Below are positions 1-64,000 of a stretch of DNA of 64,000 nt, in pieces. The notes under the pieces were generated by a model. It was given only the letters and a program-made list of their open reading frames with translations. It did no database searches and had not been told where the DNA came from. Both the position numbers and the translations under genes were made by a program. The DNA is from Myxococcota bacterium (GTDB lineage Bacteria; Myxococcota_A; UBA796; CAJQPC01): NCBI GenBank assembly GCA_036012755.1, contig DASCPX010000071.1:1-64000 (forward strand), in the 5' to 3' direction. The number at the start of each line of letters is the position of its first letter. Position 1 is the stretch's first letter.

Positions 1-357
1 CGCGGCGTCTCGTACCGAAGGCTCCCGTCCGGTTGCAGCGGGTTCCCCAACTCCTTCCACGTCCTCGGCCGCTCGTCGCGGTCGGAACTCGATTTCGGCG
101 TCGAACCAGTCTCGGTAGGTGGCTTGCGTGGCTTGCTCACACTCTTCCTTTAACAGGCGCCCCTGTGTCGTCGCAATCCACTCGTCCGGCAACTCGTACG
201 GATCGGTCACGCCCGTGCGCTCCAACTCCGCACCGAAGGCCGCCTGAAGCCGTTCCTCCGCATTCATTCGCGCCCTGTCGAAGCGCTCGAGCAGCGTCGT
301 CCGGTTCCACCCCTTCGCCGGGGCTGGCAGGATCCAGTCGCCTTCGGGGGTGGCCAC
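1..357 (-). CDS. Hypothetical protein, partial (runs off the left edge); start uncertain (GTG 357 or ATG 267)
   Basis: Manual translation of the minus frame, open from 399 to the window edge: ...WPEIGIRVATPEGDWILPAPAKGWNRTTLLERFDRARMNAEERLQAAFGAELERTGVTDPYELPDEWIATT... The composition is protein-like. It is not in the ORF track because it has no stop in the window. Confidence 0.4.
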   Translation of the reverse strand, partial: MATPEGDWILPAPAKGWNRTTLLERFDRARMNAEERLQAAFGAELERTGVTDPYELPDEWIATTQGRLLKEECEQATQATYRDWFDAEIEFRPRRAAEDVEGVGEPAATGREPSVRDAA

Positions 358-910
358 CCGGATGCCGATCTCGGGCCACGCCGCCGAAGAGGACGCCCTC
401 TACCGCGTGAAGGTGCGCCAGTACCTCTACGACAGCTCCGTGAGCCAGATCTGGGTGGACCTGGATCGCGACTGGCTCTGGGACATCAAGGGCCACTTCC
501 GCAACGGCAAGCTCTACATTCGCTTCGACGCCATGGACGCCGAGCGCTACGGCCCACAGCTCGAGTGGACCGGGGCCGGCTGGGTCCTCGACCCCGACTG
601 GGAGGCGCCGAGCGCTGGCGCCAGCTCGCAGGTCCTGTCTCCAGGGATCTACGCCGCCCTGGACTGGAACGGACGCCCGGTCGAGGCGGCGATCGTGGAT
701 CTCAGCCCGGAGGAGACGTGGAGGCTCGACGTCTACCCCAACGGCAAGGGGCGCGCCGAACGCGCCGAGCTGGACATGCAACGCGACGGACACATCGACC
801 AGATCTGGCGCTTCGGTGGCGAGGACATCCTCGTCGACATGCACCCGGACAAGGACACGACGATGCACTACCGCTGGAACGGTGAGCGCCTCGTCTTCCG
901 CCAGGACTGA
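350..910 (+). CDS. Hypothetical protein with repeated D-x-D-x-D-G-like loops (DLDRDW, DMQRDGHID); possibly 5'-truncated
   Basis: 186-aa ORF with strong GC3 codon bias from about 380 onward. The start codon is weak. Confidence 0.55.
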   Translation: MATRMPISGHAAEEDALYRVKVRQYLYDSSVSQIWVDLDRDWLWDIKGHFRNGKLYIRFDAMDAERYGPQLEWTGAGWVLDPDWEAPSAGASSQVLSPGIYAALDWNGRPVEAAIVDLSPEETWRLDVYPNGKGRAERAELDMQRDGHIDQIWRFGGEDILVDMHPDKDTTMHYRWNGERLVFRQD

Positions 911-1663
911 TCAGAAAGCTCGACCGGCCGAGACCACCATCACAACCGTCCCGTCCGGGGGGCTCTGTGTGACCGCCCGGTTCTTCGCAGAGGGCATCGT
1001 GAGCCGCCAGGTGGCCTCGACCTGTCCGTACCAGACCCCGCGATGCGCCATGGCGGCCAGGCCAGCCTCCAGGATCGGGTTGACGACCTCGACGGGCTCG
1101 AAGGTCTGGTCACCGATGACGTAGCGACCGCCCTCGCCGTCGAGGCGCGCATGGATGGGCAGGTAGGCGCGATGCATGTAGACGATCCAGAAGTCGTCGG
1201 CAGGAGAGAACAGCCCGACGAGGATCTCCGGCCCCAGCCGAGCCTCCTCCAGCGGCCACTTCACAGCCCCGAGGTCGGCGTAGGCCCCCTGGACGTCCAT
1301 CGTCGCGTAGTGCCAGTAGCCAGCGACGAGTCCGAGCTCGACTCCAGGCTGGCCGCGCCAGTCCTTCGCCCGATCGGGTCGGGCCAGGTAGCGCACCCCC
1401 ATCGCCCCCGTGAGCTCCCACTCGACGTGATCGGGCAGCCCGCTCACCCCCTGTCCCGCCCAGAAGTCGATCTCCTCTCGGGTGGGGTAGCGCCAACCTC
1501 GTCCGTCGACCCGGAAGCCCGTGCGAAGGGGCCCTGCACGGTTGCTCGCAGCGAGGTGAATGCCCACCAGCGGGGAGTGTTTGTCCACCGAAGCGGCGAG
1601 CCCGACCCGTGCAACGATCGGTTCTTCTTCCGCCAGAACCAGTGCGCAGGCCAACAACCACAT
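911..1663 (-). CDS. Secreted or outer-membrane hypothetical protein
   Basis: Short signal peptide MWLLACALVLA (an alternative ATG lies at 1669), amphipathic beta-strand-like segments, and a C-terminal Phe (..SAGRAF). Confidence 0.6.
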   Translation of the reverse strand: MWLLACALVLAEEEPIVARVGLAASVDKHSPLVGIHLAASNRAGPLRTGFRVDGRGWRYPTREEIDFWAGQGVSGLPDHVEWELTGAMGVRYLARPDRAKDWRGQPGVELGLVAGYWHYATMDVQGAYADLGAVKWPLEEARLGPEILVGLFSPADDFWIVYMHRAYLPIHARLDGEGGRYVIGDQTFEPVEVVNPILEAGLAAMAHRGVWYGQVEATWRLTMPSAKNRAVTQSPPDGTVVMVVSAGRAF

Positions 1664-1732
1664 GGTCATCGTCTATCACGGCTGCTACACGCAATAGGCC
1701 ACGGTGCCATGGCGTAGCGCCCACTCCTCACG

Positions 1733-2962
1733 ATGCTTCTCTTCCTGCTCATGCTGGCCTGCGGTGGCCCCTCCGAGGGTGAGGGCTCCGATGGGAACGA
1801 GGAAGAGGAAGAAGAGCCCAAGGATCCCAGGGCGTTGGTCGAGGTCCGCGCTGCCGAGACCGGCTCCGTTGGCAGCTTCCTCGTGAGCAACGGCGTCGTC
1901 GAGTCAGAGGCCCAGGCCACCCTGGTCCCGGAAGCCACGGGCACGGTGACAGCGATCTACGTCGAGGAAGGCGACCGTGTGCGCAAGGGCCAGGTGCTCG
2001 CGCTGATCGAGAACGCCTCGCTGGACGCTGGCCTGGCCCGGGCGGAGGCAGAGGCGGCCAAGGCGGAGGCGGAGCTCACGAGAGTCCAGGCCCTGCACGA
2101 CAAGGGTGTGCTCAGCAACCGCGACCTCGAAGAGTCCCGTCACCTCTACGAGGCAGCACACACCAGCCTCGTCGAGGCCCGCGGCACCCAGTCCCACACC
2201 CGAGTCGTCTCGCCGATCGCCGGCACGGTCGCGACCCGGGAGCTCCGCTATGGCGAGGTCGCCGGCGGCCAGCCCGCCTTCACGATCGTCGACCTGGAGC
2301 GCCTCCGAGTTGTCGTGAAGCTGCCCGAGCGAGACCTCGCCAGCCTCCACGCGGGCCAGGAGGCCACCCTCACCAGCGTCTACGACACCGACAACACCGT
2401 GCCTGGCTCCGTCGAGCGCATCTCTCCGACCGTCGACCCGATGAGCGGCACCGTCCGCGCCACCGTGGCCCTCGACGATCCGGAGCTGCTGCTGCGTCCG
2501 GGCCAGTTCGTGAGCGTGCGCATCGAGGTCGGCCGCCACGACGAGGTGCTCGTGGTGCCTCGCGCCAGCATCGTCTACGAAGAGGGAGAGCCCCTCGTCT
2601 ACCGGGTGCGCGTCGAGGACCCACCGGAAGAGGAAGAGGACGCCGAAGAAGAGGACGAGCCTGGCTTCTTCGCAGAGCTCTTCGCAGCGGACGAAGAGGA
2701 GGAGGAAGAGGAGGAGATCCCCGGTCCGTACCGGGTGGCGCGCAAGGTCCCGGTCGAGCTCGGCTACGTGGACGACGACCTCGCCGAGCTGATCACGGGG
2801 ATCGAGCCAGCGGACGACATCATCGCCGTCGGCCACGTGAACCTCCGTGACGAGGCGCGCGTGCGCTACCCGGAGGATCCGGTGCTCGAGCTGAAGGACG
2901 ACGAGGACGACGATCCGGAGGACGAAGACGACGACAACGGCTCCGCAGACGCAGAGGACTGA
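1733..2962 (+). CDS. RND efflux periplasmic adaptor (membrane fusion protein), lipoprotein
   Basis: Lipobox LMLAC; motifs VEEGDRVRKGQVL, SPIAGTV, LRPGQFV and VPRASI; acidic insertions and tail. Confidence 0.93.
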   Translation: MLLFLLMLACGGPSEGEGSDGNEEEEEEPKDPRALVEVRAAETGSVGSFLVSNGVVESEAQATLVPEATGTVTAIYVEEGDRVRKGQVLALIENASLDAGLARAEAEAAKAEAELTRVQALHDKGVLSNRDLEESRHLYEAAHTSLVEARGTQSHTRVVSPIAGTVATRELRYGEVAGGQPAFTIVDLERLRVVVKLPERDLASLHAGQEATLTSVYDTDNTVPGSVERISPTVDPMSGTVRATVALDDPELLLRPGQFVSVRIEVGRHDEVLVVPRASIVYEEGEPLVYRVRVEDPPEEEEDAEEEDEPGFFAELFAADEEEEEEEEIPGPYRVARKVPVELGYVDDDLAELITGIEPADDIIAVGHVNLRDEARVRYPEDPVLELKDDEDDDPEDEDDDNGSADAED

Positions 2963-2964
2963 GC

Positions 2965-5900
2965 TTGGGTTTCTTCCGCCTGGTCGTCTCGCGGCCCGTC
3001 GCCGTGCTGATGATCTTCCTGGCCGCGGCGGTCTTCGGGCTCGTCAGCTACGCCCAGCTGCCGATGAACCTGATGCCGGATCTCTCCTATCCGACCCTCA
3101 CGGTTCGCACGGAGTACCCGGGCGCCGCCCCCGAAGAGGTCGAGGCCCAGGTCTCGCGCCTGATCGAGGAGTCGCTTTCGACCAGCGACGGCCTCGTCGG
3201 AATCCAGAGCCGCAGCCGGGCGGAGCTCTCGGACGTCGTGCTCGAGTTCGACTGGGGCACGGACATGTCGGCGGCATCTCAAGGGGTGCGCGAGCGCCTG
3301 CAGACGACCTGGTTCGGCGACGGCATCGGGCGCCCGCTGATCCTCCACTACGACCCCTCGCTGGACCCCATCCTCCGCATCGCCCTGTCCACCGATGCCA
3401 GCGTGGAGGGAGCCCCCGAAGGCGAGGCGGCGCTGTTCCTGTTGCGGGAGCTGGCAGAGGAGGAGATCAAGCGCGAGCTCGAGGGCCTGGACGGCCTGGC
3501 GGCGGTCAGCGTGCGCGGCGGTCTCGAGCGCCAGGTGCTCGTAGAGGTCCGAGAAGACTGGCTGGCCGCCCGAGGCGTGACCCTGGAGGCGGTCACCAAC
3601 ACACTGCTCGCGGAGAACGTGAACATCGCCGGCGGGAGCATCCGGGAAGGGGACACGGAGTTCCTGATCCGAACCCTCAACCAGTTCTCCACCATCGAGG
3701 AGATCCGGACCCTCGAGATCATCCGCTCGGACGGCACGAGGGTGCCGATCAAGGACCTCGCGACCATCCGGGAGACCTACAAGGAGCGGCAGGTCGTCTC
3801 CCACCTCGATGGGCGAGAGGCCGTCGAGCTCGAGGTCTTCAAGGAAGCCGACGCCAACATCGTGGACATCGCCAGGTCGGTGAAGGCCCACCTCGGCCAG
3901 GACCCCGAGGTGATGGGAGAGTCCCTGTCGGATCGCCTGCCCGAGGGGATCGTGCTGTCGGTCCTGGACGACCAGGCGAGCTTCATCGAAGACGCCATCG
4001 ACAACCTGTTCCAGACAGCGCTCGTCGGCGGTTTCCTGGCCATCGGCATCCTCTTCCTGTTCCTCCGGGACGTGCGCAGCACGGCGATCATCGCCGTGGC
4101 CATCCCGGAGAGCGTGATCTGCAGCTTCGCGGCCCTGCACCTCGGCGGCGTCTCGCTGAACCTCATGTCGCTGGGCGGTCTCGCGCTCGGAATCGGCATG
4201 CTCGTGGACAACTCCGTGGTCGTGCTGGAGGCAATCGCGGTCCACCGGGATCGTGGCCTGTCCCGACCCGACGCTGCGATCGCCGGAGCCAGGGAGGTCG
4301 CGGCCGCCGTCACCGCCTCGACGCTCACCACCGTCGCGGTCTTCCTGCCCATAGTCTTCGTCCGCGGCGTGGCGGGGCAGATCTTCGGCGACCTGGCCCT
4401 GGCCGTCGTCTTCTCGCTGCTCGCCTCGCTGGCGGTGGCGCTCGTGCTGGTGCCGATGGCCGCGGCCAGAGACATCGTGATGCCCGTCGGCGTCACCAGG
4501 GTGCGGGGGATCTGGCTCGACGAACGCTTCGGCTCGATCACACAGATCCGCGAGTCCTGGCGCGGCAACTCCGGCCTGGGCTGGCTGGCCCTGCCATACC
4601 AGCTCTTGCGGTTTTTCGTCCGCCTGGCGCTGGAGCTCGTGGCCTTCCTCTTCGTCGGGGGCGCCGCGCTGGTCGGCCGCGTCGCCAGTCACCTGGGACG
4701 CCTCCTGCTCCCCCTGCTCCGGCGGCTCATGCAGGGGGGCGCCTCCCTCTTCCATGGCGTCTACGGACGGCTCGCCCACCACTACCCGGCGCTGTTGCGC
4801 CGGGCTCTGGACCGCCCGGGCACGGTGCTCGGCGCGTCTGGGCTCGCGCTGGTCGCCGCCCTCGGGCTGTTCTCGGTGGTGGGCCAGGAGCTGATCCCGG
4901 AGGTTCACCAGGGCCGCTTCACCCTCTCGACCGCCCTGTCGGTCGGCACGCCCCTCGATCGCACCGTCGCGGTCAACAGCTACGCCGAGGAGCTCATCCT
5001 CGCCGAGAGCGAAGTGGCCCAGGTGCACGCGACCATCGGCTCCGAGGGACGGGCCGACGCCCGGCCTGACGAGGGAGAGCACAGCGCCAGGATCCTGGTC
5101 CAGCTGCAGCCGGGAGGTGACCTGGAGCGCCGCCAGGCAGAGGTCGCAGAGCGCCTCCGCGGCCAGCTCGCCCAGCTGAAGGGGCTGTCGGTCCAGGTCG
5201 AGCCCATCTCCCTGTTCACCGTGCGCACACCGGTCGAGGTCGTCGTGACGGGCAACGACCTCGTCGAGCTTCGCGCCGCCGCCGACGAGGTCGTCTCCCG
5301 GCTCTCCAGGGTCGAGGGCCTTCGAGACGTCCACAGCTCCCTGGTCCCGGGCTTCCCAGAGGTCCGGGTTCGCTACCAGCGCGACCTGCTCGAGCGCTTC
5401 GGCCTGACGACCCGCGGCGTCGCCACCGCCGTCCGTGACAAGGTCCAGGGCGCACAGGCCTCGAGGCTCAGTCGCGGCGAGCGTCGCATCGACATGGTGG
5501 TCCAGCTCGTCGAGGCCGACCGGGGCAGCGTCGAGGACCTTGGCCGCATCAACGTGAACCCGCGGCTGGACCCACCGATCCCGCTCTCGGCGGTGGCGAA
5601 GCTGGAGGAGGCGGAGGGACCGAGCGAGATCCGCCGGGTCGATCAGCGCCGAGCCGCCGTGGTCAGCGCGAACCTCGAGGGCATGGACCTCGCCTCGACG
5701 ACGGAGCTCATCGACCTCGCCCTGGCCGGGCTGGAGCTACCCGAGGGCTACGACTGGGAGCTCGCCGGCCAGACCCTGGAGATGCAGCGCTCCCTGCGCT
5801 CCCTGGCCTTTGCGCTGTTGCTCGCGGTCTTCCTGGTCTACGTGATCATGGCGAGCACCTTCGAGAGCCTGGTCCACCCCTTCGTGATCCTCTTCTCCGT

Positions 5901-6291
5901 GCCCCTGGCCGCCGTCGGCGTGCTCCCGGCCCTGGCGCTGACTGGCTCGGCGCTGTCCGTGGTCGTCTTCATCGGCCTCATCGTGCTCGCTGGCATGGTC
6001 GTGAACAACGCCATCGTGCTCGTCGATCGCGTCAACCAGAACCGAGCAGAGGGCCTCGAGCGTAAAGAGGCCGTGATCGCCGCCGGGGTGAGCCGCCTGC
6101 GCCCGATCCTGATCACGACCTTCACGACCGCCCTGGGGCTCCTGCCCCTGGCAGTGGGCCTCGGCGCCGGAGCGGAGATCCAGCAGCCCCTGGCCCTGAC
6201 CGTGATCGCCGGGCTGGTCTCTTCGACCCTGCTCACGCTGGTGGTCATCCCGGTCGTCTACCTCGGCGTGACCGGAGCCCTCGAGAAATGA
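2965..6291 (+). CDS. RND efflux permease subunit 1 (AcrB/MdtB-like)
   Basis: Motifs YPGAAPEEVE, GMLVDNSVVVLE, NNAIVLVD and RLRPILITT; 1108 aa; TTG start. Confidence 0.95.
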   Translation: MGFFRLVVSRPVAVLMIFLAAAVFGLVSYAQLPMNLMPDLSYPTLTVRTEYPGAAPEEVEAQVSRLIEESLSTSDGLVGIQSRSRAELSDVVLEFDWGTDMSAASQGVRERLQTTWFGDGIGRPLILHYDPSLDPILRIALSTDASVEGAPEGEAALFLLRELAEEEIKRELEGLDGLAAVSVRGGLERQVLVEVREDWLAARGVTLEAVTNTLLAENVNIAGGSIREGDTEFLIRTLNQFSTIEEIRTLEIIRSDGTRVPIKDLATIRETYKERQVVSHLDGREAVELEVFKEADANIVDIARSVKAHLGQDPEVMGESLSDRLPEGIVLSVLDDQASFIEDAIDNLFQTALVGGFLAIGILFLFLRDVRSTAIIAVAIPESVICSFAALHLGGVSLNLMSLGGLALGIGMLVDNSVVVLEAIAVHRDRGLSRPDAAIAGAREVAAAVTASTLTTVAVFLPIVFVRGVAGQIFGDLALAVVFSLLASLAVALVLVPMAAARDIVMPVGVTRVRGIWLDERFGSITQIRESWRGNSGLGWLALPYQLLRFFVRLALELVAFLFVGGAALVGRVASHLGRLLLPLLRRLMQGGASLFHGVYGRLAHHYPALLRRALDRPGTVLGASGLALVAALGLFSVVGQELIPEVHQGRFTLSTALSVGTPLDRTVAVNSYAEELILAESEVAQVHATIGSEGRADARPDEGEHSARILVQLQPGGDLERRQAEVAERLRGQLAQLKGLSVQVEPISLFTVRTPVEVVVTGNDLVELRAAADEVVSRLSRVEGLRDVHSSLVPGFPEVRVRYQRDLLERFGLTTRGVATAVRDKVQGAQASRLSRGERRIDMVVQLVEADRGSVEDLGRINVNPRLDPPIPLSAVAKLEEAEGPSEIRRVDQRRAAVVSANLEGMDLASTTELIDLALAGLELPEGYDWELAGQTLEMQRSLRSLAFALLLAVFLVYVIMASTFESLVHPFVILFSVPLAAVGVLPALALTGSALSVVVFIGLIVLAGMVVNNAIVLVDRVNQNRAEGLERKEAVIAAGVSRLRPILITTFTTALGLLPLAVGLGAGAEIQQPLALTVIAGLVSSTLLTLVVIPVVYLGVTGALEK

Positions 6292-9200
6292 GGCGCTGGC
6301 TGCCTGCTCTGGCCGTGCGACGTCCGGTCACGGTGTTGATGGGCTTCCTCGCGCTGCTGGTCACCGGCGTCATCGCGCTGGTCGACATCCCGCTGCAGAT
6401 GATGCCCTCTGGCTTCAACCCCCCCTTCATGTGGGTGTGGGTGCCCTACGTCGACGCGACCCCTGCGGACACCGACGCCAAGGTCGTCGGCCCGCTGCAG
6501 GAGCACCTCTCCACCGTGCCGGGGCTCAAGGAGATCGAGTCCCGGGCCTCTGCAGGCAGCGCGGGCTTCGGGCTGGAGTTCCACCAGAGCGTGGACCTGG
6601 ACACCGCCTACAACTCGGTCGTCGATCGCATGGAGCGGGCGATGCCGGATCTGCCCGAGGCGGTCGACCGCTACGGCATCTGGCGCTTCGACCCCGACGA
6701 CGAGCCCGTCGTGTGGGCCGGCGCCGGCATCCCCGAGACCGTCGAGGACCCCCACCACATCATGGCGAACATCGTCGCGCCACGGCTGGAGCGTGTCCCC
6801 GGGATCGCCAAGGTCGAGGTGTGGGGAGTGGACGAAAAAGTCGTCTGGATCGACTTCGACCGAGACGCCCTGTTCGCCCACGGGGTGAACCTCTACGAGC
6901 TGATGGGGACCCTCGGCGGCGACAACTTCCAGCTCGCCAGCGGGAGGCTGAACGACCGAGGTCAAGTGCGCTACGTGCGCAGCCTCGCTCGCTACGAGGA
7001 CCTCACCGATCTCGCTCGCACTCCGGTGGGGCCCGGGGTCGTGCTCGAGGACGTCGCCACCATCCACTACCGCATCGAGCCGAGCGCCTCGATCTGGCAC
7101 CTCGACGGCCAGGACGCCGCCGGCCTGGGGGTGTCGAAGGAGTCCTCCGCCAACACGGTCGCGACGGCCAAGGCGGTCCAGGAGGCCTTCGACGAGCTGG
7201 AGCAGGACCCGAGACTCGAGGGCATCCACTTCAAGACCTTCTTCGACCAGGGCGCGCTGATCGAGGACAGCATCGTCGACCTCTCGCGGACCGCCATCCA
7301 GGGCGGCTTCTTCGCGGTGATCATCCTGTTCTTGTTCCTCCGGGAGATCCGGATGACGCTGCTCATCGCCGCGTCCATCCCGATGTCGCTGGTGATCACG
7401 GTGACGGTGCTCTACTTCACCGGAGGCAGCCTCAACCTGCTGTCCCTGATGGGCTTGATGATCGCGGTCGGCATGGTGGTCGACAACGCCATCGTCGTGG
7501 TCGAGACGATCTACCGAAGACGCCAGGCCGCTGCGGACCCGCGAGAGGCAGCGATCGCAGGGACCGCAGAGGTCAACCTGGCCATCACCTTGTCGACGCT
7601 GACGACCATGGTGGTCTTCCTGCCGCTCATCCTCATGAGCGACGACGCGATGTTCAGCTTCTTCATGGGCTCCCTGGGCTTCCCGGTCGTCTTCGCCCTG
7701 GCCGCCTCGCTGCTGGTCGCGCTGGTCTTCACGCCGCTGTCGACGGTCTACCTCAAGGACACGGCGGTGAAGGCGGACCCGGCCTGGATCACCTGGCTCT
7801 CGAAGCGCTACACCCGCTGGCTGGCGTGGGTCCTGAACAACCGCTTCGACGCCTTCCTCGTGGTCCTCGGCATCACCATCCTGACGGTGGTCCTGCCCTT
7901 CGACGCGGTCGGCTGCACCGACCAGGACAGCGGCGGCCTCGATGACTTCCAGCTCCGCGTCGAGGTCAGCCCGACCTTCGGCTACTACGAGCGCCTAGAG
8001 GCCATCCAGACCATCGAACAGACCATCGCCGACCAGCAGGAGGAGTGGGACATCCGGGTCTACCGGACCTGGATGCGCAGCACGACCAACCGGGGGTTCA
8101 TCTGGATCTACCTGGAGAAGGGGGTCGACGCCGAGCGCAAGGAGGAGATCCGGGACCTCGTCCTCGAGGCCATCCCGGAGCAACCCGGCGTCGAAGTGTG
8201 GAGCGGCCGTGGTGGGGGCTCCGGGCACGGCGCCAACACCTTCGAGCTCTACATCCAGGGAGAGGACCCGCAGGTGCTCCTGGCGCTGTCCGACGAGGTC
8301 GTCCGGCGGGCCCGGGGAGCTCCGGGGGTGCTCAACGCCGAGCTGGGGCTCGAAGAGGACGGCAGCGACGAGATCCGCCTGCAGATCGACCGGGACGGGG
8401 TGGCAAGGCACGGCCTGTCGGCCTCGACAGTGGGCCAGACCCTGGCCTTCGCGATGCAGGGGACCCAGCTCCCGGACTTCAGGGAGCGGGAGCGAGAGGT
8501 CACCGTCTACGCCCGCTTCCAGCTCGAGGACCGAGAGGACCTCGAGACCCTGCTGGACTTCCCGGTCTGGTCGCCGACCAGCCAGGCGGCCATCCCGCTG
8601 CGCTCGCTGACCGACGCAGAGGTCGGCAAGGGCTTCGGCACGATCTACCGGAGCGAGCGCAGGACGCGCCTGCCCATCTCCGTGGAGTTCGACAAGGACG
8701 TCGAGATGATGCAGGCCCACGGTCGGCTCGCGGTGGCCATGGAGGGCCTGGAGCTCCCTCGCGGCTACGACTGGACCACCGGCGGCCGCTGGAAAGACCA
8801 GGAGGAGAACGACCAGGCGCGCAACCTGGCCCTGCTGCTGTCCGTGACCTTCGTCTTCATCATCATGGGGGTGCTCTTCGAGAGCACCCTGTTGCCCCTG
8901 GCCATCATCACGACCATCCCGATGGCGCTGGTGGGGGTCTACTGGACCCTGTACCTGACGGGTACGCCGCTCGACGTGATGGGAGGCGTGGGACTCGTGA
9001 TCCTGGTAGGCGTCGTGGTCAACAACGGCATCGTGCTCATCGATCTCGTCACCCAGCTCCGGCGGGCCGGTATGAGCAGGACCGAGGCGCTATTGAGCTC
9101 CGGTGAACGCCGCCTCCGCCCCATCCTGATGACCGCGATGACCACCATCTTCGGGCTCCTGCCGATGGCGGTCGGATCCTCGACCTTCATCGGGATCCCC

Positions 9201-9368
9201 TACGCTCCCCTGGGACGAGTCGTGACTGCCGGCATCGCAGCCGCGACGATCCTCACCCTCTTCTTCGTGCCCTTCCTCTATGCGACCCTGGACGATCTCA
9301 AGGCCTTCGCGGCCCGCGCGGTCGGCTATGCCGTACACCGAGGCGAACAGGAGGTCAGCGCCAAGTGA
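6288..9368 (+). CDS. RND efflux permease subunit 2 (AcrB/MdtC-like)
   Basis: Motifs GMVVDNAIVVVE, NNGIVLID and RLRPILMT; ATGA overlap with the upstream permease. Confidence 0.95.
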   Translation: MRRWLPALAVRRPVTVLMGFLALLVTGVIALVDIPLQMMPSGFNPPFMWVWVPYVDATPADTDAKVVGPLQEHLSTVPGLKEIESRASAGSAGFGLEFHQSVDLDTAYNSVVDRMERAMPDLPEAVDRYGIWRFDPDDEPVVWAGAGIPETVEDPHHIMANIVAPRLERVPGIAKVEVWGVDEKVVWIDFDRDALFAHGVNLYELMGTLGGDNFQLASGRLNDRGQVRYVRSLARYEDLTDLARTPVGPGVVLEDVATIHYRIEPSASIWHLDGQDAAGLGVSKESSANTVATAKAVQEAFDELEQDPRLEGIHFKTFFDQGALIEDSIVDLSRTAIQGGFFAVIILFLFLREIRMTLLIAASIPMSLVITVTVLYFTGGSLNLLSLMGLMIAVGMVVDNAIVVVETIYRRRQAAADPREAAIAGTAEVNLAITLSTLTTMVVFLPLILMSDDAMFSFFMGSLGFPVVFALAASLLVALVFTPLSTVYLKDTAVKADPAWITWLSKRYTRWLAWVLNNRFDAFLVVLGITILTVVLPFDAVGCTDQDSGGLDDFQLRVEVSPTFGYYERLEAIQTIEQTIADQQEEWDIRVYRTWMRSTTNRGFIWIYLEKGVDAERKEEIRDLVLEAIPEQPGVEVWSGRGGGSGHGANTFELYIQGEDPQVLLALSDEVVRRARGAPGVLNAELGLEEDGSDEIRLQIDRDGVARHGLSASTVGQTLAFAMQGTQLPDFREREREVTVYARFQLEDREDLETLLDFPVWSPTSQAAIPLRSLTDAEVGKGFGTIYRSERRTRLPISVEFDKDVEMMQAHGRLAVAMEGLELPRGYDWTTGGRWKDQEENDQARNLALLLSVTFVFIIMGVLFESTLLPLAIITTIPMALVGVYWTLYLTGTPLDVMGGVGLVILVGVVVNNGIVLIDLVTQLRRAGMSRTEALLSSGERRLRPILMTAMTTIFGLLPMAVGSSTFIGIPYAPLGRVVTAGIAAATILTLFFVPFLYATLDDLKAFAARAVGYAVHRGEQEVSAK

Positions 9369-10795
9369 TTCCCTTCTTGATCGGAACCGCGGGGGCCGTC
9401 GAGGTCTCCTACGAAGACGCGCTGCGCATGGCCGAGGAGGCGAACCCATCGATCGCCGGCGCGCGCCAGGACCTGTCGATCGCCGAGGGCGGGCTCTTCT
9501 CGGCTCGCGGCGTCTGGGATCCTGTGCTCACCTCTGGCGCGGGCCGGGCCTTCAGCACCTCGGAGCAGCGCGATCCCGCCTTCGGCCTCTACTACCAGAC
9601 GACCACCACGAACCTCTGGTGGAACGCCGGGCTCGGCCAGACGCTGCCCACCGGCACGTCCTGGTCGGTGGACTGGGAGAACTCCAGGAACGACTTCGCC
9701 GTCGAGCTCGACCCCGACAGCCCCTTCCAGGTCGAGGACTTCGCGGCGGGCTCCTCATCGCTCACCGCCTCCCTGTCACAGGAGCTGTTGAAGGGTCATC
9801 GCATGGCCTACAACCTCCAAGCCGTCACGACGGCACAGAACGCGGTGGACAGCGCTGACGCGGCCCTCCACGAGAAGCGGCAGTCCGTGCTCTCCGATGT
9901 CGCTGTCGCCTACTGGGATCTCGTCTACGCCGGGCAGTTCCTCGAGACCTCGCGAGAGGCGGTCGCGGTCGCCAAGGAGGAGCGCCGCATCGTCCGAGCC
10001 CAGCTCGAGGCCGGAAACATGGCTCCCGTCGAGCTGACGCGCGTGGAGGCGGCGGTGGCGCAGACGGAGCTCGCGCTGATCGAGGCGGAGAACCTCCACG
10101 CCTCCTCCCAGGCCAAGCTGGCGACGCTGTTGGCGCTGGACACCATGACCGTGAGCGTGACCACCCTCCCAGGAGACATCCCTCCGCTGGCCATCGACAT
10201 GGACAAGGCCATCGAGGCGACCATGGCCGGCAACCCCGGGCTCAGGGCGCAGCGGATCCAGATCGACGCAGCCGCCACCGAGCTGGTCGTCGCGCGCCAT
10301 GCCCAGCTCCCGTCCCTGACCGCCTCTGCCTCCGCGGGTTGGTCCGGCTACAACGACGAGGTAGGCGGCGGCTACCCGCTCGCCCGCCAGGAGGTCTTCG
10401 GGCGGGACTTCCCGAACCGCTACGTCGGGGCCGACTTCTCGGTGCCGCTGATGAACCGGGCCGCTCGCGGCGACCTGAGGACCAAGGCTGCGGGGGTGAC
10501 CCGAGCCGAGATCGACCTGCGGGCCATGGAGACCGCGCTGGCCGGGCAGGTCGCGCGCCTGGTCAGGGAGCTGGAGACCTCGCAGCGACGCCTGGAGCTG
10601 GCCGAGCTGAACCTGCGGCTCGCCGAGGAGACCCTGCTGGCCGAGAAGGCCTTGCAGGAGGCCGGCCGAGCCATCCAGAAGGACGTCCTCGCCGCTCAGC
10701 GCGAGCGCGACGCCGCAGAGGTCGAGGTGACGAAGGCGCGGACCGACTACCGCAAGGCCCTGGTGCAGCTCGAGGGTCTGCAGGGTCGGCTGTAG
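9365..10795 (+). CDS. TolC-family outer membrane efflux protein
   Basis: Two OEP-like helical halves (VAVAYWDL; QLPSLTASAS), GTGA coupling, and position at the end of the RND operon. Confidence 0.9.
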   Translation: MIPFLIGTAGAVEVSYEDALRMAEEANPSIAGARQDLSIAEGGLFSARGVWDPVLTSGAGRAFSTSEQRDPAFGLYYQTTTTNLWWNAGLGQTLPTGTSWSVDWENSRNDFAVELDPDSPFQVEDFAAGSSSLTASLSQELLKGHRMAYNLQAVTTAQNAVDSADAALHEKRQSVLSDVAVAYWDLVYAGQFLETSREAVAVAKEERRIVRAQLEAGNMAPVELTRVEAAVAQTELALIEAENLHASSQAKLATLLALDTMTVSVTTLPGDIPPLAIDMDKAIEATMAGNPGLRAQRIQIDAAATELVVARHAQLPSLTASASAGWSGYNDEVGGGYPLARQEVFGRDFPNRYVGADFSVPLMNRAARGDLRTKAAGVTRAEIDLRAMETALAGQVARLVRELETSQRRLELAELNLRLAEETLLAEKALQEAGRAIQKDVLAAQRERDAAEVEVTKARTDYRKALVQLEGLQGRL

Positions 10796-10798
10796 GCG

Positions 10799-12397
10799 CT
10801 ACGGAGTCGGCACCAGGCAAGGTCCGTCGTCCTGGCACACGCGGCCCTCGACGACCGCGAGGACCTGGCCAGAGAGCCCCTGGGACACGGCGTCCTTGAG
10901 CATGACGCCGTCCTCGACGATGTCGCCCATGTTCAGCGCGCCGTGGCCCTCTTGCCCGTAGCCGTCCTGGTCCCCGATCTTGGGATCGACCAGCCAGCTG
11001 ATCACGACGACGCGGTAGGTCGCGGCCGGGTCCAGGGCCACCGGGCCCTCGTTCGTGAGGATGTGCACCTCTGTTGCCTGGCCGTCGACGTGGCGGAAGC
11101 TCAGCCCGGAGGTCTGGAGCCAGCGGCCGTGCCCCGGCCAGCCGGTCACCGAGTGATTCAGGACCTCTGCGAGCCGGGCGCCGGAGATCTCGATCACGCG
11201 AACCGGCTCGTCGTAGGCGATGAGCTCCTCGATGGTGCGCCGCGTGATGGCCTCGCCCTGGGCGAGGTCGTGGTTCAGGCGCAGGGCGCCGGCGTTGATC
11301 AGGGCGACGTCCGCGCCGGTGGAGGCACGCAGGCCATCCGCGACCGCGTTGCCGAGCGCCGTCTCGCCCCGTCGCAGGGCGGTCTCGGTGCCGACCAGCT
11401 CCGTGCCAGCAGTGCCGATCACCCGATCGAGACAGCCCCAGTCGTCCTCGCAGACGGCCAGCTCGTAGGCGGTCCACCATGCCTGCGAGGCCGCCGCCAC
11501 CGCCGGGTCCTCTGCGACGGAGACGTCCAGGGCGACCGAGGAGTGCTCGACGGAGACCCCGCCGTCCGGCGCGAGGGTGATCCAGGCCACACGGGCCTCC
11601 ATCGCATCCGCCTGGGCCTTGAGCACGTAGCGCCCATCGACCTTGGCGGTCTCGGCCTCGTGCACCTGGCCCCCGAGCACCAGATCCGGGCCCTTGTCCT
11701 GGTGGCGAAGGAGCTCCGCGTCAGCCTCCGCCTCGAGGTGGGTCAGGGCCAGCACGACCTCGGCCCCGTCGGCCCGGACAGCCACGGTCTGGGCGGCCGC
11801 CGAGGCGAGGTAGTCGCCCTCGATCAGGGCATATGCGGGCTTCTTCATGTCGGTGGTGAGCCCGAAGACCCCGACCTGCACACCGTTGACGTCGAGCACG
11901 AGGCGCTCTGAGACCCCGGCGATCTTCGCGGCGGGTACCCAGCGCACGTTGCTGGCGACCCAGTGGAAGCCAGAGCGCCCGAAGAGGTTGCCGAGCAGCG
12001 CGGCGTCCTTCATCTGGGAGCGGTCGAAGTCGTGGTTGCCCGGGACTGCGATCATGTAGTCGTCGTCGGAGTCCGCGTCGCCGTCGAGCAGGTTGAGGAC
12101 CTCGACCTTCTGCCGCCCGTCGAAGGCCCGCGACAGCGCGGAGGGGAAGAGCACGTCGCCCCCGTGCGTGAGCAACACCGGCCCACCGCACTCGGCCTCC
12201 AGCTGGGTCCGCAGGGTGCGCACGCGAGCCAGCCCGCCGCGATCGCCGTGCCCGCTGATCCGGTAGACGTCGTTGACGTGGAGGACGACGAAGGTGCGAG
12301 AGCCATCGTCCTGCAGACCACAACGCCCAGGGGCATCGGCGGCGACCTCGGTGGAGACGTTCTTCGGACAGGCGAGCAGCGAAAGGAATGTCAGCAT
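10799..12397 (-). CDS. Bifunctional metallophosphatase/5'-nucleotidase family lipoprotein
   Basis: Motifs LHVNDVY, GGD, GNHDFD, ALTH, ETALGNAVAD and NAGALR; lipobox LLAC. The last metal-binding motif reads GGQVH rather than GGHxH. Confidence 0.88.
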   Translation of the reverse strand: MLTFLSLLACPKNVSTEVAADAPGRCGLQDDGSRTFVVLHVNDVYRISGHGDRGGLARVRTLRTQLEAECGGPVLLTHGGDVLFPSALSRAFDGRQKVEVLNLLDGDADSDDDYMIAVPGNHDFDRSQMKDAALLGNLFGRSGFHWVASNVRWVPAAKIAGVSERLVLDVNGVQVGVFGLTTDMKKPAYALIEGDYLASAAAQTVAVRADGAEVVLALTHLEAEADAELLRHQDKGPDLVLGGQVHEAETAKVDGRYVLKAQADAMEARVAWITLAPDGGVSVEHSSVALDVSVAEDPAVAAASQAWWTAYELAVCEDDWGCLDRVIGTAGTELVGTETALRRGETALGNAVADGLRASTGADVALINAGALRLNHDLAQGEAITRRTIEELIAYDEPVRVIEISGARLAEVLNHSVTGWPGHGRWLQTSGLSFRHVDGQATEVHILTNEGPVALDPAATYRVVVISWLVDPKIGDQDGYGQEGHGALNMGDIVEDGVMLKDAVSQGLSGQVLAVVEGRVCQDDGPCLVPTP

Positions 12398-12406
12398 GGC
12401 CCGCGC

Positions 12407-13084
12407 TTATGCCGAGCCCGCACCTCGATCCAGCAGCTGAGCGGCGGGAGTCATCAGGCGCAGGACCGCGCCGACCCGAGCGGTGGTCCCGACGGGGACG
12501 CTGCGGCTGGCGTCGCGGTCGTTCCGGACCTCCAGGTGGAGGACGTCCCCGACCCGCGTGGTGCCGCTGAACATCGCGCCCTCCGGGACGTGGACGGAGA
12601 GCTCGACCAGGGTGTCCTCGAGCGCCTTCTCGCTGCGCTGCTCCATGTAGTTCTGCGCTCCTCCGTGGAGGACCTTGTGAGCCTCGCCGCCGGTGAGGAA
12701 GAGCTCCCGGTACTCGTCGAGGTCAGCGGTCAACACAGCGTGAAACACGAACCGCCCGAGCTCGTCGTCGCTCACAGGATCGTGGCGCAAGGGGCGACGG
12801 GTGGTTTCCTGGCGCTGGGGCTGCATGCGGGAGACGAGCCAGAGCCCCAGCAGCGCTGCGACGGCGATGTAGTAGGGCGTGTAATCCCGCCCATCTACGT
12901 CGCCGCGATTCCTCGACGCACGTCGACGGTCCTTGCGGCCGGCAGTCGGCTCGACGACTTCCTCTTCCGTCCCCGAGTCGCCCGAGTCAGCGCTGTCTTC
13001 GACCAGCGCCTCCGGCGCCTCCTCGGGGGGTTCCTGGCCGCCGACCGGAGAGGTCAGCGCGAAGCCGAGGAGCAGTGCGCACAT
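12407..13084 (-). CDS. Hypothetical membrane-anchored protein
   Basis: Start reassigned to MCALLLGFALTS, preceded by TAGACT at 7 nt. It has an acidic linker, one TM (YYIAVAALLGLWLV) and a globular C-terminus. Confidence 0.65.
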   Translation of the reverse strand: MCALLLGFALTSPVGGQEPPEEAPEALVEDSADSGDSGTEEEVVEPTAGRKDRRRASRNRGDVDGRDYTPYYIAVAALLGLWLVSRMQPQRQETTRRPLRHDPVSDDELGRFVFHAVLTADLDEYRELFLTGGEAHKVLHGGAQNYMEQRSEKALEDTLVELSVHVPEGAMFSGTTRVGDVLHLEVRNDRDASRSVPVGTTARVGAVLRLMTPAAQLLDRGAGSA

Positions 13085-13100
13085 CCGCCAAAGTCTACCT

Positions 13101-14366
13101 TCAACCACCCCGCTGGAGCACCGCCGCGAAGAACCCATCGGTCCCGTGAACGCCTGACTCCAGCTGCAGGTATGGACCCCCGAGATCTGCTGCCCGCGCG
13201 CTCCCGAGCGGCTCGGCGATTGGCACGACGCTGAAGCCGGGGTGTGCAGCGAGGAAGTCCTCGACCTGGTCCTGGTTCTCGGGGCGCAGCACCGAACAGG
13301 TCGCGTAGATCAGTCTTCCGCCGGGACGAACAATCGCCGCTGCTCGGCGCAGGAGGTCCCGCTGAAGGGCCACCTGCCCGTCGCGCCATGGCGGGCTCAG
13401 CCTCCACCGCAACATCGGGTTCCGGCGCAGGGTCCCGCTGCCTGTGCACGGGGCATCGACGAGCACGCGAGCGGCGGGGCGAACATCGATCGGCGCGGCG
13501 GGGTCGATGCGCCGGGTCGCCAGCTCCACGCCAGCGCGCCGAGCCCGTGAGCGTGCCTGCTTCAGGGCGGAGCTCCTCACGTCGAGGGCCTCCACCCGAA
13601 CCCCACGAGGTGCTCGGGCCAGGACGGCCAGGGACTTCCCGCCGGCTCCGGCGCAGAGATCCACGACGCGGCTGCGCCTGGGGGGCTTCACCAGCTCCGC
13701 CACCAGCTGGGATCCCTCGTCCTGGACCTCGACGCGCCCCTGTCTCCAGGCGTCGTGATCCCCGAGCGCGGTCCGTCCAGCGACGACCAGCCCATACAGC
13801 GCAAAGCGAGTGCGTTGCACGGCGAGACCGGAAGCTCGCAGCTCGGCGAGGACCTCTTCGACCGGAGCGTTGCACCTCAGGGTCAGGGGGGCCCGGTCGT
13901 CGAGCGCGGACACGAAGCGCTCTGCGACGTCGAGGTCCTCGAGGTCGTCGACGAACCACTCTGGTAGGGACCCCTGGAGCGCGAGGCGCTCGCGGCGCCC
14001 CTCGGGGAGCACACACTCGGCGCCGAAGACGTCCTCTCCAAAGACCTCGGCGGCGCGAGACGACGGGAGCCCGCAGGCCACGATCATCCTGGTCCAGAGG
14101 GCCTCGACGCGCCGCTCGCCGGACCACCCGCCGGCGCGCAACGCACCCTCCAACCAGCGGCTGCTCCGCACCACCGCAAAGAACAGCTCGCGGACCGGGC
14201 GACGCCGAGCGCTGCCGATCCACCGGGCTTCGCGAAAGGCACGCAGGACGCGCCCTTGGGCGTGGTGGTCCCCCCAGACATCCGCGAGCAGCTCGCGGGT
14301 GAAGCGGCCGGGCGAACCGACGAGGGCGTCTTCGAGGACCTCGGCAACCAACTCGGGCGGTCTCAC
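13101..14366 (-). CDS. RsmB/NOP family SAM-dependent RNA m5C methyltransferase
   Basis: Motifs VQDEGSQL, DLCAGAGGKS, DAPCTGSG and YATCS. The start is trimmed to GTG 14366 because the upstream part of the ORF is antisense to the next gene. Confidence 0.9.
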   Translation of the reverse strand: MRPPELVAEVLEDALVGSPGRFTRELLADVWGDHHAQGRVLRAFREARWIGSARRRPVRELFFAVVRSSRWLEGALRAGGWSGERRVEALWTRMIVACGLPSSRAAEVFGEDVFGAECVLPEGRRERLALQGSLPEWFVDDLEDLDVAERFVSALDDRAPLTLRCNAPVEEVLAELRASGLAVQRTRFALYGLVVAGRTALGDHDAWRQGRVEVQDEGSQLVAELVKPPRRSRVVDLCAGAGGKSLAVLARAPRGVRVEALDVRSSALKQARSRARRAGVELATRRIDPAAPIDVRPAARVLVDAPCTGSGTLRRNPMLRWRLSPPWRDGQVALQRDLLRRAAAIVRPGGRLIYATCSVLRPENQDQVEDFLAAHPGFSVVPIAEPLGSARAADLGGPYLQLESGVHGTDGFFAAVLQRGG

Positions 14367-14408
14367 GGCGCATCCGGTATGGTCGGGGCCCCCCCTTCGC
14401 CAGGGTCG

Positions 14409-15380
14409 ATGGCCGACGATCGCTGCCCGGAATGCCAAAAAGGCACGCTGTCGTGGGATACGCGGCGGGTGCGCAACCAGCCCGTCGATCTCTACGTCTG
14501 CGACCGCTGCAAGTACGTCCTCGCAGAGGAGGACTGGCACCTGCCGCTGGACCCCCCGGAGCCCGGGAGTTGCCGCAACTGTGGGGGCATTCGGCGCAAG
14601 GGCCGCTGCGCTCGCTGTGGTCTGACCGCGATGGAGGACGCAGAGGTCCACCAGGAGCTGCGCGCCCTCATCGACCAGGACACCGACTACCTCGTCGCCG
14701 CGAGCGTGGCCTCGGACGCCGGCCGAAAGCTCCTGGCGCTCAAGCTGGCCACCGCCGCCTGCCACGAGGGACACGACCAGGACGTCGGACGCCTGTTCCG
14801 CCTGTCGCTGTTGCAGGACCTCGGCGAGCTGGCAGCTGCCTTGTCCGACTGCAAGCACTGGATTCGAGGCGGGGGCGCCGAGTCCGCTGTCGCCTGGGCT
14901 GTCTACGGCGAGATGCTGCTGAACAACCTGCGCCAGGGCGAGGCGACGGAGGCCTTCCGCACGGCCTTGCGCCTGGACCCAGAGGACCACCTGACCCGGG
15001 CACGCCTGTCGCGTCACCTCTACGCGATGGGGCGCTATGCCCAGGCACGGGAGGGCGCACAGAGCGTGCTGCAGCAGATCCCCGACGGCGAGCCCGCGAC
15101 GATCGCCCGGGACGTGATGTCCGAGTACGCCCTGCACCTGATGCGAAGGGGGGACCTCGTGGCGGTGCGCGATGTGCTCGGGGCGGCGGGTGCGGCCCAC
15201 ATCGAGCTCTCTGCCCGTATGCTCGCGCTGGAAGCCTGGCTGCTCTGGGAGGACGGGCGGCTGGACCCTGCAAAACAGCGCCTGCGAGAGGCCCACCGCG
15301 TCGACCCCGACGACCCCCTCGTCGGGGAGCTCAAAGGTCCACTCGGCGTCAAGCGCTGGTCCTGGTGGACCTGGAACTGA
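14409..15380 (+). CDS. Double zinc-ribbon plus tetratricopeptide-repeat protein
   Basis: CPEC/CDRC and CRNC/CARC pairs followed by TPR-like helices (AWAVYGEML..ALRLDP; AHRVDP). Confidence 0.75.
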   Translation: MADDRCPECQKGTLSWDTRRVRNQPVDLYVCDRCKYVLAEEDWHLPLDPPEPGSCRNCGGIRRKGRCARCGLTAMEDAEVHQELRALIDQDTDYLVAASVASDAGRKLLALKLATAACHEGHDQDVGRLFRLSLLQDLGELAAALSDCKHWIRGGGAESAVAWAVYGEMLLNNLRQGEATEAFRTALRLDPEDHLTRARLSRHLYAMGRYAQAREGAQSVLQQIPDGEPATIARDVMSEYALHLMRRGDLVAVRDVLGAAGAAHIELSARMLALEAWLLWEDGRLDPAKQRLREAHRVDPDDPLVGELKGPLGVKRWSWWTWN

Positions 15381-15415
15381 TTCTGGGGGCTATCCTGAGC
15401 GCCGGAGGACTCCGG

Positions 15416-17758
15416 ATGGTTCTTTTGATGGTCGCTTGTACGCGCTGCGGCACGACGACGGAGATAGTGCCGGTCACCGCCGAGCTCGAAGGCTCCACGC
15501 CTGTCCGCGTCGAGGTCGGCAGCATGACCGCCGCGGGCGAGGTGGGCGTCGAAGTGCGGCTGGTGAATGCCTACGGCGTCGCCATCCCTGGCGACTTCAA
15601 CACGGTCGACGTGTCCATCGCCGGCTCGATCCTCAACATCACGACGGACAACGTGACGCTCGACTCCATGGGCTACGGCGTCGTCCTCGTCTCCAGCTCG
15701 ATCCCCCAGGAGATCACGGTCACCCCGACCGGCTCCGCCGATGGTGCCACCTCCGGGGAGCCCAAGGCGAGCTGGATCACGAGCGCCGATGCACCCGAGG
15801 TGGGCCTCTACGGCGGCTGGCCCACGGAGCTCGCCCCCGAGTTCATGGTCGCGGTCGAGTCGGGCATGGTCCTTGGTGTCGACGAGACCGTGCTCTGGCA
15901 GGACGGGGACTTCCGGACCCCCGCGCAGGAGGTCGCCCGCTTCCCGACCGCCATCGAGGGCCTGGCCGGCTCTGACATCGACGCCGACGGCATACCCGAT
16001 GTCGTGGCGTGGACCTCCAGCGAGGTGGTCCTGATGCGCGGTCGCGCCGGCGGCGGCTTCACCTGGGGTGGCGGCTTCGAGGTCCCCGGCCACAGCATCG
16101 CCGGTGCCGCGCTGGGCGACGTCGACGGAGACAACGTCCCGGACCTGGTCATCGCCTTCGGGGACGGCAACAGCGGCGGCTTCCAGGTCCTCCATGGCGA
16201 CGGCGTCTGGGGCTGGGAGCCCGCCTTGCCCTACCAGCCGGACATCACGCCCTGGTCCGTGGCCGTCGGTGAAGTCACCGCTGGCGACGGCGCCGAGATC
16301 GTGCTCCTGACCGAGGGCAGCTCGGGGCTGGGCACCGTCCACCGCCTCGCGTGGAGTGACGGCAACTGGGTAGAGGCGGGGATCGTGCTCGGCGGGACCG
16401 ACATCACCCCGCCGCTGGAGGAGGGCTCACGCCTCCTCCCCTGCGAGGATCTGGATGGAGACGGCGCGGCGGAGATCGTCGCGGTCGGACCGCCCAGCTG
16501 GGACGCCCTCCGCGTCCTCGCCTTCTGGACCTTCAAGACCAACGCCAAGCAGTACGTCATCGACCAGTACGCCGGCTGGACCCTGAGCCTCGGAGATGTC
16601 AGCGGCGACGGCATCGCGGACCTCGTCATGGCCGAGGGTGATCCGGAGCAGCTCCGGATCGTCACCTCGGATCACAACGAAGCCAGCGAGTTCCTCAACC
16701 GCGCGGTCGCGTCGATCCACACGGGGGGGCCGGTCGGCGTCGGCGACTTCACCAGCGACGGCGTGCCGGACGTGATCATCGCCTCAGAGGTCCTGGCACT
16801 GTATCCGGGCCGCGCCGAGTTCCCCTGGGACCTCGCAGACGACGGCTTCGTCACCTTCGGCGTCTACAGCCACGGTGTGGCGCCGCTGCTCGTAGAGGAC
16901 TGGGACGGCGACGGCTGGCCAGAGATCGTGGCCATCCGCAAGCCCCAGGACGCCAACGAGACCACCCTGCGCGTGTACCACCTCGAGCCCGACGACGGCG
17001 ACAGCTACCGCCTCGTCAGCCAGTCCGATCACGAGATCGACCTGGAGGGCACCTCGGGCACTGCTGTCGCGGAAGGCCTGGACCTGGCTCGCTGCGGTGA
17101 GTCCCTGTTCGCGCTGACCGAAGACAACGGCCAGTGGCTCTGGGCTGCAGACGCGGACCTCGCGACCGGAGCGATCACCGAGATCGGGGTCGTCGAGGCC
17201 AGCGGTCACAAGCTCGCTTGCGGGAATCTGGGCTCCGCCAGCGTGGTCGTCGTCGACGAGGTCGGGACCTGGACCAGCTACGACGGAGACCTCGACGAGG
17301 TCGACAGCGGCAGCATCGGCGAGGTCGTCGGCGACATCGCCATCGCCGACACGGACGGCTCTGGGGCAGCGATCGTCACCTGCCCGGCAGAGGACTGCTC
17401 GATCGAGAAGGCCGACCTCGACGGAGACGGCATGGACGAGGTCCTCGTCGGAGGCTCCGATCCCTCTGCCAGCGGCTGGCAGCTCGACTTCGACTTCGGC
17501 CTCGGCGGAGAGGTCAGCATCATGGACCTCGACGACGACGGACGCCTCGATGTCGCCTTCACCGACACGACGACCTCGCGCGTGGCCGTGTACCGCAGCC
17601 TCGAGACCGCCTTCGCCCCGGCCCTGGTGTTCCACGTCCGCCGCAGCTTCTCCGGACCCGCCCGAATGGCGGATGCCGACGGCGACGGCCAGCCCGAGCT
17701 CTTCTTCGCCAACGGCGACGGCAACCTGCTCAGGTCGGGGCTCTCGAGCGAACGTTGA
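15416..17758 (+). CDS. FG-GAP/VCBS repeat (integrin-like beta-propeller) lipoprotein
   Basis: Multiple DxDGDGxxD repeats (DIDADGIPD, DVDGDNVPD, DLDGDGAAE, DWDGDGWPE, DADGDGQPE); N-terminus MVLLMVAC. Confidence 0.85.
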   Translation: MVLLMVACTRCGTTTEIVPVTAELEGSTPVRVEVGSMTAAGEVGVEVRLVNAYGVAIPGDFNTVDVSIAGSILNITTDNVTLDSMGYGVVLVSSSIPQEITVTPTGSADGATSGEPKASWITSADAPEVGLYGGWPTELAPEFMVAVESGMVLGVDETVLWQDGDFRTPAQEVARFPTAIEGLAGSDIDADGIPDVVAWTSSEVVLMRGRAGGGFTWGGGFEVPGHSIAGAALGDVDGDNVPDLVIAFGDGNSGGFQVLHGDGVWGWEPALPYQPDITPWSVAVGEVTAGDGAEIVLLTEGSSGLGTVHRLAWSDGNWVEAGIVLGGTDITPPLEEGSRLLPCEDLDGDGAAEIVAVGPPSWDALRVLAFWTFKTNAKQYVIDQYAGWTLSLGDVSGDGIADLVMAEGDPEQLRIVTSDHNEASEFLNRAVASIHTGGPVGVGDFTSDGVPDVIIASEVLALYPGRAEFPWDLADDGFVTFGVYSHGVAPLLVEDWDGDGWPEIVAIRKPQDANETTLRVYHLEPDDGDSYRLVSQSDHEIDLEGTSGTAVAEGLDLARCGESLFALTEDNGQWLWAADADLATGAITEIGVVEASGHKLACGNLGSASVVVVDEVGTWTSYDGDLDEVDSGSIGEVVGDIAIADTDGSGAAIVTCPAEDCSIEKADLDGDGMDEVLVGGSDPSASGWQLDFDFGLGGEVSIMDLDDDGRLDVAFTDTTTSRVAVYRSLETAFAPALVFHVRRSFSGPARMADADGDGQPELFFANGDGNLLRSGLSSER

Positions 17759-18807
17759 TCCTCTTGTTGCTCGCGGCGACGTGGGAGTCCCCGCGGGTGC
17801 CGCCAGGCGAGGGCTCGACCGCCGCCGAGTGCGGAGCCTGCCACCAGGAGATCTACGCGGAGTGGAAGGCCTCCGTGCACGCTCATGCCTGGACGGACGT
17901 GCAGTTCCAGCAGGAGCTGGCGAAGGACCCAGAGGTCGGCTGGCTCTGCCTGAACTGCCACACCCCGGCCAGCGACCAGCAGGCCGAGCTCGCCCTCCAC
18001 ACCGGAAAGGTCCGCGAGCCCCAGAGGAGCCCCTCTCCCGCCTTCTCCGCCGCCTTCCGAGACGAGGGCCTCAGCTGCGTCGGCTGCCACTGGCGCCCAG
18101 AGGGCATCGCCGGTCCCTTCGGCGACACAGAGGCACCCCACGCGGTGGTGAAGGCGCCGGAGCTGCTCGACAACACGGCGTGCACGAGCTGTCACCAGGC
18201 GGTCAGCACCTACGAAGAGGCCCTGGTCTGCCACTTCAACACCGGCGAGGAGTGGTCCGAATCCGGCTCCTCCTCCACCTGCCAGAGCTGCCACATGCCG
18301 GAGGTCACCCGGGCGCTGGTTCCAGGCGGCGTGGAGCGCCCTGGTCGCCGCCACCTCTTCCTCGGCAGCGGCATCCCGAAGGACTCGCTGCCCCCAGAAG
18401 AGGTCGCCTTCTACTCCCTGTTCCCGCCAGCAGTGGACGTGGAGTTCGTCGGCGACGAGGTCGTCCTGACCAACTCGCGGGCGGACCACCTGGTGCCGAC
18501 CGGAGACCCCGAGCGCTACCTGCTGGTGAAGGTCGAGGCGCTGGACGCCAAGGGCCAGGTCCTGGCCACCACCACCTACCGCATCGGCCAGGTCTGGGAG
18601 TGGTGGCCAGCCGCGAAGCAGATCGCCGACAACCGCCTGCAGCCCGGAGAGACCCGCCGCATCCCCGTAGAGGTACCCCGGCGCACCAAGGAGCTCCACG
18701 TGCTGGTGGAGCACTACCGGATCTCACCGGACAACGCCGAATACCACGGCCTGGAGGGCTACCCGACAAAGCGCCTGGTGCACGAGGAGCGCCGGCGGAT
18801 CGACTGA
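17755..18807 (+). CDS. Multiheme (pentaheme) c-type cytochrome
   Basis: Five CxxCH motifs (CGACH, CLNCH, CVGCH, CTSCH, CQSCH), plus EWKASVHA and PTGDPER. The TTG start overlaps the upstream stop (TTGA). Confidence 0.9.
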   Translation: MILLLLAATWESPRVPPGEGSTAAECGACHQEIYAEWKASVHAHAWTDVQFQQELAKDPEVGWLCLNCHTPASDQQAELALHTGKVREPQRSPSPAFSAAFRDEGLSCVGCHWRPEGIAGPFGDTEAPHAVVKAPELLDNTACTSCHQAVSTYEEALVCHFNTGEEWSESGSSSTCQSCHMPEVTRALVPGGVERPGRRHLFLGSGIPKDSLPPEEVAFYSLFPPAVDVEFVGDEVVLTNSRADHLVPTGDPERYLLVKVEALDAKGQVLATTTYRIGQVWEWWPAAKQIADNRLQPGETRRIPVEVPRRTKELHVLVEHYRISPDNAEYHGLEGYPTKRLVHEERRRID

Positions 18808-18812
18808 GGTAG

Positions 18813-19049
18813 TCTGGCCGGGGCAAGGAAGGCACGAAGGGTCATGCTGACTGTCAAACGCGCCGTTACGCAGCGCTCGAAGCTCCGCTCTCCCTGCTCA
18901 GCGCGACGGTCGACGGAGAGGACGCCGTCGGTCACCCCTGGGGTGAAGCCGGCACGATCACACTCCTCGTCTACGATGAGGACCGTGACCGCTACGACAT
19001 CTCGGTTTCTGCCCACGAGGAAGGGCAGTTCGGGGGGTACCCGCAGTGA
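18813..19049 (+). pseudogene. Start-less gene remnant (3' end of an unknown gene)
   Basis: Frame open from after TAG 18810-18812 to TGA 19047-19049 with no ATG/GTG/TTG. It reads ...LSATVDGEDAVGHPWGEAGTITLLVYDEDRDRYDISVSAHEEGQFGGYPQ*, and its stop overlaps the next GTG (GTGA). Confidence 0.4.
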
Positions 19050-19339
19050 GATGGCTCTTTTCCGCGGTGCTCCTGGGAATTGGGCTAGTCGCCGGCATAC
19101 TGCTGTCGTCGTGCCTACGCTGTCCGCCCACTTCATACGAGGCAGTGCCAAACGGGACCTACGCGCTCGTTCTCCCGGATGGACCCGACAACGGAGAGCT
19201 GATCAGTGAGTTGATCGGTGTAGGCGTCGTCGAGGCCGAGACCCTCACCATCGAGTACACGGACGAGTCCGGCACCTGGCTGGTCGAGTACGAGATCGGC
19301 GAGTACGCCGTGTTGGATGCCAATGGGGACCCGCTGTGA
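19046..19339 (+). CDS. Small lipoprotein of unknown function
   Basis: Signal peptide with lipobox (MRWLFSAVLLGIGLVAGILLSSC) and an acidic beta-rich body. Confidence 0.6.
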   Translation: MRWLFSAVLLGIGLVAGILLSSCLRCPPTSYEAVPNGTYALVLPDGPDNGELISELIGVGVVEAETLTIEYTDESGTWLVEYEIGEYAVLDANGDPL

Positions 19340-19385
19340 CCCGCCGACGCGGACTGACAGGAAGCGGTGCACAGGGAGAACCCCC

Positions 19386-19634
19386 TCAGACGACCTCCCC
19401 TCGGCGGTCCAGTTCGCAGCCGGCAAGGGGTTCGCCTGTGTGATCGACGCCGACGGAGACCTTCACTGCACCGGGTCGAGCGCGTTGCTTCCGCCCACCG
19501 GGGAGTACATCGACATCGACTGCGGATACGCAGGCTGCTGCGCCCTGCGACTCGACGGTTGCGTGGAGTGTTGGGGCGACCAGTGGGACGGTGATGGCCC
19601 CTCCAATCCCGCTGCTTGCCCGGACACCCGATGA
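19386..19634 (+). pseudogene. RCC1/BLIP-II-like repeat fragment
   Basis: Two RCC1-type repeats (FAAGKGFACVIDADGDLHC; IDCGYAGCCALRLDGCVECWG) with no credible N-terminus. It is too short for a propeller. The start coordinate is approximate. Confidence 0.5.
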
Positions 19635-19662
19635 GGTACCGACACTGGGTCAGTCGCCCACC

Positions 19663-20370
19663 CTACTCAGCCGCCGCGAGCCCCTCCAGGTGCTCCTTCT
19701 GCGTCACCCAGGCCCCGCTGCTCGCCTCGACCAGGGCCAGGTCCCCGGCCGTCAGGAACACGATCGGCTCGATGATCTGGCGGTCGAGAAGCAGCGGCAC
19801 ACGGACGGCCTTGGTCTCCACCTCGACCTCCTCCTCCAGCGCCGCCTCGAAGAACTCCACCACAAGCTCGCTGCAGTAGTACTCGTCGTCTCCGTGCGAG
19901 AAGTCGTAGTCGTAGGCCTTCCCGACCAGGCTCTCGAGGTGCTCGACCCCGCGGGTCCGCTGCTGCTCGTCGAGGCCCGGACGCCTCAGGACCACGTAGG
20001 CGTCGCGCTCGTAGCGGTCGAGGAAGGCCGCCAGGGTCTCGCGGATGACGCCTGTCTTCTCCTCTCGTCCGGTCAGCCACCACCAGGGTCTCCGCAGCAT
20101 GTCCCAGAAGGAGCCCATGAAGCCCCGCATCGTCTGCTCGGTGGCCATCGAGTGGATGAGGACCCCGCCGCCGATGCTCATCGCGACGTGGGAGAGCCCC
20201 CCGCCGTTGCCCAGCAAGACGACGTCGCCAGCAGCCATGCGCTCCGAGAGGTCCCCGAGGTCCTTGCCCCAGACACGCGGGAAGTCGTCCTCTGCCCCCC
20301 CCACGCTCCAGCCGAGCTTCAACAACAGGCGCATGAAGAACTTGACCGGCCCGGAGGCGTCCTCGCTCAT
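19663..20370 (-). CDS. YiiX/YebB-like permuted NlpC/P60 (papain-like) amidase
   Basis: GDVVL..SHVAM..IHS precede GKAYDYDF..YYCSELV, which is the His-before-Cys permuted order. Confidence 0.88.
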   Translation of the reverse strand: MSEDASGPVKFFMRLLLKLGWSVGGAEDDFPRVWGKDLGDLSERMAAGDVVLLGNGGGLSHVAMSIGGGVLIHSMATEQTMRGFMGSFWDMLRRPWWWLTGREEKTGVIRETLAAFLDRYERDAYVVLRRPGLDEQQRTRGVEHLESLVGKAYDYDFSHGDDEYYCSELVVEFFEAALEEEVEVETKAVRVPLLLDRQIIEPIVFLTAGDLALVEASSGAWVTQKEHLEGLAAAE

Positions 20371-21881
20371 GGATCGCCACCCTCGAGGCCGTCCAGGAAG
20401 GCCCGGGTCGCTCGCGCGCCGGACTCGATCAAGAAGGAGCGGTCGGCCTCCTGCAGCGCGAAGTTCGTCGTGCTGACGTAGTCCGTGGCGATCGGCACCG
20501 TGCGGCCCTTGTCCTCGCGACGCAGGTTCATCTTGCGGACGTGGATGAGCACCGTCTGGAAGACGTTGTTCATGAAGCTGCCGACCTGCTTGTTCTCGCT
20601 GCGCCTGCAGCCCATCGCCCGAGCGGTGAGCCCGATGTTGCGGGCGTCCATGAAGCGGACGAGCTCCTCTGGCTCGATGACGCCGCTGCCGTCGCTGTCG
20701 AGCAGGCCGAAGATGTCCTCGACCGAGGTCGTTCCGAAGAGCATCAGCGCGTCCTCTTCAGAGAGCCCGCCCCGGGTGAACAGGCCGCTGATCTCCTCTC
20801 GATCGATGAGGCCGTCGTCGTTGTGCTCGCAGGCATCCAGGGCCCGCATGAGGCGGCCGAAGGCGTGGTGGAGCGCCATGGCCTGCTGTCGCTTGTCGTC
20901 GATGGCCTTTTCCCGGTCCCGCGCGATGCGCGCCAGGATGGTGTCCGGACGCGGCGGCGGACCGCCCTCTTCTGTGAGCCACTCGGCGCTGACGTCGCGC
21001 TCCCCCATCTCGAAGACCGTGAAGCCCAGGGTCTTGCCGTCTCGCGGATCGAAGCGGGCCAGCGGGTTGTCGAACTCGCCGGTGCCGATGAGCGGGCCGA
21101 GGCGGCGGACGAAGGAGTCCTTCGGCTTCATGGACAGCCACCAACCGTCGAAGACGTGCAGCGGGAAGTTGCAGAGGATCCCGCCGTCCGTGTAGAGGTC
21201 CTCTTCCTCCCAGCTCGGCGAGCCCATGCGGTGGACCAGCCGATAGGGCCGCATCAGGACCGGCAGGCTCATGCTCATGCCGATGGCCAGGCGCACGGGC
21301 ATGTGAGGGGTGGTCTTGGGATGGCAGTACTCGGCGCACATCCGGGTGATGTTGGCGATGGGCACGCAGAGCTCGCGCCCGCAGCGCTCCAGCAGCTGGG
21401 CGAAGGTCACGTCCATCGCTCCTGTGCGCTCCGCGAGCAGCTCGCCGAGGAACTCCAGCAGCCTCTGGCCAGGATGGAAGCCGAACTCGCTCCAGAGGTT
21501 CAGCGCGCAGCTGAAGCGCCCGAAGCGGGCGTCCTTGAGCAGCTTCACGAGATCCGTGTCGTAGAGCAGCTGGCGCAGGTCGTCGCTAGAGGCGCCGCAG
21601 GCCACCATCGCGGCGAAGAAGCTGCCGCTGGAGGTGCCGGCGACCCGCAGGACGTGGTCCGGGTAGAGCCCGGCGTCCTCGAGCACCCGCAGGGCACCGA
21701 GGTAGGCCATGCCCTTGGCCCCGCCTCCCTCGAAGGCCAGGTTCTCGAAGGGGATCCGCGGATGCGGACCTGTGGGAGGGCGAGGCGCGATGGCGACCTC
21801 GTCCAGTGGGGGGAGCGGCGGCGGACGCACCGCGTCGAGATCGATACTGCGGAGGTCCGCAGGCAGTCCATGCGTGCCCAT
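20367..21881 (-). CDS. Patatin-like phospholipase with an EF-hand pair
   Basis: Motifs EGGGAKG, GTSSG and DGG; EF-hand-like loops HNDDGLIDREE and DSDGSGVIEPEE. Confidence 0.88.
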   Translation of the reverse strand: MGTHGLPADLRSIDLDAVRPPPLPPLDEVAIAPRPPTGPHPRIPFENLAFEGGGAKGMAYLGALRVLEDAGLYPDHVLRVAGTSSGSFFAAMVACGASSDDLRQLLYDTDLVKLLKDARFGRFSCALNLWSEFGFHPGQRLLEFLGELLAERTGAMDVTFAQLLERCGRELCVPIANITRMCAEYCHPKTTPHMPVRLAIGMSMSLPVLMRPYRLVHRMGSPSWEEEDLYTDGGILCNFPLHVFDGWWLSMKPKDSFVRRLGPLIGTGEFDNPLARFDPRDGKTLGFTVFEMGERDVSAEWLTEEGGPPPRPDTILARIARDREKAIDDKRQQAMALHHAFGRLMRALDACEHNDDGLIDREEISGLFTRGGLSEEDALMLFGTTSVEDIFGLLDSDGSGVIEPEELVRFMDARNIGLTARAMGCRRSENKQVGSFMNNVFQTVLIHVRKMNLRREDKGRTVPIATDYVSTTNFALQEADRSFLIESGARATRAFLDGLEGGDP

Positions 21882-21908
21882 GACCCAACCTTAGATTAAT
21901 CGCCCCTC

Positions 21909-22832
21909 ATGCGGATCGCGGTCACGGGCGCCTCTGGCCGAATCGGTCGGGTCCTCCTCCCAGAGCTCATCGGCGCGGGACACGAGGTCGTGGGGCTCGC
22001 CCGCTCGGAGAGCAGCGCAGACCTCGTCCGCGGCGCCGGGGCAAGGGTCGTCCGGGGCGATCTGCTCGATACCTCCTCGCTGAACGGCTTCATCGACGGC
22101 GCCGATCGCGTGCTGCACCTCGCTGGCGGAGTGCGGGGCGCAGGGCGCACCACGCCAGACCTGCTGAACCGCGTGGCTACGGAGAACCTCGCGGGGGTCG
22201 TCGGCGAGACCCCGGTGGTCCTCGCCTCGTCCTGCGCCGTCTACGGCGACCGCAGCAACTTGTGGGTCGAAGAGGACTTCGAGCCGAGCCCCAACACCCG
22301 CTACGGCACCTCGAAGGTCGCGGCGGAGGGAATCGCGAGGGAGCGCGGCTGGACCATCGCCCGCATCGCGGCGATCTACGGGGCGGGCTTCCCCTTCGCC
22401 ATGGTCGAGCGGATGCGCGCGGGCAAGGCCTGGCTCCCCGGCGAGGGGCGCAACCACGTGCCGACGATGCACGTCGACGACTGCGTGCGCGCCCTGGTGC
22501 TGCTCGCCGAGGCAGAGCCCGGGCTGATCGTGCACCTCGCGGATCGCTCCCAGCCGACCCTGCGCGAGTTCTACGACTGCGTCCACCAGCGGGTGGGGGG
22601 GACGCCGATGCGGTTCTGGAGCACCTACGTCCCGAGCTACGTCCAGCTCTGGGCCGCCCGGAACAACGAGCGCCTGCAGTCGCGCATCGACCAGAAGCCG
22701 CGCTTCACGCCCGATTCCCTGCGCCTGTTCACCAACAGCGTGCGCCTCCGAACGCGGGTGCTGGAGGGGCTCGGTTTCGAGTGGCTCCACGCCGAGCACG
22801 AGGCTGGAATCGCGGCGACCTGGACCCCGTGA
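21909..22832 (+). CDS. NAD-dependent epimerase/dehydratase (extended SDR)
   Basis: Motifs TGASGRIG, HLAG, SSCAVYG, YGTSK and HVDD. Confidence 0.9.
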   Translation: MRIAVTGASGRIGRVLLPELIGAGHEVVGLARSESSADLVRGAGARVVRGDLLDTSSLNGFIDGADRVLHLAGGVRGAGRTTPDLLNRVATENLAGVVGETPVVLASSCAVYGDRSNLWVEEDFEPSPNTRYGTSKVAAEGIARERGWTIARIAAIYGAGFPFAMVERMRAGKAWLPGEGRNHVPTMHVDDCVRALVLLAEAEPGLIVHLADRSQPTLREFYDCVHQRVGGTPMRFWSTYVPSYVQLWAARNNERLQSRIDQKPRFTPDSLRLFTNSVRLRTRVLEGLGFEWLHAEHEAGIAATWTP

Positions 22833-22927
22833 CCACCGGTTTACGCGTCCCGGGTTGACCGGCACTATGCCCTCCACTAAGAAGCCCAATCCCTGCGACA
22901 ACTGCGGATTCTCTCCGAGGTTTCCAC

Positions 22928-25909
22928 ATGAGCCCGATCCTCCTGCTGGCAACTGCCTGCACGCCCAAAGATGCCGAGATCAACGGCACCTACCACACGT
23001 GGCTGTCCGTGAACTCGTCAGCCACCGTCGACGAGGACGAGTTGGGCCTGCACAAGAAGGCCCAGAACGGCAAGATCCCCTTCATCGACTGCAGCGTCGA
23101 CGAGTGGGAAGACGAGGATCGGGACGTGGCCTCGTCCTGCCCCTGGAGGTGGGACGCCGAGGGCAACGCCGCGGAGATCCCGAACCCGGTGGACGAGACC
23201 ATCACCGGTCCGCACCATCACCAGTGGATCGAGAAGGACGCCTTCTACCTGCTCGAGGACAACATCAACGCCTGGCGTAGCGAGGCGATCATCACCTCCG
23301 AGGGCGACTTTCAGCTGACCTTCCACCACGACCTGGGCGGTGGCCAGGACTACAGGGTGGCTTTCGTCATCGACCCGGCCTTCGAGCCCACACAGTGCAT
23401 CCAGTCCGGCTCGACCTGCTACACGCTCGAGGGCGACGATCTCATCGATGACGACAACGACGGGTGGGCGGACTTCGACGATCCCGACTGCCTCGATGGC
23501 GCCTGGGAGACCGGCTTCGACGCACGCTGGGAGTGCAACGACGGCGTCGACAACGACGACGACGGCGCGATCGATGCGGCCGACCCCGACTGCCCGGATC
23601 CCTTCGCGACAGAGGACGCAAGCTGCAGCAACGGCGTGGACGACGACGGCGACAGCTGGGCCGACGAATTCGACTTCGACTGTATGCACAGCGGCTCAGA
23701 GGACGGCGCGACCAACGGGGCGTTGTCTTGCAGCGACGGAGCCGACAACGACGGGGACGGCGACATCGACCAGGCCGACAACGGCTGCGAGACCGCGTTG
23801 GACATGGACGAGGGCGGCCGGACCGACGGCGACCGCTGCAGGGACGACTACGACGACGACGGTGACGGCTGGACCGACAGCGACGACCCCGACTGCAACC
23901 TCTACGACGCAGAGGCCGGCCTGAGCATCTGGGCCTGCAACGACGGCATCGACAACGACAACGACGGCGACACGGACGCGGACGACGCCGACTGCCTCGA
24001 GGCCACGCAGGTCTACGAGAACGAGGCGGACGTGACCTGCTCGGACGAAGAGGACAACGACGCCGACGGCTGGACCGACGCAGACGACCCGGACTGCGTC
24101 TTCGGCGCTCCAGAGGACAACACCCACTTCGGCACCCTGCCCTGCAACGACGGCATCGACAACGATCTCGTCGACACCGGCAGCGAGAGCGACGGGATCG
24201 ACGCTGACGACGACGACTGCCAGACCGCCTTCTCCGGCGGCGACGAGGGCTCCATCGCCAGCGGCACCTGCACCGACTTCGCCGAGGACGACGACGGCGA
24301 CGGCTGGGCCGACGACGTCGACCCGGACTGCATCCAGTTCACGAAGGAGAAGGGCTTCTGGACCATCCCCTGCAACGACAGCCTCGACAACGACGGTGAC
24401 GGCCTCGCCGACGCCGAAGACCCGGGCTGCATCCACCCCTTCCGCCTCACAGAAGACGACCTCGCCGGGCCCAGCAACTGCGCCGACGGAGAGGACAACG
24501 ACGGTGACGGCCTCGTCGACACCGAGGACGGTGGTTGCCTGATCGGCAGCTTCGAGGACGACTTCACGAGCGAGTGCACCGACGGCATCGACAACGACGG
24601 CGACGGAGGCACCGACCACCTCGGCGACACCGAAGACACCGGGGACTCCGGCAGCGACTCCGGCGGCGACACCGGTGGCGACGAGGCGGCCGGGGACGTG
24701 GACTGCGTCTCCCCCTTCGACATCTCGGAGAGCGCCGACGACCTCTGCGACGACGGCGTCGACAACGACGGTGACGGCTGGATCGACGGCGACGACACCG
24801 ACTGCGGCGTCTACGGCTACGAGGTCGGCTATGCCGACAGTGGCTGCGCGAACGGCATCGACGACGACGAGGACGGCCTCGTGGACGCTCTCGACAGCGG
24901 CTGCATCAGCGCCAACGACCCCTACGAGACCGACGGCGACGAGTGCGCCGACGAGATCGACAACGACGGCGACGGCTGGACCGACTCCGCAGACGCCGAC
25001 TGCATCGTCCTGGACACGCCCTACGAGGCCAACCAGGTCTTCGGCAACACGGAGTGCAACGACGGAGTCGACAACGACAACGACGGAGACATCGACGCGG
25101 CGGATGCCGACTGCAACAGCGAGTTCACGCTGTCGATGGACAACATCGAGGCCTACGAGGACCCGGGCGAGCCCATCGCGATCCCGCTCGACCGCTACGA
25201 GACCGTCGAGAACTGGTCCGAGGACGAGTTCGACCGGAGCATCTACTACCTGAACGCGGGCGCCTTCCAGCGCAACCCTGCCGACAGCGGCGACAACTGG
25301 TTCTTCCCGCGCGAGTGGTACTCCGGCTACGCCCACTCCAAGTTCGCGGCGGAGGAGTTCGAGAGCGCCTGGATCGTCGACGTCGACGCCGTCTCAGATG
25401 TCACCTCCGGGACCTTCGGCGACTGCGACATCGCCGACGGCGGCGAGTGCCCGGCCATCCGCGAGTACGACTACGGAAACCAGGCCTGGTACCTCGCAAT
25501 CGACAGCCGTGACCCCGACCCGGCTGCCTACACCGAGTGGGTCGACTGGTTCAACGAGACAGCTGATGTGTGGGCCGCCGAGCTGACGACCTACGCCGGC
25601 CTCTCACACGACGGCTACGACTACAAGGTCGAGGGCAACCAGTGGCGCCCGATCGACGACCAGGAGTCCGGCCTGGACAACTGGGTCGAGGTCCACCGCA
25701 GCTGGGTCCGCATCGACGACGGATCGACACTCGAGCCCGGCGGAAAGGCGACTGGCGACTTCCAGATCTACTTCTCCGGCTACGAGGCCATCAGCCAGAT
25801 GGTGGTCCAGGGGTCCTTCGAGGTCGACGAGATCAAGGAAGAGCGCTGGCACAACGGCGTCCTCGAGGACGAGCTCATCGATCGCAACGAGACCCCAGTC
25901 TGCGAGTAG
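22928..25909 (+). CDS. Large acidic lipoprotein with 16 Cys-bounded Asp-rich (putative Ca2+-binding) repeats
   Basis: Lipobox LATAC; repeated CxDGxDNDxDGxxDxxDxDC units flanked by non-repetitive N- and C-terminal domains. Confidence 0.85.
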   Translation: MSPILLLATACTPKDAEINGTYHTWLSVNSSATVDEDELGLHKKAQNGKIPFIDCSVDEWEDEDRDVASSCPWRWDAEGNAAEIPNPVDETITGPHHHQWIEKDAFYLLEDNINAWRSEAIITSEGDFQLTFHHDLGGGQDYRVAFVIDPAFEPTQCIQSGSTCYTLEGDDLIDDDNDGWADFDDPDCLDGAWETGFDARWECNDGVDNDDDGAIDAADPDCPDPFATEDASCSNGVDDDGDSWADEFDFDCMHSGSEDGATNGALSCSDGADNDGDGDIDQADNGCETALDMDEGGRTDGDRCRDDYDDDGDGWTDSDDPDCNLYDAEAGLSIWACNDGIDNDNDGDTDADDADCLEATQVYENEADVTCSDEEDNDADGWTDADDPDCVFGAPEDNTHFGTLPCNDGIDNDLVDTGSESDGIDADDDDCQTAFSGGDEGSIASGTCTDFAEDDDGDGWADDVDPDCIQFTKEKGFWTIPCNDSLDNDGDGLADAEDPGCIHPFRLTEDDLAGPSNCADGEDNDGDGLVDTEDGGCLIGSFEDDFTSECTDGIDNDGDGGTDHLGDTEDTGDSGSDSGGDTGGDEAAGDVDCVSPFDISESADDLCDDGVDNDGDGWIDGDDTDCGVYGYEVGYADSGCANGIDDDEDGLVDALDSGCISANDPYETDGDECADEIDNDGDGWTDSADADCIVLDTPYEANQVFGNTECNDGVDNDNDGDIDAADADCNSEFTLSMDNIEAYEDPGEPIAIPLDRYETVENWSEDEFDRSIYYLNAGAFQRNPADSGDNWFFPREWYSGYAHSKFAAEEFESAWIVDVDAVSDVTSGTFGDCDIADGGECPAIREYDYGNQAWYLAIDSRDPDPAAYTEWVDWFNETADVWAAELTTYAGLSHDGYDYKVEGNQWRPIDDQESGLDNWVEVHRSWVRIDDGSTLEPGGKATGDFQIYFSGYEAISQMVVQGSFEVDEIKEERWHNGVLEDELIDRNETPVCE
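23430..25115 (+). repeat. Coding repeat array, about 16 copies of CxDGxDNDGDGxxDxxDPDC
   Basis: Counted in the translation. The DNA recurs as tgcaacgacggc(a/g)tcgacaacgac. Confidence 0.85.
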
Positions 25910-25934
25910 TCCGCTCGACCTGCGATCGCGGGGG

Positions 25935-25963
25935 TTGACTCCGAGATCGTACCCAGCTAGAGT
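25935..25963 (+). promoter_or_regulatory. Sigma70-like promoter TTGACT-N17-TAGAGT
   Basis: Near-consensus -35 and -10 boxes with exact 17-nt spacing in the gap between convergent genes. Confidence 0.5.
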
Positions 25964-26009
25964 CCTTGATGAAAGGTCTCAATGGTCTTGGCCGGGACCT
26001 CCTCACGCT

Positions 26010-26044
26010 TAGCCGAGTGCGTCCCCCCCCCCCACATTCGGCTA
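26010..26044. terminator. Stem-loop between convergent genes (possible terminator)
   Basis: TAGCCGAGTGCG...CACATTCGGCTA inverted repeat around an 11-C run. There is no clear U-tract. Confidence 0.4.
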
Positions 26045-26812
26045 CGAGGAGGCCCGGCCTCTTCCTTTCCTTGGCCTCAAGACCAGGACCATCTTCATCG
26101 CCTTGGGACCCAGCGGGGTCCCCTTGAAGTCCTGGTCGCAGCGAAGCAGCGTCCAGCGCCCCAGCCGCAACAAGCCCAGGATCTCCTGCGGATACCACAT
26201 GCGCATCGGCACCTCGATGAGCTGCCGGCGCCCGTCCGCGCGCTCGTAGTGGTAGCGGACGTGGTTGACCTGGGCGATGGTGTCGTACCACCCGTTTTCC
26301 CAGCTCTTCATCATGCCGCCGTCCGGGTCGGGACGGCGGCGGACCTCGTAGACGCCATCGGGGTCCCTCTCGAAGAAGCGGAAGTCCGGGACGAGGAGGT
26401 CCAGCGCGAAGCGCCCCTCCGGCTCCAGGTGCGCCTCGAGCCGCTCGAAGAAGTCGAGGACCTCGTCCGCCGTGTAGAGGTGGTGGAAGGCGTTGAAGGG
26501 CAGCACGATCAGTGGGAATGTCTGGCCCAGGTCGAGGTGCCGGAAGTCCGCGTGGACGAGGCGGACGTCGAGGTCCGCTTCGAGCTTCTGCTCCAGGCAC
26601 TCGAGCATCGGGACGGAGAGGTCGACCCCGACCACGCGTGCGCCGGTGCGAGCCATCGGGAGGGTCACACGGCCCGTCCCACAGCCCAGCTCGAGCACGG
26701 CTCCCGCGGCCAGCGCGAGGCGCCGATAGTGCTCGAGGTCCTCGACCAGGTTCATGTACTCGAGGTCGTAGAGGGTGGGATCCCGGTAGAAGTCGTCCTG
26801 GTAGGTGCTCAT
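26042..26812 (-). CDS. Class I SAM-dependent methyltransferase
   Basis: Motifs VLELGCGTGR, GVDLS, HADFR and HLEPEGRF. Confidence 0.92.
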   Translation of the reverse strand: MSTYQDDFYRDPTLYDLEYMNLVEDLEHYRRLALAAGAVLELGCGTGRVTLPMARTGARVVGVDLSVPMLECLEQKLEADLDVRLVHADFRHLDLGQTFPLIVLPFNAFHHLYTADEVLDFFERLEAHLEPEGRFALDLLVPDFRFFERDPDGVYEVRRRPDPDGGMMKSWENGWYDTIAQVNHVRYHYERADGRRQLIEVPMRMWYPQEILGLLRLGRWTLLRCDQDFKGTPLGPKAMKMVLVLRPRKGRGRASS

Positions 26813-26835
26813 CGCCCTCAGGGTACGATGCCCTC

Positions 26836-29800
26836 ATGAGTGGGATTCCGGTCGGCCCCTTCGATCTGGAGACTCGCATCGGCCGGGGGGGCATGGGCGA
26901 GGTCTGGCTGGCCAACCACGTCGACGGAAGCCCAGGGGACCCAGCGGTGGCGGTGAAGGTCCTCACCGACCGCGGCGCCCGTGACCCCGAGTATCTGCGC
27001 GCGTTCAAGAACGAGGTCCGCCTGGCCGCCGGCCTGGATCACCCCCACATCCTCCTGGTCCACGACTACGGCGAGATCAGTCCAGAGGCAGAGAAGCGCA
27101 GCCGCGGGGTGCTCAAGGCTGGCTCGCCCTGGCTGGCCATGGAGCTCGCGGACGGCGGGCCTGTGGGAGCCGGCGGGCAGCTGAGCTGGCGGGAGCTGCG
27201 CTGGGCGCTGTTGTGCGTGCTCGACGCCCTGGCCCACGCCCACGCCCGCGGGGTCGTGCACCGGGACGTGAAGCCGGAGAACGTCCTCTTGTCGGCGGGC
27301 GGCATCAAGGTGAGCGACTTTGGCCTCGCCCAAGCGGTCGACCGCCTCGGCGATGTGCAGCTGGCCAACCACCACGCCGGCACGCCGCAGTACATGGCCC
27401 CCGAACAGATCGAGGGGCGCTGGCGCGACTGGGGACCCTGGACCGACCTCTACGGCTTGGGCTGCCTGGCCTGGACGCTGGTGAGCGGCGCCCCGCCGTT
27501 CTCGGCACATGGCCTGCGCGGCGCGATCGAGGCTCACCTCGGGGCCGAGCCCCCCCCCCTGGAGCCACGCATTGGGGTGCCAGAGGGCTTCGAGGGCTGG
27601 CTCCGGCGCCTGCTCCAAAAGGACCCCTTCAGGCGCTTCCGGCGCGCAGCGGACGCGACGTGGGCCCTGATGAGCCTGCCAGAACCGGTGGAGATCGACG
27701 AGACGTCCTTCGACGTGACCGCACCCCTGCCGACCCTGGACACGCTCGAGATCACCTGGGAGGGCGAGGACCGAGGCGGACCCGCGGCCCACGAGATCGA
27801 CGCGTCGATCGAGCCCGAGCCCATCGCTCCGTTCCCCTCGTCGTGGCGACGCCCACATGGCCAGGAGCCACCGCCACGCATGGCCGGCGTGGGGCTCGGG
27901 CTGTTCGGGCTCCGAGACATTCCGCTGGTCGGGCGCCACGAGCTTCGGGACCGCCTCTGGGACTCCCTCGCCGAGGTCGAGCGGAGCCGCCGCGGGCGCC
28001 TGGTCGTCCTTCGCGGAGAGGTCGGGGTCGGCAAGACCCGTGTCGCGCGGTGGCTCTGCGAGCGTGGCCATGCCCTCGGCGCCATCGCCGTGGTCTGGGC
28101 CACACACGCCGAGCCCTCCAGAGCCGACGACGGCCTCGCGCCGATGCTCGCGCGTCACCTCCGGGTCCAGGACCTCGACCCCGACGCGGCGCTGGCGCGG
28201 GTCACCGGAATGCTGCGCCGCCTCGGTGAAGAGGACCCTGACGAAGCCACGGCGCTGTCCGAGCTCATCGCCGGGGGCATCAAGATGACCTCGCCGAGCC
28301 AACGCTACGTGCACATCGAGCGGTACCTGGCCCAATTGGCGCGCTTTCGACCCGTCGTCGTCCGCCTGGAGAACATCCAGTGGAGCGTCGACGCCCTGGG
28401 GCTCGCCGCACACCTGCTCTGGAGCACGCGAGAGCTGCCCTGCCTCGTCCTCGCGACCGTCCGAGACGAGGTCCTCGCCGAGCGTCCGGTCGAGGCCTCG
28501 ATGCTGGCCCGACTCCTGGAACAGGAGCGCGCGACGATGGTCGACGTGCCGCTGTTGGGCGGCAAGGACACCCGGGCTCTGGTCAGGCAGATCCTGGGTC
28601 TTCGCGGTGAGCTGGCCGGACAGATCGAGGAGCGCTGCGCCGGGAACGCCATGTTCGCCGTCCAGCTGGTCGGCGACCTCGTGCAGCGAGGGGTGCTGGT
28701 GCCCACCCCTGCCGGCTTCCGCCTCCGGGGAGGCGAGGACACCGAACTCCCCGACGACGTCCATCGCCTCTGGACGGAGCGCACGAAGCGCTTCCTCGAG
28801 GCTCGCCCGGACACCGACGGCCACATGCTGGAGATCGCGGCGGTCATGGGCCTCGAGGTCGACACACGCCAGTGGCGGCAGGTCAGCAAGCGAGCCGGGC
28901 TACAGGTCAGCCTGCGCCTGGTCGAGGCCCTCATCGCCCATCGGCTCGCGCGCTGCGGCGAGGAGGGACCGGCCTTCCGCTGGTCCTTCGAGCACAACCT
29001 GCTCCACGAGAGCCTCGCGAAGCGCGCCCGCGACGGGGGCCGCTACGAGAGCTGGAACGCCGCCGCTGCCGACGTGCTGACGGAGACCGACAGCCCGGAC
29101 GCCCAGGCGCGCCTCGGGCGCCACCTGGTGCGGGCCGGCCGGCCCGAAGAGGCCCTCGCACCGCTGTTGGCCGGGGCGCGGGAGCGCTGCGACTGCGGTG
29201 ATTCGAGGGAGGCAGCCCTTCTCCTGGACGAGCGCGAGGAGGTCATGCGCTCGATGCGGCTGGGGGGAGGAGACCGCCGATGGGGCGACGGGTGGGCCAT
29301 CCGCGCGAGGACGTCTCTCTCAGAGGTCGATCTCTACGCCGCCGACGCGTGGGGGCACCGGCTCCTCGACGCCGCGCTCGAGCATGGTTGGGAGGACCTC
29401 GAGATTCACGCCCTGTGCCTGCGCGCGACCGTCCTGCGTCACCGCGGCGACCGCGCCCTCTCCACCGAGTCGATCGAACAGGCCCTGGCGCTGGCCCGCA
29501 GCCGCGAGCTTGCGGACATGGAGGCAGCCTGCCAGCGGGAGCGGGCGTGGCTGGCCTGTGAGTACGGGGAGCTCGACCTCGCCCGGCAGCACGTGCTTGA
29601 GGCCCTCCTCCACCACGACGCCTGCGGAGAGCACGCCGGGCGCGCACACTGCCTCGCCCAGCTCGGGGCCATCGAGCGGCAGTCGGAGCGCTACGAGGAG
29701 GCGCTGGGTCACGTGGACGCTGCGCGGCAGATCTTCCAGGAGCAGGGGGCAGGGCGGGACGTCGCGAGCTCTGATCTGCACCTGGCGCTCATCCACATCG

Positions 29801-30162
29801 AGAGCGGCCAGTGGGCCGAAGCCCGGGGCCGGCAAGAGCTGGCCCTGACACGGATCCGCGCCCTCGGTCGGACAGGACTTCGAGGGGTCGCAGAGGCCAT
29901 CGCCTTGCCCATCGCCGCCCACTTCGGGGACTGGCGGGCCTTCCACGAGCACCTGGCCTTCGCGCTCGAGGTCGCCGAGGGGGAGGGTGCCGCGCACATC
30001 GATGGCGCACGAGCCGCCGAGCTGGCCGCCGAGCTCGCCACCGACGCCGGAGAGGTCGGCCCGGCGAGACAGGCCTGGGGCCTCGCGATCGCACACTGGA
30101 AGATCCTGGGTCGACAACAGAAGGCCGACGAAGCCAGGGGGCGCATGCTCAGCCTCGGTTAA
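26836..30162 (+). CDS. Ser/Thr protein kinase - P-loop NTPase (AAA_16/STAND-like) - TPR protein
   Basis: Kinase motifs IGRGGMGEVW, AVK, HRDVKPEN, DFG, GTPQYMAPE and DLYGLG; Walker A GEVGVGKT; C-terminal TPR-like helices. Start trimmed to ATG 26836. Confidence 0.93.
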   Translation: MSGIPVGPFDLETRIGRGGMGEVWLANHVDGSPGDPAVAVKVLTDRGARDPEYLRAFKNEVRLAAGLDHPHILLVHDYGEISPEAEKRSRGVLKAGSPWLAMELADGGPVGAGGQLSWRELRWALLCVLDALAHAHARGVVHRDVKPENVLLSAGGIKVSDFGLAQAVDRLGDVQLANHHAGTPQYMAPEQIEGRWRDWGPWTDLYGLGCLAWTLVSGAPPFSAHGLRGAIEAHLGAEPPPLEPRIGVPEGFEGWLRRLLQKDPFRRFRRAADATWALMSLPEPVEIDETSFDVTAPLPTLDTLEITWEGEDRGGPAAHEIDASIEPEPIAPFPSSWRRPHGQEPPPRMAGVGLGLFGLRDIPLVGRHELRDRLWDSLAEVERSRRGRLVVLRGEVGVGKTRVARWLCERGHALGAIAVVWATHAEPSRADDGLAPMLARHLRVQDLDPDAALARVTGMLRRLGEEDPDEATALSELIAGGIKMTSPSQRYVHIERYLAQLARFRPVVVRLENIQWSVDALGLAAHLLWSTRELPCLVLATVRDEVLAERPVEASMLARLLEQERATMVDVPLLGGKDTRALVRQILGLRGELAGQIEERCAGNAMFAVQLVGDLVQRGVLVPTPAGFRLRGGEDTELPDDVHRLWTERTKRFLEARPDTDGHMLEIAAVMGLEVDTRQWRQVSKRAGLQVSLRLVEALIAHRLARCGEEGPAFRWSFEHNLLHESLAKRARDGGRYESWNAAAADVLTETDSPDAQARLGRHLVRAGRPEEALAPLLAGARERCDCGDSREAALLLDEREEVMRSMRLGGGDRRWGDGWAIRARTSLSEVDLYAADAWGHRLLDAALEHGWEDLEIHALCLRATVLRHRGDRALSTESIEQALALARSRELADMEAACQRERAWLACEYGELDLARQHVLEALLHHDACGEHAGRAHCLAQLGAIERQSERYEEALGHVDAARQIFQEQGAGRDVASSDLHLALIHIESGQWAEARGRQELALTRIRALGRTGLRGVAEAIALPIAAHFGDWRAFHEHLAFALEVAEGEGAAHIDGARAAELAAELATDAGEVGPARQAWGLAIAHWKILGRQQKADEARGRMLSLG

Positions 30163-30172
30163 GGGCCCCGTC

Positions 30173-31744
30173 GTGCTCCCGATCGACGGCCAGTGCCTGG
30201 ACCTCAAGGGCCTCGTCGAGGTCGCGCGAGACGGACGCGTGGTCTCTCTCGATCCAGGAGCCCGAGAGGAGATGGCCGCCAGCCGGGCCTGGGTCGAGGA
30301 CGCCGTCGCTGGCAAGGTCGGCGACGGAGACCCGATCTACGGTGTGAACACCGGCTACGGCTCCCTCGCGCGCGTCCGGATCCCCGCGGACCGCCTCGAC
30401 GAGCTGTCCCGGAACCTGATTCGCTCCCACGCGGCGGGGGTCGGCGCTCCGGTCGACCGCGACGCCGCCCGCGCCACCGTGCTGCTCCGCGCCAACGCCC
30501 TCGCGCGGGGCCGCAGCGGCTGCCGCCCAGAGCTGGTAGAGCTCCTGCTCTCTTTGCTGAACCGGGGGGTTGACCCGTGGCTGCCATCACAGGGGAGCTG
30601 CGGCTCCAGCGGGGACCTGGCACCCCTGGCCCACCTCGGCCTGATCATCGGCCACAGAGAGGGTGATCCCGACGACGAGACAGGCCGCGCCTGGGTCGGC
30701 GAGGATCTCGTCTCCGGCCGAGAGGCCCTTCGACGCGCCGAGCTGAGACCGCTGGTGTTGGGCCCCAAGGAGGGCCTCGCGCTCACCAACGGCGCCCAGG
30801 TCACGACCGCCATCTCAGCCCTGGCCCTGGCCGATGCGATCCGCCTGGTGCAGGTCGCCGAGATCGCCGCGGCCTTGTCGGTCGAGGCCCTCCGCGGGGT
30901 CACGCGGGCCTTCCATCCCCAGGTCCACGCCCTGCGCCCCTACCCCGGGGCCGTGGCCTGCGCGGCGAACCTGTTGCGCCTGCTGGAGGGCAGCGAGCTC
31001 GTCGACTCTGTGCCCGGCAAGGTGCAGGACGCCTACGCCCTGCGCTGCACTCCCCAGGTCGTCGGCGCCGCGCGGGATGCGCTGCGCTTCGTCCACCAGC
31101 AGGTGGGCGTCGAGCTCAACGCGGTCACGGACAACCCGCTGATCCTCGTGGACGCAGAGGGGGACAACAAGGCCTTCAGCGCCGGGCTGTTCCACGGTGA
31201 GCCAGTCGGCATGGCGGCGGACGTCCTGAAGATCGCCGTCGCCGAGATCGCCTCAATCTCCGAGCGCCGCCTCTATCGGCTGACGACCGGAGCCCTGAGC
31301 GTCCACCTGCCAGCATCCTTGCGAGAGGGGCCCGGCGTGGGCCTCCTCGCGCTGCAGACATCCGCGGCTGCCCTGGTCAGCGAGAACAAGGCCCTGAGCT
31401 TCCCGGCGAGCGTCGACTCGATCCCCACCTGCGAAGACCAGGAAGACCACGTGGCGATGAGCACGACCGCGGCCCGGCGAGCCGCAGAGGTGGTGGCCAA
31501 CGCCCAGCGAGTTGTCGCCATCGAGCTCCTCTGCGCTCATCGGGCCCTCACCCACCGGCTCAAGTTCGAGCCCGGCGTGCACCTCGGCACCGGGACCTAC
31601 CCTGCCTGGGTCCGCATCGGGGAGGCGCTGGCCGGAGAGACACCAGCCGAGCAGCTCCGCTCCATCGAGTCGCTGGTCTCCGGGCCGGACCTCGAGCGGG
31701 CGGTCGAGGCCGAGGTCGGCGGCCTGGCGAGGGGCATCGCTTGA
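30173..31744 (+). CDS. hutH: Histidine ammonia-lyase (MIO family) with Ser-Ser-Gly MIO triad
   Basis: Motifs IYGVNTGYG, LIRSHAAG (HAL-type SH), GSCGSSGDLAPL, KEGLALTNG, QDAYALRC and QEDHV. Confidence 0.82.
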   Translation: MLPIDGQCLDLKGLVEVARDGRVVSLDPGAREEMAASRAWVEDAVAGKVGDGDPIYGVNTGYGSLARVRIPADRLDELSRNLIRSHAAGVGAPVDRDAARATVLLRANALARGRSGCRPELVELLLSLLNRGVDPWLPSQGSCGSSGDLAPLAHLGLIIGHREGDPDDETGRAWVGEDLVSGREALRRAELRPLVLGPKEGLALTNGAQVTTAISALALADAIRLVQVAEIAAALSVEALRGVTRAFHPQVHALRPYPGAVACAANLLRLLEGSELVDSVPGKVQDAYALRCTPQVVGAARDALRFVHQQVGVELNAVTDNPLILVDAEGDNKAFSAGLFHGEPVGMAADVLKIAVAEIASISERRLYRLTTGALSVHLPASLREGPGVGLLALQTSAAALVSENKALSFPASVDSIPTCEDQEDHVAMSTTAARRAAEVVANAQRVVAIELLCAHRALTHRLKFEPGVHLGTGTYPAWVRIGEALAGETPAEQLRSIESLVSGPDLERAVEAEVGGLARGIA

Positions 31745-33225
31745 TCGTCATCGACGGCCACACCCTGACCCCCTCGGACGTCACGGCCATCGCGGGCGGC
31801 GCCTCGGTGGTGTTGGGGGGCGAGGCGCGAGCGGCGATGGCCTCGAACCACGCGGCGTGGCTGGCCCTCGATCCGCCGGACATCCTGGCCCGCAAGGAGG
31901 CCTGGCTGGTGGGCACGCAGGCGATGGACACCACGGAGAGCCAGCGCATTCGAGCCTTCGTGCTCGGCCACTGCGCCGGTGTCGGTAAGCCGATGCCCTC
32001 CGAGCACGTCCGGGCGCTCATGGCCTGCCGCGCGAACGTGCTCGCCGCCGGCCTGTCCGGCTGCCGCCCAGAGGCCGCCGAGCGCCTGGTCGAGATGCTG
32101 CGGGCGGACATCGTCCCGGTGGTACCCAGCCAGGGTTCGGTCGGCGCAGCCGGAGACCTCGCCCCTCTCGCCCACGTCGCGCAGGTCGCCTTCGGCTTGG
32201 GAGGAGTGGCCCGGCTCGACGGCGTGGAGATGCCGGGGACCCAGGCGATCTCAGGTTTGTCGACCTACTCGCCTACCCCGAAGGAGGCCCTGTCCTTCAT
32301 CAACGGGGCGACGCTCACGGTGGCGCTCGGGGCCCTGGCGGTGGACCGCGCCCAGCGGCTGTTGCGTGTCACTGAGAAGGCCCTGGCCATGAGCATGGAG
32401 GTCGTGCAGGCCGACGCCCACTGTCTCGACGAGGCCGCCCTGGCCGCCCGCGGGCACTCCGGCGCCGTCTGGGTCGCTCGCCGCGTGCGGGCGCTGCTCC
32501 GCGGCTCCGTCCTGGTCAACGAGGGTCGCTCTGCCGACGCCTTCTCCATCCGCTGCGCCCCGGCGGTGCTGGGCGCTGCAGACGATGCCCTCGAGTACGT
32601 CGAGCGCGCCGTGATGCTCGAGCTCAACGGAGCCTGCGACAACCCGCTGGTCTTCGCGGACCGGGTCGTCGAGGCTGGCAACTTCCACGGCGCTCCGGTC
32701 GCCCTGGCGCTGGACCACCTCAAGGTCGCCCTGACCCAGGTGGCGAGCATCGCCGAGCGCCGCATCTTCCGGCTCACCTATGGTCAGCTCACGGGCAACC
32801 TGCCCAGCTTCCTGCTGGAAGGCGGCGGCGTCAACAGCGGCTTCATGCTCGCCCAGTACACGGCGGCCTCGCTGGTGAGCGAGATGAAGGGGCTGGCCCA
32901 CCCCGCGAGCGTCGACAGCATCCCCACCGGCCAGCACCACGAGGACCACGTGCCCATGGGCCCGACCGCTGCCCGCGGCCTGCTGCGCATCGTCGACTGC
33001 TTCGAGCAGGTCGTGGCGCTGGAGCTGCTGGTGTCAGCCCAGGGCCTGGACTTCCGCCGGGACGGGCTCTCGTTCACCTCCGAGGGCGAGCCCATCCAGG
33101 GGGAGCGCGTGGAGCTGGCTCCGGCTGTGGAAGAGGTCTGGGCCGCGATCCGCCGAGTGGTCCCCCGCTGGACAGAGGACCGGGTGCTTCACAGGGACAT
33201 CGAGAGGGTAGCGGCGCTCATCTGA
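31741..33225 (+). CDS. HAL/PAL-family paralog lacking the MIO-forming Ser (predicted non-catalytic subunit)
   Basis: GSVGAAGDLAPL; no YGxNTG loop; DAFSIRC. It retains DNPL, GNFHG, NSGFM and HPASVDSIPT. Intact 494-aa ORF with TTGA coupling. Confidence 0.85.
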   Translation: MIVIDGHTLTPSDVTAIAGGASVVLGGEARAAMASNHAAWLALDPPDILARKEAWLVGTQAMDTTESQRIRAFVLGHCAGVGKPMPSEHVRALMACRANVLAAGLSGCRPEAAERLVEMLRADIVPVVPSQGSVGAAGDLAPLAHVAQVAFGLGGVARLDGVEMPGTQAISGLSTYSPTPKEALSFINGATLTVALGALAVDRAQRLLRVTEKALAMSMEVVQADAHCLDEAALAARGHSGAVWVARRVRALLRGSVLVNEGRSADAFSIRCAPAVLGAADDALEYVERAVMLELNGACDNPLVFADRVVEAGNFHGAPVALALDHLKVALTQVASIAERRIFRLTYGQLTGNLPSFLLEGGGVNSGFMLAQYTAASLVSEMKGLAHPASVDSIPTGQHHEDHVPMGPTAARGLLRIVDCFEQVVALELLVSAQGLDFRRDGLSFTSEGEPIQGERVELAPAVEEVWAAIRRVVPRWTEDRVLHRDIERVAALI

Positions 33226-35227
33226 CGAAGACGAGGATGTTGTCGTCCGCGACCTCGCCGTCGTTGTAGTCGCCCCAGGTCTTGTTGTACTCGGAGGTGT
33301 CGAAGCCGCGGTCCCCAGCGGCACCGGCCCAGGCGTTCATGACGCAGCAGGTCGACCAGCTGGACTGGCCGCCGATGCGGGCGTTCTCCGCCGTGGTGTA
33401 GCTGGTGGAGCTCATCCAGCCCTCGTTCGGGTCGCTGCAGTTGAGACCCACGGGGTCCATCGTGGCCTGGGTCAAGCGGTCCTCTGACCAGGAGGTGCAG
33501 TTCGAGGCGCAGTAGGACGCCGAGGGCGTGGTCGAGAAGACGTTGGAGAGCGTGTCGTTGACGTCGAGACCCTCGCAGAGGAAGTAGGCGCCGTCGTTCT
33601 TGTAGTAGACGTAGACATCGGTCACCTCGATGGTCGTCCAGCTCTCGTACTTGGTGGTGACGGCGATGTCGGTCGAGTAGCTCGGGAAGGTCGTCTCGTT
33701 TCGCAGGGTTGTGCTCTCCCAGGTCGCGTCCTGGGCGAGCAGCCAGGGGTCGTTCACGTCGTCGATGTTCGCGACCAGGGTCCAGCCCCCGCCCTCGCTG
33801 CTCATGTCGCAGAAGACCTCGAAGGCCGTGCCGGTGGCGTCCGGGTCGATCCAGTAGTTGCCGTCACTGGCCCCGGAGCGGCTGTCGAGGACGTCATCGC
33901 ATGACAGGGCCGAGCAGTCCTCGTCGCCCAGCACCTCCTCGTCGTTGTCGACCGTGCCGTCGCAGTCGTTGTCCGAACCGTCGCAGACCTCGGTCGCGCC
34001 GGTGTAGGCGTCGGCGTCCGTGTCGTCGCAGTCGTCGGAGTTCTCGACGTAGCCGCTGGGCTGGTCGCAGGCCTCGGTGCTCGTGCCGGAGTCGCCGTAG
34101 CCGTCCCCGTCGCTGTCGGCGTACCAGGTGCTGCTGGACGCGGAGCCCTCGTCGACGTCACCGTCGCAGTCGTCGTCGATGTCGTTGCAGACCTCCTCAC
34201 CGTCCGGGCTGACGTCGGCGTCGGTGTCGTCGCAGTCGTCGCTGTCGTCGACGTAGCCGCTGGGCTGCTCGCAGCTCTCCGTCGTGTACTCGGCGCTGCC
34301 GTAGCCATCGCCGTCGTAGTCGATGTACCAGGTGACGCCTGGGTTCTTGGAGGCGTCGGTGTCGTCGCAGTCGGTGTCGTCCTCGACGTAGCCGCTGGGC
34401 TGCTCGCAGCTGTCCACGCTGCTTGTGGCGTCGCCGTAGCTGTCGCTGTCGCTGTCGCGATACCAGGTGGTCGCGTCCACGGCGCCTGTGTCCGCGTCCC
34501 CGTCACAGTCGTTGTCGACCCCGTCGCAGATCTCGGTGGCGTTCGGCGAGATGGAGGCGTCGCCGTCGTCGCAGTCGGTGTCGTCGTCGGCGTAGCCGGT
34601 GGGCGTGTCGCAGGCCTCGGTCGTGAGATCCGCGCTGCCAGACCCGTCTCCGTCGGCGTCGACGTAGAAGGTCGTCTGGACGCCCTCGTCGACCGTGCCG
34701 TCGCAGTTGTCGTCGATCTCGTTGCACTCTTCGGAGGCCCCCGGGTAGACGCCGCCGTCGGTGTCGTCGCAGTCCGTGCTGTCGGCGACCGTGCCCTCCT
34801 CCCCGTCGCAGCTCTGGGACTCGGCGTCCGGATCGCCGTAGCCGTCACCGTCGGCGTCGACATACCAAAGGTCCCCCACGGCATCGTCGATCTCGCCGCT
34901 GCAGTCGTCGTCGAGGCCGTTGCAGGTCTCGGTCGCGCCCGGGTTCACCTCCGCGTCGAGGTCGTTGCAGTCGTCCTCTTCGAGGTAGCCGTCGCCGTCG
35001 AGGTCGTCGTCCGGTGTGGACTCGTCGCAGTCGTCGTCCTGCCCGTTGTAGGGGACCTCTGTGTTGCCGGGCTTCACGGTGTTGTTGAAGTCGTCGCAGT
35101 CCTCGTCCTCTGGTGAGCCGTCGCTGTCGTTGTCGACGATCTCGACGGGCTCGCTGTCGTCGATGAAGCCGCTGTCGACCGGGGTGTCCTTGTTTCTGCA
35201 GGCGATGCCGAGGAGGAGGGTGAGCAT
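33218..35227 (-). CDS. Lipoprotein with MopE-related/putative metal-binding Asp-Cys repeats and a C-terminal fibrinogen-like domain
   Basis: Lipobox GIAC; repeats WYxDxDGDGYG..DCDD..PGAxExCxxxDxDCDG; C-terminal YWIDPD..FEVFCDM..GGGWTLV. Confidence 0.88.
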   Translation of the reverse strand: MLTLLLGIACRNKDTPVDSGFIDDSEPVEIVDNDSDGSPEDEDCDDFNNTVKPGNTEVPYNGQDDDCDESTPDDDLDGDGYLEEDDCNDLDAEVNPGATETCNGLDDDCSGEIDDAVGDLWYVDADGDGYGDPDAESQSCDGEEGTVADSTDCDDTDGGVYPGASEECNEIDDNCDGTVDEGVQTTFYVDADGDGSGSADLTTEACDTPTGYADDDTDCDDGDASISPNATEICDGVDNDCDGDADTGAVDATTWYRDSDSDSYGDATSSVDSCEQPSGYVEDDTDCDDTDASKNPGVTWYIDYDGDGYGSAEYTTESCEQPSGYVDDSDDCDDTDADVSPDGEEVCNDIDDDCDGDVDEGSASSSTWYADSDGDGYGDSGTSTEACDQPSGYVENSDDCDDTDADAYTGATEVCDGSDNDCDGTVDNDEEVLGDEDCSALSCDDVLDSRSGASDGNYWIDPDATGTAFEVFCDMSSEGGGWTLVANIDDVNDPWLLAQDATWESTTLRNETTFPSYSTDIAVTTKYESWTTIEVTDVYVYYKNDGAYFLCEGLDVNDTLSNVFSTTPSASYCASNCTSWSEDRLTQATMDPVGLNCSDPNEGWMSSTSYTTAENARIGGQSSWSTCCVMNAWAGAAGDRGFDTSEYNKTWGDYNDGEVADDNILVFVR

Positions 35228-35384
35228 GGGTCTACTCTACGGCACGGGCCTTGCACGGAGGCGGTCCAGTTCTCCCCAACCCGTCACCGAAGCGCACCAG
35301 CTCGCGCGGTTAGGCTCTCTCGCACCCAAGAGTGCGAAGGGCGCTACGCGCTCTCTGCCACCACCGCTTCACGCCGGATGCCCC

Positions 35385-38300
35385 ATGAAGCTGTTCGTTC
35401 GCCTGCCCGCTGAAGTGGCCTCTCTCGCCGAGAGCGTGCTGTCGACCGGGGCCATCCCCCTCATCGACCTCACCTCCAGCTGGACCGAGGAGGTCCATCC
35501 CGGCGCCTGGGTTCGCGTGCGTCCGGACCAGAAGGCCCCCGGAACTGGACCGGTCGTGCTCTGCAGCGCGGGAAGGAAGCCCCGCGGACGTCAGACCTGG
35601 CTCGAGGTGCGCGAGGCAAGACCGTGCCCGAAGAACTTCGAGGGCCTCTTCGTCGTCGGGCGCGAGGCCGGCGGCTTCTGCGGGAGCGAGGACGGCCTCT
35701 CCCTGCTCGATCAGTGCACCGGGAGGCTGGTCCTGGATGCCTCCGTCGGCCCCGACACCGCCGCGTCCGCCGCCGCCCTGGGAGCCGAAGGCGTGGTGCT
35801 CGCAGAGCAGCTCTGGGGGCTCAACGAGCTGGGGCTGGGGCCCCACTTGCGGCGCCTCGTGGAGCGCGCAACCGACACCTCGACCCATGTCGTCAACGGC
35901 TTTCGGGTCGCCGCGTCCCCGATCTCTCCGGCGATCCGACGCCTCGTCGCCGGGCTGGACGCCTACGAAGCGAGCGAGGGCTGGTTTGCCGCTGACGATC
36001 CGGTCGGCCTCGCCGTGCCCGCCGGTCAGGGCATCGCGCTGGCCCGCACCCTCGCCGAGCGCCACGGGGACCTCTGCGGCGTGCTGGACGCCTACGCGCG
36101 GGCTTGCGTCGAGTGGGAACAGCGCGTGGGCTCCGTCGTCGCCTGGCAGGACAGCTCGGCTCCTCGCGGGCGCACGTCCATCGCGCTGAGAGCCAGCAAC
36201 GGGCGCAGCTTCGTGGCCGACCCAAGCGGCGCCGTGGGCTCCGCGGTGCTCTGGCAGATCGCCGCCTGGGAGGGCCTCCCCATCACCGGCACGCCGCTGA
36301 TGGCGGCGGCAGCCGTCGGCGCACCGGTGCTCGCCCTACAAGGAGCGCTCGCGGATGTCCGCACCGTCTACACGCCGACGATCACCCCCGCGGACCCGGA
36401 GCCAGCCCCGGCGACGACCCCCGCTGTCGACGAGCCGGTGGCCATCGTCGGGCTCGGCTGCGTGCTGCCGCAGGCCCACGACGTCGCCTCCTTCTGGCGG
36501 AACGTCACCGGCGGCGTGAACTGCATCCGAGAGGTCCCCGAGGACCGCTGGGACCCGGCGCTGTTCTTCGACGCGGATCGCTCCGTCCCGGACAAGACCT
36601 ACGCGAAGGTCGGCGCCTTCGTCACGGACTTCCGGTTCGACAGCAAGAAGTACCGGATCCCGCCGAAGGTGGCGGCCTCGATCGACCCCGTCCAGAAGAT
36701 GGCGCTCGAGGCAGTCGGCCAGGCCCTCGAGGACGCCGGCGTCACGGGCGACTCCGCCATCGACCGATCCCGCGTCGCCGTCATCCTCGGCAACTCGATG
36801 GGCGGCGGCGAGTTCCGCGACAACTCCACGCTGCGGGTCTTCACCCCAGCCATGCAGGCGGCGCTCGCCGAGGTCCCGGAGTTCGCGGCCCTCCCCGACG
36901 AGATCCGGGAGGCAGTGCTCGATGGCTGGGTGACTCGCTTCAAGCAGGGCTTCCCGAGCATCACAGAGGACTCGATGCCCGGCGAGCTCTCGAACGTCAT
37001 CGCCGGACGCATCGCCAACGCCTTCGATCTCGGCGGTCCGAACTTCACCGTCGACGCGGCCTGCGCGTCGTCCATGGCCGCCATCCAGGCAGCCGTGAAG
37101 GGTCTCCAGGACGGTGACTTCGACCTCGTCGTCACCGGCGGCTCCGACCGCACGATGGACCCCCCGACTTTCACAAAGTTCTCGAAGATCGGGGCCTTGT
37201 CCCCTGATCATTCGAGTCCTTTCGATGCCTCCGCAGATGGCTTCGTCATGGGCGAGGGCTGTGGCATCCTCGTCCTCAAGCGCCTCTCTGACGCCGAGGG
37301 TGATGGCGACCGGGTCTACGCGGTGTTCCAGGGCTTCGGCGCGAGCTCTGATGGAAAGGGCAAGGGCATCACCGCCCCGAACATCGAGGGGCAGAAGCGC
37401 GCGCTGAGGCGTGCCTATGCCGACGCCGGGCTCGATCCCGTCGAGGTCGACCTCATGGAGTGCCACGGCACCTCGACGGTCGTCGGCGACAAGATCGAGG
37501 TCGAGGCCCTCACAGAGGTCGTCGGCGCGGGGCGCCGTGGGGCCCGCGGCCCCATCCGCATCGGCTCCGTGAAGAGCCAGATCGGCCACCTCAAGAGCGC
37601 CGCCGCGGCCGCCTCCATCATCAAGGTCGCGCTCGCCCTGCACCACAAGACGCTGCCTCCGAGCATCAACTTCCGGGAGCCGCGCGAGGACCTGCCCCTT
37701 CAGCAGATCCCCCTCCAGGTCCAGACCAGCGCCGAGCCCTGGCTCGCCGAGGGCTGGCGGCGCGCCGCCGGTGTGTCCGCCTTCGGCTTCGGCGGGACGA
37801 ACTTCCACGCCGTCCTGGTCGAGCACATCCCGGGCCTGGTGCCAGCGGCAGATGCGCCTGCCCGCAGCGCCAGGGTCGAGCTCGTGGAGCGGGATCTACC
37901 TGTCGGCATCTGGGCCGTCAGCGCCCAGAACCTCTCCGGCCTGTCACGGGCCCTCGACCGCATCGAGCGCGGCGAGAAGGCCCCGTGGAAGCCCTCGATG
38001 CCAGTGCGCCTGGCTGCGGCCGCCGACACCATCGAGGAGCGTCAGGACCAGATCGCCAGAGCCCGCAAGGCCATCTCCAAGGGCAGGGGTTTCGACCTGC
38101 TGCGCATGAGGTCCATCCACCTGGAGGACGGCCCCTGCGACGGCAAGCTCGCCCTCCTCTTCACAGGCCAGGGAAGCCAGTACCTCGGCATGGGCCTCGA
38201 TCTCGAGGACCGCTTCCCCATCGTCGGGGCGACCTTCGACGAGGCCGACAGCATCTGTGTCCGCGAGCTCGGCCACAGCATCCGCGACTTCATCCGCGGG

Positions 38301-41300
38301 CTCACCGGCGAAGAGACGACGGACTTCGAGCGCCTGCGCGCAACGGAGATCTCCCAGCCGGCGACCCTGGCCGTCGACATCGCCCTGTTGCGTCTGCTCA
38401 ACGGCTACGGGCTCTACCCAGATGTCGTCGCCGGCCACAGCCTCGGCGAGTACGGGGCGCTCGTGGCCGCGGGTGCGATGAGCTTCCGCGACTCGCTGCT
38501 GGCCGTGACGGCGCGCGGGCGCGAGATGGCGCACATCCAGCTCGAGGACCCGGGGGCCATGGCCTCGATCGCGGCCAAGAGCAGGCTGGTGGCCGAGGTG
38601 CTCGTCGAGATCCCCGGCTACGTCGTCGCTGCCAACAAGAACAGCCCCAAGCAGACCGTCATCGCTGGCGCCACCGACGCCGTCGAGGCCGCCTGCGAGT
38701 CCTTCCGCAGCCGCGGGATCACCGTCTTCCCGCTTCCGGTCAGCCACGCCTTCCACAGCGCGATCGTCGCGCCGGCATCCGAACCCCTCGGCGAGGTGCT
38801 CGCGAAGCTGGACATCCGGGCGCCCCAGCGACCGATCACCACCAACGTCGACTCCCGCTGGTACCCGGACGATCCCGAGAAGATCGTCCAGCTTCTCGCC
38901 CGCCAGGTGGCCAGCCCGGTCGAGTGGGTCAACCAGATCGAGCGCATGTACGCCGACGGCACCCGCATCTTCGTGGAGTGCGGTCCCAAGCGTGCCCTCA
39001 CCGGCTTCACCTCGGCCATCCTCAAGGACCGCCCTCACCGCTCGCTCTCGACGAACCACCCGAAGCTCGGCGGTGAGCGCAGCTTCCGGGACTCCCTCGC
39101 CGGGCTCATCGCGATGGGCTTCCCGATCGACGCCGACGCCACCGAGGAGATCCCGGAGCTCCTCAGCGACCCCCGGCCGCGCTTCGCCACCAGCACGGCG
39201 CTGTCCGCCGTCACACCCGACGACGAGCTCCAGGCCACCCCCTACATCGTCGAGAACGTGCTCGAGGTCATCGGCGACCGGGTCGGAGTCGCTGGAGACG
39301 AGCTCGACATCGACATGGAGTTCGAGGCCGATCTCGGCATCGACACCGTCCGGCAGGCCGAGCTCGTCGCGGAGCTGCGCAGCCGCTTCCACCTTGAGCG
39401 CGAGGCCGGCTTCCTGTTGTCCGACCACCCCTCGATCCGCGCGCTCATCGACTACTTCGCCGCCCGCCTCGGCCAGTACGAGCCCCACTGGGATCGCTCG
39501 GCTCCAGCGGTGGCGACACAGCCTCGCCGGCGAGCGGAGCCCACCCCCACCCCCAGCGAGCCCTCCGTGGGTCCCGACGCCGTCCGGAACTTCCTCGAGA
39601 GCGTCGCCACGGCCGGCCTCGACGGTCTGGACGCCGGACACTTCGCCCAGGCACTGCTCCCAGCCATCCAGAGTCTCCTGACCGCCAGCTGGGCGGCCTT
39701 CGACGCCGCCCGTGTCGAGCCCGATCCGGAACCCGCCGGGGCCACCCTGGCCACGCAGCCGTCGGCCTCGGCGCGCATCGTCTGCACCGGAGCGGCCATC
39801 GGCCTCCCGGGCGGAGAGAGGGTCTTCGACGAGGACAACATCCAGTCCATCCTCCGCGGCGACCAGCGCATCGAGCGCATCGACGCGGGCTACCGCGAGC
39901 GCTTCCTCACAAAGAACCTCGTCCGCCTCGTGAAGGACGCCGCCGGTCAGGGCTCCTTCCTGCCCGTGACCGACGACGACCAGGTCATCCAGCTCGCCGG
40001 ACGCGCCGGCCACTTCGACCTCGCCGAGTACGGCGTGTCGGAGAGCTGGATCCTCGCGCTGGATCGCACGACGCAGCTGGCCTTTGCTGCCGGCCTGGAC
40101 ACTCTCCGCGACGCCGGGATCCCGCTGGTCCGCACCTACCACGAGACCGGCTCCGGCAAGCGCGTCGCGACCGGCTGGGCCCTGCCCGAGCCCCTCCGCG
40201 ATGGCACGGGGATCATCTTCGCCAGCGCCTTCCCGGGCCTCGACAAGCTGGTGGAGAAGATCCTCAGCGGCGGCGTCGACCACGACGGCCACTACGACCG
40301 TCGCTTCCTCTTCCAGGTCCTGTCGATGGGCCACTCCCAGTTCGCCCAGTTCATAGGGGCGCGCGGCCCGAACACCCAGGTGAACTCTGCCTGCGCGAGC
40401 ACGACCCTCGCGGTCGCCCTGGCCCAGGACTGGATCCGCCTCGGCCGCTGCGAGCGCGTGCTCGTCCTGGGCGCAGACGATGTCACGACGGACACCATGC
40501 TCGAGTGGATGGCCAGCGGCTTCATGGCCGCGGGGGCCGCGACGACCGAGGCCAACGTCGCAGACGCCGCGTTGCCCTTCGACCGCCGACGCCACGGGAT
40601 GATCCTCGGAATGGGCGCGGTGGGGCTGATGCTGGAGCGTCGCGAGGATGCGCTCGCCCGGGGCGTGATCCCCATCGCCGAGCTCCTCGGCAGTCGCATC
40701 GCGAACTCCGCCTTCCACGGCTCCCGCCTGGACGCGGAGCACATCGCCTGCGAGGTCGATCTCCTGGTCGCGGAGGCCTGCCAGAAGGAGGGCGCCAAGG
40801 CCGAAGACATGGCCAAGCGCACCATGTTCATGTCCCACGAGACCTACACGCCGGCCCGAGGAGGCAGCGCCGGCGCGGAGATCGCAGCCTTGCGGCGGGC
40901 CTTCGGGGATGCCGCGAACCAGGTCGTGGTCTCCAACACGAAGGGCTTCACGGGCCACGCCATGGGCGCCTCGATCGAGGACGCCATCGCCGTCAAGGCG
41001 CTTCAGTACCGCACGGTGCCGCCCATCCCGAACCTGAAGGAGCCCGATCCGGAGCTCGGCGACCTCCACCTGTCCGAGGGCGGGCACCACGAGGTCGACT
41101 ACGCCTTGCGCCTCGCCGCCGGTTTCGGCTCCCAGCTGGCTGTCAGCCTCTGGAAGAAGATCGCCAAGGGCGACCAGCGGACCTCTGACCGCGACACCCG
41201 GGAGGCCTGGCTCAGCGAGGTCACCGGCTACGACACCGTCGAGGTCGTGCTCGAGCAGCACACGCTCCGGGCGGTCGGGAGCGCCCCGGCGGCAGCCACC

Positions 41301-44300
41301 CCGGCGACTGCCGCCCCGGCCAGAGAGCCAGCATCGACCGACTCGATGCTGCAGCACCTCGTGGCGGTGGTGGCAGAGAAGACGGGCTACGACCCGGAGG
41401 AGATCGAGCCCGACTACGAGCTCGAGGCCGACCTCGGCATCGACACGGTCAAGCAGGCCGAGATCTTCAGCGAGGTCCGTGACCACTACGGGGTCGAGCG
41501 CGACGAGACCTTCGTCCTAGCCGAGTACCCGACCATCCAGGCGCTGGCGACCTGGCTCGCTTCGAAGGCACCTGGGCAGCCGACGCCCGAGGTGCTCTCC
41601 GAGTCCACCCTGACCCCTGAGCGCACCGTCAGCGGTGACGAGGTCCTCCAGCACCTCCTCGGCGTGATCTCCGAGAAGACCGGCTACGACCTCGAGGACC
41701 TCGATCCGGAGTACGAGCTCGAGGCCGATCTCGGCATCGACACGGTCAAGCAGGCCGAGATCTTCAGCGAGGTCCGCGCAACCTACGGTGTCGAGCGCGA
41801 CGACGACTTCGTCCTCGCCGAGTACCCGACGATCGCAGCGCTCGCCGGCTGGATGTCGAGCAAAGCAGACATCGATCCCGACTCCCCGACCCTGGATGCG
41901 CCTGCGATGCCGGACATCACGCCGGTCACCGCCAACAACGAGGTCCTCGACTACCTCCTGGGAGTGATCGGAGACAAGACGGGCTACGACCGCGACGACC
42001 TCGAGATCGACTACGAGCTCGAGGCCGACCTCGGCATCGACACGGTCAAGCAGGCCGAGATCTTCGGCGACGTTCGCGACCACTTCGGCGTGGAGCGCGA
42101 CGACAGCTTCGTCCTCGCCGAGTTCCCGACCATCGGCAAGCTGGCCGACTGGCTGGCCTCGCGCATCGGCGCCGCCCCTGCGGTCGTCCACCACGAGATC
42201 GAGGGTGACGACTACAGCGAGCCCGTCGAAGACGCGGTCAGCGAGCTGCCGACGAGCTTCTGGGTCAGGCGCCCGGTCCGCGTCGGGCGGCCCAGCATGA
42301 TCGAGGGCAACGTCCGCGGTCGTGCCATCAAGATCCTCGGAGACGGCCCCGTCCAGGAAGCTCTCGTAGAGGAGATCGCACGCCAGGGCGGCATGCTCGC
42401 GATGGGTGACCTGGCGCCGGACGCCGTCATCGACGTGGCGAGCGACGTGCTCGAGGCCTTCGCCGAGGCCAGGAAGCTGGTCGACGTGCCGGTGCGTGAC
42501 TGGCTGTGCCTCACGATGCTCGGCGAGCACGAAGGCATGACCCCTGACCAGGCCTTCTTCGACGGCAGCCGCTGCGGCTTCACGAAGGCCCTCGGCCGTG
42601 AGTGGAAGCAGTGCCACGCGCGGGTCGTCGACGCATCCCCCGACGTCGATCCCGACAGCATCGCCCGCATCCTCTGCGGGGAGCTCGCCACCCCCGACGG
42701 CGCGGTGGAGATCTTCCACGCCGCCAGCGGCACGCGCGAGGTCATGGAGCTCGCCGTAGAGGCCCACCCGCCGACCGGCCGATGCCCGGCCTCGAACCAG
42801 GTGGTCATCGTCACCGGCGGGGGCCGAGGCATCACCGCGTCGGTCGCCACGGAGCTCGCGCGGCGGGCCGGGAGCACCCTGGTCCTCGTGGGCCGCTCGC
42901 CGATGGGCGAGAGCCCCCTCGATGTGCGAAAGGAGAAGAAGCGGATCAAGAAGGGGCTGAAGGCGGCCGACCAGAAGCCGAGCCCCGCGAACGTCGAGCG
43001 ACTCCTCTGGCCCCTACGCAAGGCAGAGGAGATCCGGACCACCGTCGAGGAGCTGCGCGCCCTCGGCAGCACGGTCGAGTACAGGACCTGTGACATGGCG
43101 GACGCGCCCGCGGTCAAGGCCCTCGTGGCCGACGTGACCGCCCGCTTCGGCCGGGTGGACGGCTGCATCCACGGCGCTGGCGTAGAGGAGAGCCGTTTGA
43201 TCCAGGACAAGGACGCGGCGGCCTTCCACCGCGTCTTCGACGGCAAGGCCCTGGGTGGCCTCGCCTTGGCAGAGGCCCTCCCGGAAAAGGCCTGGCTCCT
43301 CTCCATGGGCTCTGTCGCTGGTCGCTTCGGGAACGAGGGACAGGTCGACTACAGCGCCGCGAACGAGGCGCTGGCGCAGGTCTGCCTCGCCCGGCCGCGC
43401 TCCCTGCACGTGGACTGGACGGCCTGGGCGGATGTCGGAATGGCCGTGCGTGGCGGAATGCAGCACCTGTTGGAGTCCCGCGGCCTCGAGCTGATGCCCG
43501 CGCTCGCCGGCGCCTCTCTGGCCGTCGACCTCATCGCGAGCCATGTCACGGGCGAGATCGTCGTGGCCGGCAAGCTCGGCGACTTCGTGCCCTCGCCCAA
43601 CCACCCCAAGCTCGACAGCATGGAGCTCGACGGCGACACCATCGTGGCGCGCTACACGCTGGAGCCCGAGCGCGACCCCTGGATCGACGATCACGCCATA
43701 GACGGAAAGCCCGTGCTTCCAGGCGTCATGGGGATCGAGCTGATGGCGGCTGCTGCCTCCCTGGCTCGCCCCGGCATGGTCTACACGGGGGTCGAGGACG
43801 TGAAGTTCGAGCGACCGGTGAAGGTCTATCGAAACTCGCCGGTGCACCTCGAGATGCGCGCTCAGCCCCAGGATGACGGGCGGGTGTGGTGCTCGCTGAC
43901 CAGCGAACGCAGGACCAGGGCAAAGAAGCTCATCCGCACGGAGCACTTCTCGTGCTCCATCCTGCTGGACCAGCGTCCGCAGATCGACCAGCTGCCGCCG
44001 GCCTTCTGGCCAGAAGACTCGATCTCGCGAGGCGACATCTACCGCCGCTTCTTCCACGGACCCGCCTTCCAGGTCCTCCGCGGCGCCGATGGGGTGACCC
44101 GGGACGGCCTCCAGTGCAGCGGACGCGTAGACCACGCCTACATCGCGGAGGGCATGCTGACCTCGCCGCTGGCCCTCGAGGCGGCATTCCAGGCGGCCGG
44201 ACTGCACGCCATGGTCTCCGACGGCGCGATGGCGCTCCCCCAATCGATCGAGGCCCTGTGGGTCTCGCGCAGGGTGCGGGATGGCGAGGATCTCGTCCTC

Positions 44301-45119
44301 ACCGTGCTCCACCGCGCCGACGGCGCCTACGACGTGGACGTGGACGGTGAAGACGACCGCCTGATGAGTCTCCGTGGTTTCCGCATGATCGAGAAGGGTC
44401 CGCTGCCCGACGGCCGCAGGTTCAGCGAGCCCGACGAGGGCTGGGCGGACACCGCCTTCGGCACCATGACCGTCGTGCAGACAGAGGGCGTCCAGGCCTG
44501 CCTCCGCAGCGCGGAGGTCGGAGAGGACACCACTGGGTGGCTCAGCGAAGAGGAGCTCGCGGAGCTCCGGTCCCGCGGCACCGAGAAACGCGTCGGCGAC
44601 CGCATCGCTGGCCGCATCGCCGCCAAGCGCGCCGTGGGAGCCCTCACCGGCGCCGACCCGCTGACGATGGAGATCTCGAACCTCGCCAGCGGCGAGCCGG
44701 TCGTACGGATCGACGGCGAGCCAGGTCCGCAGATCTCGATCTCCCACAGCGGTGGGCGCGCCGTGGCGCTGGCCAGCCGCGCCGAACGGGTGGGGATCGA
44801 CCTGGAACAGATCGAGGAGCGCCACCCTGCCTTCCTCGACGAGTGGTTCAGCGAGGACGAGCGGACACTGTTCGCTGGTGACGCCGCGCTCATCACCACC
44901 GCGTGGGCCGCGAAGGAGGCCGTGCTGAAGGCACTCGGACGAGGGATGGCCCTCGATCCGCGACAGATCGAGATCCGCGCCGTCGTGGCCGGTCGAGTGG
45001 AAGTCATCCTGCGCGACGACGTCGCCGCTACGCACGCGGCCCTCGGCGGGGGGGAGCTCACGCTCTCTGCCCGGATCGAGGGCGGCACGGTTTTGGTAGA
45101 GGCGCGTATCGCGGCATGA
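35385..45119 (+). CDS. Type I PKS/FAS (PfaA-related): degenerate ER - KS - AT - ACP - KS - ACP x3 - KR - DH - PPTase, 3244 aa
   Basis: KS1: DAACASS, ECHGT, KSQIGH. AT: GQGSQ, GHSLG, HAFH. ACPs: EADLGIDT. KS2: NSACAST, SHETYT, KGFTGH. KR: TGGGRGI, DYSAAN. DH: DHAIDGKPVLPG. PPTase: SISHS, GIDLE, WAAKEA. Start trimmed to ATG 35385. Confidence 0.93.
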   Translation: MKLFVRLPAEVASLAESVLSTGAIPLIDLTSSWTEEVHPGAWVRVRPDQKAPGTGPVVLCSAGRKPRGRQTWLEVREARPCPKNFEGLFVVGREAGGFCGSEDGLSLLDQCTGRLVLDASVGPDTAASAAALGAEGVVLAEQLWGLNELGLGPHLRRLVERATDTSTHVVNGFRVAASPISPAIRRLVAGLDAYEASEGWFAADDPVGLAVPAGQGIALARTLAERHGDLCGVLDAYARACVEWEQRVGSVVAWQDSSAPRGRTSIALRASNGRSFVADPSGAVGSAVLWQIAAWEGLPITGTPLMAAAAVGAPVLALQGALADVRTVYTPTITPADPEPAPATTPAVDEPVAIVGLGCVLPQAHDVASFWRNVTGGVNCIREVPEDRWDPALFFDADRSVPDKTYAKVGAFVTDFRFDSKKYRIPPKVAASIDPVQKMALEAVGQALEDAGVTGDSAIDRSRVAVILGNSMGGGEFRDNSTLRVFTPAMQAALAEVPEFAALPDEIREAVLDGWVTRFKQGFPSITEDSMPGELSNVIAGRIANAFDLGGPNFTVDAACASSMAAIQAAVKGLQDGDFDLVVTGGSDRTMDPPTFTKFSKIGALSPDHSSPFDASADGFVMGEGCGILVLKRLSDAEGDGDRVYAVFQGFGASSDGKGKGITAPNIEGQKRALRRAYADAGLDPVEVDLMECHGTSTVVGDKIEVEALTEVVGAGRRGARGPIRIGSVKSQIGHLKSAAAAASIIKVALALHHKTLPPSINFREPREDLPLQQIPLQVQTSAEPWLAEGWRRAAGVSAFGFGGTNFHAVLVEHIPGLVPAADAPARSARVELVERDLPVGIWAVSAQNLSGLSRALDRIERGEKAPWKPSMPVRLAAAADTIEERQDQIARARKAISKGRGFDLLRMRSIHLEDGPCDGKLALLFTGQGSQYLGMGLDLEDRFPIVGATFDEADSICVRELGHSIRDFIRGLTGEETTDFERLRATEISQPATLAVDIALLRLLNGYGLYPDVVAGHSLGEYGALVAAGAMSFRDSLLAVTARGREMAHIQLEDPGAMASIAAKSRLVAEVLVEIPGYVVAANKNSPKQTVIAGATDAVEAACESFRSRGITVFPLPVSHAFHSAIVAPASEPLGEVLAKLDIRAPQRPITTNVDSRWYPDDPEKIVQLLARQVASPVEWVNQIERMYADGTRIFVECGPKRALTGFTSAILKDRPHRSLSTNHPKLGGERSFRDSLAGLIAMGFPIDADATEEIPELLSDPRPRFATSTALSAVTPDDELQATPYIVENVLEVIGDRVGVAGDELDIDMEFEADLGIDTVRQAELVAELRSRFHLEREAGFLLSDHPSIRALIDYFAARLGQYEPHWDRSAPAVATQPRRRAEPTPTPSEPSVGPDAVRNFLESVATAGLDGLDAGHFAQALLPAIQSLLTASWAAFDAARVEPDPEPAGATLATQPSASARIVCTGAAIGLPGGERVFDEDNIQSILRGDQRIERIDAGYRERFLTKNLVRLVKDAAGQGSFLPVTDDDQVIQLAGRAGHFDLAEYGVSESWILALDRTTQLAFAAGLDTLRDAGIPLVRTYHETGSGKRVATGWALPEPLRDGTGIIFASAFPGLDKLVEKILSGGVDHDGHYDRRFLFQVLSMGHSQFAQFIGARGPNTQVNSACASTTLAVALAQDWIRLGRCERVLVLGADDVTTDTMLEWMASGFMAAGAATTEANVADAALPFDRRRHGMILGMGAVGLMLERREDALARGVIPIAELLGSRIANSAFHGSRLDAEHIACEVDLLVAEACQKEGAKAEDMAKRTMFMSHETYTPARGGSAGAEIAALRRAFGDAANQVVVSNTKGFTGHAMGASIEDAIAVKALQYRTVPPIPNLKEPDPELGDLHLSEGGHHEVDYALRLAAGFGSQLAVSLWKKIAKGDQRTSDRDTREAWLSEVTGYDTVEVVLEQHTLRAVGSAPAAATPATAAPAREPASTDSMLQHLVAVVAEKTGYDPEEIEPDYELEADLGIDTVKQAEIFSEVRDHYGVERDETFVLAEYPTIQALATWLASKAPGQPTPEVLSESTLTPERTVSGDEVLQHLLGVISEKTGYDLEDLDPEYELEADLGIDTVKQAEIFSEVRATYGVERDDDFVLAEYPTIAALAGWMSSKADIDPDSPTLDAPAMPDITPVTANNEVLDYLLGVIGDKTGYDRDDLEIDYELEADLGIDTVKQAEIFGDVRDHFGVERDDSFVLAEFPTIGKLADWLASRIGAAPAVVHHEIEGDDYSEPVEDAVSELPTSFWVRRPVRVGRPSMIEGNVRGRAIKILGDGPVQEALVEEIARQGGMLAMGDLAPDAVIDVASDVLEAFAEARKLVDVPVRDWLCLTMLGEHEGMTPDQAFFDGSRCGFTKALGREWKQCHARVVDASPDVDPDSIARILCGELATPDGAVEIFHAASGTREVMELAVEAHPPTGRCPASNQVVIVTGGGRGITASVATELARRAGSTLVLVGRSPMGESPLDVRKEKKRIKKGLKAADQKPSPANVERLLWPLRKAEEIRTTVEELRALGSTVEYRTCDMADAPAVKALVADVTARFGRVDGCIHGAGVEESRLIQDKDAAAFHRVFDGKALGGLALAEALPEKAWLLSMGSVAGRFGNEGQVDYSAANEALAQVCLARPRSLHVDWTAWADVGMAVRGGMQHLLESRGLELMPALAGASLAVDLIASHVTGEIVVAGKLGDFVPSPNHPKLDSMELDGDTIVARYTLEPERDPWIDDHAIDGKPVLPGVMGIELMAAAASLARPGMVYTGVEDVKFERPVKVYRNSPVHLEMRAQPQDDGRVWCSLTSERRTRAKKLIRTEHFSCSILLDQRPQIDQLPPAFWPEDSISRGDIYRRFFHGPAFQVLRGADGVTRDGLQCSGRVDHAYIAEGMLTSPLALEAAFQAAGLHAMVSDGAMALPQSIEALWVSRRVRDGEDLVLTVLHRADGAYDVDVDGEDDRLMSLRGFRMIEKGPLPDGRRFSEPDEGWADTAFGTMTVVQTEGVQACLRSAEVGEDTTGWLSEEELAELRSRGTEKRVGDRIAGRIAAKRAVGALTGADPLTMEISNLASGEPVVRIDGEPGPQISISHSGGRAVALASRAERVGIDLEQIEERHPAFLDEWFSEDERTLFAGDAALITTAWAAKEAVLKALGRGMALDPRQIEIRAVVAGRVEVILRDDVAATHAALGGGELTLSARIEGGTVLVEARIAA
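41345..42170 (+). repeat. Three tandem ACP-coding repeats (spacing 297 and 300 nt)
   Basis: Near-identical tacgagctcgaggccga(c/t)ctcggcatcgacacggtcaagcaggccgagatcttc at about 41415, 41712 and 42012. Confidence 0.9.
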
Positions 45120-45157
45120 TCGCCCCTACAGGCCGGTCGGCGGCTTGAGGAGCGCTC

Positions 45158-45730
45158 GTGGAGGCCCGCATCTTCGACAAGAACGTCTCGCTCATCCGGG
45201 TCCACACGCCACGGGAGCTCTTGCCCTACCGGGCCAGCTTCGTGGGCTGCTACCAGACGGTCTGGAGCGAGCCGCCCTACGACGAAGAGTTCTACCCCTA
45301 CGAAGCCGAGGCCGTGCTGCGGCGTCAGCTCCAGTCGCCAGGCCACATCACGCTGCTCGCGGTCCGTGGCCTCTCCACCGTGGTCGGCTTCGGCTTCGCC
45401 GCGCCGCTCAAGAGCCGCCCGGAGGTGGCGCGGCACATGGGCGGTCTCCTCCTCGCCGAGCACACGATGTACCTCGCCGAGCTGGGCGTCCTGCGCGACT
45501 ACCGGGGTCTGGGGCTGGGCGGGGCGATGGTCGAAGAGCGCCTCGCGGCGATCGACCGACAGCTCTTCGCCCACGCCCTGTTGCGGACCTCGGCGACCAA
45601 GAACGCTGGCTACGAGATGTACCTCTCCCGAGGCTTCGACGACATCGGGGTGTACATGGAGGTCCCGTCTCGGCGCATCGGAGGCACCGTCCGCACCGAC
45701 CGTCGGTTGTTCTTGAGCAAAGTCCTCTGA
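45158..45730 (+). CDS. GNAT-family N-acyltransferase
   Basis: YLAELGVLRDYRGLGLG acyl-CoA binding motif and C-terminal MYLSRGF. Confidence 0.85.
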   Translation: MEARIFDKNVSLIRVHTPRELLPYRASFVGCYQTVWSEPPYDEEFYPYEAEAVLRRQLQSPGHITLLAVRGLSTVVGFGFAAPLKSRPEVARHMGGLLLAEHTMYLAELGVLRDYRGLGLGGAMVEERLAAIDRQLFAHALLRTSATKNAGYEMYLSRGFDDIGVYMEVPSRRIGGTVRTDRRLFLSKVL

Positions 45731-45775
45731 TCAGGGTGAACAACCGCCGCGGCCCGCGGCTACTGTTGTCGTCTC

Positions 45776-46582
<807 letters not shown>

Positions 46583-46588
46583 GGGGTC

Positions 46589-47557
46589 TCAGCGGAGCTC
46601 GTCGGCCAACGCCTCTGCGATGAGCTCGCCGATCAGTCGATGACCCGCCGCCGAGGGGTGGACGTCGTCCAGCATCGTGGAGGGGGGCAGGCCCGCGAAG
46701 TGCGGGGGGGTGTCCACCAAGGTGGCGCCAAGGTCCGCTGCGACCGCACGCATGGTGTCCCGATAGGCCGGGCGTGGCTTCTCGAGGTCCCTCCCGTCCA
46801 GGTCCCGGTCCGAGGGGAGGACCACGAAGACCGGCCGGGCGCCAGCGTCCTCCGCTGCACCCGCGAGGCCATGGAGGTTGTCTTCGTAGGCTGACAGCGG
46901 GACCCGATTCATGATCGGCTCGTCGCCGCCGAGGCGCCACTCCACGACCTGGGCTGCCTCTCCACCGTGGGCGATGGTGTCCAGCAGGCGGAACAGGGCG
47001 CTGCGCTGGAGGACCACCCGGAGGGCGGCGGCTCGCTCCGGGAAGACCACCGCGTCGGGGGGGCCCAGCTGGCTGTCGCTCCAGATGGTGCAGATGAGCA
47101 GCACGTCCGCACCCTGGTCGTAGAGCCGATGGCGGAACAAGCGGCTGGCCTGCTCGCTCGAGTAGCCAGGCACGCCGCCGTTGTAGGCATCCACCGACCT
47201 GCCCAGCTCCCGCTCGAGGTTCCTGGCCGCGACAGCGCTGAAGACCTGCTCGTCGCCGACGAGCACACCAAAGACCGTAGAGTCGCCGAGCGACATGAGC
47301 CTGAGGCTGCCCGGAGCCTTCGGGTGGGGCTGCGGGTTGCGTGTTCCCAGGTCGTTGATGGTCGTCTCCTCTGGCGACCCGAACATGCGCCGCTGCCCGG
47401 GGACCGGCTCCCAGCCCAGGAGCGCGGAGCCCTGCATCGTGTCGTCCTGAGGCGAGCTCCGGTGGATGGGCGGAGCAAGGGGCATCGCCCCCAGCTCGAG
47501 GAGGACCAGGACGACGACAACCGCGATCAGGGCGAAGAGGGGCTTCCGGCGGCTCAC
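46589..47557 (-). CDS. SGNH/GDSL hydrolase family protein, membrane-anchored
   Basis: Motifs LGDS, NGGVPGYS and DDVHP; N-terminal TM. Confidence 0.88.
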   Translation of the reverse strand: MSRRKPLFALIAVVVVLVLLELGAMPLAPPIHRSSPQDDTMQGSALLGWEPVPGQRRMFGSPEETTINDLGTRNPQPHPKAPGSLRLMSLGDSTVFGVLVGDEQVFSAVAARNLERELGRSVDAYNGGVPGYSSEQASRLFRHRLYDQGADVLLICTIWSDSQLGPPDAVVFPERAAALRVVLQRSALFRLLDTIAHGGEAAQVVEWRLGGDEPIMNRVPLSAYEDNLHGLAGAAEDAGARPVFVVLPSDRDLDGRDLEKPRPAYRDTMRAVAADLGATLVDTPPHFAGLPPSTMLDDVHPSAAGHRLIGELIAEALADELR

Positions 47558-47577
47558 CAGGCGAGCCTATCGGTCCC

Positions 47578-50500
47578 TCAATCCTCGATCCACTCGCCGC
47601 GCTGCACCAGGGTGAGCTTGTGCAGCTCGTCGCGAGCCCGGGCGTGGCTGATCCTGCGCGCGGCGAGGTCATCCAGGATGCGATCGGCGCGCCAGCGGCG
47701 CACGACGCCGAGGAAGGGATCCACGAGTTCGTCGACCAGCGCGCGGAACAGGCCCTTCTCGCCGGCGATGGCCACCCGCGACATCACCTTGCCGCGGACC
47801 CGCAGCTCGTGCTGGATCAACCGGGACACGTCGGCGGCCAGCGCCGGCAGGCGCTCCTGCGGGAGGGACTCCAAGGCGCGGGCGACCTCCTGGCAGAGCG
47901 GGATGCACCACTCCTTCCACTCGCGGAGCGCCGCCATGCCGCGACGGGCGACCTCTGGATCCCGATCCCCCAGCTGCTCGACCCACTCCATCGGGCGCCG
48001 GGCGTAGACCCAGCGGTAGACCAGGTCGAGGCCCGTGCCCTTGATGTTCTGGCAAGACATGACCCGCACCAGCGTTCCCACCGGGCAGCTCATGGCGATG
48101 CGCTCGTTGATGGCGTCACCGGTCGCTCCGGCGTCCGGGACGAAGACCACGTGGCGCAGGAAGATGGTCCGGTAGACCCGGCCGACGTGTGCGGAGAGCT
48201 CCCGACCGTAGCTCCCATCGCGGGCGGCCTCGATGCAGGCCTTGCGAAGGGCGCGGAACATCAGCGCCTCGACCGCGAGCTCGACCCATTGATCGCCAGC
48301 ACCCGCCAGGCCGAAGTCCCGATCCCGGGCGTCGTGGAAGAGCGCCTCCGGGTGGGCGTTGGGGTGAAAGATCGTGCCCGCTTCGTCTCCCAGGCCCCGC
48401 AGCCGCGAGGCCAGCTCACCCAGCAGCAGCCGGGCTCCGTCCGACTCCAGCGGTGTCGCAGGCACATCCTCCACCAGGGTGTGGAGCTCGTGGCAGATCT
48501 CCTCTGTGCCCGAGCCCTCCATGTCGAGGCGCCGCATCGTCTCCAGCAGGAGCGAGGGCACATCGACGATGCGGAGGTCGTGCTCCAGCGCCGCGAGGCG
48601 GCCCTCCACCGCCGCCGTCCCGCCGCCAAAGACGTCGATGCGCGCGATGTGGTGGTCGAGAGCTTCTGCGATGTAGCCGCGCAGCCCCTCCAGGTTGGTG
48701 CCGATGCAGACATAGCGATGGGCCGCCGCGTCGCTGACCATGATCTCGGCGAAGACCTGCGAGCGAGAGACGCGGTCGTAGCGGTTGTTGAGCACCGCCA
48801 CGAGGAAGGTGCCGGCGTCGTCGATGGCGTCGTGTTGGTCGAAGCCGCAGCGACGCCAGTTGTTCAGGAAGCCGGTCCGCTCGTTCGCGGACGAGCCGTT
48901 GCTGAACTCGAGGATGCGCCCGCGGTGGCGGAGGCGCGGGAAGGTCGCGAGCACACCGAGGTCCGGCACGACGTGGTCGGCCATCAGGACGAGGGCCTCC
49001 TCGACGTCCAGGTCCAGCTGCTCGCAGAGCTCCGCCACCAGCGCGAGGTTCGCCGGGTGCTCCTGGTAGGGGAAGCGCGCCTGCAGGTCCTCTGGCACGG
49101 CCGCGATGCCGTCCTCGTCGACCTCGATGAGCGTGGTCCCGAGCTTCCGGGCCCGCTCGCGCAGGACAGAGGTCATCTGGGTCTCGGTGGTGATCGCGAC
49201 GGCCCCTGCAGGCACGAAGCGCGCGATGGTCTCGGCGACGTCGTCGCCCGTGGGCCCCATCACGTCCTCGTGGTCCGGGTAGGTGTTCGTGATCGTGCTG
49301 ATGTCGTCGCGGGTCCAGTTGAGCTGCAGCTGCTCGACATACTCGGGGCGCAGGGCCATGCACTCCCAGACGAAGACCTCGGCCCCCAGACGCGCCGACT
49401 GCTCCAGCATCTCCGCGTGCTCCCAGATGGTGGCGCGGTCGAAGGGGCGGAAGAGGTAGACCTCGACGGCACCTTGGAGCGGAGGCGTGCGCATCAGCAT
49501 CGCCTCGCACCCGGTGGTCTTGCAGACGACGTCGTAGCCAAGGCCCTCGAAGAGCGCCGCCTTCAAGCGAGCGACGCCGCTCTTTCCGCGCGTGCCCCAG
49601 CCCCCGATGACGAGCGGGATCGACTCGCGTGCCTTCCTGGTCCGCAGCTTGCCGAGGCCGAGCCTGAGGAAGAAGACGAAGCCGACGATGCTCGCGACGA
49701 GGGCGAGATCGACTGGCTCTACCGGGTGCAGGGCGAGGAAGCGGTTGAGCTCGTCGAGGACGGCGACCGCGACGATCGGCGCGATGCCAGAGTCCGTCGG
49801 CGCGTTCCAGTCGTCGACCCCGGGGAAGAGCTTGGGGACCCGGGGGTCGACTCCACCGTGGTGTGGCTCGAACCGGATCTGGAAGCCCAGGTCGCGCAGG
49901 GCCTCTGCGTAGCCGCCCAGCCCGGCGGAGTCGTTGGCGCGCAGGGACTCGCTGCGCAGGGCGGAGAGCTCACCCACGCTCCACGACAGCCTCAACCCGG
50001 CCCACAGGCGGCCGAGCCCGCCAGGAGGTCGGATGAAGGTCCAGCCCTGCTCGGAGAGCACGCGCAGCTCGCCACGCCAGAGACCGTCGACGAGCACGTC
50101 CGGCAGGGGAAGCCAGGGACACCAGCTCCGCCACGCCTCCTCGAACACGGGGCGTCCCGGGACCTCTGTCGGCGACACGTCCGCCATCTGCGGCGGCGGC
50201 ACCAGCACCTGGCCGCGAATGCTCCGTCCGCTCAGGTGGTCCCCGCCCTGGCGCTTGCCGGGGTCTCCGATGCGGGCCTCGTGCAGGACTCGCCAGAGCC
50301 TCAGGACGCGCCGTTGGCCGCGGTGCACCCTCACCCGCCGGCGACCGAGCTCCTCGAGGCCGAAGCCCTCGTCCCGCTGGGTCCGCTTCAGCAGCAGGCG
50401 TGCGAGGCTGTCGATCGAGGTGCCCTCTGGCAGGGTGACGGTCTCGCTCCCTCCCACGGGCATCGCCGCGAGCTGGTCCGCGAGGCCCTCTGCCGGGACC

Positions 50501-51540
50501 GGCTGGGCCTGCACCCTGGCAGAGGCGAGGTGGCGACTGGCGCGCACACGCACCGACTCCGCCGGGTCCTCGTCCCGCAGGCGGGTCAGGAGCTGGCGAG
50601 CGTTCGGCAAGGGAGAGTGGGCCAGCGCCTCGCTCAGCGCGCAGCGCACGGTCTCGGAGGGATCGGTGCGCGCGATCATGAAGGCGTTGCGCGTCGTGTT
50701 CGGACCGATCTCGACGGCGAGTCGGATGGCCGCGGCGCGGACGAGGAAGTCGTCCCGCAGCGCTCGCTCGTGCCGCATGGGAGGCTCCAGCCGCTGGAGC
50801 AGCAGGCGGGCGGCGTTCTGCTCGTCCATGCCCCCGAGCATCTGGATGGCCCGGCGGGCCACCAGCGGATCGCCTCCGCGCTCCATCGCGAGGGTCATCA
50901 GACGGTCGATGCGATCGGCGGAGGTCTCGATCAGCGCCCCGTCCCGGTCCTTTCCGGTGCCCAGGACCGAGGCAACCCAGGGCGCCAGCGTCCCCACCGC
51001 GGCCCGGCGTGTCGGGGGGTGAGGCGAGTCGATGAGGCGGTCGAGGAAGACCGCGGGCTGGCCTCGCAGCGGATGATGGCGCAAGACGCGGGCGAGGATC
51101 TCGAGGTCGACGAAGAGCTCCCGCGCCTCTGCGTCGAGGCGCTCCATGAGCGCGTCCATGTCCATCCAGCGGTCGAGGGCGGCGATGTCGTCGCGCAGCT
51201 CCCTGGCGTCCTCGACGCTGGTGCGGAGGTGGTGAAGCAGCACCGCCCGGCGCTCGGCGTCGGTCCGAACGCCCTCATGAGCGGTGAGCAGCTCACGCCG
51301 GCGCGTCCGGACCTGGGCGTACTTCGTGAGCAGGGCGTCACCCTCGACGCACACAGCGGTGGCGAAGCCGTGGTCGCTGTCCTCGTCGGGAACAGCCGAC
51401 CTCATGTCCGCCTCGATGCGCGCGGCGAGGGCGTCGATGCGGCCAGCGTGGACGCGCACCATCAGCGGGGGCAGCCAGCGGCTAAGGGCACGACCGCCAG
51501 TGGTCGCGGGGCCCGGTCGAGGCCGGAGATCGGGGTTCAT
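47578..51540 (-). CDS. capB: Giant CapB/PgsB-like poly-gamma-glutamate synthase (Mur-ligase fold) with N-terminal HEAT-repeat region
   Basis: Motifs GTRGKS, KTTG, ECMAL, ITN..DHEDVMGP, NNRYDRVSRS and QNIKG; TM before the ligase domain; HEAT-like DPSETVR and DPAESVR. Confidence 0.88.
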   Translation of the reverse strand: MNPDLRPRPGPATTGGRALSRWLPPLMVRVHAGRIDALAARIEADMRSAVPDEDSDHGFATAVCVEGDALLTKYAQVRTRRRELLTAHEGVRTDAERRAVLLHHLRTSVEDARELRDDIAALDRWMDMDALMERLDAEARELFVDLEILARVLRHHPLRGQPAVFLDRLIDSPHPPTRRAAVGTLAPWVASVLGTGKDRDGALIETSADRIDRLMTLAMERGGDPLVARRAIQMLGGMDEQNAARLLLQRLEPPMRHERALRDDFLVRAAAIRLAVEIGPNTTRNAFMIARTDPSETVRCALSEALAHSPLPNARQLLTRLRDEDPAESVRVRASRHLASARVQAQPVPAEGLADQLAAMPVGGSETVTLPEGTSIDSLARLLLKRTQRDEGFGLEELGRRRVRVHRGQRRVLRLWRVLHEARIGDPGKRQGGDHLSGRSIRGQVLVPPPQMADVSPTEVPGRPVFEEAWRSWCPWLPLPDVLVDGLWRGELRVLSEQGWTFIRPPGGLGRLWAGLRLSWSVGELSALRSESLRANDSAGLGGYAEALRDLGFQIRFEPHHGGVDPRVPKLFPGVDDWNAPTDSGIAPIVAVAVLDELNRFLALHPVEPVDLALVASIVGFVFFLRLGLGKLRTRKARESIPLVIGGWGTRGKSGVARLKAALFEGLGYDVVCKTTGCEAMLMRTPPLQGAVEVYLFRPFDRATIWEHAEMLEQSARLGAEVFVWECMALRPEYVEQLQLNWTRDDISTITNTYPDHEDVMGPTGDDVAETIARFVPAGAVAITTETQMTSVLRERARKLGTTLIEVDEDGIAAVPEDLQARFPYQEHPANLALVAELCEQLDLDVEEALVLMADHVVPDLGVLATFPRLRHRGRILEFSNGSSANERTGFLNNWRRCGFDQHDAIDDAGTFLVAVLNNRYDRVSRSQVFAEIMVSDAAAHRYVCIGTNLEGLRGYIAEALDHHIARIDVFGGGTAAVEGRLAALEHDLRIVDVPSLLLETMRRLDMEGSGTEEICHELHTLVEDVPATPLESDGARLLLGELASRLRGLGDEAGTIFHPNAHPEALFHDARDRDFGLAGAGDQWVELAVEALMFRALRKACIEAARDGSYGRELSAHVGRVYRTIFLRHVVFVPDAGATGDAINERIAMSCPVGTLVRVMSCQNIKGTGLDLVYRWVYARRPMEWVEQLGDRDPEVARRGMAALREWKEWCIPLCQEVARALESLPQERLPALAADVSRLIQHELRVRGKVMSRVAIAGEKGLFRALVDELVDPFLGVVRRWRADRILDDLAARRISHARARDELHKLTLVQRGEWIED

Positions 51541-54500
51541 CGCATCCCCTCCGGCAGCTCACGGGCCATGTAGTAGACCTCGTCGATAGGTGGATGATCG
51601 CGCAGACCGCGGCGCCGGCTGGTCTCCAAGGTGACGCGAACCCGCACGTCCGCGAGGTTCTGCATCGGGTAGTAGCGGGCGCGACCGTCGAGCACGAGGC
51701 GGCGCGTCGGGCTGCGCCACATCGGCACAGTGAGGTAGGCGTCCATCGACGGTCGCCAGAACCCGAAGTCCCGGTGAAGGTCTTGGAAGCGGTACTCCAT
51801 CGTGGCGCCGACCCCGGTGTAGATGGGGTCGGCTATCTGCAGGTCCGCGCCGATCCGTCCGGAGAGCCGATCCACGCTGGGGCCGGCGTTCGAGTAGCCG
51901 CGAAGGGTGTTGCGAACGCGCAGGTCCTTGTGGCGACGCCAGTCCGCGTGGGCGCCAAGGCCGATGCCCCAGGGGTGGTCGACGTTGAACTGGGTCCAGG
52001 CCCGGGGATCCACCTTGCCCATCGGGGCCGGCGACCAGACCCCGGCGTGACCCTGGACGAAGGGCTCGAAGCGCCACCACAGGCCGACCCAGCGCCTGTA
52101 GCGGAGCTCCGTGGACAGCGCGACGTGGCCGGCTCCGAAGGACCTCCAGGTGCGCAGATCGGCGCTCGCGGCGAGCATCGGTGGCATCCACGTCCAGCCG
52201 GCGCGAGCCCCCACAGATGGCACCAGCTGCAGCGACTCCCGCCCGAGCACCTGGGCATCGACCCAGTGGCGCGTGGTCCCGACCCGGTAGAGCCAGGCGG
52301 CGTCTGCCTGGGCGTACCACCAGTGGCGCAGGTCCGTTGGGAAGATGGACACGTCGTCGCCGACCTCCGCGCCGAGGACCAGCGTGCCTCCGTCCCCCAT
52401 CGGGCGAGGGGTGCGCTCCAGCGGATGGGCGACCCGGTTCATCCAGATCCGGGTGGCCCAGGCGCTCGGTCCATAGGGCTCCGGGGCGTCGGGAGCCAGC
52501 GCGCGCGTGGCGAGCCGCTCGACCGGATCGTGCCTCGGTCCGTCCAGATCGTGGCGTGCGACCGTGATCAGCGCTCCAGGGGGGCCCGTGACCATGACCG
52601 AGACCGGCCCCTCCGCCTCGATGGCCATGACGCCGGAGTCGACGACCTCCATGCTGTCGCCGTCAGCCGAGACCGTCACCGGGCCTCCGTCGTGGACCCT
52701 GACCCGCAGCAGCGTGGGGCCGAGGACCGTGACCCCCGCGCCCCGCCGGCCGACCTTGTGGGTGGTGACCGTGACGACCGGCGGCAGCAACTCGCCGTCG
52801 AGCTCGGCCCGGACGCCGACAGCCGAGTGATCCTCCCAGAGGGGTCGCAGGATGAGCTCGTGAGCGTCTGCGGGGAGCATCGCGGACCACGAGCCGAAGC
52901 GCCCATCTGGGATCTCCACGACCTCGGGGACACCGTTGAGCTCGATCTCGACCCGGCACGGCTTGGGATCGAGCCGCGTGGTCTCGTCCCGGCACAGCAT
53001 CTCCAGCACGAGCTCGCCCCCGCCCGTGAACTCGAGGCGGTCCTCGCGCCCTCCGCGGACGACCGCGACCTCCGCGCCAGGCCAGGGCATGCCCAGGGAG
53101 GCCTCGCGCGTGACGGCGAAGAGGCCGTCTTCCAGGAGGGTCGGCGGCTCGCGCTGGATGCGCACGTTCACCACCCCGGCGTCCCGGTCGAGGGAGCTCA
53201 GCACGCTCCAACTGCCGGCGTACTCAGCGCGCCGGCCCTCGTCGGCCCCAGCCGGCCCAGCGCTGTCAGCCGCCTTCCACGCCTCCAGGACCCGCCCCTG
53301 TTCCAGGAAGAGCCGGCTGGCCTCGCGGTAGAGGAAGGGCTGGAGGTCAGGCCGCACCAGGGACACCAGGTCGAGCCAGTCCTCCGGCTCCACGGGCTCC
53401 AGCGGCGGGAGTCGCCCTTCCCTCGCGAGCGCCGCATCCGCCGTGGCAGGCCCGACGACCGCGACGAAGCCCCCTGGCGCGATCGGAGCTCGGGCCTCCT
53501 GGCGCTGCCGCTCGGTCGTTCCGGGCAGGTAGAGCACGAGGTTGGCTTCGCCGCGGGCGGTGCCTCGGAATCCCAGGGCGACGAAGGCCCCGGCGCGGCG
53601 AAGTCGCTGGTCGGCGATCGCCTGCCCCGTGCCATCGGCGTTGAGCAGCTCGACGAGGAACCGACTGGCTTGTTCCAGCTCCTCGAGGGGATCTCCCACC
53701 GGCTCCGGGAGCGCCCGATCGGCCCGCGGGACCGTTCGCCGCAGCGCCAGGGAGACCTCGACGTCGTCGTCGGAGTCGACCCCCACGATGCGAGACCACG
53801 GGCCCATCGGGAGGACGAAGTGGGCGCTGGGTTCACCTTCGACCTCTGGCGCCGAGACGCTCATCGTCCAGGTCATGCCGTCGTCGGTCCAGGCAAGGAG
53901 CTCGCCGGGGCCGCCGTAGACCGTGACCGCGATCTGGGCCGGAGCGCCAGGCTCGATGAGGCTCCACACCGCCGGCAGCGACGCGATCTGTTGCTCGTAG
54001 ACCCGCTCGCCACCCTCCACGACGTGGTCCGGGTCGAGCAGGAGCAGCTCGCCCTCCAGGACCTCGACGAGGTGCGGCACGTCGGGCTCGAAGCCCTCGA
54101 AGAGCTCGCCGGCGCCGTGCAGCCCAACGTGGTCGAGGCGGTAGGTGACCGCGTGGTCCGCCTGCAGACGCGCCACGGGGATGCCGCGCGGGTGGAGGGG
54201 AAGCAAGAGCTGCGCCTCCTGGCCTGCCGAGACACGGACGCGGGCGATGCCGGGGCTCTGGCTCACCAGCCGCGCCTCGGACTCGCCCTCCAGAAGCGGC
54301 AAGCTGGTCCAGCGACTCGCCGCGGAGCCCCGGGCGTCGAGGTGGGCGAGCCAGCGGATGGCCTCTCCCCGAGGTCGGACGAAGCCCCGCGCGACCCGAT
54401 CCGCGAGTCCGGCGAGGAGCTCGGGGTCGTCCGGGAGGAGCTCGGCGAAGGGCACCACCAGGTCTGGGTCGATGTCCCTCACCAGGACTGCGCGCTCCGC

Positions 54501-55592
54501 GATGGCGTGGAGCAGCAGCGGATCCGTCAGGTCCTCGAGCCAGAAGCGCAGGGCGTATTGGGGATCCTCGACCAGCCTCGCGAGGCGGACACGCGCCAGC
54601 GCCTCGCCTGGACGCTCGTGCAGGTCGAAGGCTGCCTCCCGGGCCTCCTCGTTCTCTCCCAGCACCCACGCTGCCTCCATCCGGCGCACGCTACCCTCGG
54701 GCCACTCGGTCTCGTGGAGGGCATCCAGGGCGCGGACGTAGCGCCAGCTGGGGCGTGGCCGCTCGATGGATGGGTTGATCCAGAAGCCCCGCTCCTGACC
54801 TGCAGTGATCCGCACGGCGTGCACCCCCGGTGGGATGAAGATGGCGGACCGCCGCGCCCAGGACAGGCCCGGGTTCTCCGGGTCCTCGCTGGCCCGCCGT
54901 GTCCACTCGCCGAGCCAGTGGCCGTCTCGCTCGAGGCCGATCTCCAGCGCGCCGAACTCGCCCACCTCCAGCTCCATGCGCGCATCGAGCAGAAGCACCC
55001 CCGGGCCCTCGACCGCGACGGCGCTCTCACCTCCCGGGGCGACCCAGAGGGGCTCTCCGACCTCTCGCGCGTGGTCGGTGATCCCGCGAGCGCGCGCCAC
55101 CTCCAGCTCGAAGAGCATCGTCGCGATCAGGAAGCCGCTGTCGAGCTCATCGGCCTCTTCGAGCGCTGCCCGTCGCGCCGCCCAGCTGTGGTGAAGGACG
55201 CCGAGCTCGGCCGGAGCCTCTGGCAGCTCGCCGCCTTCCTTCGCCCAGGCCGCGAGCTCCCGCTCGTAGCGATCCCAGATCGCCGGCTCGAAGCTCGCGC
55301 TCTCGCGCCAGAGACGGACCTTGGCTTCGGTCAGGACCCGCAGCTCGATCACTCGGCGGGTGCCGTACTCGGGCACGAGCAGGGTGCCGGCGGGTCCCGC
55401 GGCCAGTCCCAGGTCCAGGCCCTCGTACTCGACCTCGACTCGCGTATCGGGCGGATCCAGCTGCAACAGGATGCGCCTCCCCGTCGCCTGCTCGAGGTAC
55501 AGCACGTCCTCTGGGAGCACCCTCGAGGTCTGCTCCGGGAGCCAGCTGCCAGCAGCTGCCTGCGCGACCAGGACCAGCAGCAAGAACATCAC
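51537..55592 (-). CDS. Large secreted envelope protein with putative C-terminal outer-membrane beta-barrel
   Basis: Signal peptide MMFLLLVLVAQA; beta-sandwich and TPR-like segments; the last ~280 aa show alternating aromatic/hydrophobic strands. Coupled on both sides by 4-nt overlaps. Confidence 0.7.
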   Translation of the reverse strand: MMFLLLVLVAQAAAGSWLPEQTSRVLPEDVLYLEQATGRRILLQLDPPDTRVEVEYEGLDLGLAAGPAGTLLVPEYGTRRVIELRVLTEAKVRLWRESASFEPAIWDRYERELAAWAKEGGELPEAPAELGVLHHSWAARRAALEEADELDSGFLIATMLFELEVARARGITDHAREVGEPLWVAPGGESAVAVEGPGVLLLDARMELEVGEFGALEIGLERDGHWLGEWTRRASEDPENPGLSWARRSAIFIPPGVHAVRITAGQERGFWINPSIERPRPSWRYVRALDALHETEWPEGSVRRMEAAWVLGENEEAREAAFDLHERPGEALARVRLARLVEDPQYALRFWLEDLTDPLLLHAIAERAVLVRDIDPDLVVPFAELLPDDPELLAGLADRVARGFVRPRGEAIRWLAHLDARGSAASRWTSLPLLEGESEARLVSQSPGIARVRVSAGQEAQLLLPLHPRGIPVARLQADHAVTYRLDHVGLHGAGELFEGFEPDVPHLVEVLEGELLLLDPDHVVEGGERVYEQQIASLPAVWSLIEPGAPAQIAVTVYGGPGELLAWTDDGMTWTMSVSAPEVEGEPSAHFVLPMGPWSRIVGVDSDDDVEVSLALRRTVPRADRALPEPVGDPLEELEQASRFLVELLNADGTGQAIADQRLRRAGAFVALGFRGTARGEANLVLYLPGTTERQRQEARAPIAPGGFVAVVGPATADAALAREGRLPPLEPVEPEDWLDLVSLVRPDLQPFLYREASRLFLEQGRVLEAWKAADSAGPAGADEGRRAEYAGSWSVLSSLDRDAGVVNVRIQREPPTLLEDGLFAVTREASLGMPWPGAEVAVVRGGREDRLEFTGGGELVLEMLCRDETTRLDPKPCRVEIELNGVPEVVEIPDGRFGSWSAMLPADAHELILRPLWEDHSAVGVRAELDGELLPPVVTVTTHKVGRRGAGVTVLGPTLLRVRVHDGGPVTVSADGDSMEVVDSGVMAIEAEGPVSVMVTGPPGALITVARHDLDGPRHDPVERLATRALAPDAPEPYGPSAWATRIWMNRVAHPLERTPRPMGDGGTLVLGAEVGDDVSIFPTDLRHWWYAQADAAWLYRVGTTRHWVDAQVLGRESLQLVPSVGARAGWTWMPPMLAASADLRTWRSFGAGHVALSTELRYRRWVGLWWRFEPFVQGHAGVWSPAPMGKVDPRAWTQFNVDHPWGIGLGAHADWRRHKDLRVRNTLRGYSNAGPSVDRLSGRIGADLQIADPIYTGVGATMEYRFQDLHRDFGFWRPSMDAYLTVPMWRSPTRRLVLDGRARYYPMQNLADVRVRVTLETSRRRGLRDHPPIDEVYYMARELPEGMR

Positions 55593-56419
55593 CGAGCCCA
55601 GCCCTCCAACATCTCCGCGAAGTCAGCTCGAAGCTCGGGGTCCTCGACCAGGTGCTTGCGAGCCTTGGAGGAGAGCTCGAGGTGAAGGAAGCGCGCCCGC
55701 GACGACAGCGCGATGCCCTGGGCGTTGCGACGTCCGGCCAGCTTGGGCACGGTCTCGCCGGAGGCTGCCCTGCCCCGCAGCAGGAAGTCGAGGTCCCCGC
55801 GGAACTCGGCGAGCACGTCCGGGTCGTGCAGGGCCGAGCCCGGAGAGAGCACGGCGACGGCGCGGGTCTGCTTCTTGCCGAAGCCGTGGAGCTGGATGAC
55901 CAGGGGCTGGTCGAGGCCCTCCACCGCCCCCAGCGTGAAGGCCTGGAACAGGGTGTCGTTGAGGTCGGCGAGGTCGGCGTTGACCCCCTCCACGCCATAG
56001 CGCTGGCCGGAGTTCAGCATGAGGACCTGGCCGACCCCCTCCTCGAACAGCAGGCATGACAAGCGCCCGGTCTTGAGGTCGAACCAGGCATGCGGCGCCT
56101 GGAGCACGATGTTGTGCTCGACCTCGCCCAGGCGCACGACGTAGATGCCGTCGGCGGCGCCACCGACGGGCCGCAACAGGACGAAGCCGGCGCCATACTC
56201 GACGTCGAACCCCAAGGCCGAGGCGCGACGCTCGAAGTCCTGGGGCACGACCCCGCTGGGGGCGGTGCGGACGACCTCTGCGAAGAACTGGGTGGCGATT
56301 GCCTGCTCGCTCGGGGCGAGGCTGTTGGGGACCGCGTCGATGCGGGCGGCGTCGACAGCCTCCCAGAGCGCGGAGGGGTCCGGGCGCGCGAGAGCAAGGG
56401 CGATCAGGAGGTGGATCAT
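55589..56419 (-). CDS. Secreted Zn-carboxypeptidase-fold protein (N-formylglutamate amidohydrolase / PGA-hydrolase-like)
   Basis: Signal peptide; motifs VLQAPH..D..T, IQLHGF and FLHLELS. The family assignment is an inference. Confidence 0.6.
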   Translation of the reverse strand: MIHLLIALALARPDPSALWEAVDAARIDAVPNSLAPSEQAIATQFFAEVVRTAPSGVVPQDFERRASALGFDVEYGAGFVLLRPVGGAADGIYVVRLGEVEHNIVLQAPHAWFDLKTGRLSCLLFEEGVGQVLMLNSGQRYGVEGVNADLADLNDTLFQAFTLGAVEGLDQPLVIQLHGFGKKQTRAVAVLSPGSALHDPDVLAEFRGDLDFLLRGRAASGETVPKLAGRRNAQGIALSSRARFLHLELSSKARKHLVEDPELRADFAEMLEGWAR

Positions 56420-58815
56420 TGCTCCTCCGTCCAGTGGCGCACGTCGTCCGCCCGTTTCTGGTGCCAGGTCGCGTCCATGCGGACGTAGACGGGCTCTCCC
56501 CCGACACCTGTGGCGTGGATCGCGAGCTGATGACGGCCTCGGGCGAGGTCATCGCCCATCGAAAAGCGCATGCCCTGCCAGGCCACGAGGGTGCCACCGT
56601 TGACCAGCTGAGCGCGCTGTGGGTGCTCCTCGAGCGGGGTGAAGCGCTTGCTGTCCGCTGTCCGAGAGGTCGTCGCGGTCGCTCGCCGCTGGGGCGCGCC
56701 GTCGTCGATCGTGATCGTGAGCTCCGGCGCCTGCCCGCTGGCGGTGTATGCACGGACATAGATGAGCTCGCTGGGCTCGTCGATCCAGGCGGTGACGCGC
56801 AGCGTCCTGTCGTCGGCGCGCCAGAGCGTCCGTCGACCCCAGCGCCGGCCATCGCCCTCCGCTTTGGCCAGGTAGAGGCCCGGCGGCGCCTCCAGCTCGC
56901 AGCTCGCCTCCCCTTCTGGCACGGCCCACTCCAGGGTCCCCGTCGTGACATCGAGCACGTGGGGCTCGTAGCGCTCGTCGCCGCAGCTGACCCCAACCTC
57001 GCGACCGACGTCGTCGTCGGCGACGCGGTAGTCGACGACCAGCCCCTCCTCCCCGATCTGGAGCACCCGGAGCCCATCCATGAGCGTGCGCTGCCACGAC
57101 TCCCAGGGCTTCGGCTTTCGCAGCGGCTCGACGACCGGGTGCTGCTCGTCGGTGTTCCAGGGAAAGACGACGAAGGTGTGGCGCGCCGAGACGTCGTCGT
57201 CCTCGCTCCTGCGCTCGATGCGAACGGTGGCGTCGAAGCGCTGCAGCCGCTCCTCGATGACCAGTTGGTCGTGGTTCCTCGGGGCGACCGCGACATAGGG
57301 CGCCAGCTCCCAGGGGGCGTAGCGGCCGATGAAGCCCGACGGCAGGCCGTACTCGGGGGCACGCAGGGGTTGCACGTCGAGAGGGTAGAGGAAGCGCAGA
57401 TCGACCAACCGATCCGCGCTGAAGCGCAGCGTGACGGCCTCGCGCCGGTGGTAGAGGTAGCGGGTCGTCTTCTCGCTGACGGGCTCGTAGATCTGCTCGT
57501 CCGTGTCGACCTCGACGTAGCGCTCGAAGGGAGCGTGATCGAAGGCTGCGGCCCACTCCCCCTCGTCGAGGACCTCGCCGTCGGCGTCGAGGGCCTGCCA
57601 CCCGATGGTCGTGGGCATCTGACCCGGATCCGCCGCGGGAGCGGCCTTCCAGACGTCGTCGGCCAAGGGACGCGCCTCCACCCTCAACAGCCCCCACTCT
57701 CGCGCGGCGACGACCGGCACGTCCACAGGCCCGAGCTCGGGGCCGGCGCGGTAGGCGGTGATTCGGCGCCGCTCGGGCTCCTGGGCCTCGCCACCCCCGG
57801 CGCCAGGGGGCTCACCCCAGCTCTGGCCCTGCTCGGGCCTCGAGACGAAGGAGAGCGTCACGGCGTCGGAGGCCCAGCCGTTGAACCAGCGCAAGCTCCA
57901 GACCGCGCCCGCGGGGACCTCTATGCTGGAGGGGGTCACGAGCCCCCCTTGGACCGGCTCCGGCGAGGCGTCGACGAGCTCGATGAGCAGCGTGCTGGGT
58001 CTGGGCTTCTGCTGGTGATCGTCTCCGGCGGCGAGGACGTCCAGCACAGCGGGACCGCGGATGTTGACGGCGGTGGCCTCGCCTGGCTCGAGGCGGTAGC
58101 CCCAGTCCATCGAGCTCGGCGCCAGGGAGGGGATGGCGTAGCGAAGCACCGCCACCGTGTCGCCCGTCAGGTCCGCAGCCGGCAGCGTCGTGCGCTTGAG
58201 GCCCGTGTGGTAGCGGAGCTCGGCGTCAGAGAGCCTGGGCCACGGCAGCGGGTAGAGCCTGCCGATGCGCTCACGGGCGGTGCGCGACAGGGCCGCGACG
58301 ACAGCGACGCCCGGGTCCTGCTCGACGCGGAAGACACGCACCAGGATCCGCTCGCCAGGCCGCAGGCTCTTGGGACGCACCACCAGAGCCCCTCCCTCTG
58401 ACATGTGCTCCCCCGGGACCAGGTCGATGATGCGACTGTCGGTGATGACCCGCCCCTCGTCTGGAGACCGGGTCGCCGGCTCCTCGTCCTCGAGCAGGGT
58501 CAGGCGCGAGCGCGTCCAGTGCTCCCTGAAGACCGTCCGCTCCTCGGCGACGAATTCGAGGCCGACACAGTAGAGCCAGGTCTCGGCCTCGTCGAGGGTG
58601 TCGGGTCGATCTGTCTCCAGGTATGTCAGGAGCCGAAGGCCCTCCTCGGAGCGTCCGACCCGGAAGCTGGCCTCGTCGCCGTCGGAGAGGGCGAAGAGGA
58701 CGACCCGTTCCACTCCCTTGGGGGTGAAGCCGCTGCGGGCCTCGGCCCAGGGCCTCAGGCCCAGGAGGATCCCGATCACGACCAACCACCCGAAGATGAT
58801 GAGGCGCCACCTCAC
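56416..58815 (-). CDS. Membrane-anchored or periplasmic beta-rich hypothetical protein (799 aa)
   Basis: Start reassigned to GTG 58815 (GTGA overlap with the capC stop); N-terminal hydrophobic segment WRLIIFGWLVVIGILLGL. Confidence 0.75.
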   Translation of the reverse strand: MRWRLIIFGWLVVIGILLGLRPWAEARSGFTPKGVERVVLFALSDGDEASFRVGRSEEGLRLLTYLETDRPDTLDEAETWLYCVGLEFVAEERTVFREHWTRSRLTLLEDEEPATRSPDEGRVITDSRIIDLVPGEHMSEGGALVVRPKSLRPGERILVRVFRVEQDPGVAVVAALSRTARERIGRLYPLPWPRLSDAELRYHTGLKRTTLPAADLTGDTVAVLRYAIPSLAPSSMDWGYRLEPGEATAVNIRGPAVLDVLAAGDDHQQKPRPSTLLIELVDASPEPVQGGLVTPSSIEVPAGAVWSLRWFNGWASDAVTLSFVSRPEQGQSWGEPPGAGGGEAQEPERRRITAYRAGPELGPVDVPVVAAREWGLLRVEARPLADDVWKAAPAADPGQMPTTIGWQALDADGEVLDEGEWAAAFDHAPFERYVEVDTDEQIYEPVSEKTTRYLYHRREAVTLRFSADRLVDLRFLYPLDVQPLRAPEYGLPSGFIGRYAPWELAPYVAVAPRNHDQLVIEERLQRFDATVRIERRSEDDDVSARHTFVVFPWNTDEQHPVVEPLRKPKPWESWQRTLMDGLRVLQIGEEGLVVDYRVADDDVGREVGVSCGDERYEPHVLDVTTGTLEWAVPEGEASCELEAPPGLYLAKAEGDGRRWGRRTLWRADDRTLRVTAWIDEPSELIYVRAYTASGQAPELTITIDDGAPQRRATATTSRTADSKRFTPLEEHPQRAQLVNGGTLVAWQGMRFSMGDDLARGRHQLAIHATGVGGEPVYVRMDATWHQKRADDVRHWTEEQ

Positions 58816-61616
58816 GGGGCCCTCCATGCCGGAAGCGCTGGGCCGGGGAGCCAGCGCGGGTCGATGTACTGGGCCCGCCGCGGCAAGCCGACCGGAGCGA
58901 TCAGGCGTCGCTGTTCTGACTCGGCGACCAGGAAGACCAGGCGCAGGTCGTGATCCTCGAAGGCCCAGACCTCCATGTCGAGCGCCCTCGCCTCGCTTCG
59001 GAAGAGCTCGAGCGCGGCGGGGTGACGGGTCTCGTCGAAGAGGTGGAGCGCCTCCAACAGCGCGTCTTCGCCCGGCTCCAGGATCTCGCCGCTGACGAGC
59101 TCCTCCAGGCTGGCCTCCCGCACGGGGATGCGTGCGTTGTCCAACAACGCGCTGAGGATGCTGTCCTCGTCCAGCCCCGAGTAGAGCAGCCGATAGGGCG
59201 GGGCGAGGTAGGCCGTGACGTACTCGCCACCCGCGGCCCGGACGGTGTCCCGCCTGGGGTTGCTCGGGTCGTAGAACCGGATGCGCCGCGCGTCCCCGTC
59301 GTACCAGGCCGTGCTGCCGCCGGCGTAGCGGGCCAGGCCTGCCGCGGTCCACATGGCGTCCGGGACATCGTCGACGACGTCGATGGGGCGCCCGAGCGAC
59401 AGGACCGCGTCAGCGCCGGGGATCTCGTCCTCTCTGGATGCCTCGATCGCGATGACGGTGAGCTCGTCGATCCCGAGCGCCAGGTCACGCAGCACAGCGA
59501 GCTCCGGTGCCGCAGGGCCGGCGTTCCGCAGGGCCTCTGCGTCGAGGTCCGCGCGGGCGTCGTGGACGAGCAGCGCGGAGGCGTCGAGCTGCTCGTACCA
59601 AGCCTCGCCGACGTTCACGGCGAGGTGGTGGCGCCCGGCCGCCCGGACCTCGATGGCGTAGGGAGCGCCCTCCGTGCGCAGCCAGAGCGTGAAGCGCGGC
59701 GGCTCGCGCTCGGGGGCCGGAGCGAGCTGGATGGTGTCCTCGTCGTAGGCCAGCACCAGCCCCATCGCGGCGGCGTGGTCCGCAGCGACCCGCAGCCACC
59801 GGGGATCCCCCGTCCGGGCCTTCAGGATCGGCTGGAGGACGCCTCGGTCCAACAGCGCGATGTTCGTGACGGGCTCGGCGCCTCGGGGGTCGTTCTCGCT
59901 GGTGCGCGGGTAGCCGTCGCTGTCCCAGAGCTCCTGGGGGGCCCGAGTGGTCGGCAGATCGAAGCTCCGCAGCGCCAGCTCCAGCACCGCCAGCTCGCCG
60001 AGGACCAGGCGAGCGTCGCCGCGCCCTGCGTACTCGAAGCTGGTGGGGAGATCGGCGAGCAGCTCGACCAGAGGTCCGAGATCGACCTCGTCCGGGAGCT
60101 CGCCGTCAGTGTCCAGCCGGGTGCTCTCTCCAGCTTCGATGAGGAGCACGCGTCGGGAGGGATCGTGGCTGCGGCGCCGCAGCTCCTGCGACGGAGACAA
60201 CAGCAGCAGGTCCGCGTCGAGGACCTCTGCGAGGGTGACCGCCGCCTCCGCCAGCCCGGGCTCGACGTGGGCGAAGGGGACCTGGATCTCCAGCTCGCCC
60301 GCGCCGTCGCGCAGCCAGGCGGTGCCTACCAGTCCGAGGTCCCCGGAGTGAATGACCGCGCCCTCGTCGGAGAGGTCGACCTTGGCCCGCCTCCCCTGCC
60401 AGGCGATCCCGGCCTCCGCGGCGACCAGCGCCGTCCGGATCTCGCCCGTGAGCGGCTGGTCGACCCGGTCGTCGGGCGGCGTGAGCATGTGGACGACTCG
60501 CCTGCTCGAGGCGATCTGGCTGACGCGCTCGGTGTCCACGCTCGCCGCTTGCATGACACCAGAGCGCAGCTCGACGAGGCCCTGCCCCAGCGCGAGCCCG
60601 GACAGGGCGGTGACGAAGGAGATGCCGAGCGCCGGCATGAGCACGCGGGCCAGGCTGCCGTGGCGCCAGCAGCGGGTCGCGACGATGGCGGGCAGGAGGT
60701 AGCCGAAGCCGAAGATCTCGCCGATGCGGAATCCCGGCCAGAGGCCCTGCGACACCCACGCCAGGACGTACTTGAGCAGCCAGCTGACCACGAAGGCGAG
60801 CACGATGGGTCGCAGGCCCGACAGGTTCGCCGTGCGCAGGGGCCAGCGAGTCACCAGGGCGCGCATCGCCAGCACGATGAGGATGACCTCGGCGACGGTC
60901 GCGAAGAGCTTGACCGGGTCCAGCCAGCTGATGGCCAGCAGCCCGCAGACGATGATGCCCCCGAAGTCCCAGCCATAGCGGGCGGTCGTGTGGGAGGCGA
61001 TGAAGGCGCCGATCAGGACGAGCACGTACTCCCGCGGGGCGTCGACGAATGCCCAGGACAGGTCCTCGTAGGTCAGCTCGAACTCGGAGAGGTTGAAGTT
61101 CGTGAGCGGGATGACGACGAAGACCAACAGCGCGTATACGGCGAGGACAGGCAGCAGCACCAGGGGCGCGCCCTTCAGCAGCCCCGGCTTCCAGAGGGTG
61201 TTCGCCGTCAGCGGCACCAGCACCAGCCCGAGGCTGTGCCAGGCCTCGGACAGCTCGAGATCCGCGCCGAGCAGCACCTCGCGCACGAGGTCTCCCTCGG
61301 CGAGCATGCGCACGAAGATCGAGACGAGGATGATGAGGAAGAACCGGTCGCGCCCGAAGACCCGGTCGAAGCCGGGTGCCCGAGCCATCACCCGCCCGAG
61401 GAAGTGGGCGACCAGGTAGGTGAGCACCGCCTCGCCCGCGACGACGATGGCCGCCTCCGGACGCACGGCCAACACGGCGCCGAGGTAGCCGGGCACCACG
61501 AGGCCCGTCGCGGGCCAGCCGAAGCGCTCCGCGAGCCACCAGAGCACCAGCACACCGATCAGCACTGACGTCAGCAGGCTGTTGTCGATGTAGGCGCCCG
61601 GCAGCACGTGCAGCAT
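58812..61616 (-). CDS. capC: CapC/PgsC-family membrane protein with duplicated CapC domain and ~570-aa soluble C-terminal extension
   Basis: CapC signature GLVVPGYL..FGRDRF..GLVLVPLTAN, and a second copy GGIIVCGLLA..GLRP..GYLLPAIVA. Confidence 0.85.
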   Translation of the reverse strand: MLHVLPGAYIDNSLLTSVLIGVLVLWWLAERFGWPATGLVVPGYLGAVLAVRPEAAIVVAGEAVLTYLVAHFLGRVMARAPGFDRVFGRDRFFLIILVSIFVRMLAEGDLVREVLLGADLELSEAWHSLGLVLVPLTANTLWKPGLLKGAPLVLLPVLAVYALLVFVVIPLTNFNLSEFELTYEDLSWAFVDAPREYVLVLIGAFIASHTTARYGWDFGGIIVCGLLAISWLDPVKLFATVAEVILIVLAMRALVTRWPLRTANLSGLRPIVLAFVVSWLLKYVLAWVSQGLWPGFRIGEIFGFGYLLPAIVATRCWRHGSLARVLMPALGISFVTALSGLALGQGLVELRSGVMQAASVDTERVSQIASSRRVVHMLTPPDDRVDQPLTGEIRTALVAAEAGIAWQGRRAKVDLSDEGAVIHSGDLGLVGTAWLRDGAGELEIQVPFAHVEPGLAEAAVTLAEVLDADLLLLSPSQELRRRSHDPSRRVLLIEAGESTRLDTDGELPDEVDLGPLVELLADLPTSFEYAGRGDARLVLGELAVLELALRSFDLPTTRAPQELWDSDGYPRTSENDPRGAEPVTNIALLDRGVLQPILKARTGDPRWLRVAADHAAAMGLVLAYDEDTIQLAPAPEREPPRFTLWLRTEGAPYAIEVRAAGRHHLAVNVGEAWYEQLDASALLVHDARADLDAEALRNAGPAAPELAVLRDLALGIDELTVIAIEASREDEIPGADAVLSLGRPIDVVDDVPDAMWTAAGLARYAGGSTAWYDGDARRIRFYDPSNPRRDTVRAAGGEYVTAYLAPPYRLLYSGLDEDSILSALLDNARIPVREASLEELVSGEILEPGEDALLEALHLFDETRHPAALELFRSEARALDMEVWAFEDHDLRLVFLVAESEQRRLIAPVGLPRRAQYIDPRWLPGPALPAWRAP

Positions 61617-61646
61617 CAAATCAGCCCAACCGAAGCATCCAGGCTA

Positions 61647-61688
61647 CGCGAAATGGGGCCCCAGGGGATATTCCAAGGTCCTTTCGCG
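61647..61688. promoter_or_regulatory. Imperfect inverted repeat just upstream of a minus-strand TAGCCT -10-like box for the cap operon
   Basis: CGCGAAA (61647-61653) pairs with TTTCGCG (61682-61688), with further internal pairing. Confidence 0.3.
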
Positions 61689-61704
61689 ACCCCCATGGAC
61701 CGGC

Positions 61705-63492
61705 TCAGGCGCTGCGATCCACCCCGCGTCCGCCGTCCCGGACCAGCTGGGGCCCGAGCATGCCGGCGCGCTTTCCGGCGCCGGGAGCCTCGACCAGTTC
61801 GACGACGAAGCCTGCCAGGCGCCCGCGGTCGTGGCTGGCGGTGAGCAGCAGCAGCCCGCCGTTGGCATGCGGGAGCCGCAGGGTGCCCTCGCCGTTCATC
61901 ACCCCGAGCACTTCGCCGCGCGTGCCACCGGCACCCTGCCAGATCCTGGACAGCTGCGGCCTCGCGGGGCGCCCCTCGGGGAAGAGGGTCTCCTCGAGGC
62001 TCTGGTCGATGTTCACCAGCCGGCCGAGGGGATCGAACAGGGCCCTGGCGTGGGCGCCGGCGCGGGCGGTGGCCTTGATCCGGCTGGCGTCGGACAGCAG
62101 CGCGTCGAAGGCCGCGTTCACGATGGCCACGCCCACCTGGATGTAGCTCTCGATGCTCTTCAGCTCCGGCACGCGGACACGCTTCTTCCGCGCCTGGTGG
62201 GCCGCGACGGCGTACAGCGGTCTCAGGTCCGGGCTCTCCCCGCGCTTGTCGATGAGCAGCACACCTTCTCGCCCACAGCGTGACTTCAGCTCGATGACCA
62301 GCGGATCGGCGAAGGGGGTGGGCACGTCCTCTCCGACCTCGATCAGCCCGGTGCCGTCAGCGCCCGAGACGGTCAGGAAGCCACCGTCCACGCACTCGAC
62401 CGCCCACACGCGATCGGCGATCCTGAGGTCGATCGCCGCCGTGCACAGGTCCTGCCAGTCCCTCTCGAGATCCACGGTGTGGGGCTCGACATGGAGCTGC
62501 CAGATGGCCCGGTCGACGAGGGCCTCGAAGCCCTGCGTGTGGCTGACCCACCGGGCGCACTGAGCCGCCAGGAGCCCGCCGGCGAGCGCGAGCACGGGCA
62601 CCTCGAGCGGAATCAGCACACCGATCGCCAGCGGCAGCGCGACCACGACACAAATGGCCGGCGCTAGCACCAGCCAGCGAGGACGACGCGTCGTCAGGAG
62701 CAACAGGGCTCCACCCAGACAACCCAGCCACGCCCCGACCAGGGCTGCGCCCAGGCGCGGCACCGGAACGAGGTCCCCGCCAGCTGCGGTGCGGGTGAGC
62801 ACCTCGGCCAGCGGTCTCGGGCCGGAGGCGGTCTCGACGAGCGGCACCGCCCAGGGTGTCAACTCGCCGAGGACCACCGTCCTGCCCTTCATCGCTGCGG
62901 GATCCAGGTAGGCGAGGTTCCGGAGCCCGACAGTGGGAACCGGGGTGTCCTCTGAGGCCACGATGTGCACTCCGAGTCCGACCTCGTCTCGACTCAGGGC
63001 CAGCCGACCGGGGAAGCTGGGATCACCAGCCTTCCCCATGGTCCAGCGTCGCGTGACGCCATCCCAGTCAGCCTCCAGGCCCACGTCTGCGGCGTGCCCC
63101 CGGTCGAGGCGGACAGCGTCCACCGCAACCGGGGGATTCACCGCGGCGACCTCCGCTGCACCCGCGCGACGCGCGAGCGAGACGGCCTTCGCCCAGTCCT
63201 CCACGCCCTCGGCCTCGTCCATCGCGACGAGAAGCACCTCCTCGGTCTGCAGGGGTTCGAGCCAACCGGCCTCGAGCAGCGAATCGGTCACAGGTTGAGG
63301 CCCCTGTGCGGCGATCCAGCCGATGAGTGCCGCCATCAACGCGGCGAGAGCGACGATTGGCACGAACCCTGGTTGCAGCTGTCGAGCGGCGCGAGCCAGA
63401 GCGGAGGCCTCCGCCCGTGATGCAAACGCACCACGGAACGCGCGCACGACGGACGTAGAGCGCGGTTCAGTCAACAAAGCCTCAGAGCGCAA
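61705..63492 (-). CDS. Membrane sensor-like protein with degenerate CHASE2-like domain, no recognisable output domain
   Basis: TM, then VLLVAMDE..DWDGVTRR..KGRTVVLG, then 3 TMs, then a GAF/PAS-like tail (ALFDPLGRLVNID). Start uncertain. Confidence 0.6.
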   Translation of the reverse strand: MRSEALLTEPRSTSVVRAFRGAFASRAEASALARAARQLQPGFVPIVALAALMAALIGWIAAQGPQPVTDSLLEAGWLEPLQTEEVLLVAMDEAEGVEDWAKAVSLARRAGAAEVAAVNPPVAVDAVRLDRGHAADVGLEADWDGVTRRWTMGKAGDPSFPGRLALSRDEVGLGVHIVASEDTPVPTVGLRNLAYLDPAAMKGRTVVLGELTPWAVPLVETASGPRPLAEVLTRTAAGGDLVPVPRLGAALVGAWLGCLGGALLLLTTRRPRWLVLAPAICVVVALPLAIGVLIPLEVPVLALAGGLLAAQCARWVSHTQGFEALVDRAIWQLHVEPHTVDLERDWQDLCTAAIDLRIADRVWAVECVDGGFLTVSGADGTGLIEVGEDVPTPFADPLVIELKSRCGREGVLLIDKRGESPDLRPLYAVAAHQARKKRVRVPELKSIESYIQVGVAIVNAAFDALLSDASRIKATARAGAHARALFDPLGRLVNIDQSLEETLFPEGRPARPQLSRIWQGAGGTRGEVLGVMNGEGTLRLPHANGGLLLLTASHDRGRLAGFVVELVEAPGAGKRAGMLGPQLVRDGGRGVDRSA

Positions 63493-63558
63493 GCTACCGC
63501 TCGGCCCCCCGTAGCGGCTTACGGGATTCTTACCGGTCGGCGCTACACTCCGTCCCGA

Positions 63559-64000
63559 ATGTTGCTGATGTCGACGATCGCCTGGGCCGGCGAGGCCCAG
63601 GACCTACGCTACGAGGTGCGCATCGACGAGGTCGTCGTCGGTCACCGTGACCTCCGCATCAGCTACGTCGAGGCCGAGGACGGAGAGCGCCGGCTGCTGG
63701 AATCTCGGACGACCTGCACGATCGGAGGGATCGAGTTCGACCAGCACGCGACCGGCCTTGGAGCCGCTGGGGTGCAGGGCTTCTCCTCCTCGATGAAGGA
63801 CCAGGACGGGGCCTGGAACATCCAGGCCGTGCGGGCTCCCGAAGGGCTGGTCGTCCACACGGTGAACGCCGGGGGCCGGTCTGAGAAGACCCTTCGCCAC
63901 GGCGAGGTCGACGCGTCGACGCTTGGCCTCATGGACCCCGCCATCGACCTTCGCGAGGGCCGCCTGCGAGTACTCTCCGCCGAAACGGGCGACGTGATCG
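63559..64000 (+). CDS. Secreted hypothetical protein, partial (runs off the right edge)
   Basis: Manual translation MLLMSTIAWAGEAQDLRYEVRIDEVVVGHRDLRISYVE..., open to the window end; preceded by TACACT. Confidence 0.7.
   Translation, partial: MLLMSTIAWAGEAQDLRYEVRIDEVVVGHRDLRISYVEAEDGERRLLESRTTCTIGGIEFDQHATGLGAAGVQGFSSSMKDQDGAWNIQAVRAPEGLVVHTVNAGGRSEKTLRHGEVDASTLGLMDPAIDLREGRLRVLSAETGDVI

What the first reader, a model, noticed from the sequence alone, without database searches (positions are those of the whole stretch)
39250..45119. PKS/FAS whose four ACPs all carry Thr instead of Ser at the phosphopantetheine site, with a PPTase fused in cis
Seen: all four carrier domains read EADLGIDT-V-(R/K)-QAE, with Thr codons at 39345 (ACC) and at 41445, 41742 and 42042 (ACG). 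There is no Ser-type ACP in the gene. The divergent ACP1 uses a different Thr codon, which argues against sequencing error. The KS, AT, KR and DH catalytic motifs are intact, and the protein ends in a PPTase domain (SISHS, GIDLE, WAAKEA). Established: ACPs, including PfaA-type LGIDS domains, are primed on an essentially invariant Ser. Inference: the dedicated PPTase primes Thr, giving an orthogonal carrier/PPTase pair insulated from host AcpS/Sfp.
Basis: partly seen in the sequence, partly recalled or inferred. Interest (0 to 1): 0.88.

Follow-up and report, generated by a model that had tools for sequence, protein, structure and literature searches.

The report
Lipid synthases with threonine carrier sites
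This giant fatty-acid/polyketide synthase, like thousands of uncharacterised relatives in many bacterial phyla, has threonine where every studied carrier protein has the serine that holds its phosphopantetheine arm, and it always travels with its own arm-attaching enzyme, which suggests an undescribed threonine-linked version of a textbook protein modification.

Summary
The gene (35385..45119, +) encodes FabK-like ER–KS–AT–ACP–KS2–ACP×3–KR–DH–Sfp-type PPTase. All four ACPs read LGIDT, and the Thr aligns with the phosphopantetheinyl-Ser of solved ACPs.

This is a trait of a superfamily, not of this gene.
- 523 of 525 ACP domains in 120 homologs have Thr; the other 2 have Ser.
- 142 of 142 complete sites have Thr in metagenome loci picked by KS motifs.
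- All four Thr codons are used.
- The 150 best library hits are 114 all-Thr and 28 all-Ser proteins, with only 2 mixed Ser/Thr.

The relatives without a fused PPTase match the uncharacterised "Type R" secondary lipid synthases (Shulse & Allen 2011). They carry a PPTase of the same family downstream in 22 of 22 loci with enough flank.

In this genome the other 12 carrier domains have Ser, including a canonical LGIDS PfaA type, and there is one other PPTase.

Thr as the priming site is inferred, not shown. Strict Thr specificity is not supported. Four all-Ser relatives carry the same PPTase family, and no discriminating PPTase residue was found.

Ten paper searches and three look-ups of this scan's earlier notes found no prior description.

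The parts
35385..45119 (+). Whole megasynthase gene (3244 aa from ATG 35385; the ORF is open from 35061)
   Evidence: P0002 is 100% identical, 3244 aa
35385..36410 (+). N-terminal FabK/NMO-type TIM-barrel domain, a putative enoyl reductase; no Pfam hit
   Evidence: AF2 model has pLDDT 92.9. Foldseek top hits are FabK 2z6j/5gvj/7l00 (TM 0.54-0.64); PfaD 4z9r ranks lower. The Atlas gives an NMO lead.
36432..37673 (+). KS1 (Cys codon at 37062; His codons at 37464 and 37587)
38157..39002 (+). Acyltransferase (GHSLGE, Ser codon at 38439)
39258..39455 (+). ACP1, LGIDT, Thr codon ACC at 39345
39741..41270 (+). KS2 (the 'CLF' of Shulse & Allen's Type R, but Cys 40392 and both His are intact)
41355..41558 (+). 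ACP2, LGIDT, Thr codon ACG at 41445
41652..41852 (+). ACP3, LGIDT, Thr codon ACG at 41742
41949..42155 (+). ACP4, LGIDT, Thr codon ACG at 42042
42804..43430 (+). Ketoreductase (Tyr codon at 43350)
43626..44360 (+). PKS-type dehydratase (HxxxGxxxxP, His codon at 43692)
44430..45116 (+). Sfp-type PPTase domain (ISISHS, GIDLE, WAAKEAVLKA)
45158..45730 (+). GNAT acyltransferase gene, a conserved downstream partner and possible chain-release/N-acylation enzyme (inference)
   Evidence: Pfam. It is 51% identical to the gene directly after the L003 synthase. It is present directly after the synthase in 25 of 30 loci L084-L113, the window's own included.

Best explanation
The gene encodes a self-contained, single-polypeptide iterative type I fatty-acid/polyketide synthase of the PfaA-like 'secondary lipid synthase' superfamily. 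Its domain order is FabK-like ER - KS - AT - ACP - KS2 - ACPx3 - KR - DH - Sfp-type PPTase, and a conserved GNAT gene follows it. Its four carrier domains, like those of nearly the whole superfamily, have Thr at the position that is the phosphopantetheinyl-Ser in every characterised carrier protein. Most likely the Thr hydroxyl is the real attachment site of 4'-phosphopantetheine. It would be primed from CoA by the C-terminal PPTase acting in cis or within the dimer. In 'Type R' relatives a PPTase of the same family encoded downstream would do this. The holo-Thr-ACPs would then carry malonyl and acyl thioesters through iterative KS/KR/DH/ER cycles to a long, mostly reduced acyl chain. The GNAT may pass that chain to an amine acceptor. 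Shown: sequence, domain content, conservation, linkage. Inferred: Thr priming, who primes it, the product, the GNAT role. Whether the PPTase family is Thr-specific or accepts both Ser and Thr is open, and the data lean to 'accepts both'. Insulation would then be one-way: ordinary PPTases may fail on Thr, as E. coli AcpS is reported to fail on AcpP S36T.
For: (1) Thr lies on the Ppant-Ser column of solved ACPs. It is flanked by the same DLG(I/V)D_(V/I)K context as Ser-type relatives (DLGIDSVKQAE in P0170). (2) Only hydroxyl residues occur at the site. It is T 523 / S 2 in 525 domains, and T 142 of 142 in loci chosen by KS1 motifs. All four Thr codons are used and no Ser codon in 152 sites. (3) Proteins are uniform. 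Among the 150 best of 1.84 billion representatives, 114 are all-T, 28 all-S, 2 mixed S/T and 6 have degenerate or truncated sites. Among 100 relatives of P0170, 88 are all-T, 12 all-S and 0 mixed. The diverged ACP1, separated from the tandem ACPs by KS2, agrees with them. (4) No other column of the 525 ACPs has Ser at 30% or more. (5) A PPTase of one family is always linked. It is fused in 74 of 120 homologs; most of the rest are the Type R form or truncated. It lies downstream in 22 of 22 Type R loci with enough flank, and the other 8 contigs end inside an intervening ACC gene. 10 of 12 stand-alone high-scoring PPTases in the phylum sample sit beside a Thr-ACP synthase, and the other 2 flanks were too short. 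(6) Thr-linked PPTases score 75-280 bits against the cis-PPTase HMM. 16 'second' PPTases of the same genomes score 30-59 bits. (7) The PPTase catalytic motifs and all KS/AT/KR/DH motifs are intact, so a thiol arm is needed. (8) In G000, 12 of 16 PP-binding domains have Ser, including a canonical LGIDSIKRVEIL PfaA type. The 4 Thr ones are all in this gene, and only one other PF01648 gene was found. (9) E. coli AcpP S36T 'cannot be post-translationally modified by 4'-PP' (PMC3340395, section 6 passages).
Against: There is no experimental or proteomic evidence for a Ppant-Thr. The one documented Ser-to-Thr carrier mutant is not primed, so Thr priming needs a capability that no PPTase has been shown to have. 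No residue in the PPTase domain distinguishes the 117 Thr-linked from the 4 Ser-linked members, though 4 is a small contrast set. All-Ser relatives carry the same PPTase family. The ML tree did not place the 16 'second' PPTases on one side: 4 stray rows, with long branches. The AU test (p = 0.44) merely fails to reject that arrangement. The HMM used for the score gap was built from the fused clade, which favours that clade. Tandem ACPs can be homogenised by recombination, which weakens the 'uniform per protein' argument for the tandem copies.
Confidence: 0.7

Rival explanations
1. Thr is primed, but not because of a dedicated or orthogonal PPTase. Sfp-type PPTases in general (including the genome's second one) can load it. 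Thr is kept for another reason. One candidate is a phosphodiester on a secondary alcohol that resists beta-elimination or AcpH-type hydrolases. Another is a methyl group that restrains the arm.
For: The same PPTase family accompanies all-Ser relatives, and no discriminating residue was found. Two proteins mix a Ser ACP1 with Thr ACPs. The PPTase has ordinary Sfp-type motifs.
Against: A PPTase is kept fused or adjacent in every locus with enough flank, which is unexpected if any housekeeping enzyme would do. AcpS is reported not to prime S36T, though that says nothing about Sfp-type enzymes.
Confidence: 0.2
2. The Thr-ACPs are never phosphopantetheinylated. They are structural or docking repeats, or they carry intermediates in another way such as a direct O-acyl-Thr ester. 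The PPTase domain would serve another carrier.
For: The documented S36T carrier is inert. No Ppant-Thr was found in print in the 10 searches.
Against: The gene has no Ser carrier at all, yet intact KS, AT, KR and DH. 3-6 tandem copies are conserved across phyla with only S/T allowed at the site. The Ser-type sister proteins share the same context and architecture. PPTase linkage is universal.
Confidence: 0.07
3. Ppant is attached to a different residue of these domains, and the Thr is only a neighbour.
For: None beyond the textbook expectation of Ser.
Against: No column of 525 aligned domains has Ser at 30% or more. The only other conserved hydroxyls are the Thr of KTGY and of PTL, which Ser-type PfaA ACPs also have.
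Confidence: 0.02
4. Sequencing or assembly artefact, or a decaying pseudogene under relaxed selection.
For: The genome is a 250-contig assembly.
Against: The 10-kb frame is open. The protein recurs in public data. Thr is conserved in hundreds of independent assemblies with synonymous codon variation.
Confidence: 0.01

Closest known systems
'Type R' secondary lipid synthase cluster (Shulse & Allen 2011, PMC3098273; sections 7 and 8 read): pfaA homolog KS-MAT-CLF-ACP(3-6)-KR plus a downstream PPTase, in Roseiflexus, Koribacter, Solibacter and Elusimicrobium; product unknown
   Same: The core order is the same: KS-AT-second KS-tandem ACPs-KR(-DH). The PPTase has the hShxH-type motif (ISISH here). 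An ACC gene lies between synthase and PPTase in many members (21 of 30 full loci), which the paper notes for Koribacter. 39 of the 120 homologs have exactly this fusion-less form, and all of them have Thr ACPs.
   Different: The window's clade adds an N-terminal FabK-like ER, an extra ACP between AT and KS2, a fused PPTase and a downstream GNAT. The 'CLF' keeps its Cys. The paper does not contain the word threonine. I did not check the named organisms' own sequences.
PfaA of PUFA synthases, with the PfaE PPTase
   Same: KS-AT-tandem ACP-KR-DH layout. The ACPs are clearly homologous (KTGYP...DLGID[S/T][I/V]K). TIGR02813 is the best NCBIfam hit.
   Different: The TIGR02813 score of 932 is below the 1010.1 cut-off. 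There are no adjacent PfaB/C/D genes and no FabA-type DH genes. The site is Thr instead of the LGIDS Ser. The same genome has a separate canonical LGIDSIKRVEIL gene.
Enediyne PKSE (SgcE/CalE8-type self-phosphopantetheinylating PKS); recalled, no call
   Same: An iterative KS-AT-ACP-KR-DH protein ending in a fused Sfp-type PPTase.
   Different: As recalled, PKSE has one KS and one Ser ACP and works with a dedicated thioesterase. Here there are two KS, four Thr ACPs, an ER domain and a GNAT neighbour.
ArsA/ArsD type I FAS of Azotobacter phenolic-lipid synthesis ('Type P'; PMC3098273 section 7; also named in scan note e1-4503466)
   Same: A secondary-lipid type I FAS with a PPTase domain fused to a synthase subunit.
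   Different: It is a two-protein system feeding type III PKSs. Its ACP site residue was not examined here.
E. coli AcpP S36T (PMC3340395 section 6; PMC13343975 section 6, passages read)
   Same: It has the same Ser-to-Thr change at the carrier site.
   Different: It is an engineered mutant used as a non-modifiable, non-functional control. Here Thr is the conserved natural state, accompanied by its own PPTase.

Membership tests
Carrier protein, PP-binding (PF00550) | Match to the family profile | tested here: met
   Four stretches, 120.1 bits against a 20.8 cut-off.
Carrier protein, PP-binding (PF00550) | Conserved Ser as the 4'-phosphopantetheine attachment site at the start of helix II | tested here: not met
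   Thr is at that column in all four domains.
Carrier protein, PP-binding (PF00550) | Actually carries 4'-phosphopantetheine | not testable with these tools
   This needs mass spectrometry.
Sfp-type PPTase (PF01648) | Profile match and the catalytic motifs (H of xSHS, GxDxE, WxxKEAxxK) | tested here: met
   57.4 bits against a cut-off of 25. The alignment to Sfp 1qr0/4mrt covers all three motifs. No NCBIfam PPTase equivalog reaches its cut-off.
PfaA, PUFA synthase subunit A (TIGR02813) | Score above the curated cut-off | tested here: not met
   932 bits against 1010.1.
PfaA, PUFA synthase subunit A (TIGR02813) | Clustered with PfaB/PfaC (FabA-type DH) and PfaD | tested here: not met
   Pfam on 16 neighbouring ORFs shows none. 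An ER-like domain is fused instead.
Type R secondary lipid synthase (Shulse & Allen 2011) | KS-MAT-second KS/CLF-ACP(3-6)-KR in one protein | tested here: met
   The window's clade has extra domains.
Type R secondary lipid synthase (Shulse & Allen 2011) | Separate PPTase gene downstream | tested here: not met
   The PPTase is fused here. The fused domains and the separate Type R genes match one HMM (75-117 bits for the separate genes).
Enediyne PKSE | Single KS-AT-ACP-KR-DH-PPTase with a Ser ACP, plus enediyne cassette genes | tested here: not met
   There are two KS and four Thr ACPs. No cassette-like neighbours were seen. The family features are recalled, not taken from a call.

The most novel reading that the evidence does not exclude
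O-phosphopantetheinyl-threonine is a real and widespread post-translational modification. A whole superfamily of bacterial lipid megasynthases uses Thr-type carrier domains. That superfamily has thousands of members in Myxococcota, Bdellovibrionota, Alphaproteobacteria, Chloroflexota, Bacteroidota, Actinomycetota, Acidobacteriota and others. The Thr-type carriers are primed only by a co-inherited, Thr-capable PPTase lineage and are invisible to AcpS and ordinary Sfp-type enzymes. This gives a natural insulated carrier/PPTase pair alongside the cell's Ser-based systems.
Probability: 0.45. Interest if true: 0.9.

Novelty: new variant of a known kind. Interest (0 to 1): 0.8.

Why it matters
The 'invariant serine' of carrier proteins is a textbook rule. 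It is built into annotation, into domain-activity calls in genome mining, and into the use of Ser-to-Thr mutants as dead controls. If Thr is primed here, several things follow.
- The rule has a large natural exception.
- Tools that score ACPs without the Ser as inactive would misjudge thousands of clusters.
- PPTase chemistry would extend to a secondary alcohol.
- A natural carrier/PPTase pair would be available that might be orthogonal to AcpS/Sfp for labelling and pathway engineering.

It also gives a handle on a very common but uncharacterised lipid synthase family: Type R and its ER-/PPTase-fused relatives. These occur in most sampled genomes of this order. Their product and role are unknown.

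Tried and rejected
Literature: ten full-text searches found no description of a Thr carrier site or Ppant-Thr. They covered motif strings (LGIDT, GIDTVK and others), phrases for threonine phosphopantetheinylation, S36T, and Type R/Roseiflexus. Subscription journals are not in the library, so this is not proof of absence.

Scan notes: three look-ups found nothing on this.

Specificity residue: I compared 117 Thr-linked with 4 Ser-linked PPTase domains. No column was conserved in the first set and different in the second.

PPTase phylogeny (91 rows, quick ML): the 16 'second' PPTases were not one clean side of a branch. The AU test gave p = 0.44, so it neither shows nor rejects a Thr-linked clade.

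Neighbours: the two upstream aromatic amino-acid lyases, the MopE-like gene, the 268-aa ORF and the GDSL lipase have no counterpart in the flanks of relatives. Those flanks were short: 10 kb for L003, 2 kb for L004, and 1.5 kb for L085-L113. I do not count these genes as part of the system.

The first genome-contig scan with a single protein gave only 2 loci.

GNAT: no specific family or solved relative was found.

I did not run complex prediction. An enzyme-carrier pair would pass by likeness to Sfp-PCP structures and could not tell Thr from Ser.

Rejected readings: sequencing error, pseudogene, alternative Ser site (see rivals).
Full report
WHAT IS THERE. A single frame is open from 35061 to 45119 on the + strand. 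The public protein identical to it (P0002, 3244 aa) and the aligned N-termini of homologs place the start at ATG 35385. Pfam finds two KS domains, one AT, four PP-binding stretches, KR, a PKS-type DH and a C-terminal PF01648 PPTase.

The first about 340 residues have no Pfam hit. A 13-sequence alignment gives an AlphaFold model with pLDDT 92.9. Its best Foldseek matches are FabK enoyl-ACP reductases (2z6j, 5gvj, 7l00; TM 0.54-0.64), followed by nitronate monooxygenases and, lower down, PfaD and a trans-AT ER. The ESM Atlas gave the same NMO lead.

The architecture is therefore ER(FabK-like)-KS-AT-ACP-KS2-ACPx3-KR-DH-PPTase. Catalytic residues of KS1, AT, KS2 (Cys and both His, so not a CLF in the usual sense), KR and DH are present. 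The PPTase aligns with Sfp across its three catalytic motifs.

THE OBSERVATION. All four carrier domains read EADLGIDTV(R/K)QAE. In alignments to solved carrier proteins (PigH, AcpM and others) the Thr falls on the phosphopantetheinyl-Ser. There is no Ser-type carrier in the gene.

IT IS A FAMILY TRAIT. A word-indexed search with the ACP1-KS2-ACP region returned 2914 proteins at E <= 0.001 among 3077 scored, of which the best 120 were listed. An HMM of the four window ACPs finds 525 ACP domains in those 120 proteins: 523 have Thr and 2 have Ser. Both Ser cases are in the ACP1 position, in P0078 and P0098.

That search could favour Thr through shared words, so I took two samples that do not depend on the ACP.

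First, 79 metagenome loci were retrieved with patterns from KS1 (ED[TS]MPGEL, GA[DN]GFVMG). 46 of them contain ACPs, with 142 complete sites, all Thr; 2 further sites are cut by contig ends.

Second, an exhaustive phmmer of ACP2 against 1.84 billion representatives gave 5005 hits at E <= 1e-3 and 2430 at E <= 1e-10. Among the best 150 proteins:
- 114 are all-Thr.
- 28 are all-Ser, mostly the canonical PUFA types LGIDSIKRVEIL and LGIDSIKKAQLF.
- 2 mix Ser and Thr; in both, the Ser sits in a divergent last domain.
- 6 have a truncated or degenerate site.

At DNA level, 152 sites use ACC 83, ACG 56, ACT 9 and ACA 4, and never a Ser codon, although Ser is one base change away. No other column of the 525 domains has Ser at 30% or more.

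Source names attached to all-Thr proteins include Myxococcota, Polyangiaceae, Bdellovibrionota, Alphaproteobacteria, Chloroploca, Kouleothrix, Lewinellaceae, Saprospiraceae, Kineosporiaceae, Thermoleophilaceae, Acidimicrobiales and Thermoanaerobaculia.

TWO ARCHITECTURES, ONE PPTASE FAMILY. Of the 120 homologs, 74 carry the fused PPTase and 39 have the shorter form KS-AT-KS2-ACP(4-6)-KR-DH without it. The remaining 7 are cut short.

The shorter form matches the 'Type R' secondary lipid synthase of Shulse & Allen (PMC3098273; sections 7 and 8 read). That type is KS-MAT-CLF-ACP(3-6)-KR followed by a PPTase gene, with product unknown. The paper never mentions threonine.

Among 30 metagenome loci that hold the whole synthase, 22 have enough downstream sequence. 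All 22 carry a PPTase matching the HMM of the fused domains; one of them is cut by the contig end. The other 8 contigs end inside a 1870-1930-aa single-chain acetyl-CoA carboxylase, which lies between synthase and PPTase in 21 of the 30.

In a sample of 401 genomes of the window's phylum, the PPTase domain found a match in 158. Within the window's own order it found a match in 49 of 59 genomes, mostly inside frames of about 3000-3800 aa. More distant fused forms from other families of the phylum are also all ELEADLG(I/V)DTVKQAEIM.

I fetched the surroundings of 12 stand-alone, high-scoring PPTases from that sample. 10 lie beside a Thr-ACP synthase, and the other 2 flanks were too short to tell.

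Against the cis-PPTase HMM, Thr-linked PPTases score 75-280 bits. 16 'second' PPTases of genomes that also have a Thr synthase score 30-59 bits. That HMM was built from the fused clade, so the gap is partly built in. A quick ML tree did not put the 16 on one clean side, and an AU test (p = 0.44) only fails to reject that arrangement.

THE SAME GENOME KEEPS SER ELSEWHERE. G000 (96% complete) has 16 PP-binding matches. 12 have Ser, including an AcpP-like DSL protein and a canonical PfaA-type LGIDSIKRVEIL array. The 4 with Thr are all in this gene. Only two PF01648 matches were found: the fused domain and a 268-aa Sfp-type ORF on contig 91. No AcpS was seen, possibly because the assembly is incomplete.

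WHAT THIS MEANS. The site accepts only hydroxyl residues, is uniform within a protein, sits in an otherwise ordinary PUFA-type ACP, and is the only carrier site of an otherwise intact synthase that always travels with a PPTase. The simplest reading is that Thr is the phosphopantetheine attachment site.

That is not trivial. [quoted passage not shown] PMC13343975 uses the same variant.

- Four all-Ser relatives (P0155, P0170, P0270, P0271; DLGIDS(V/I)K(Q/V)AE) have the same architecture and a fused PPTase scoring 81-91 bits, inside the range of Thr-linked ones.
- No PPTase column conserved in the 117 Thr-linked domains differs in those 4.
- P0078 and P0098 combine a Ser ACP1 with Thr ACPs.

So the PPTase family is probably Thr-capable rather than Thr-only. 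Any insulation is more likely one-way: other PPTases cannot use Thr.

The closest relatives of the all-Ser P0170 group are all-Thr (88 all-Thr, 12 all-Ser, 0 mixed among 100). This looks like whole-protein switching. Recombination among tandem copies could contribute to that pattern.

PRODUCT AND PARTNERS (inference). With a FabK-like ER, one PKS-type DH, no FabA-type DH and no thioesterase, the likely product is a long, largely reduced acyl chain. A GNAT gene follows the synthase directly in 25 of 30 loci, the window's own included, and it is 51% identical between the window and L003. It has no specific family. It could release the chain by N-acylation. Other neighbours are not conserved in the short flanks available.

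NOVELTY. The family (Type R and relatives) is known as an uncharacterised class. The Thr carrier site, and its linkage to one PPTase family, was not found in ten full-text searches or in this scan's notes. The library lacks most subscription journals, so prior mention cannot be excluded. I rate it a new variant of a known kind: the same chemistry and fold, a different acceptor residue, on a very large scale.

LIMITS. Nothing here shows the modification itself. Counts come from best-hit lists (120, 150 and 120 proteins) and from loci limited by contig ends. The contrast set of Ser-linked PPTases has only four members. Features of enediyne PKSE are recalled and were not tested.

Noticed in passing
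window 45158-45730 (+): A GNAT acetyltransferase gene directly follows the synthase. The same arrangement is found in 25 of 30 related loci. It has no specific family and may be the chain-release enzyme.
   Followed up: partly
L026:18949-24573, L058:18937-24741 and 19 other Type R loci: A eukaryote-like single-chain acetyl-CoA carboxylase (BC-BCCP-central-CT, 1870-1930 aa) sits between the Thr-ACP synthase and its PPTase in 21 of 30 complete Type R loci.
   Followed up: partly
proteins P0170, P0270, P0271, P0155: These are rare all-Ser members of the Thr superfamily with the same architecture and a fused PPTase. The closest relatives of the P0170 group are all-Thr, suggesting a whole-protein Thr-to-Ser switch. 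They are natural comparators for PPTase specificity.
   Followed up: partly
G000 contigs C133:17921-18406 and C154:157-360: The same genome also encodes a canonical PfaA-type tandem ACP array (LGIDSIKRVEIL). A Ser-type and a Thr-type PUFA-like synthase therefore coexist.
   Followed up: no
window 29987-31744 and 31741-33225 (+): Two tandem, overlapping aromatic amino-acid lyase (PF00221) genes lie upstream of the synthase. They are not found in the flanks of relatives.
   Followed up: partly
window 33218-35227 (-): A 669-aa protein has six MopE-type metal-binding motifs plus fibrinogen-C/COLFI-like matches, divergent from the synthase.
   Followed up: no
window 47578-51540, 51537-55592, 55589-56548 (-): A run of very large minus-strand ORFs (1320, 1351 and 319 aa) has no family beyond one HEAT-repeat match.
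   Followed up: no
window 20367-21881 (-): A patatin-like phospholipase is fused to EF-hand calcium-binding motifs.
   Followed up: no
protein P0272: An all-Thr member of this bacterial family is labelled 'hypothetical protein [Acer saccharum]' by its source. This is probably bacterial DNA in a plant assembly.
   Followed up: no
G000 whole genome: Only two PF01648 PPTase matches and no AcpS-sized one were found in a 96%-complete assembly. AcpS may lie in unassembled sequence.
   Followed up: no
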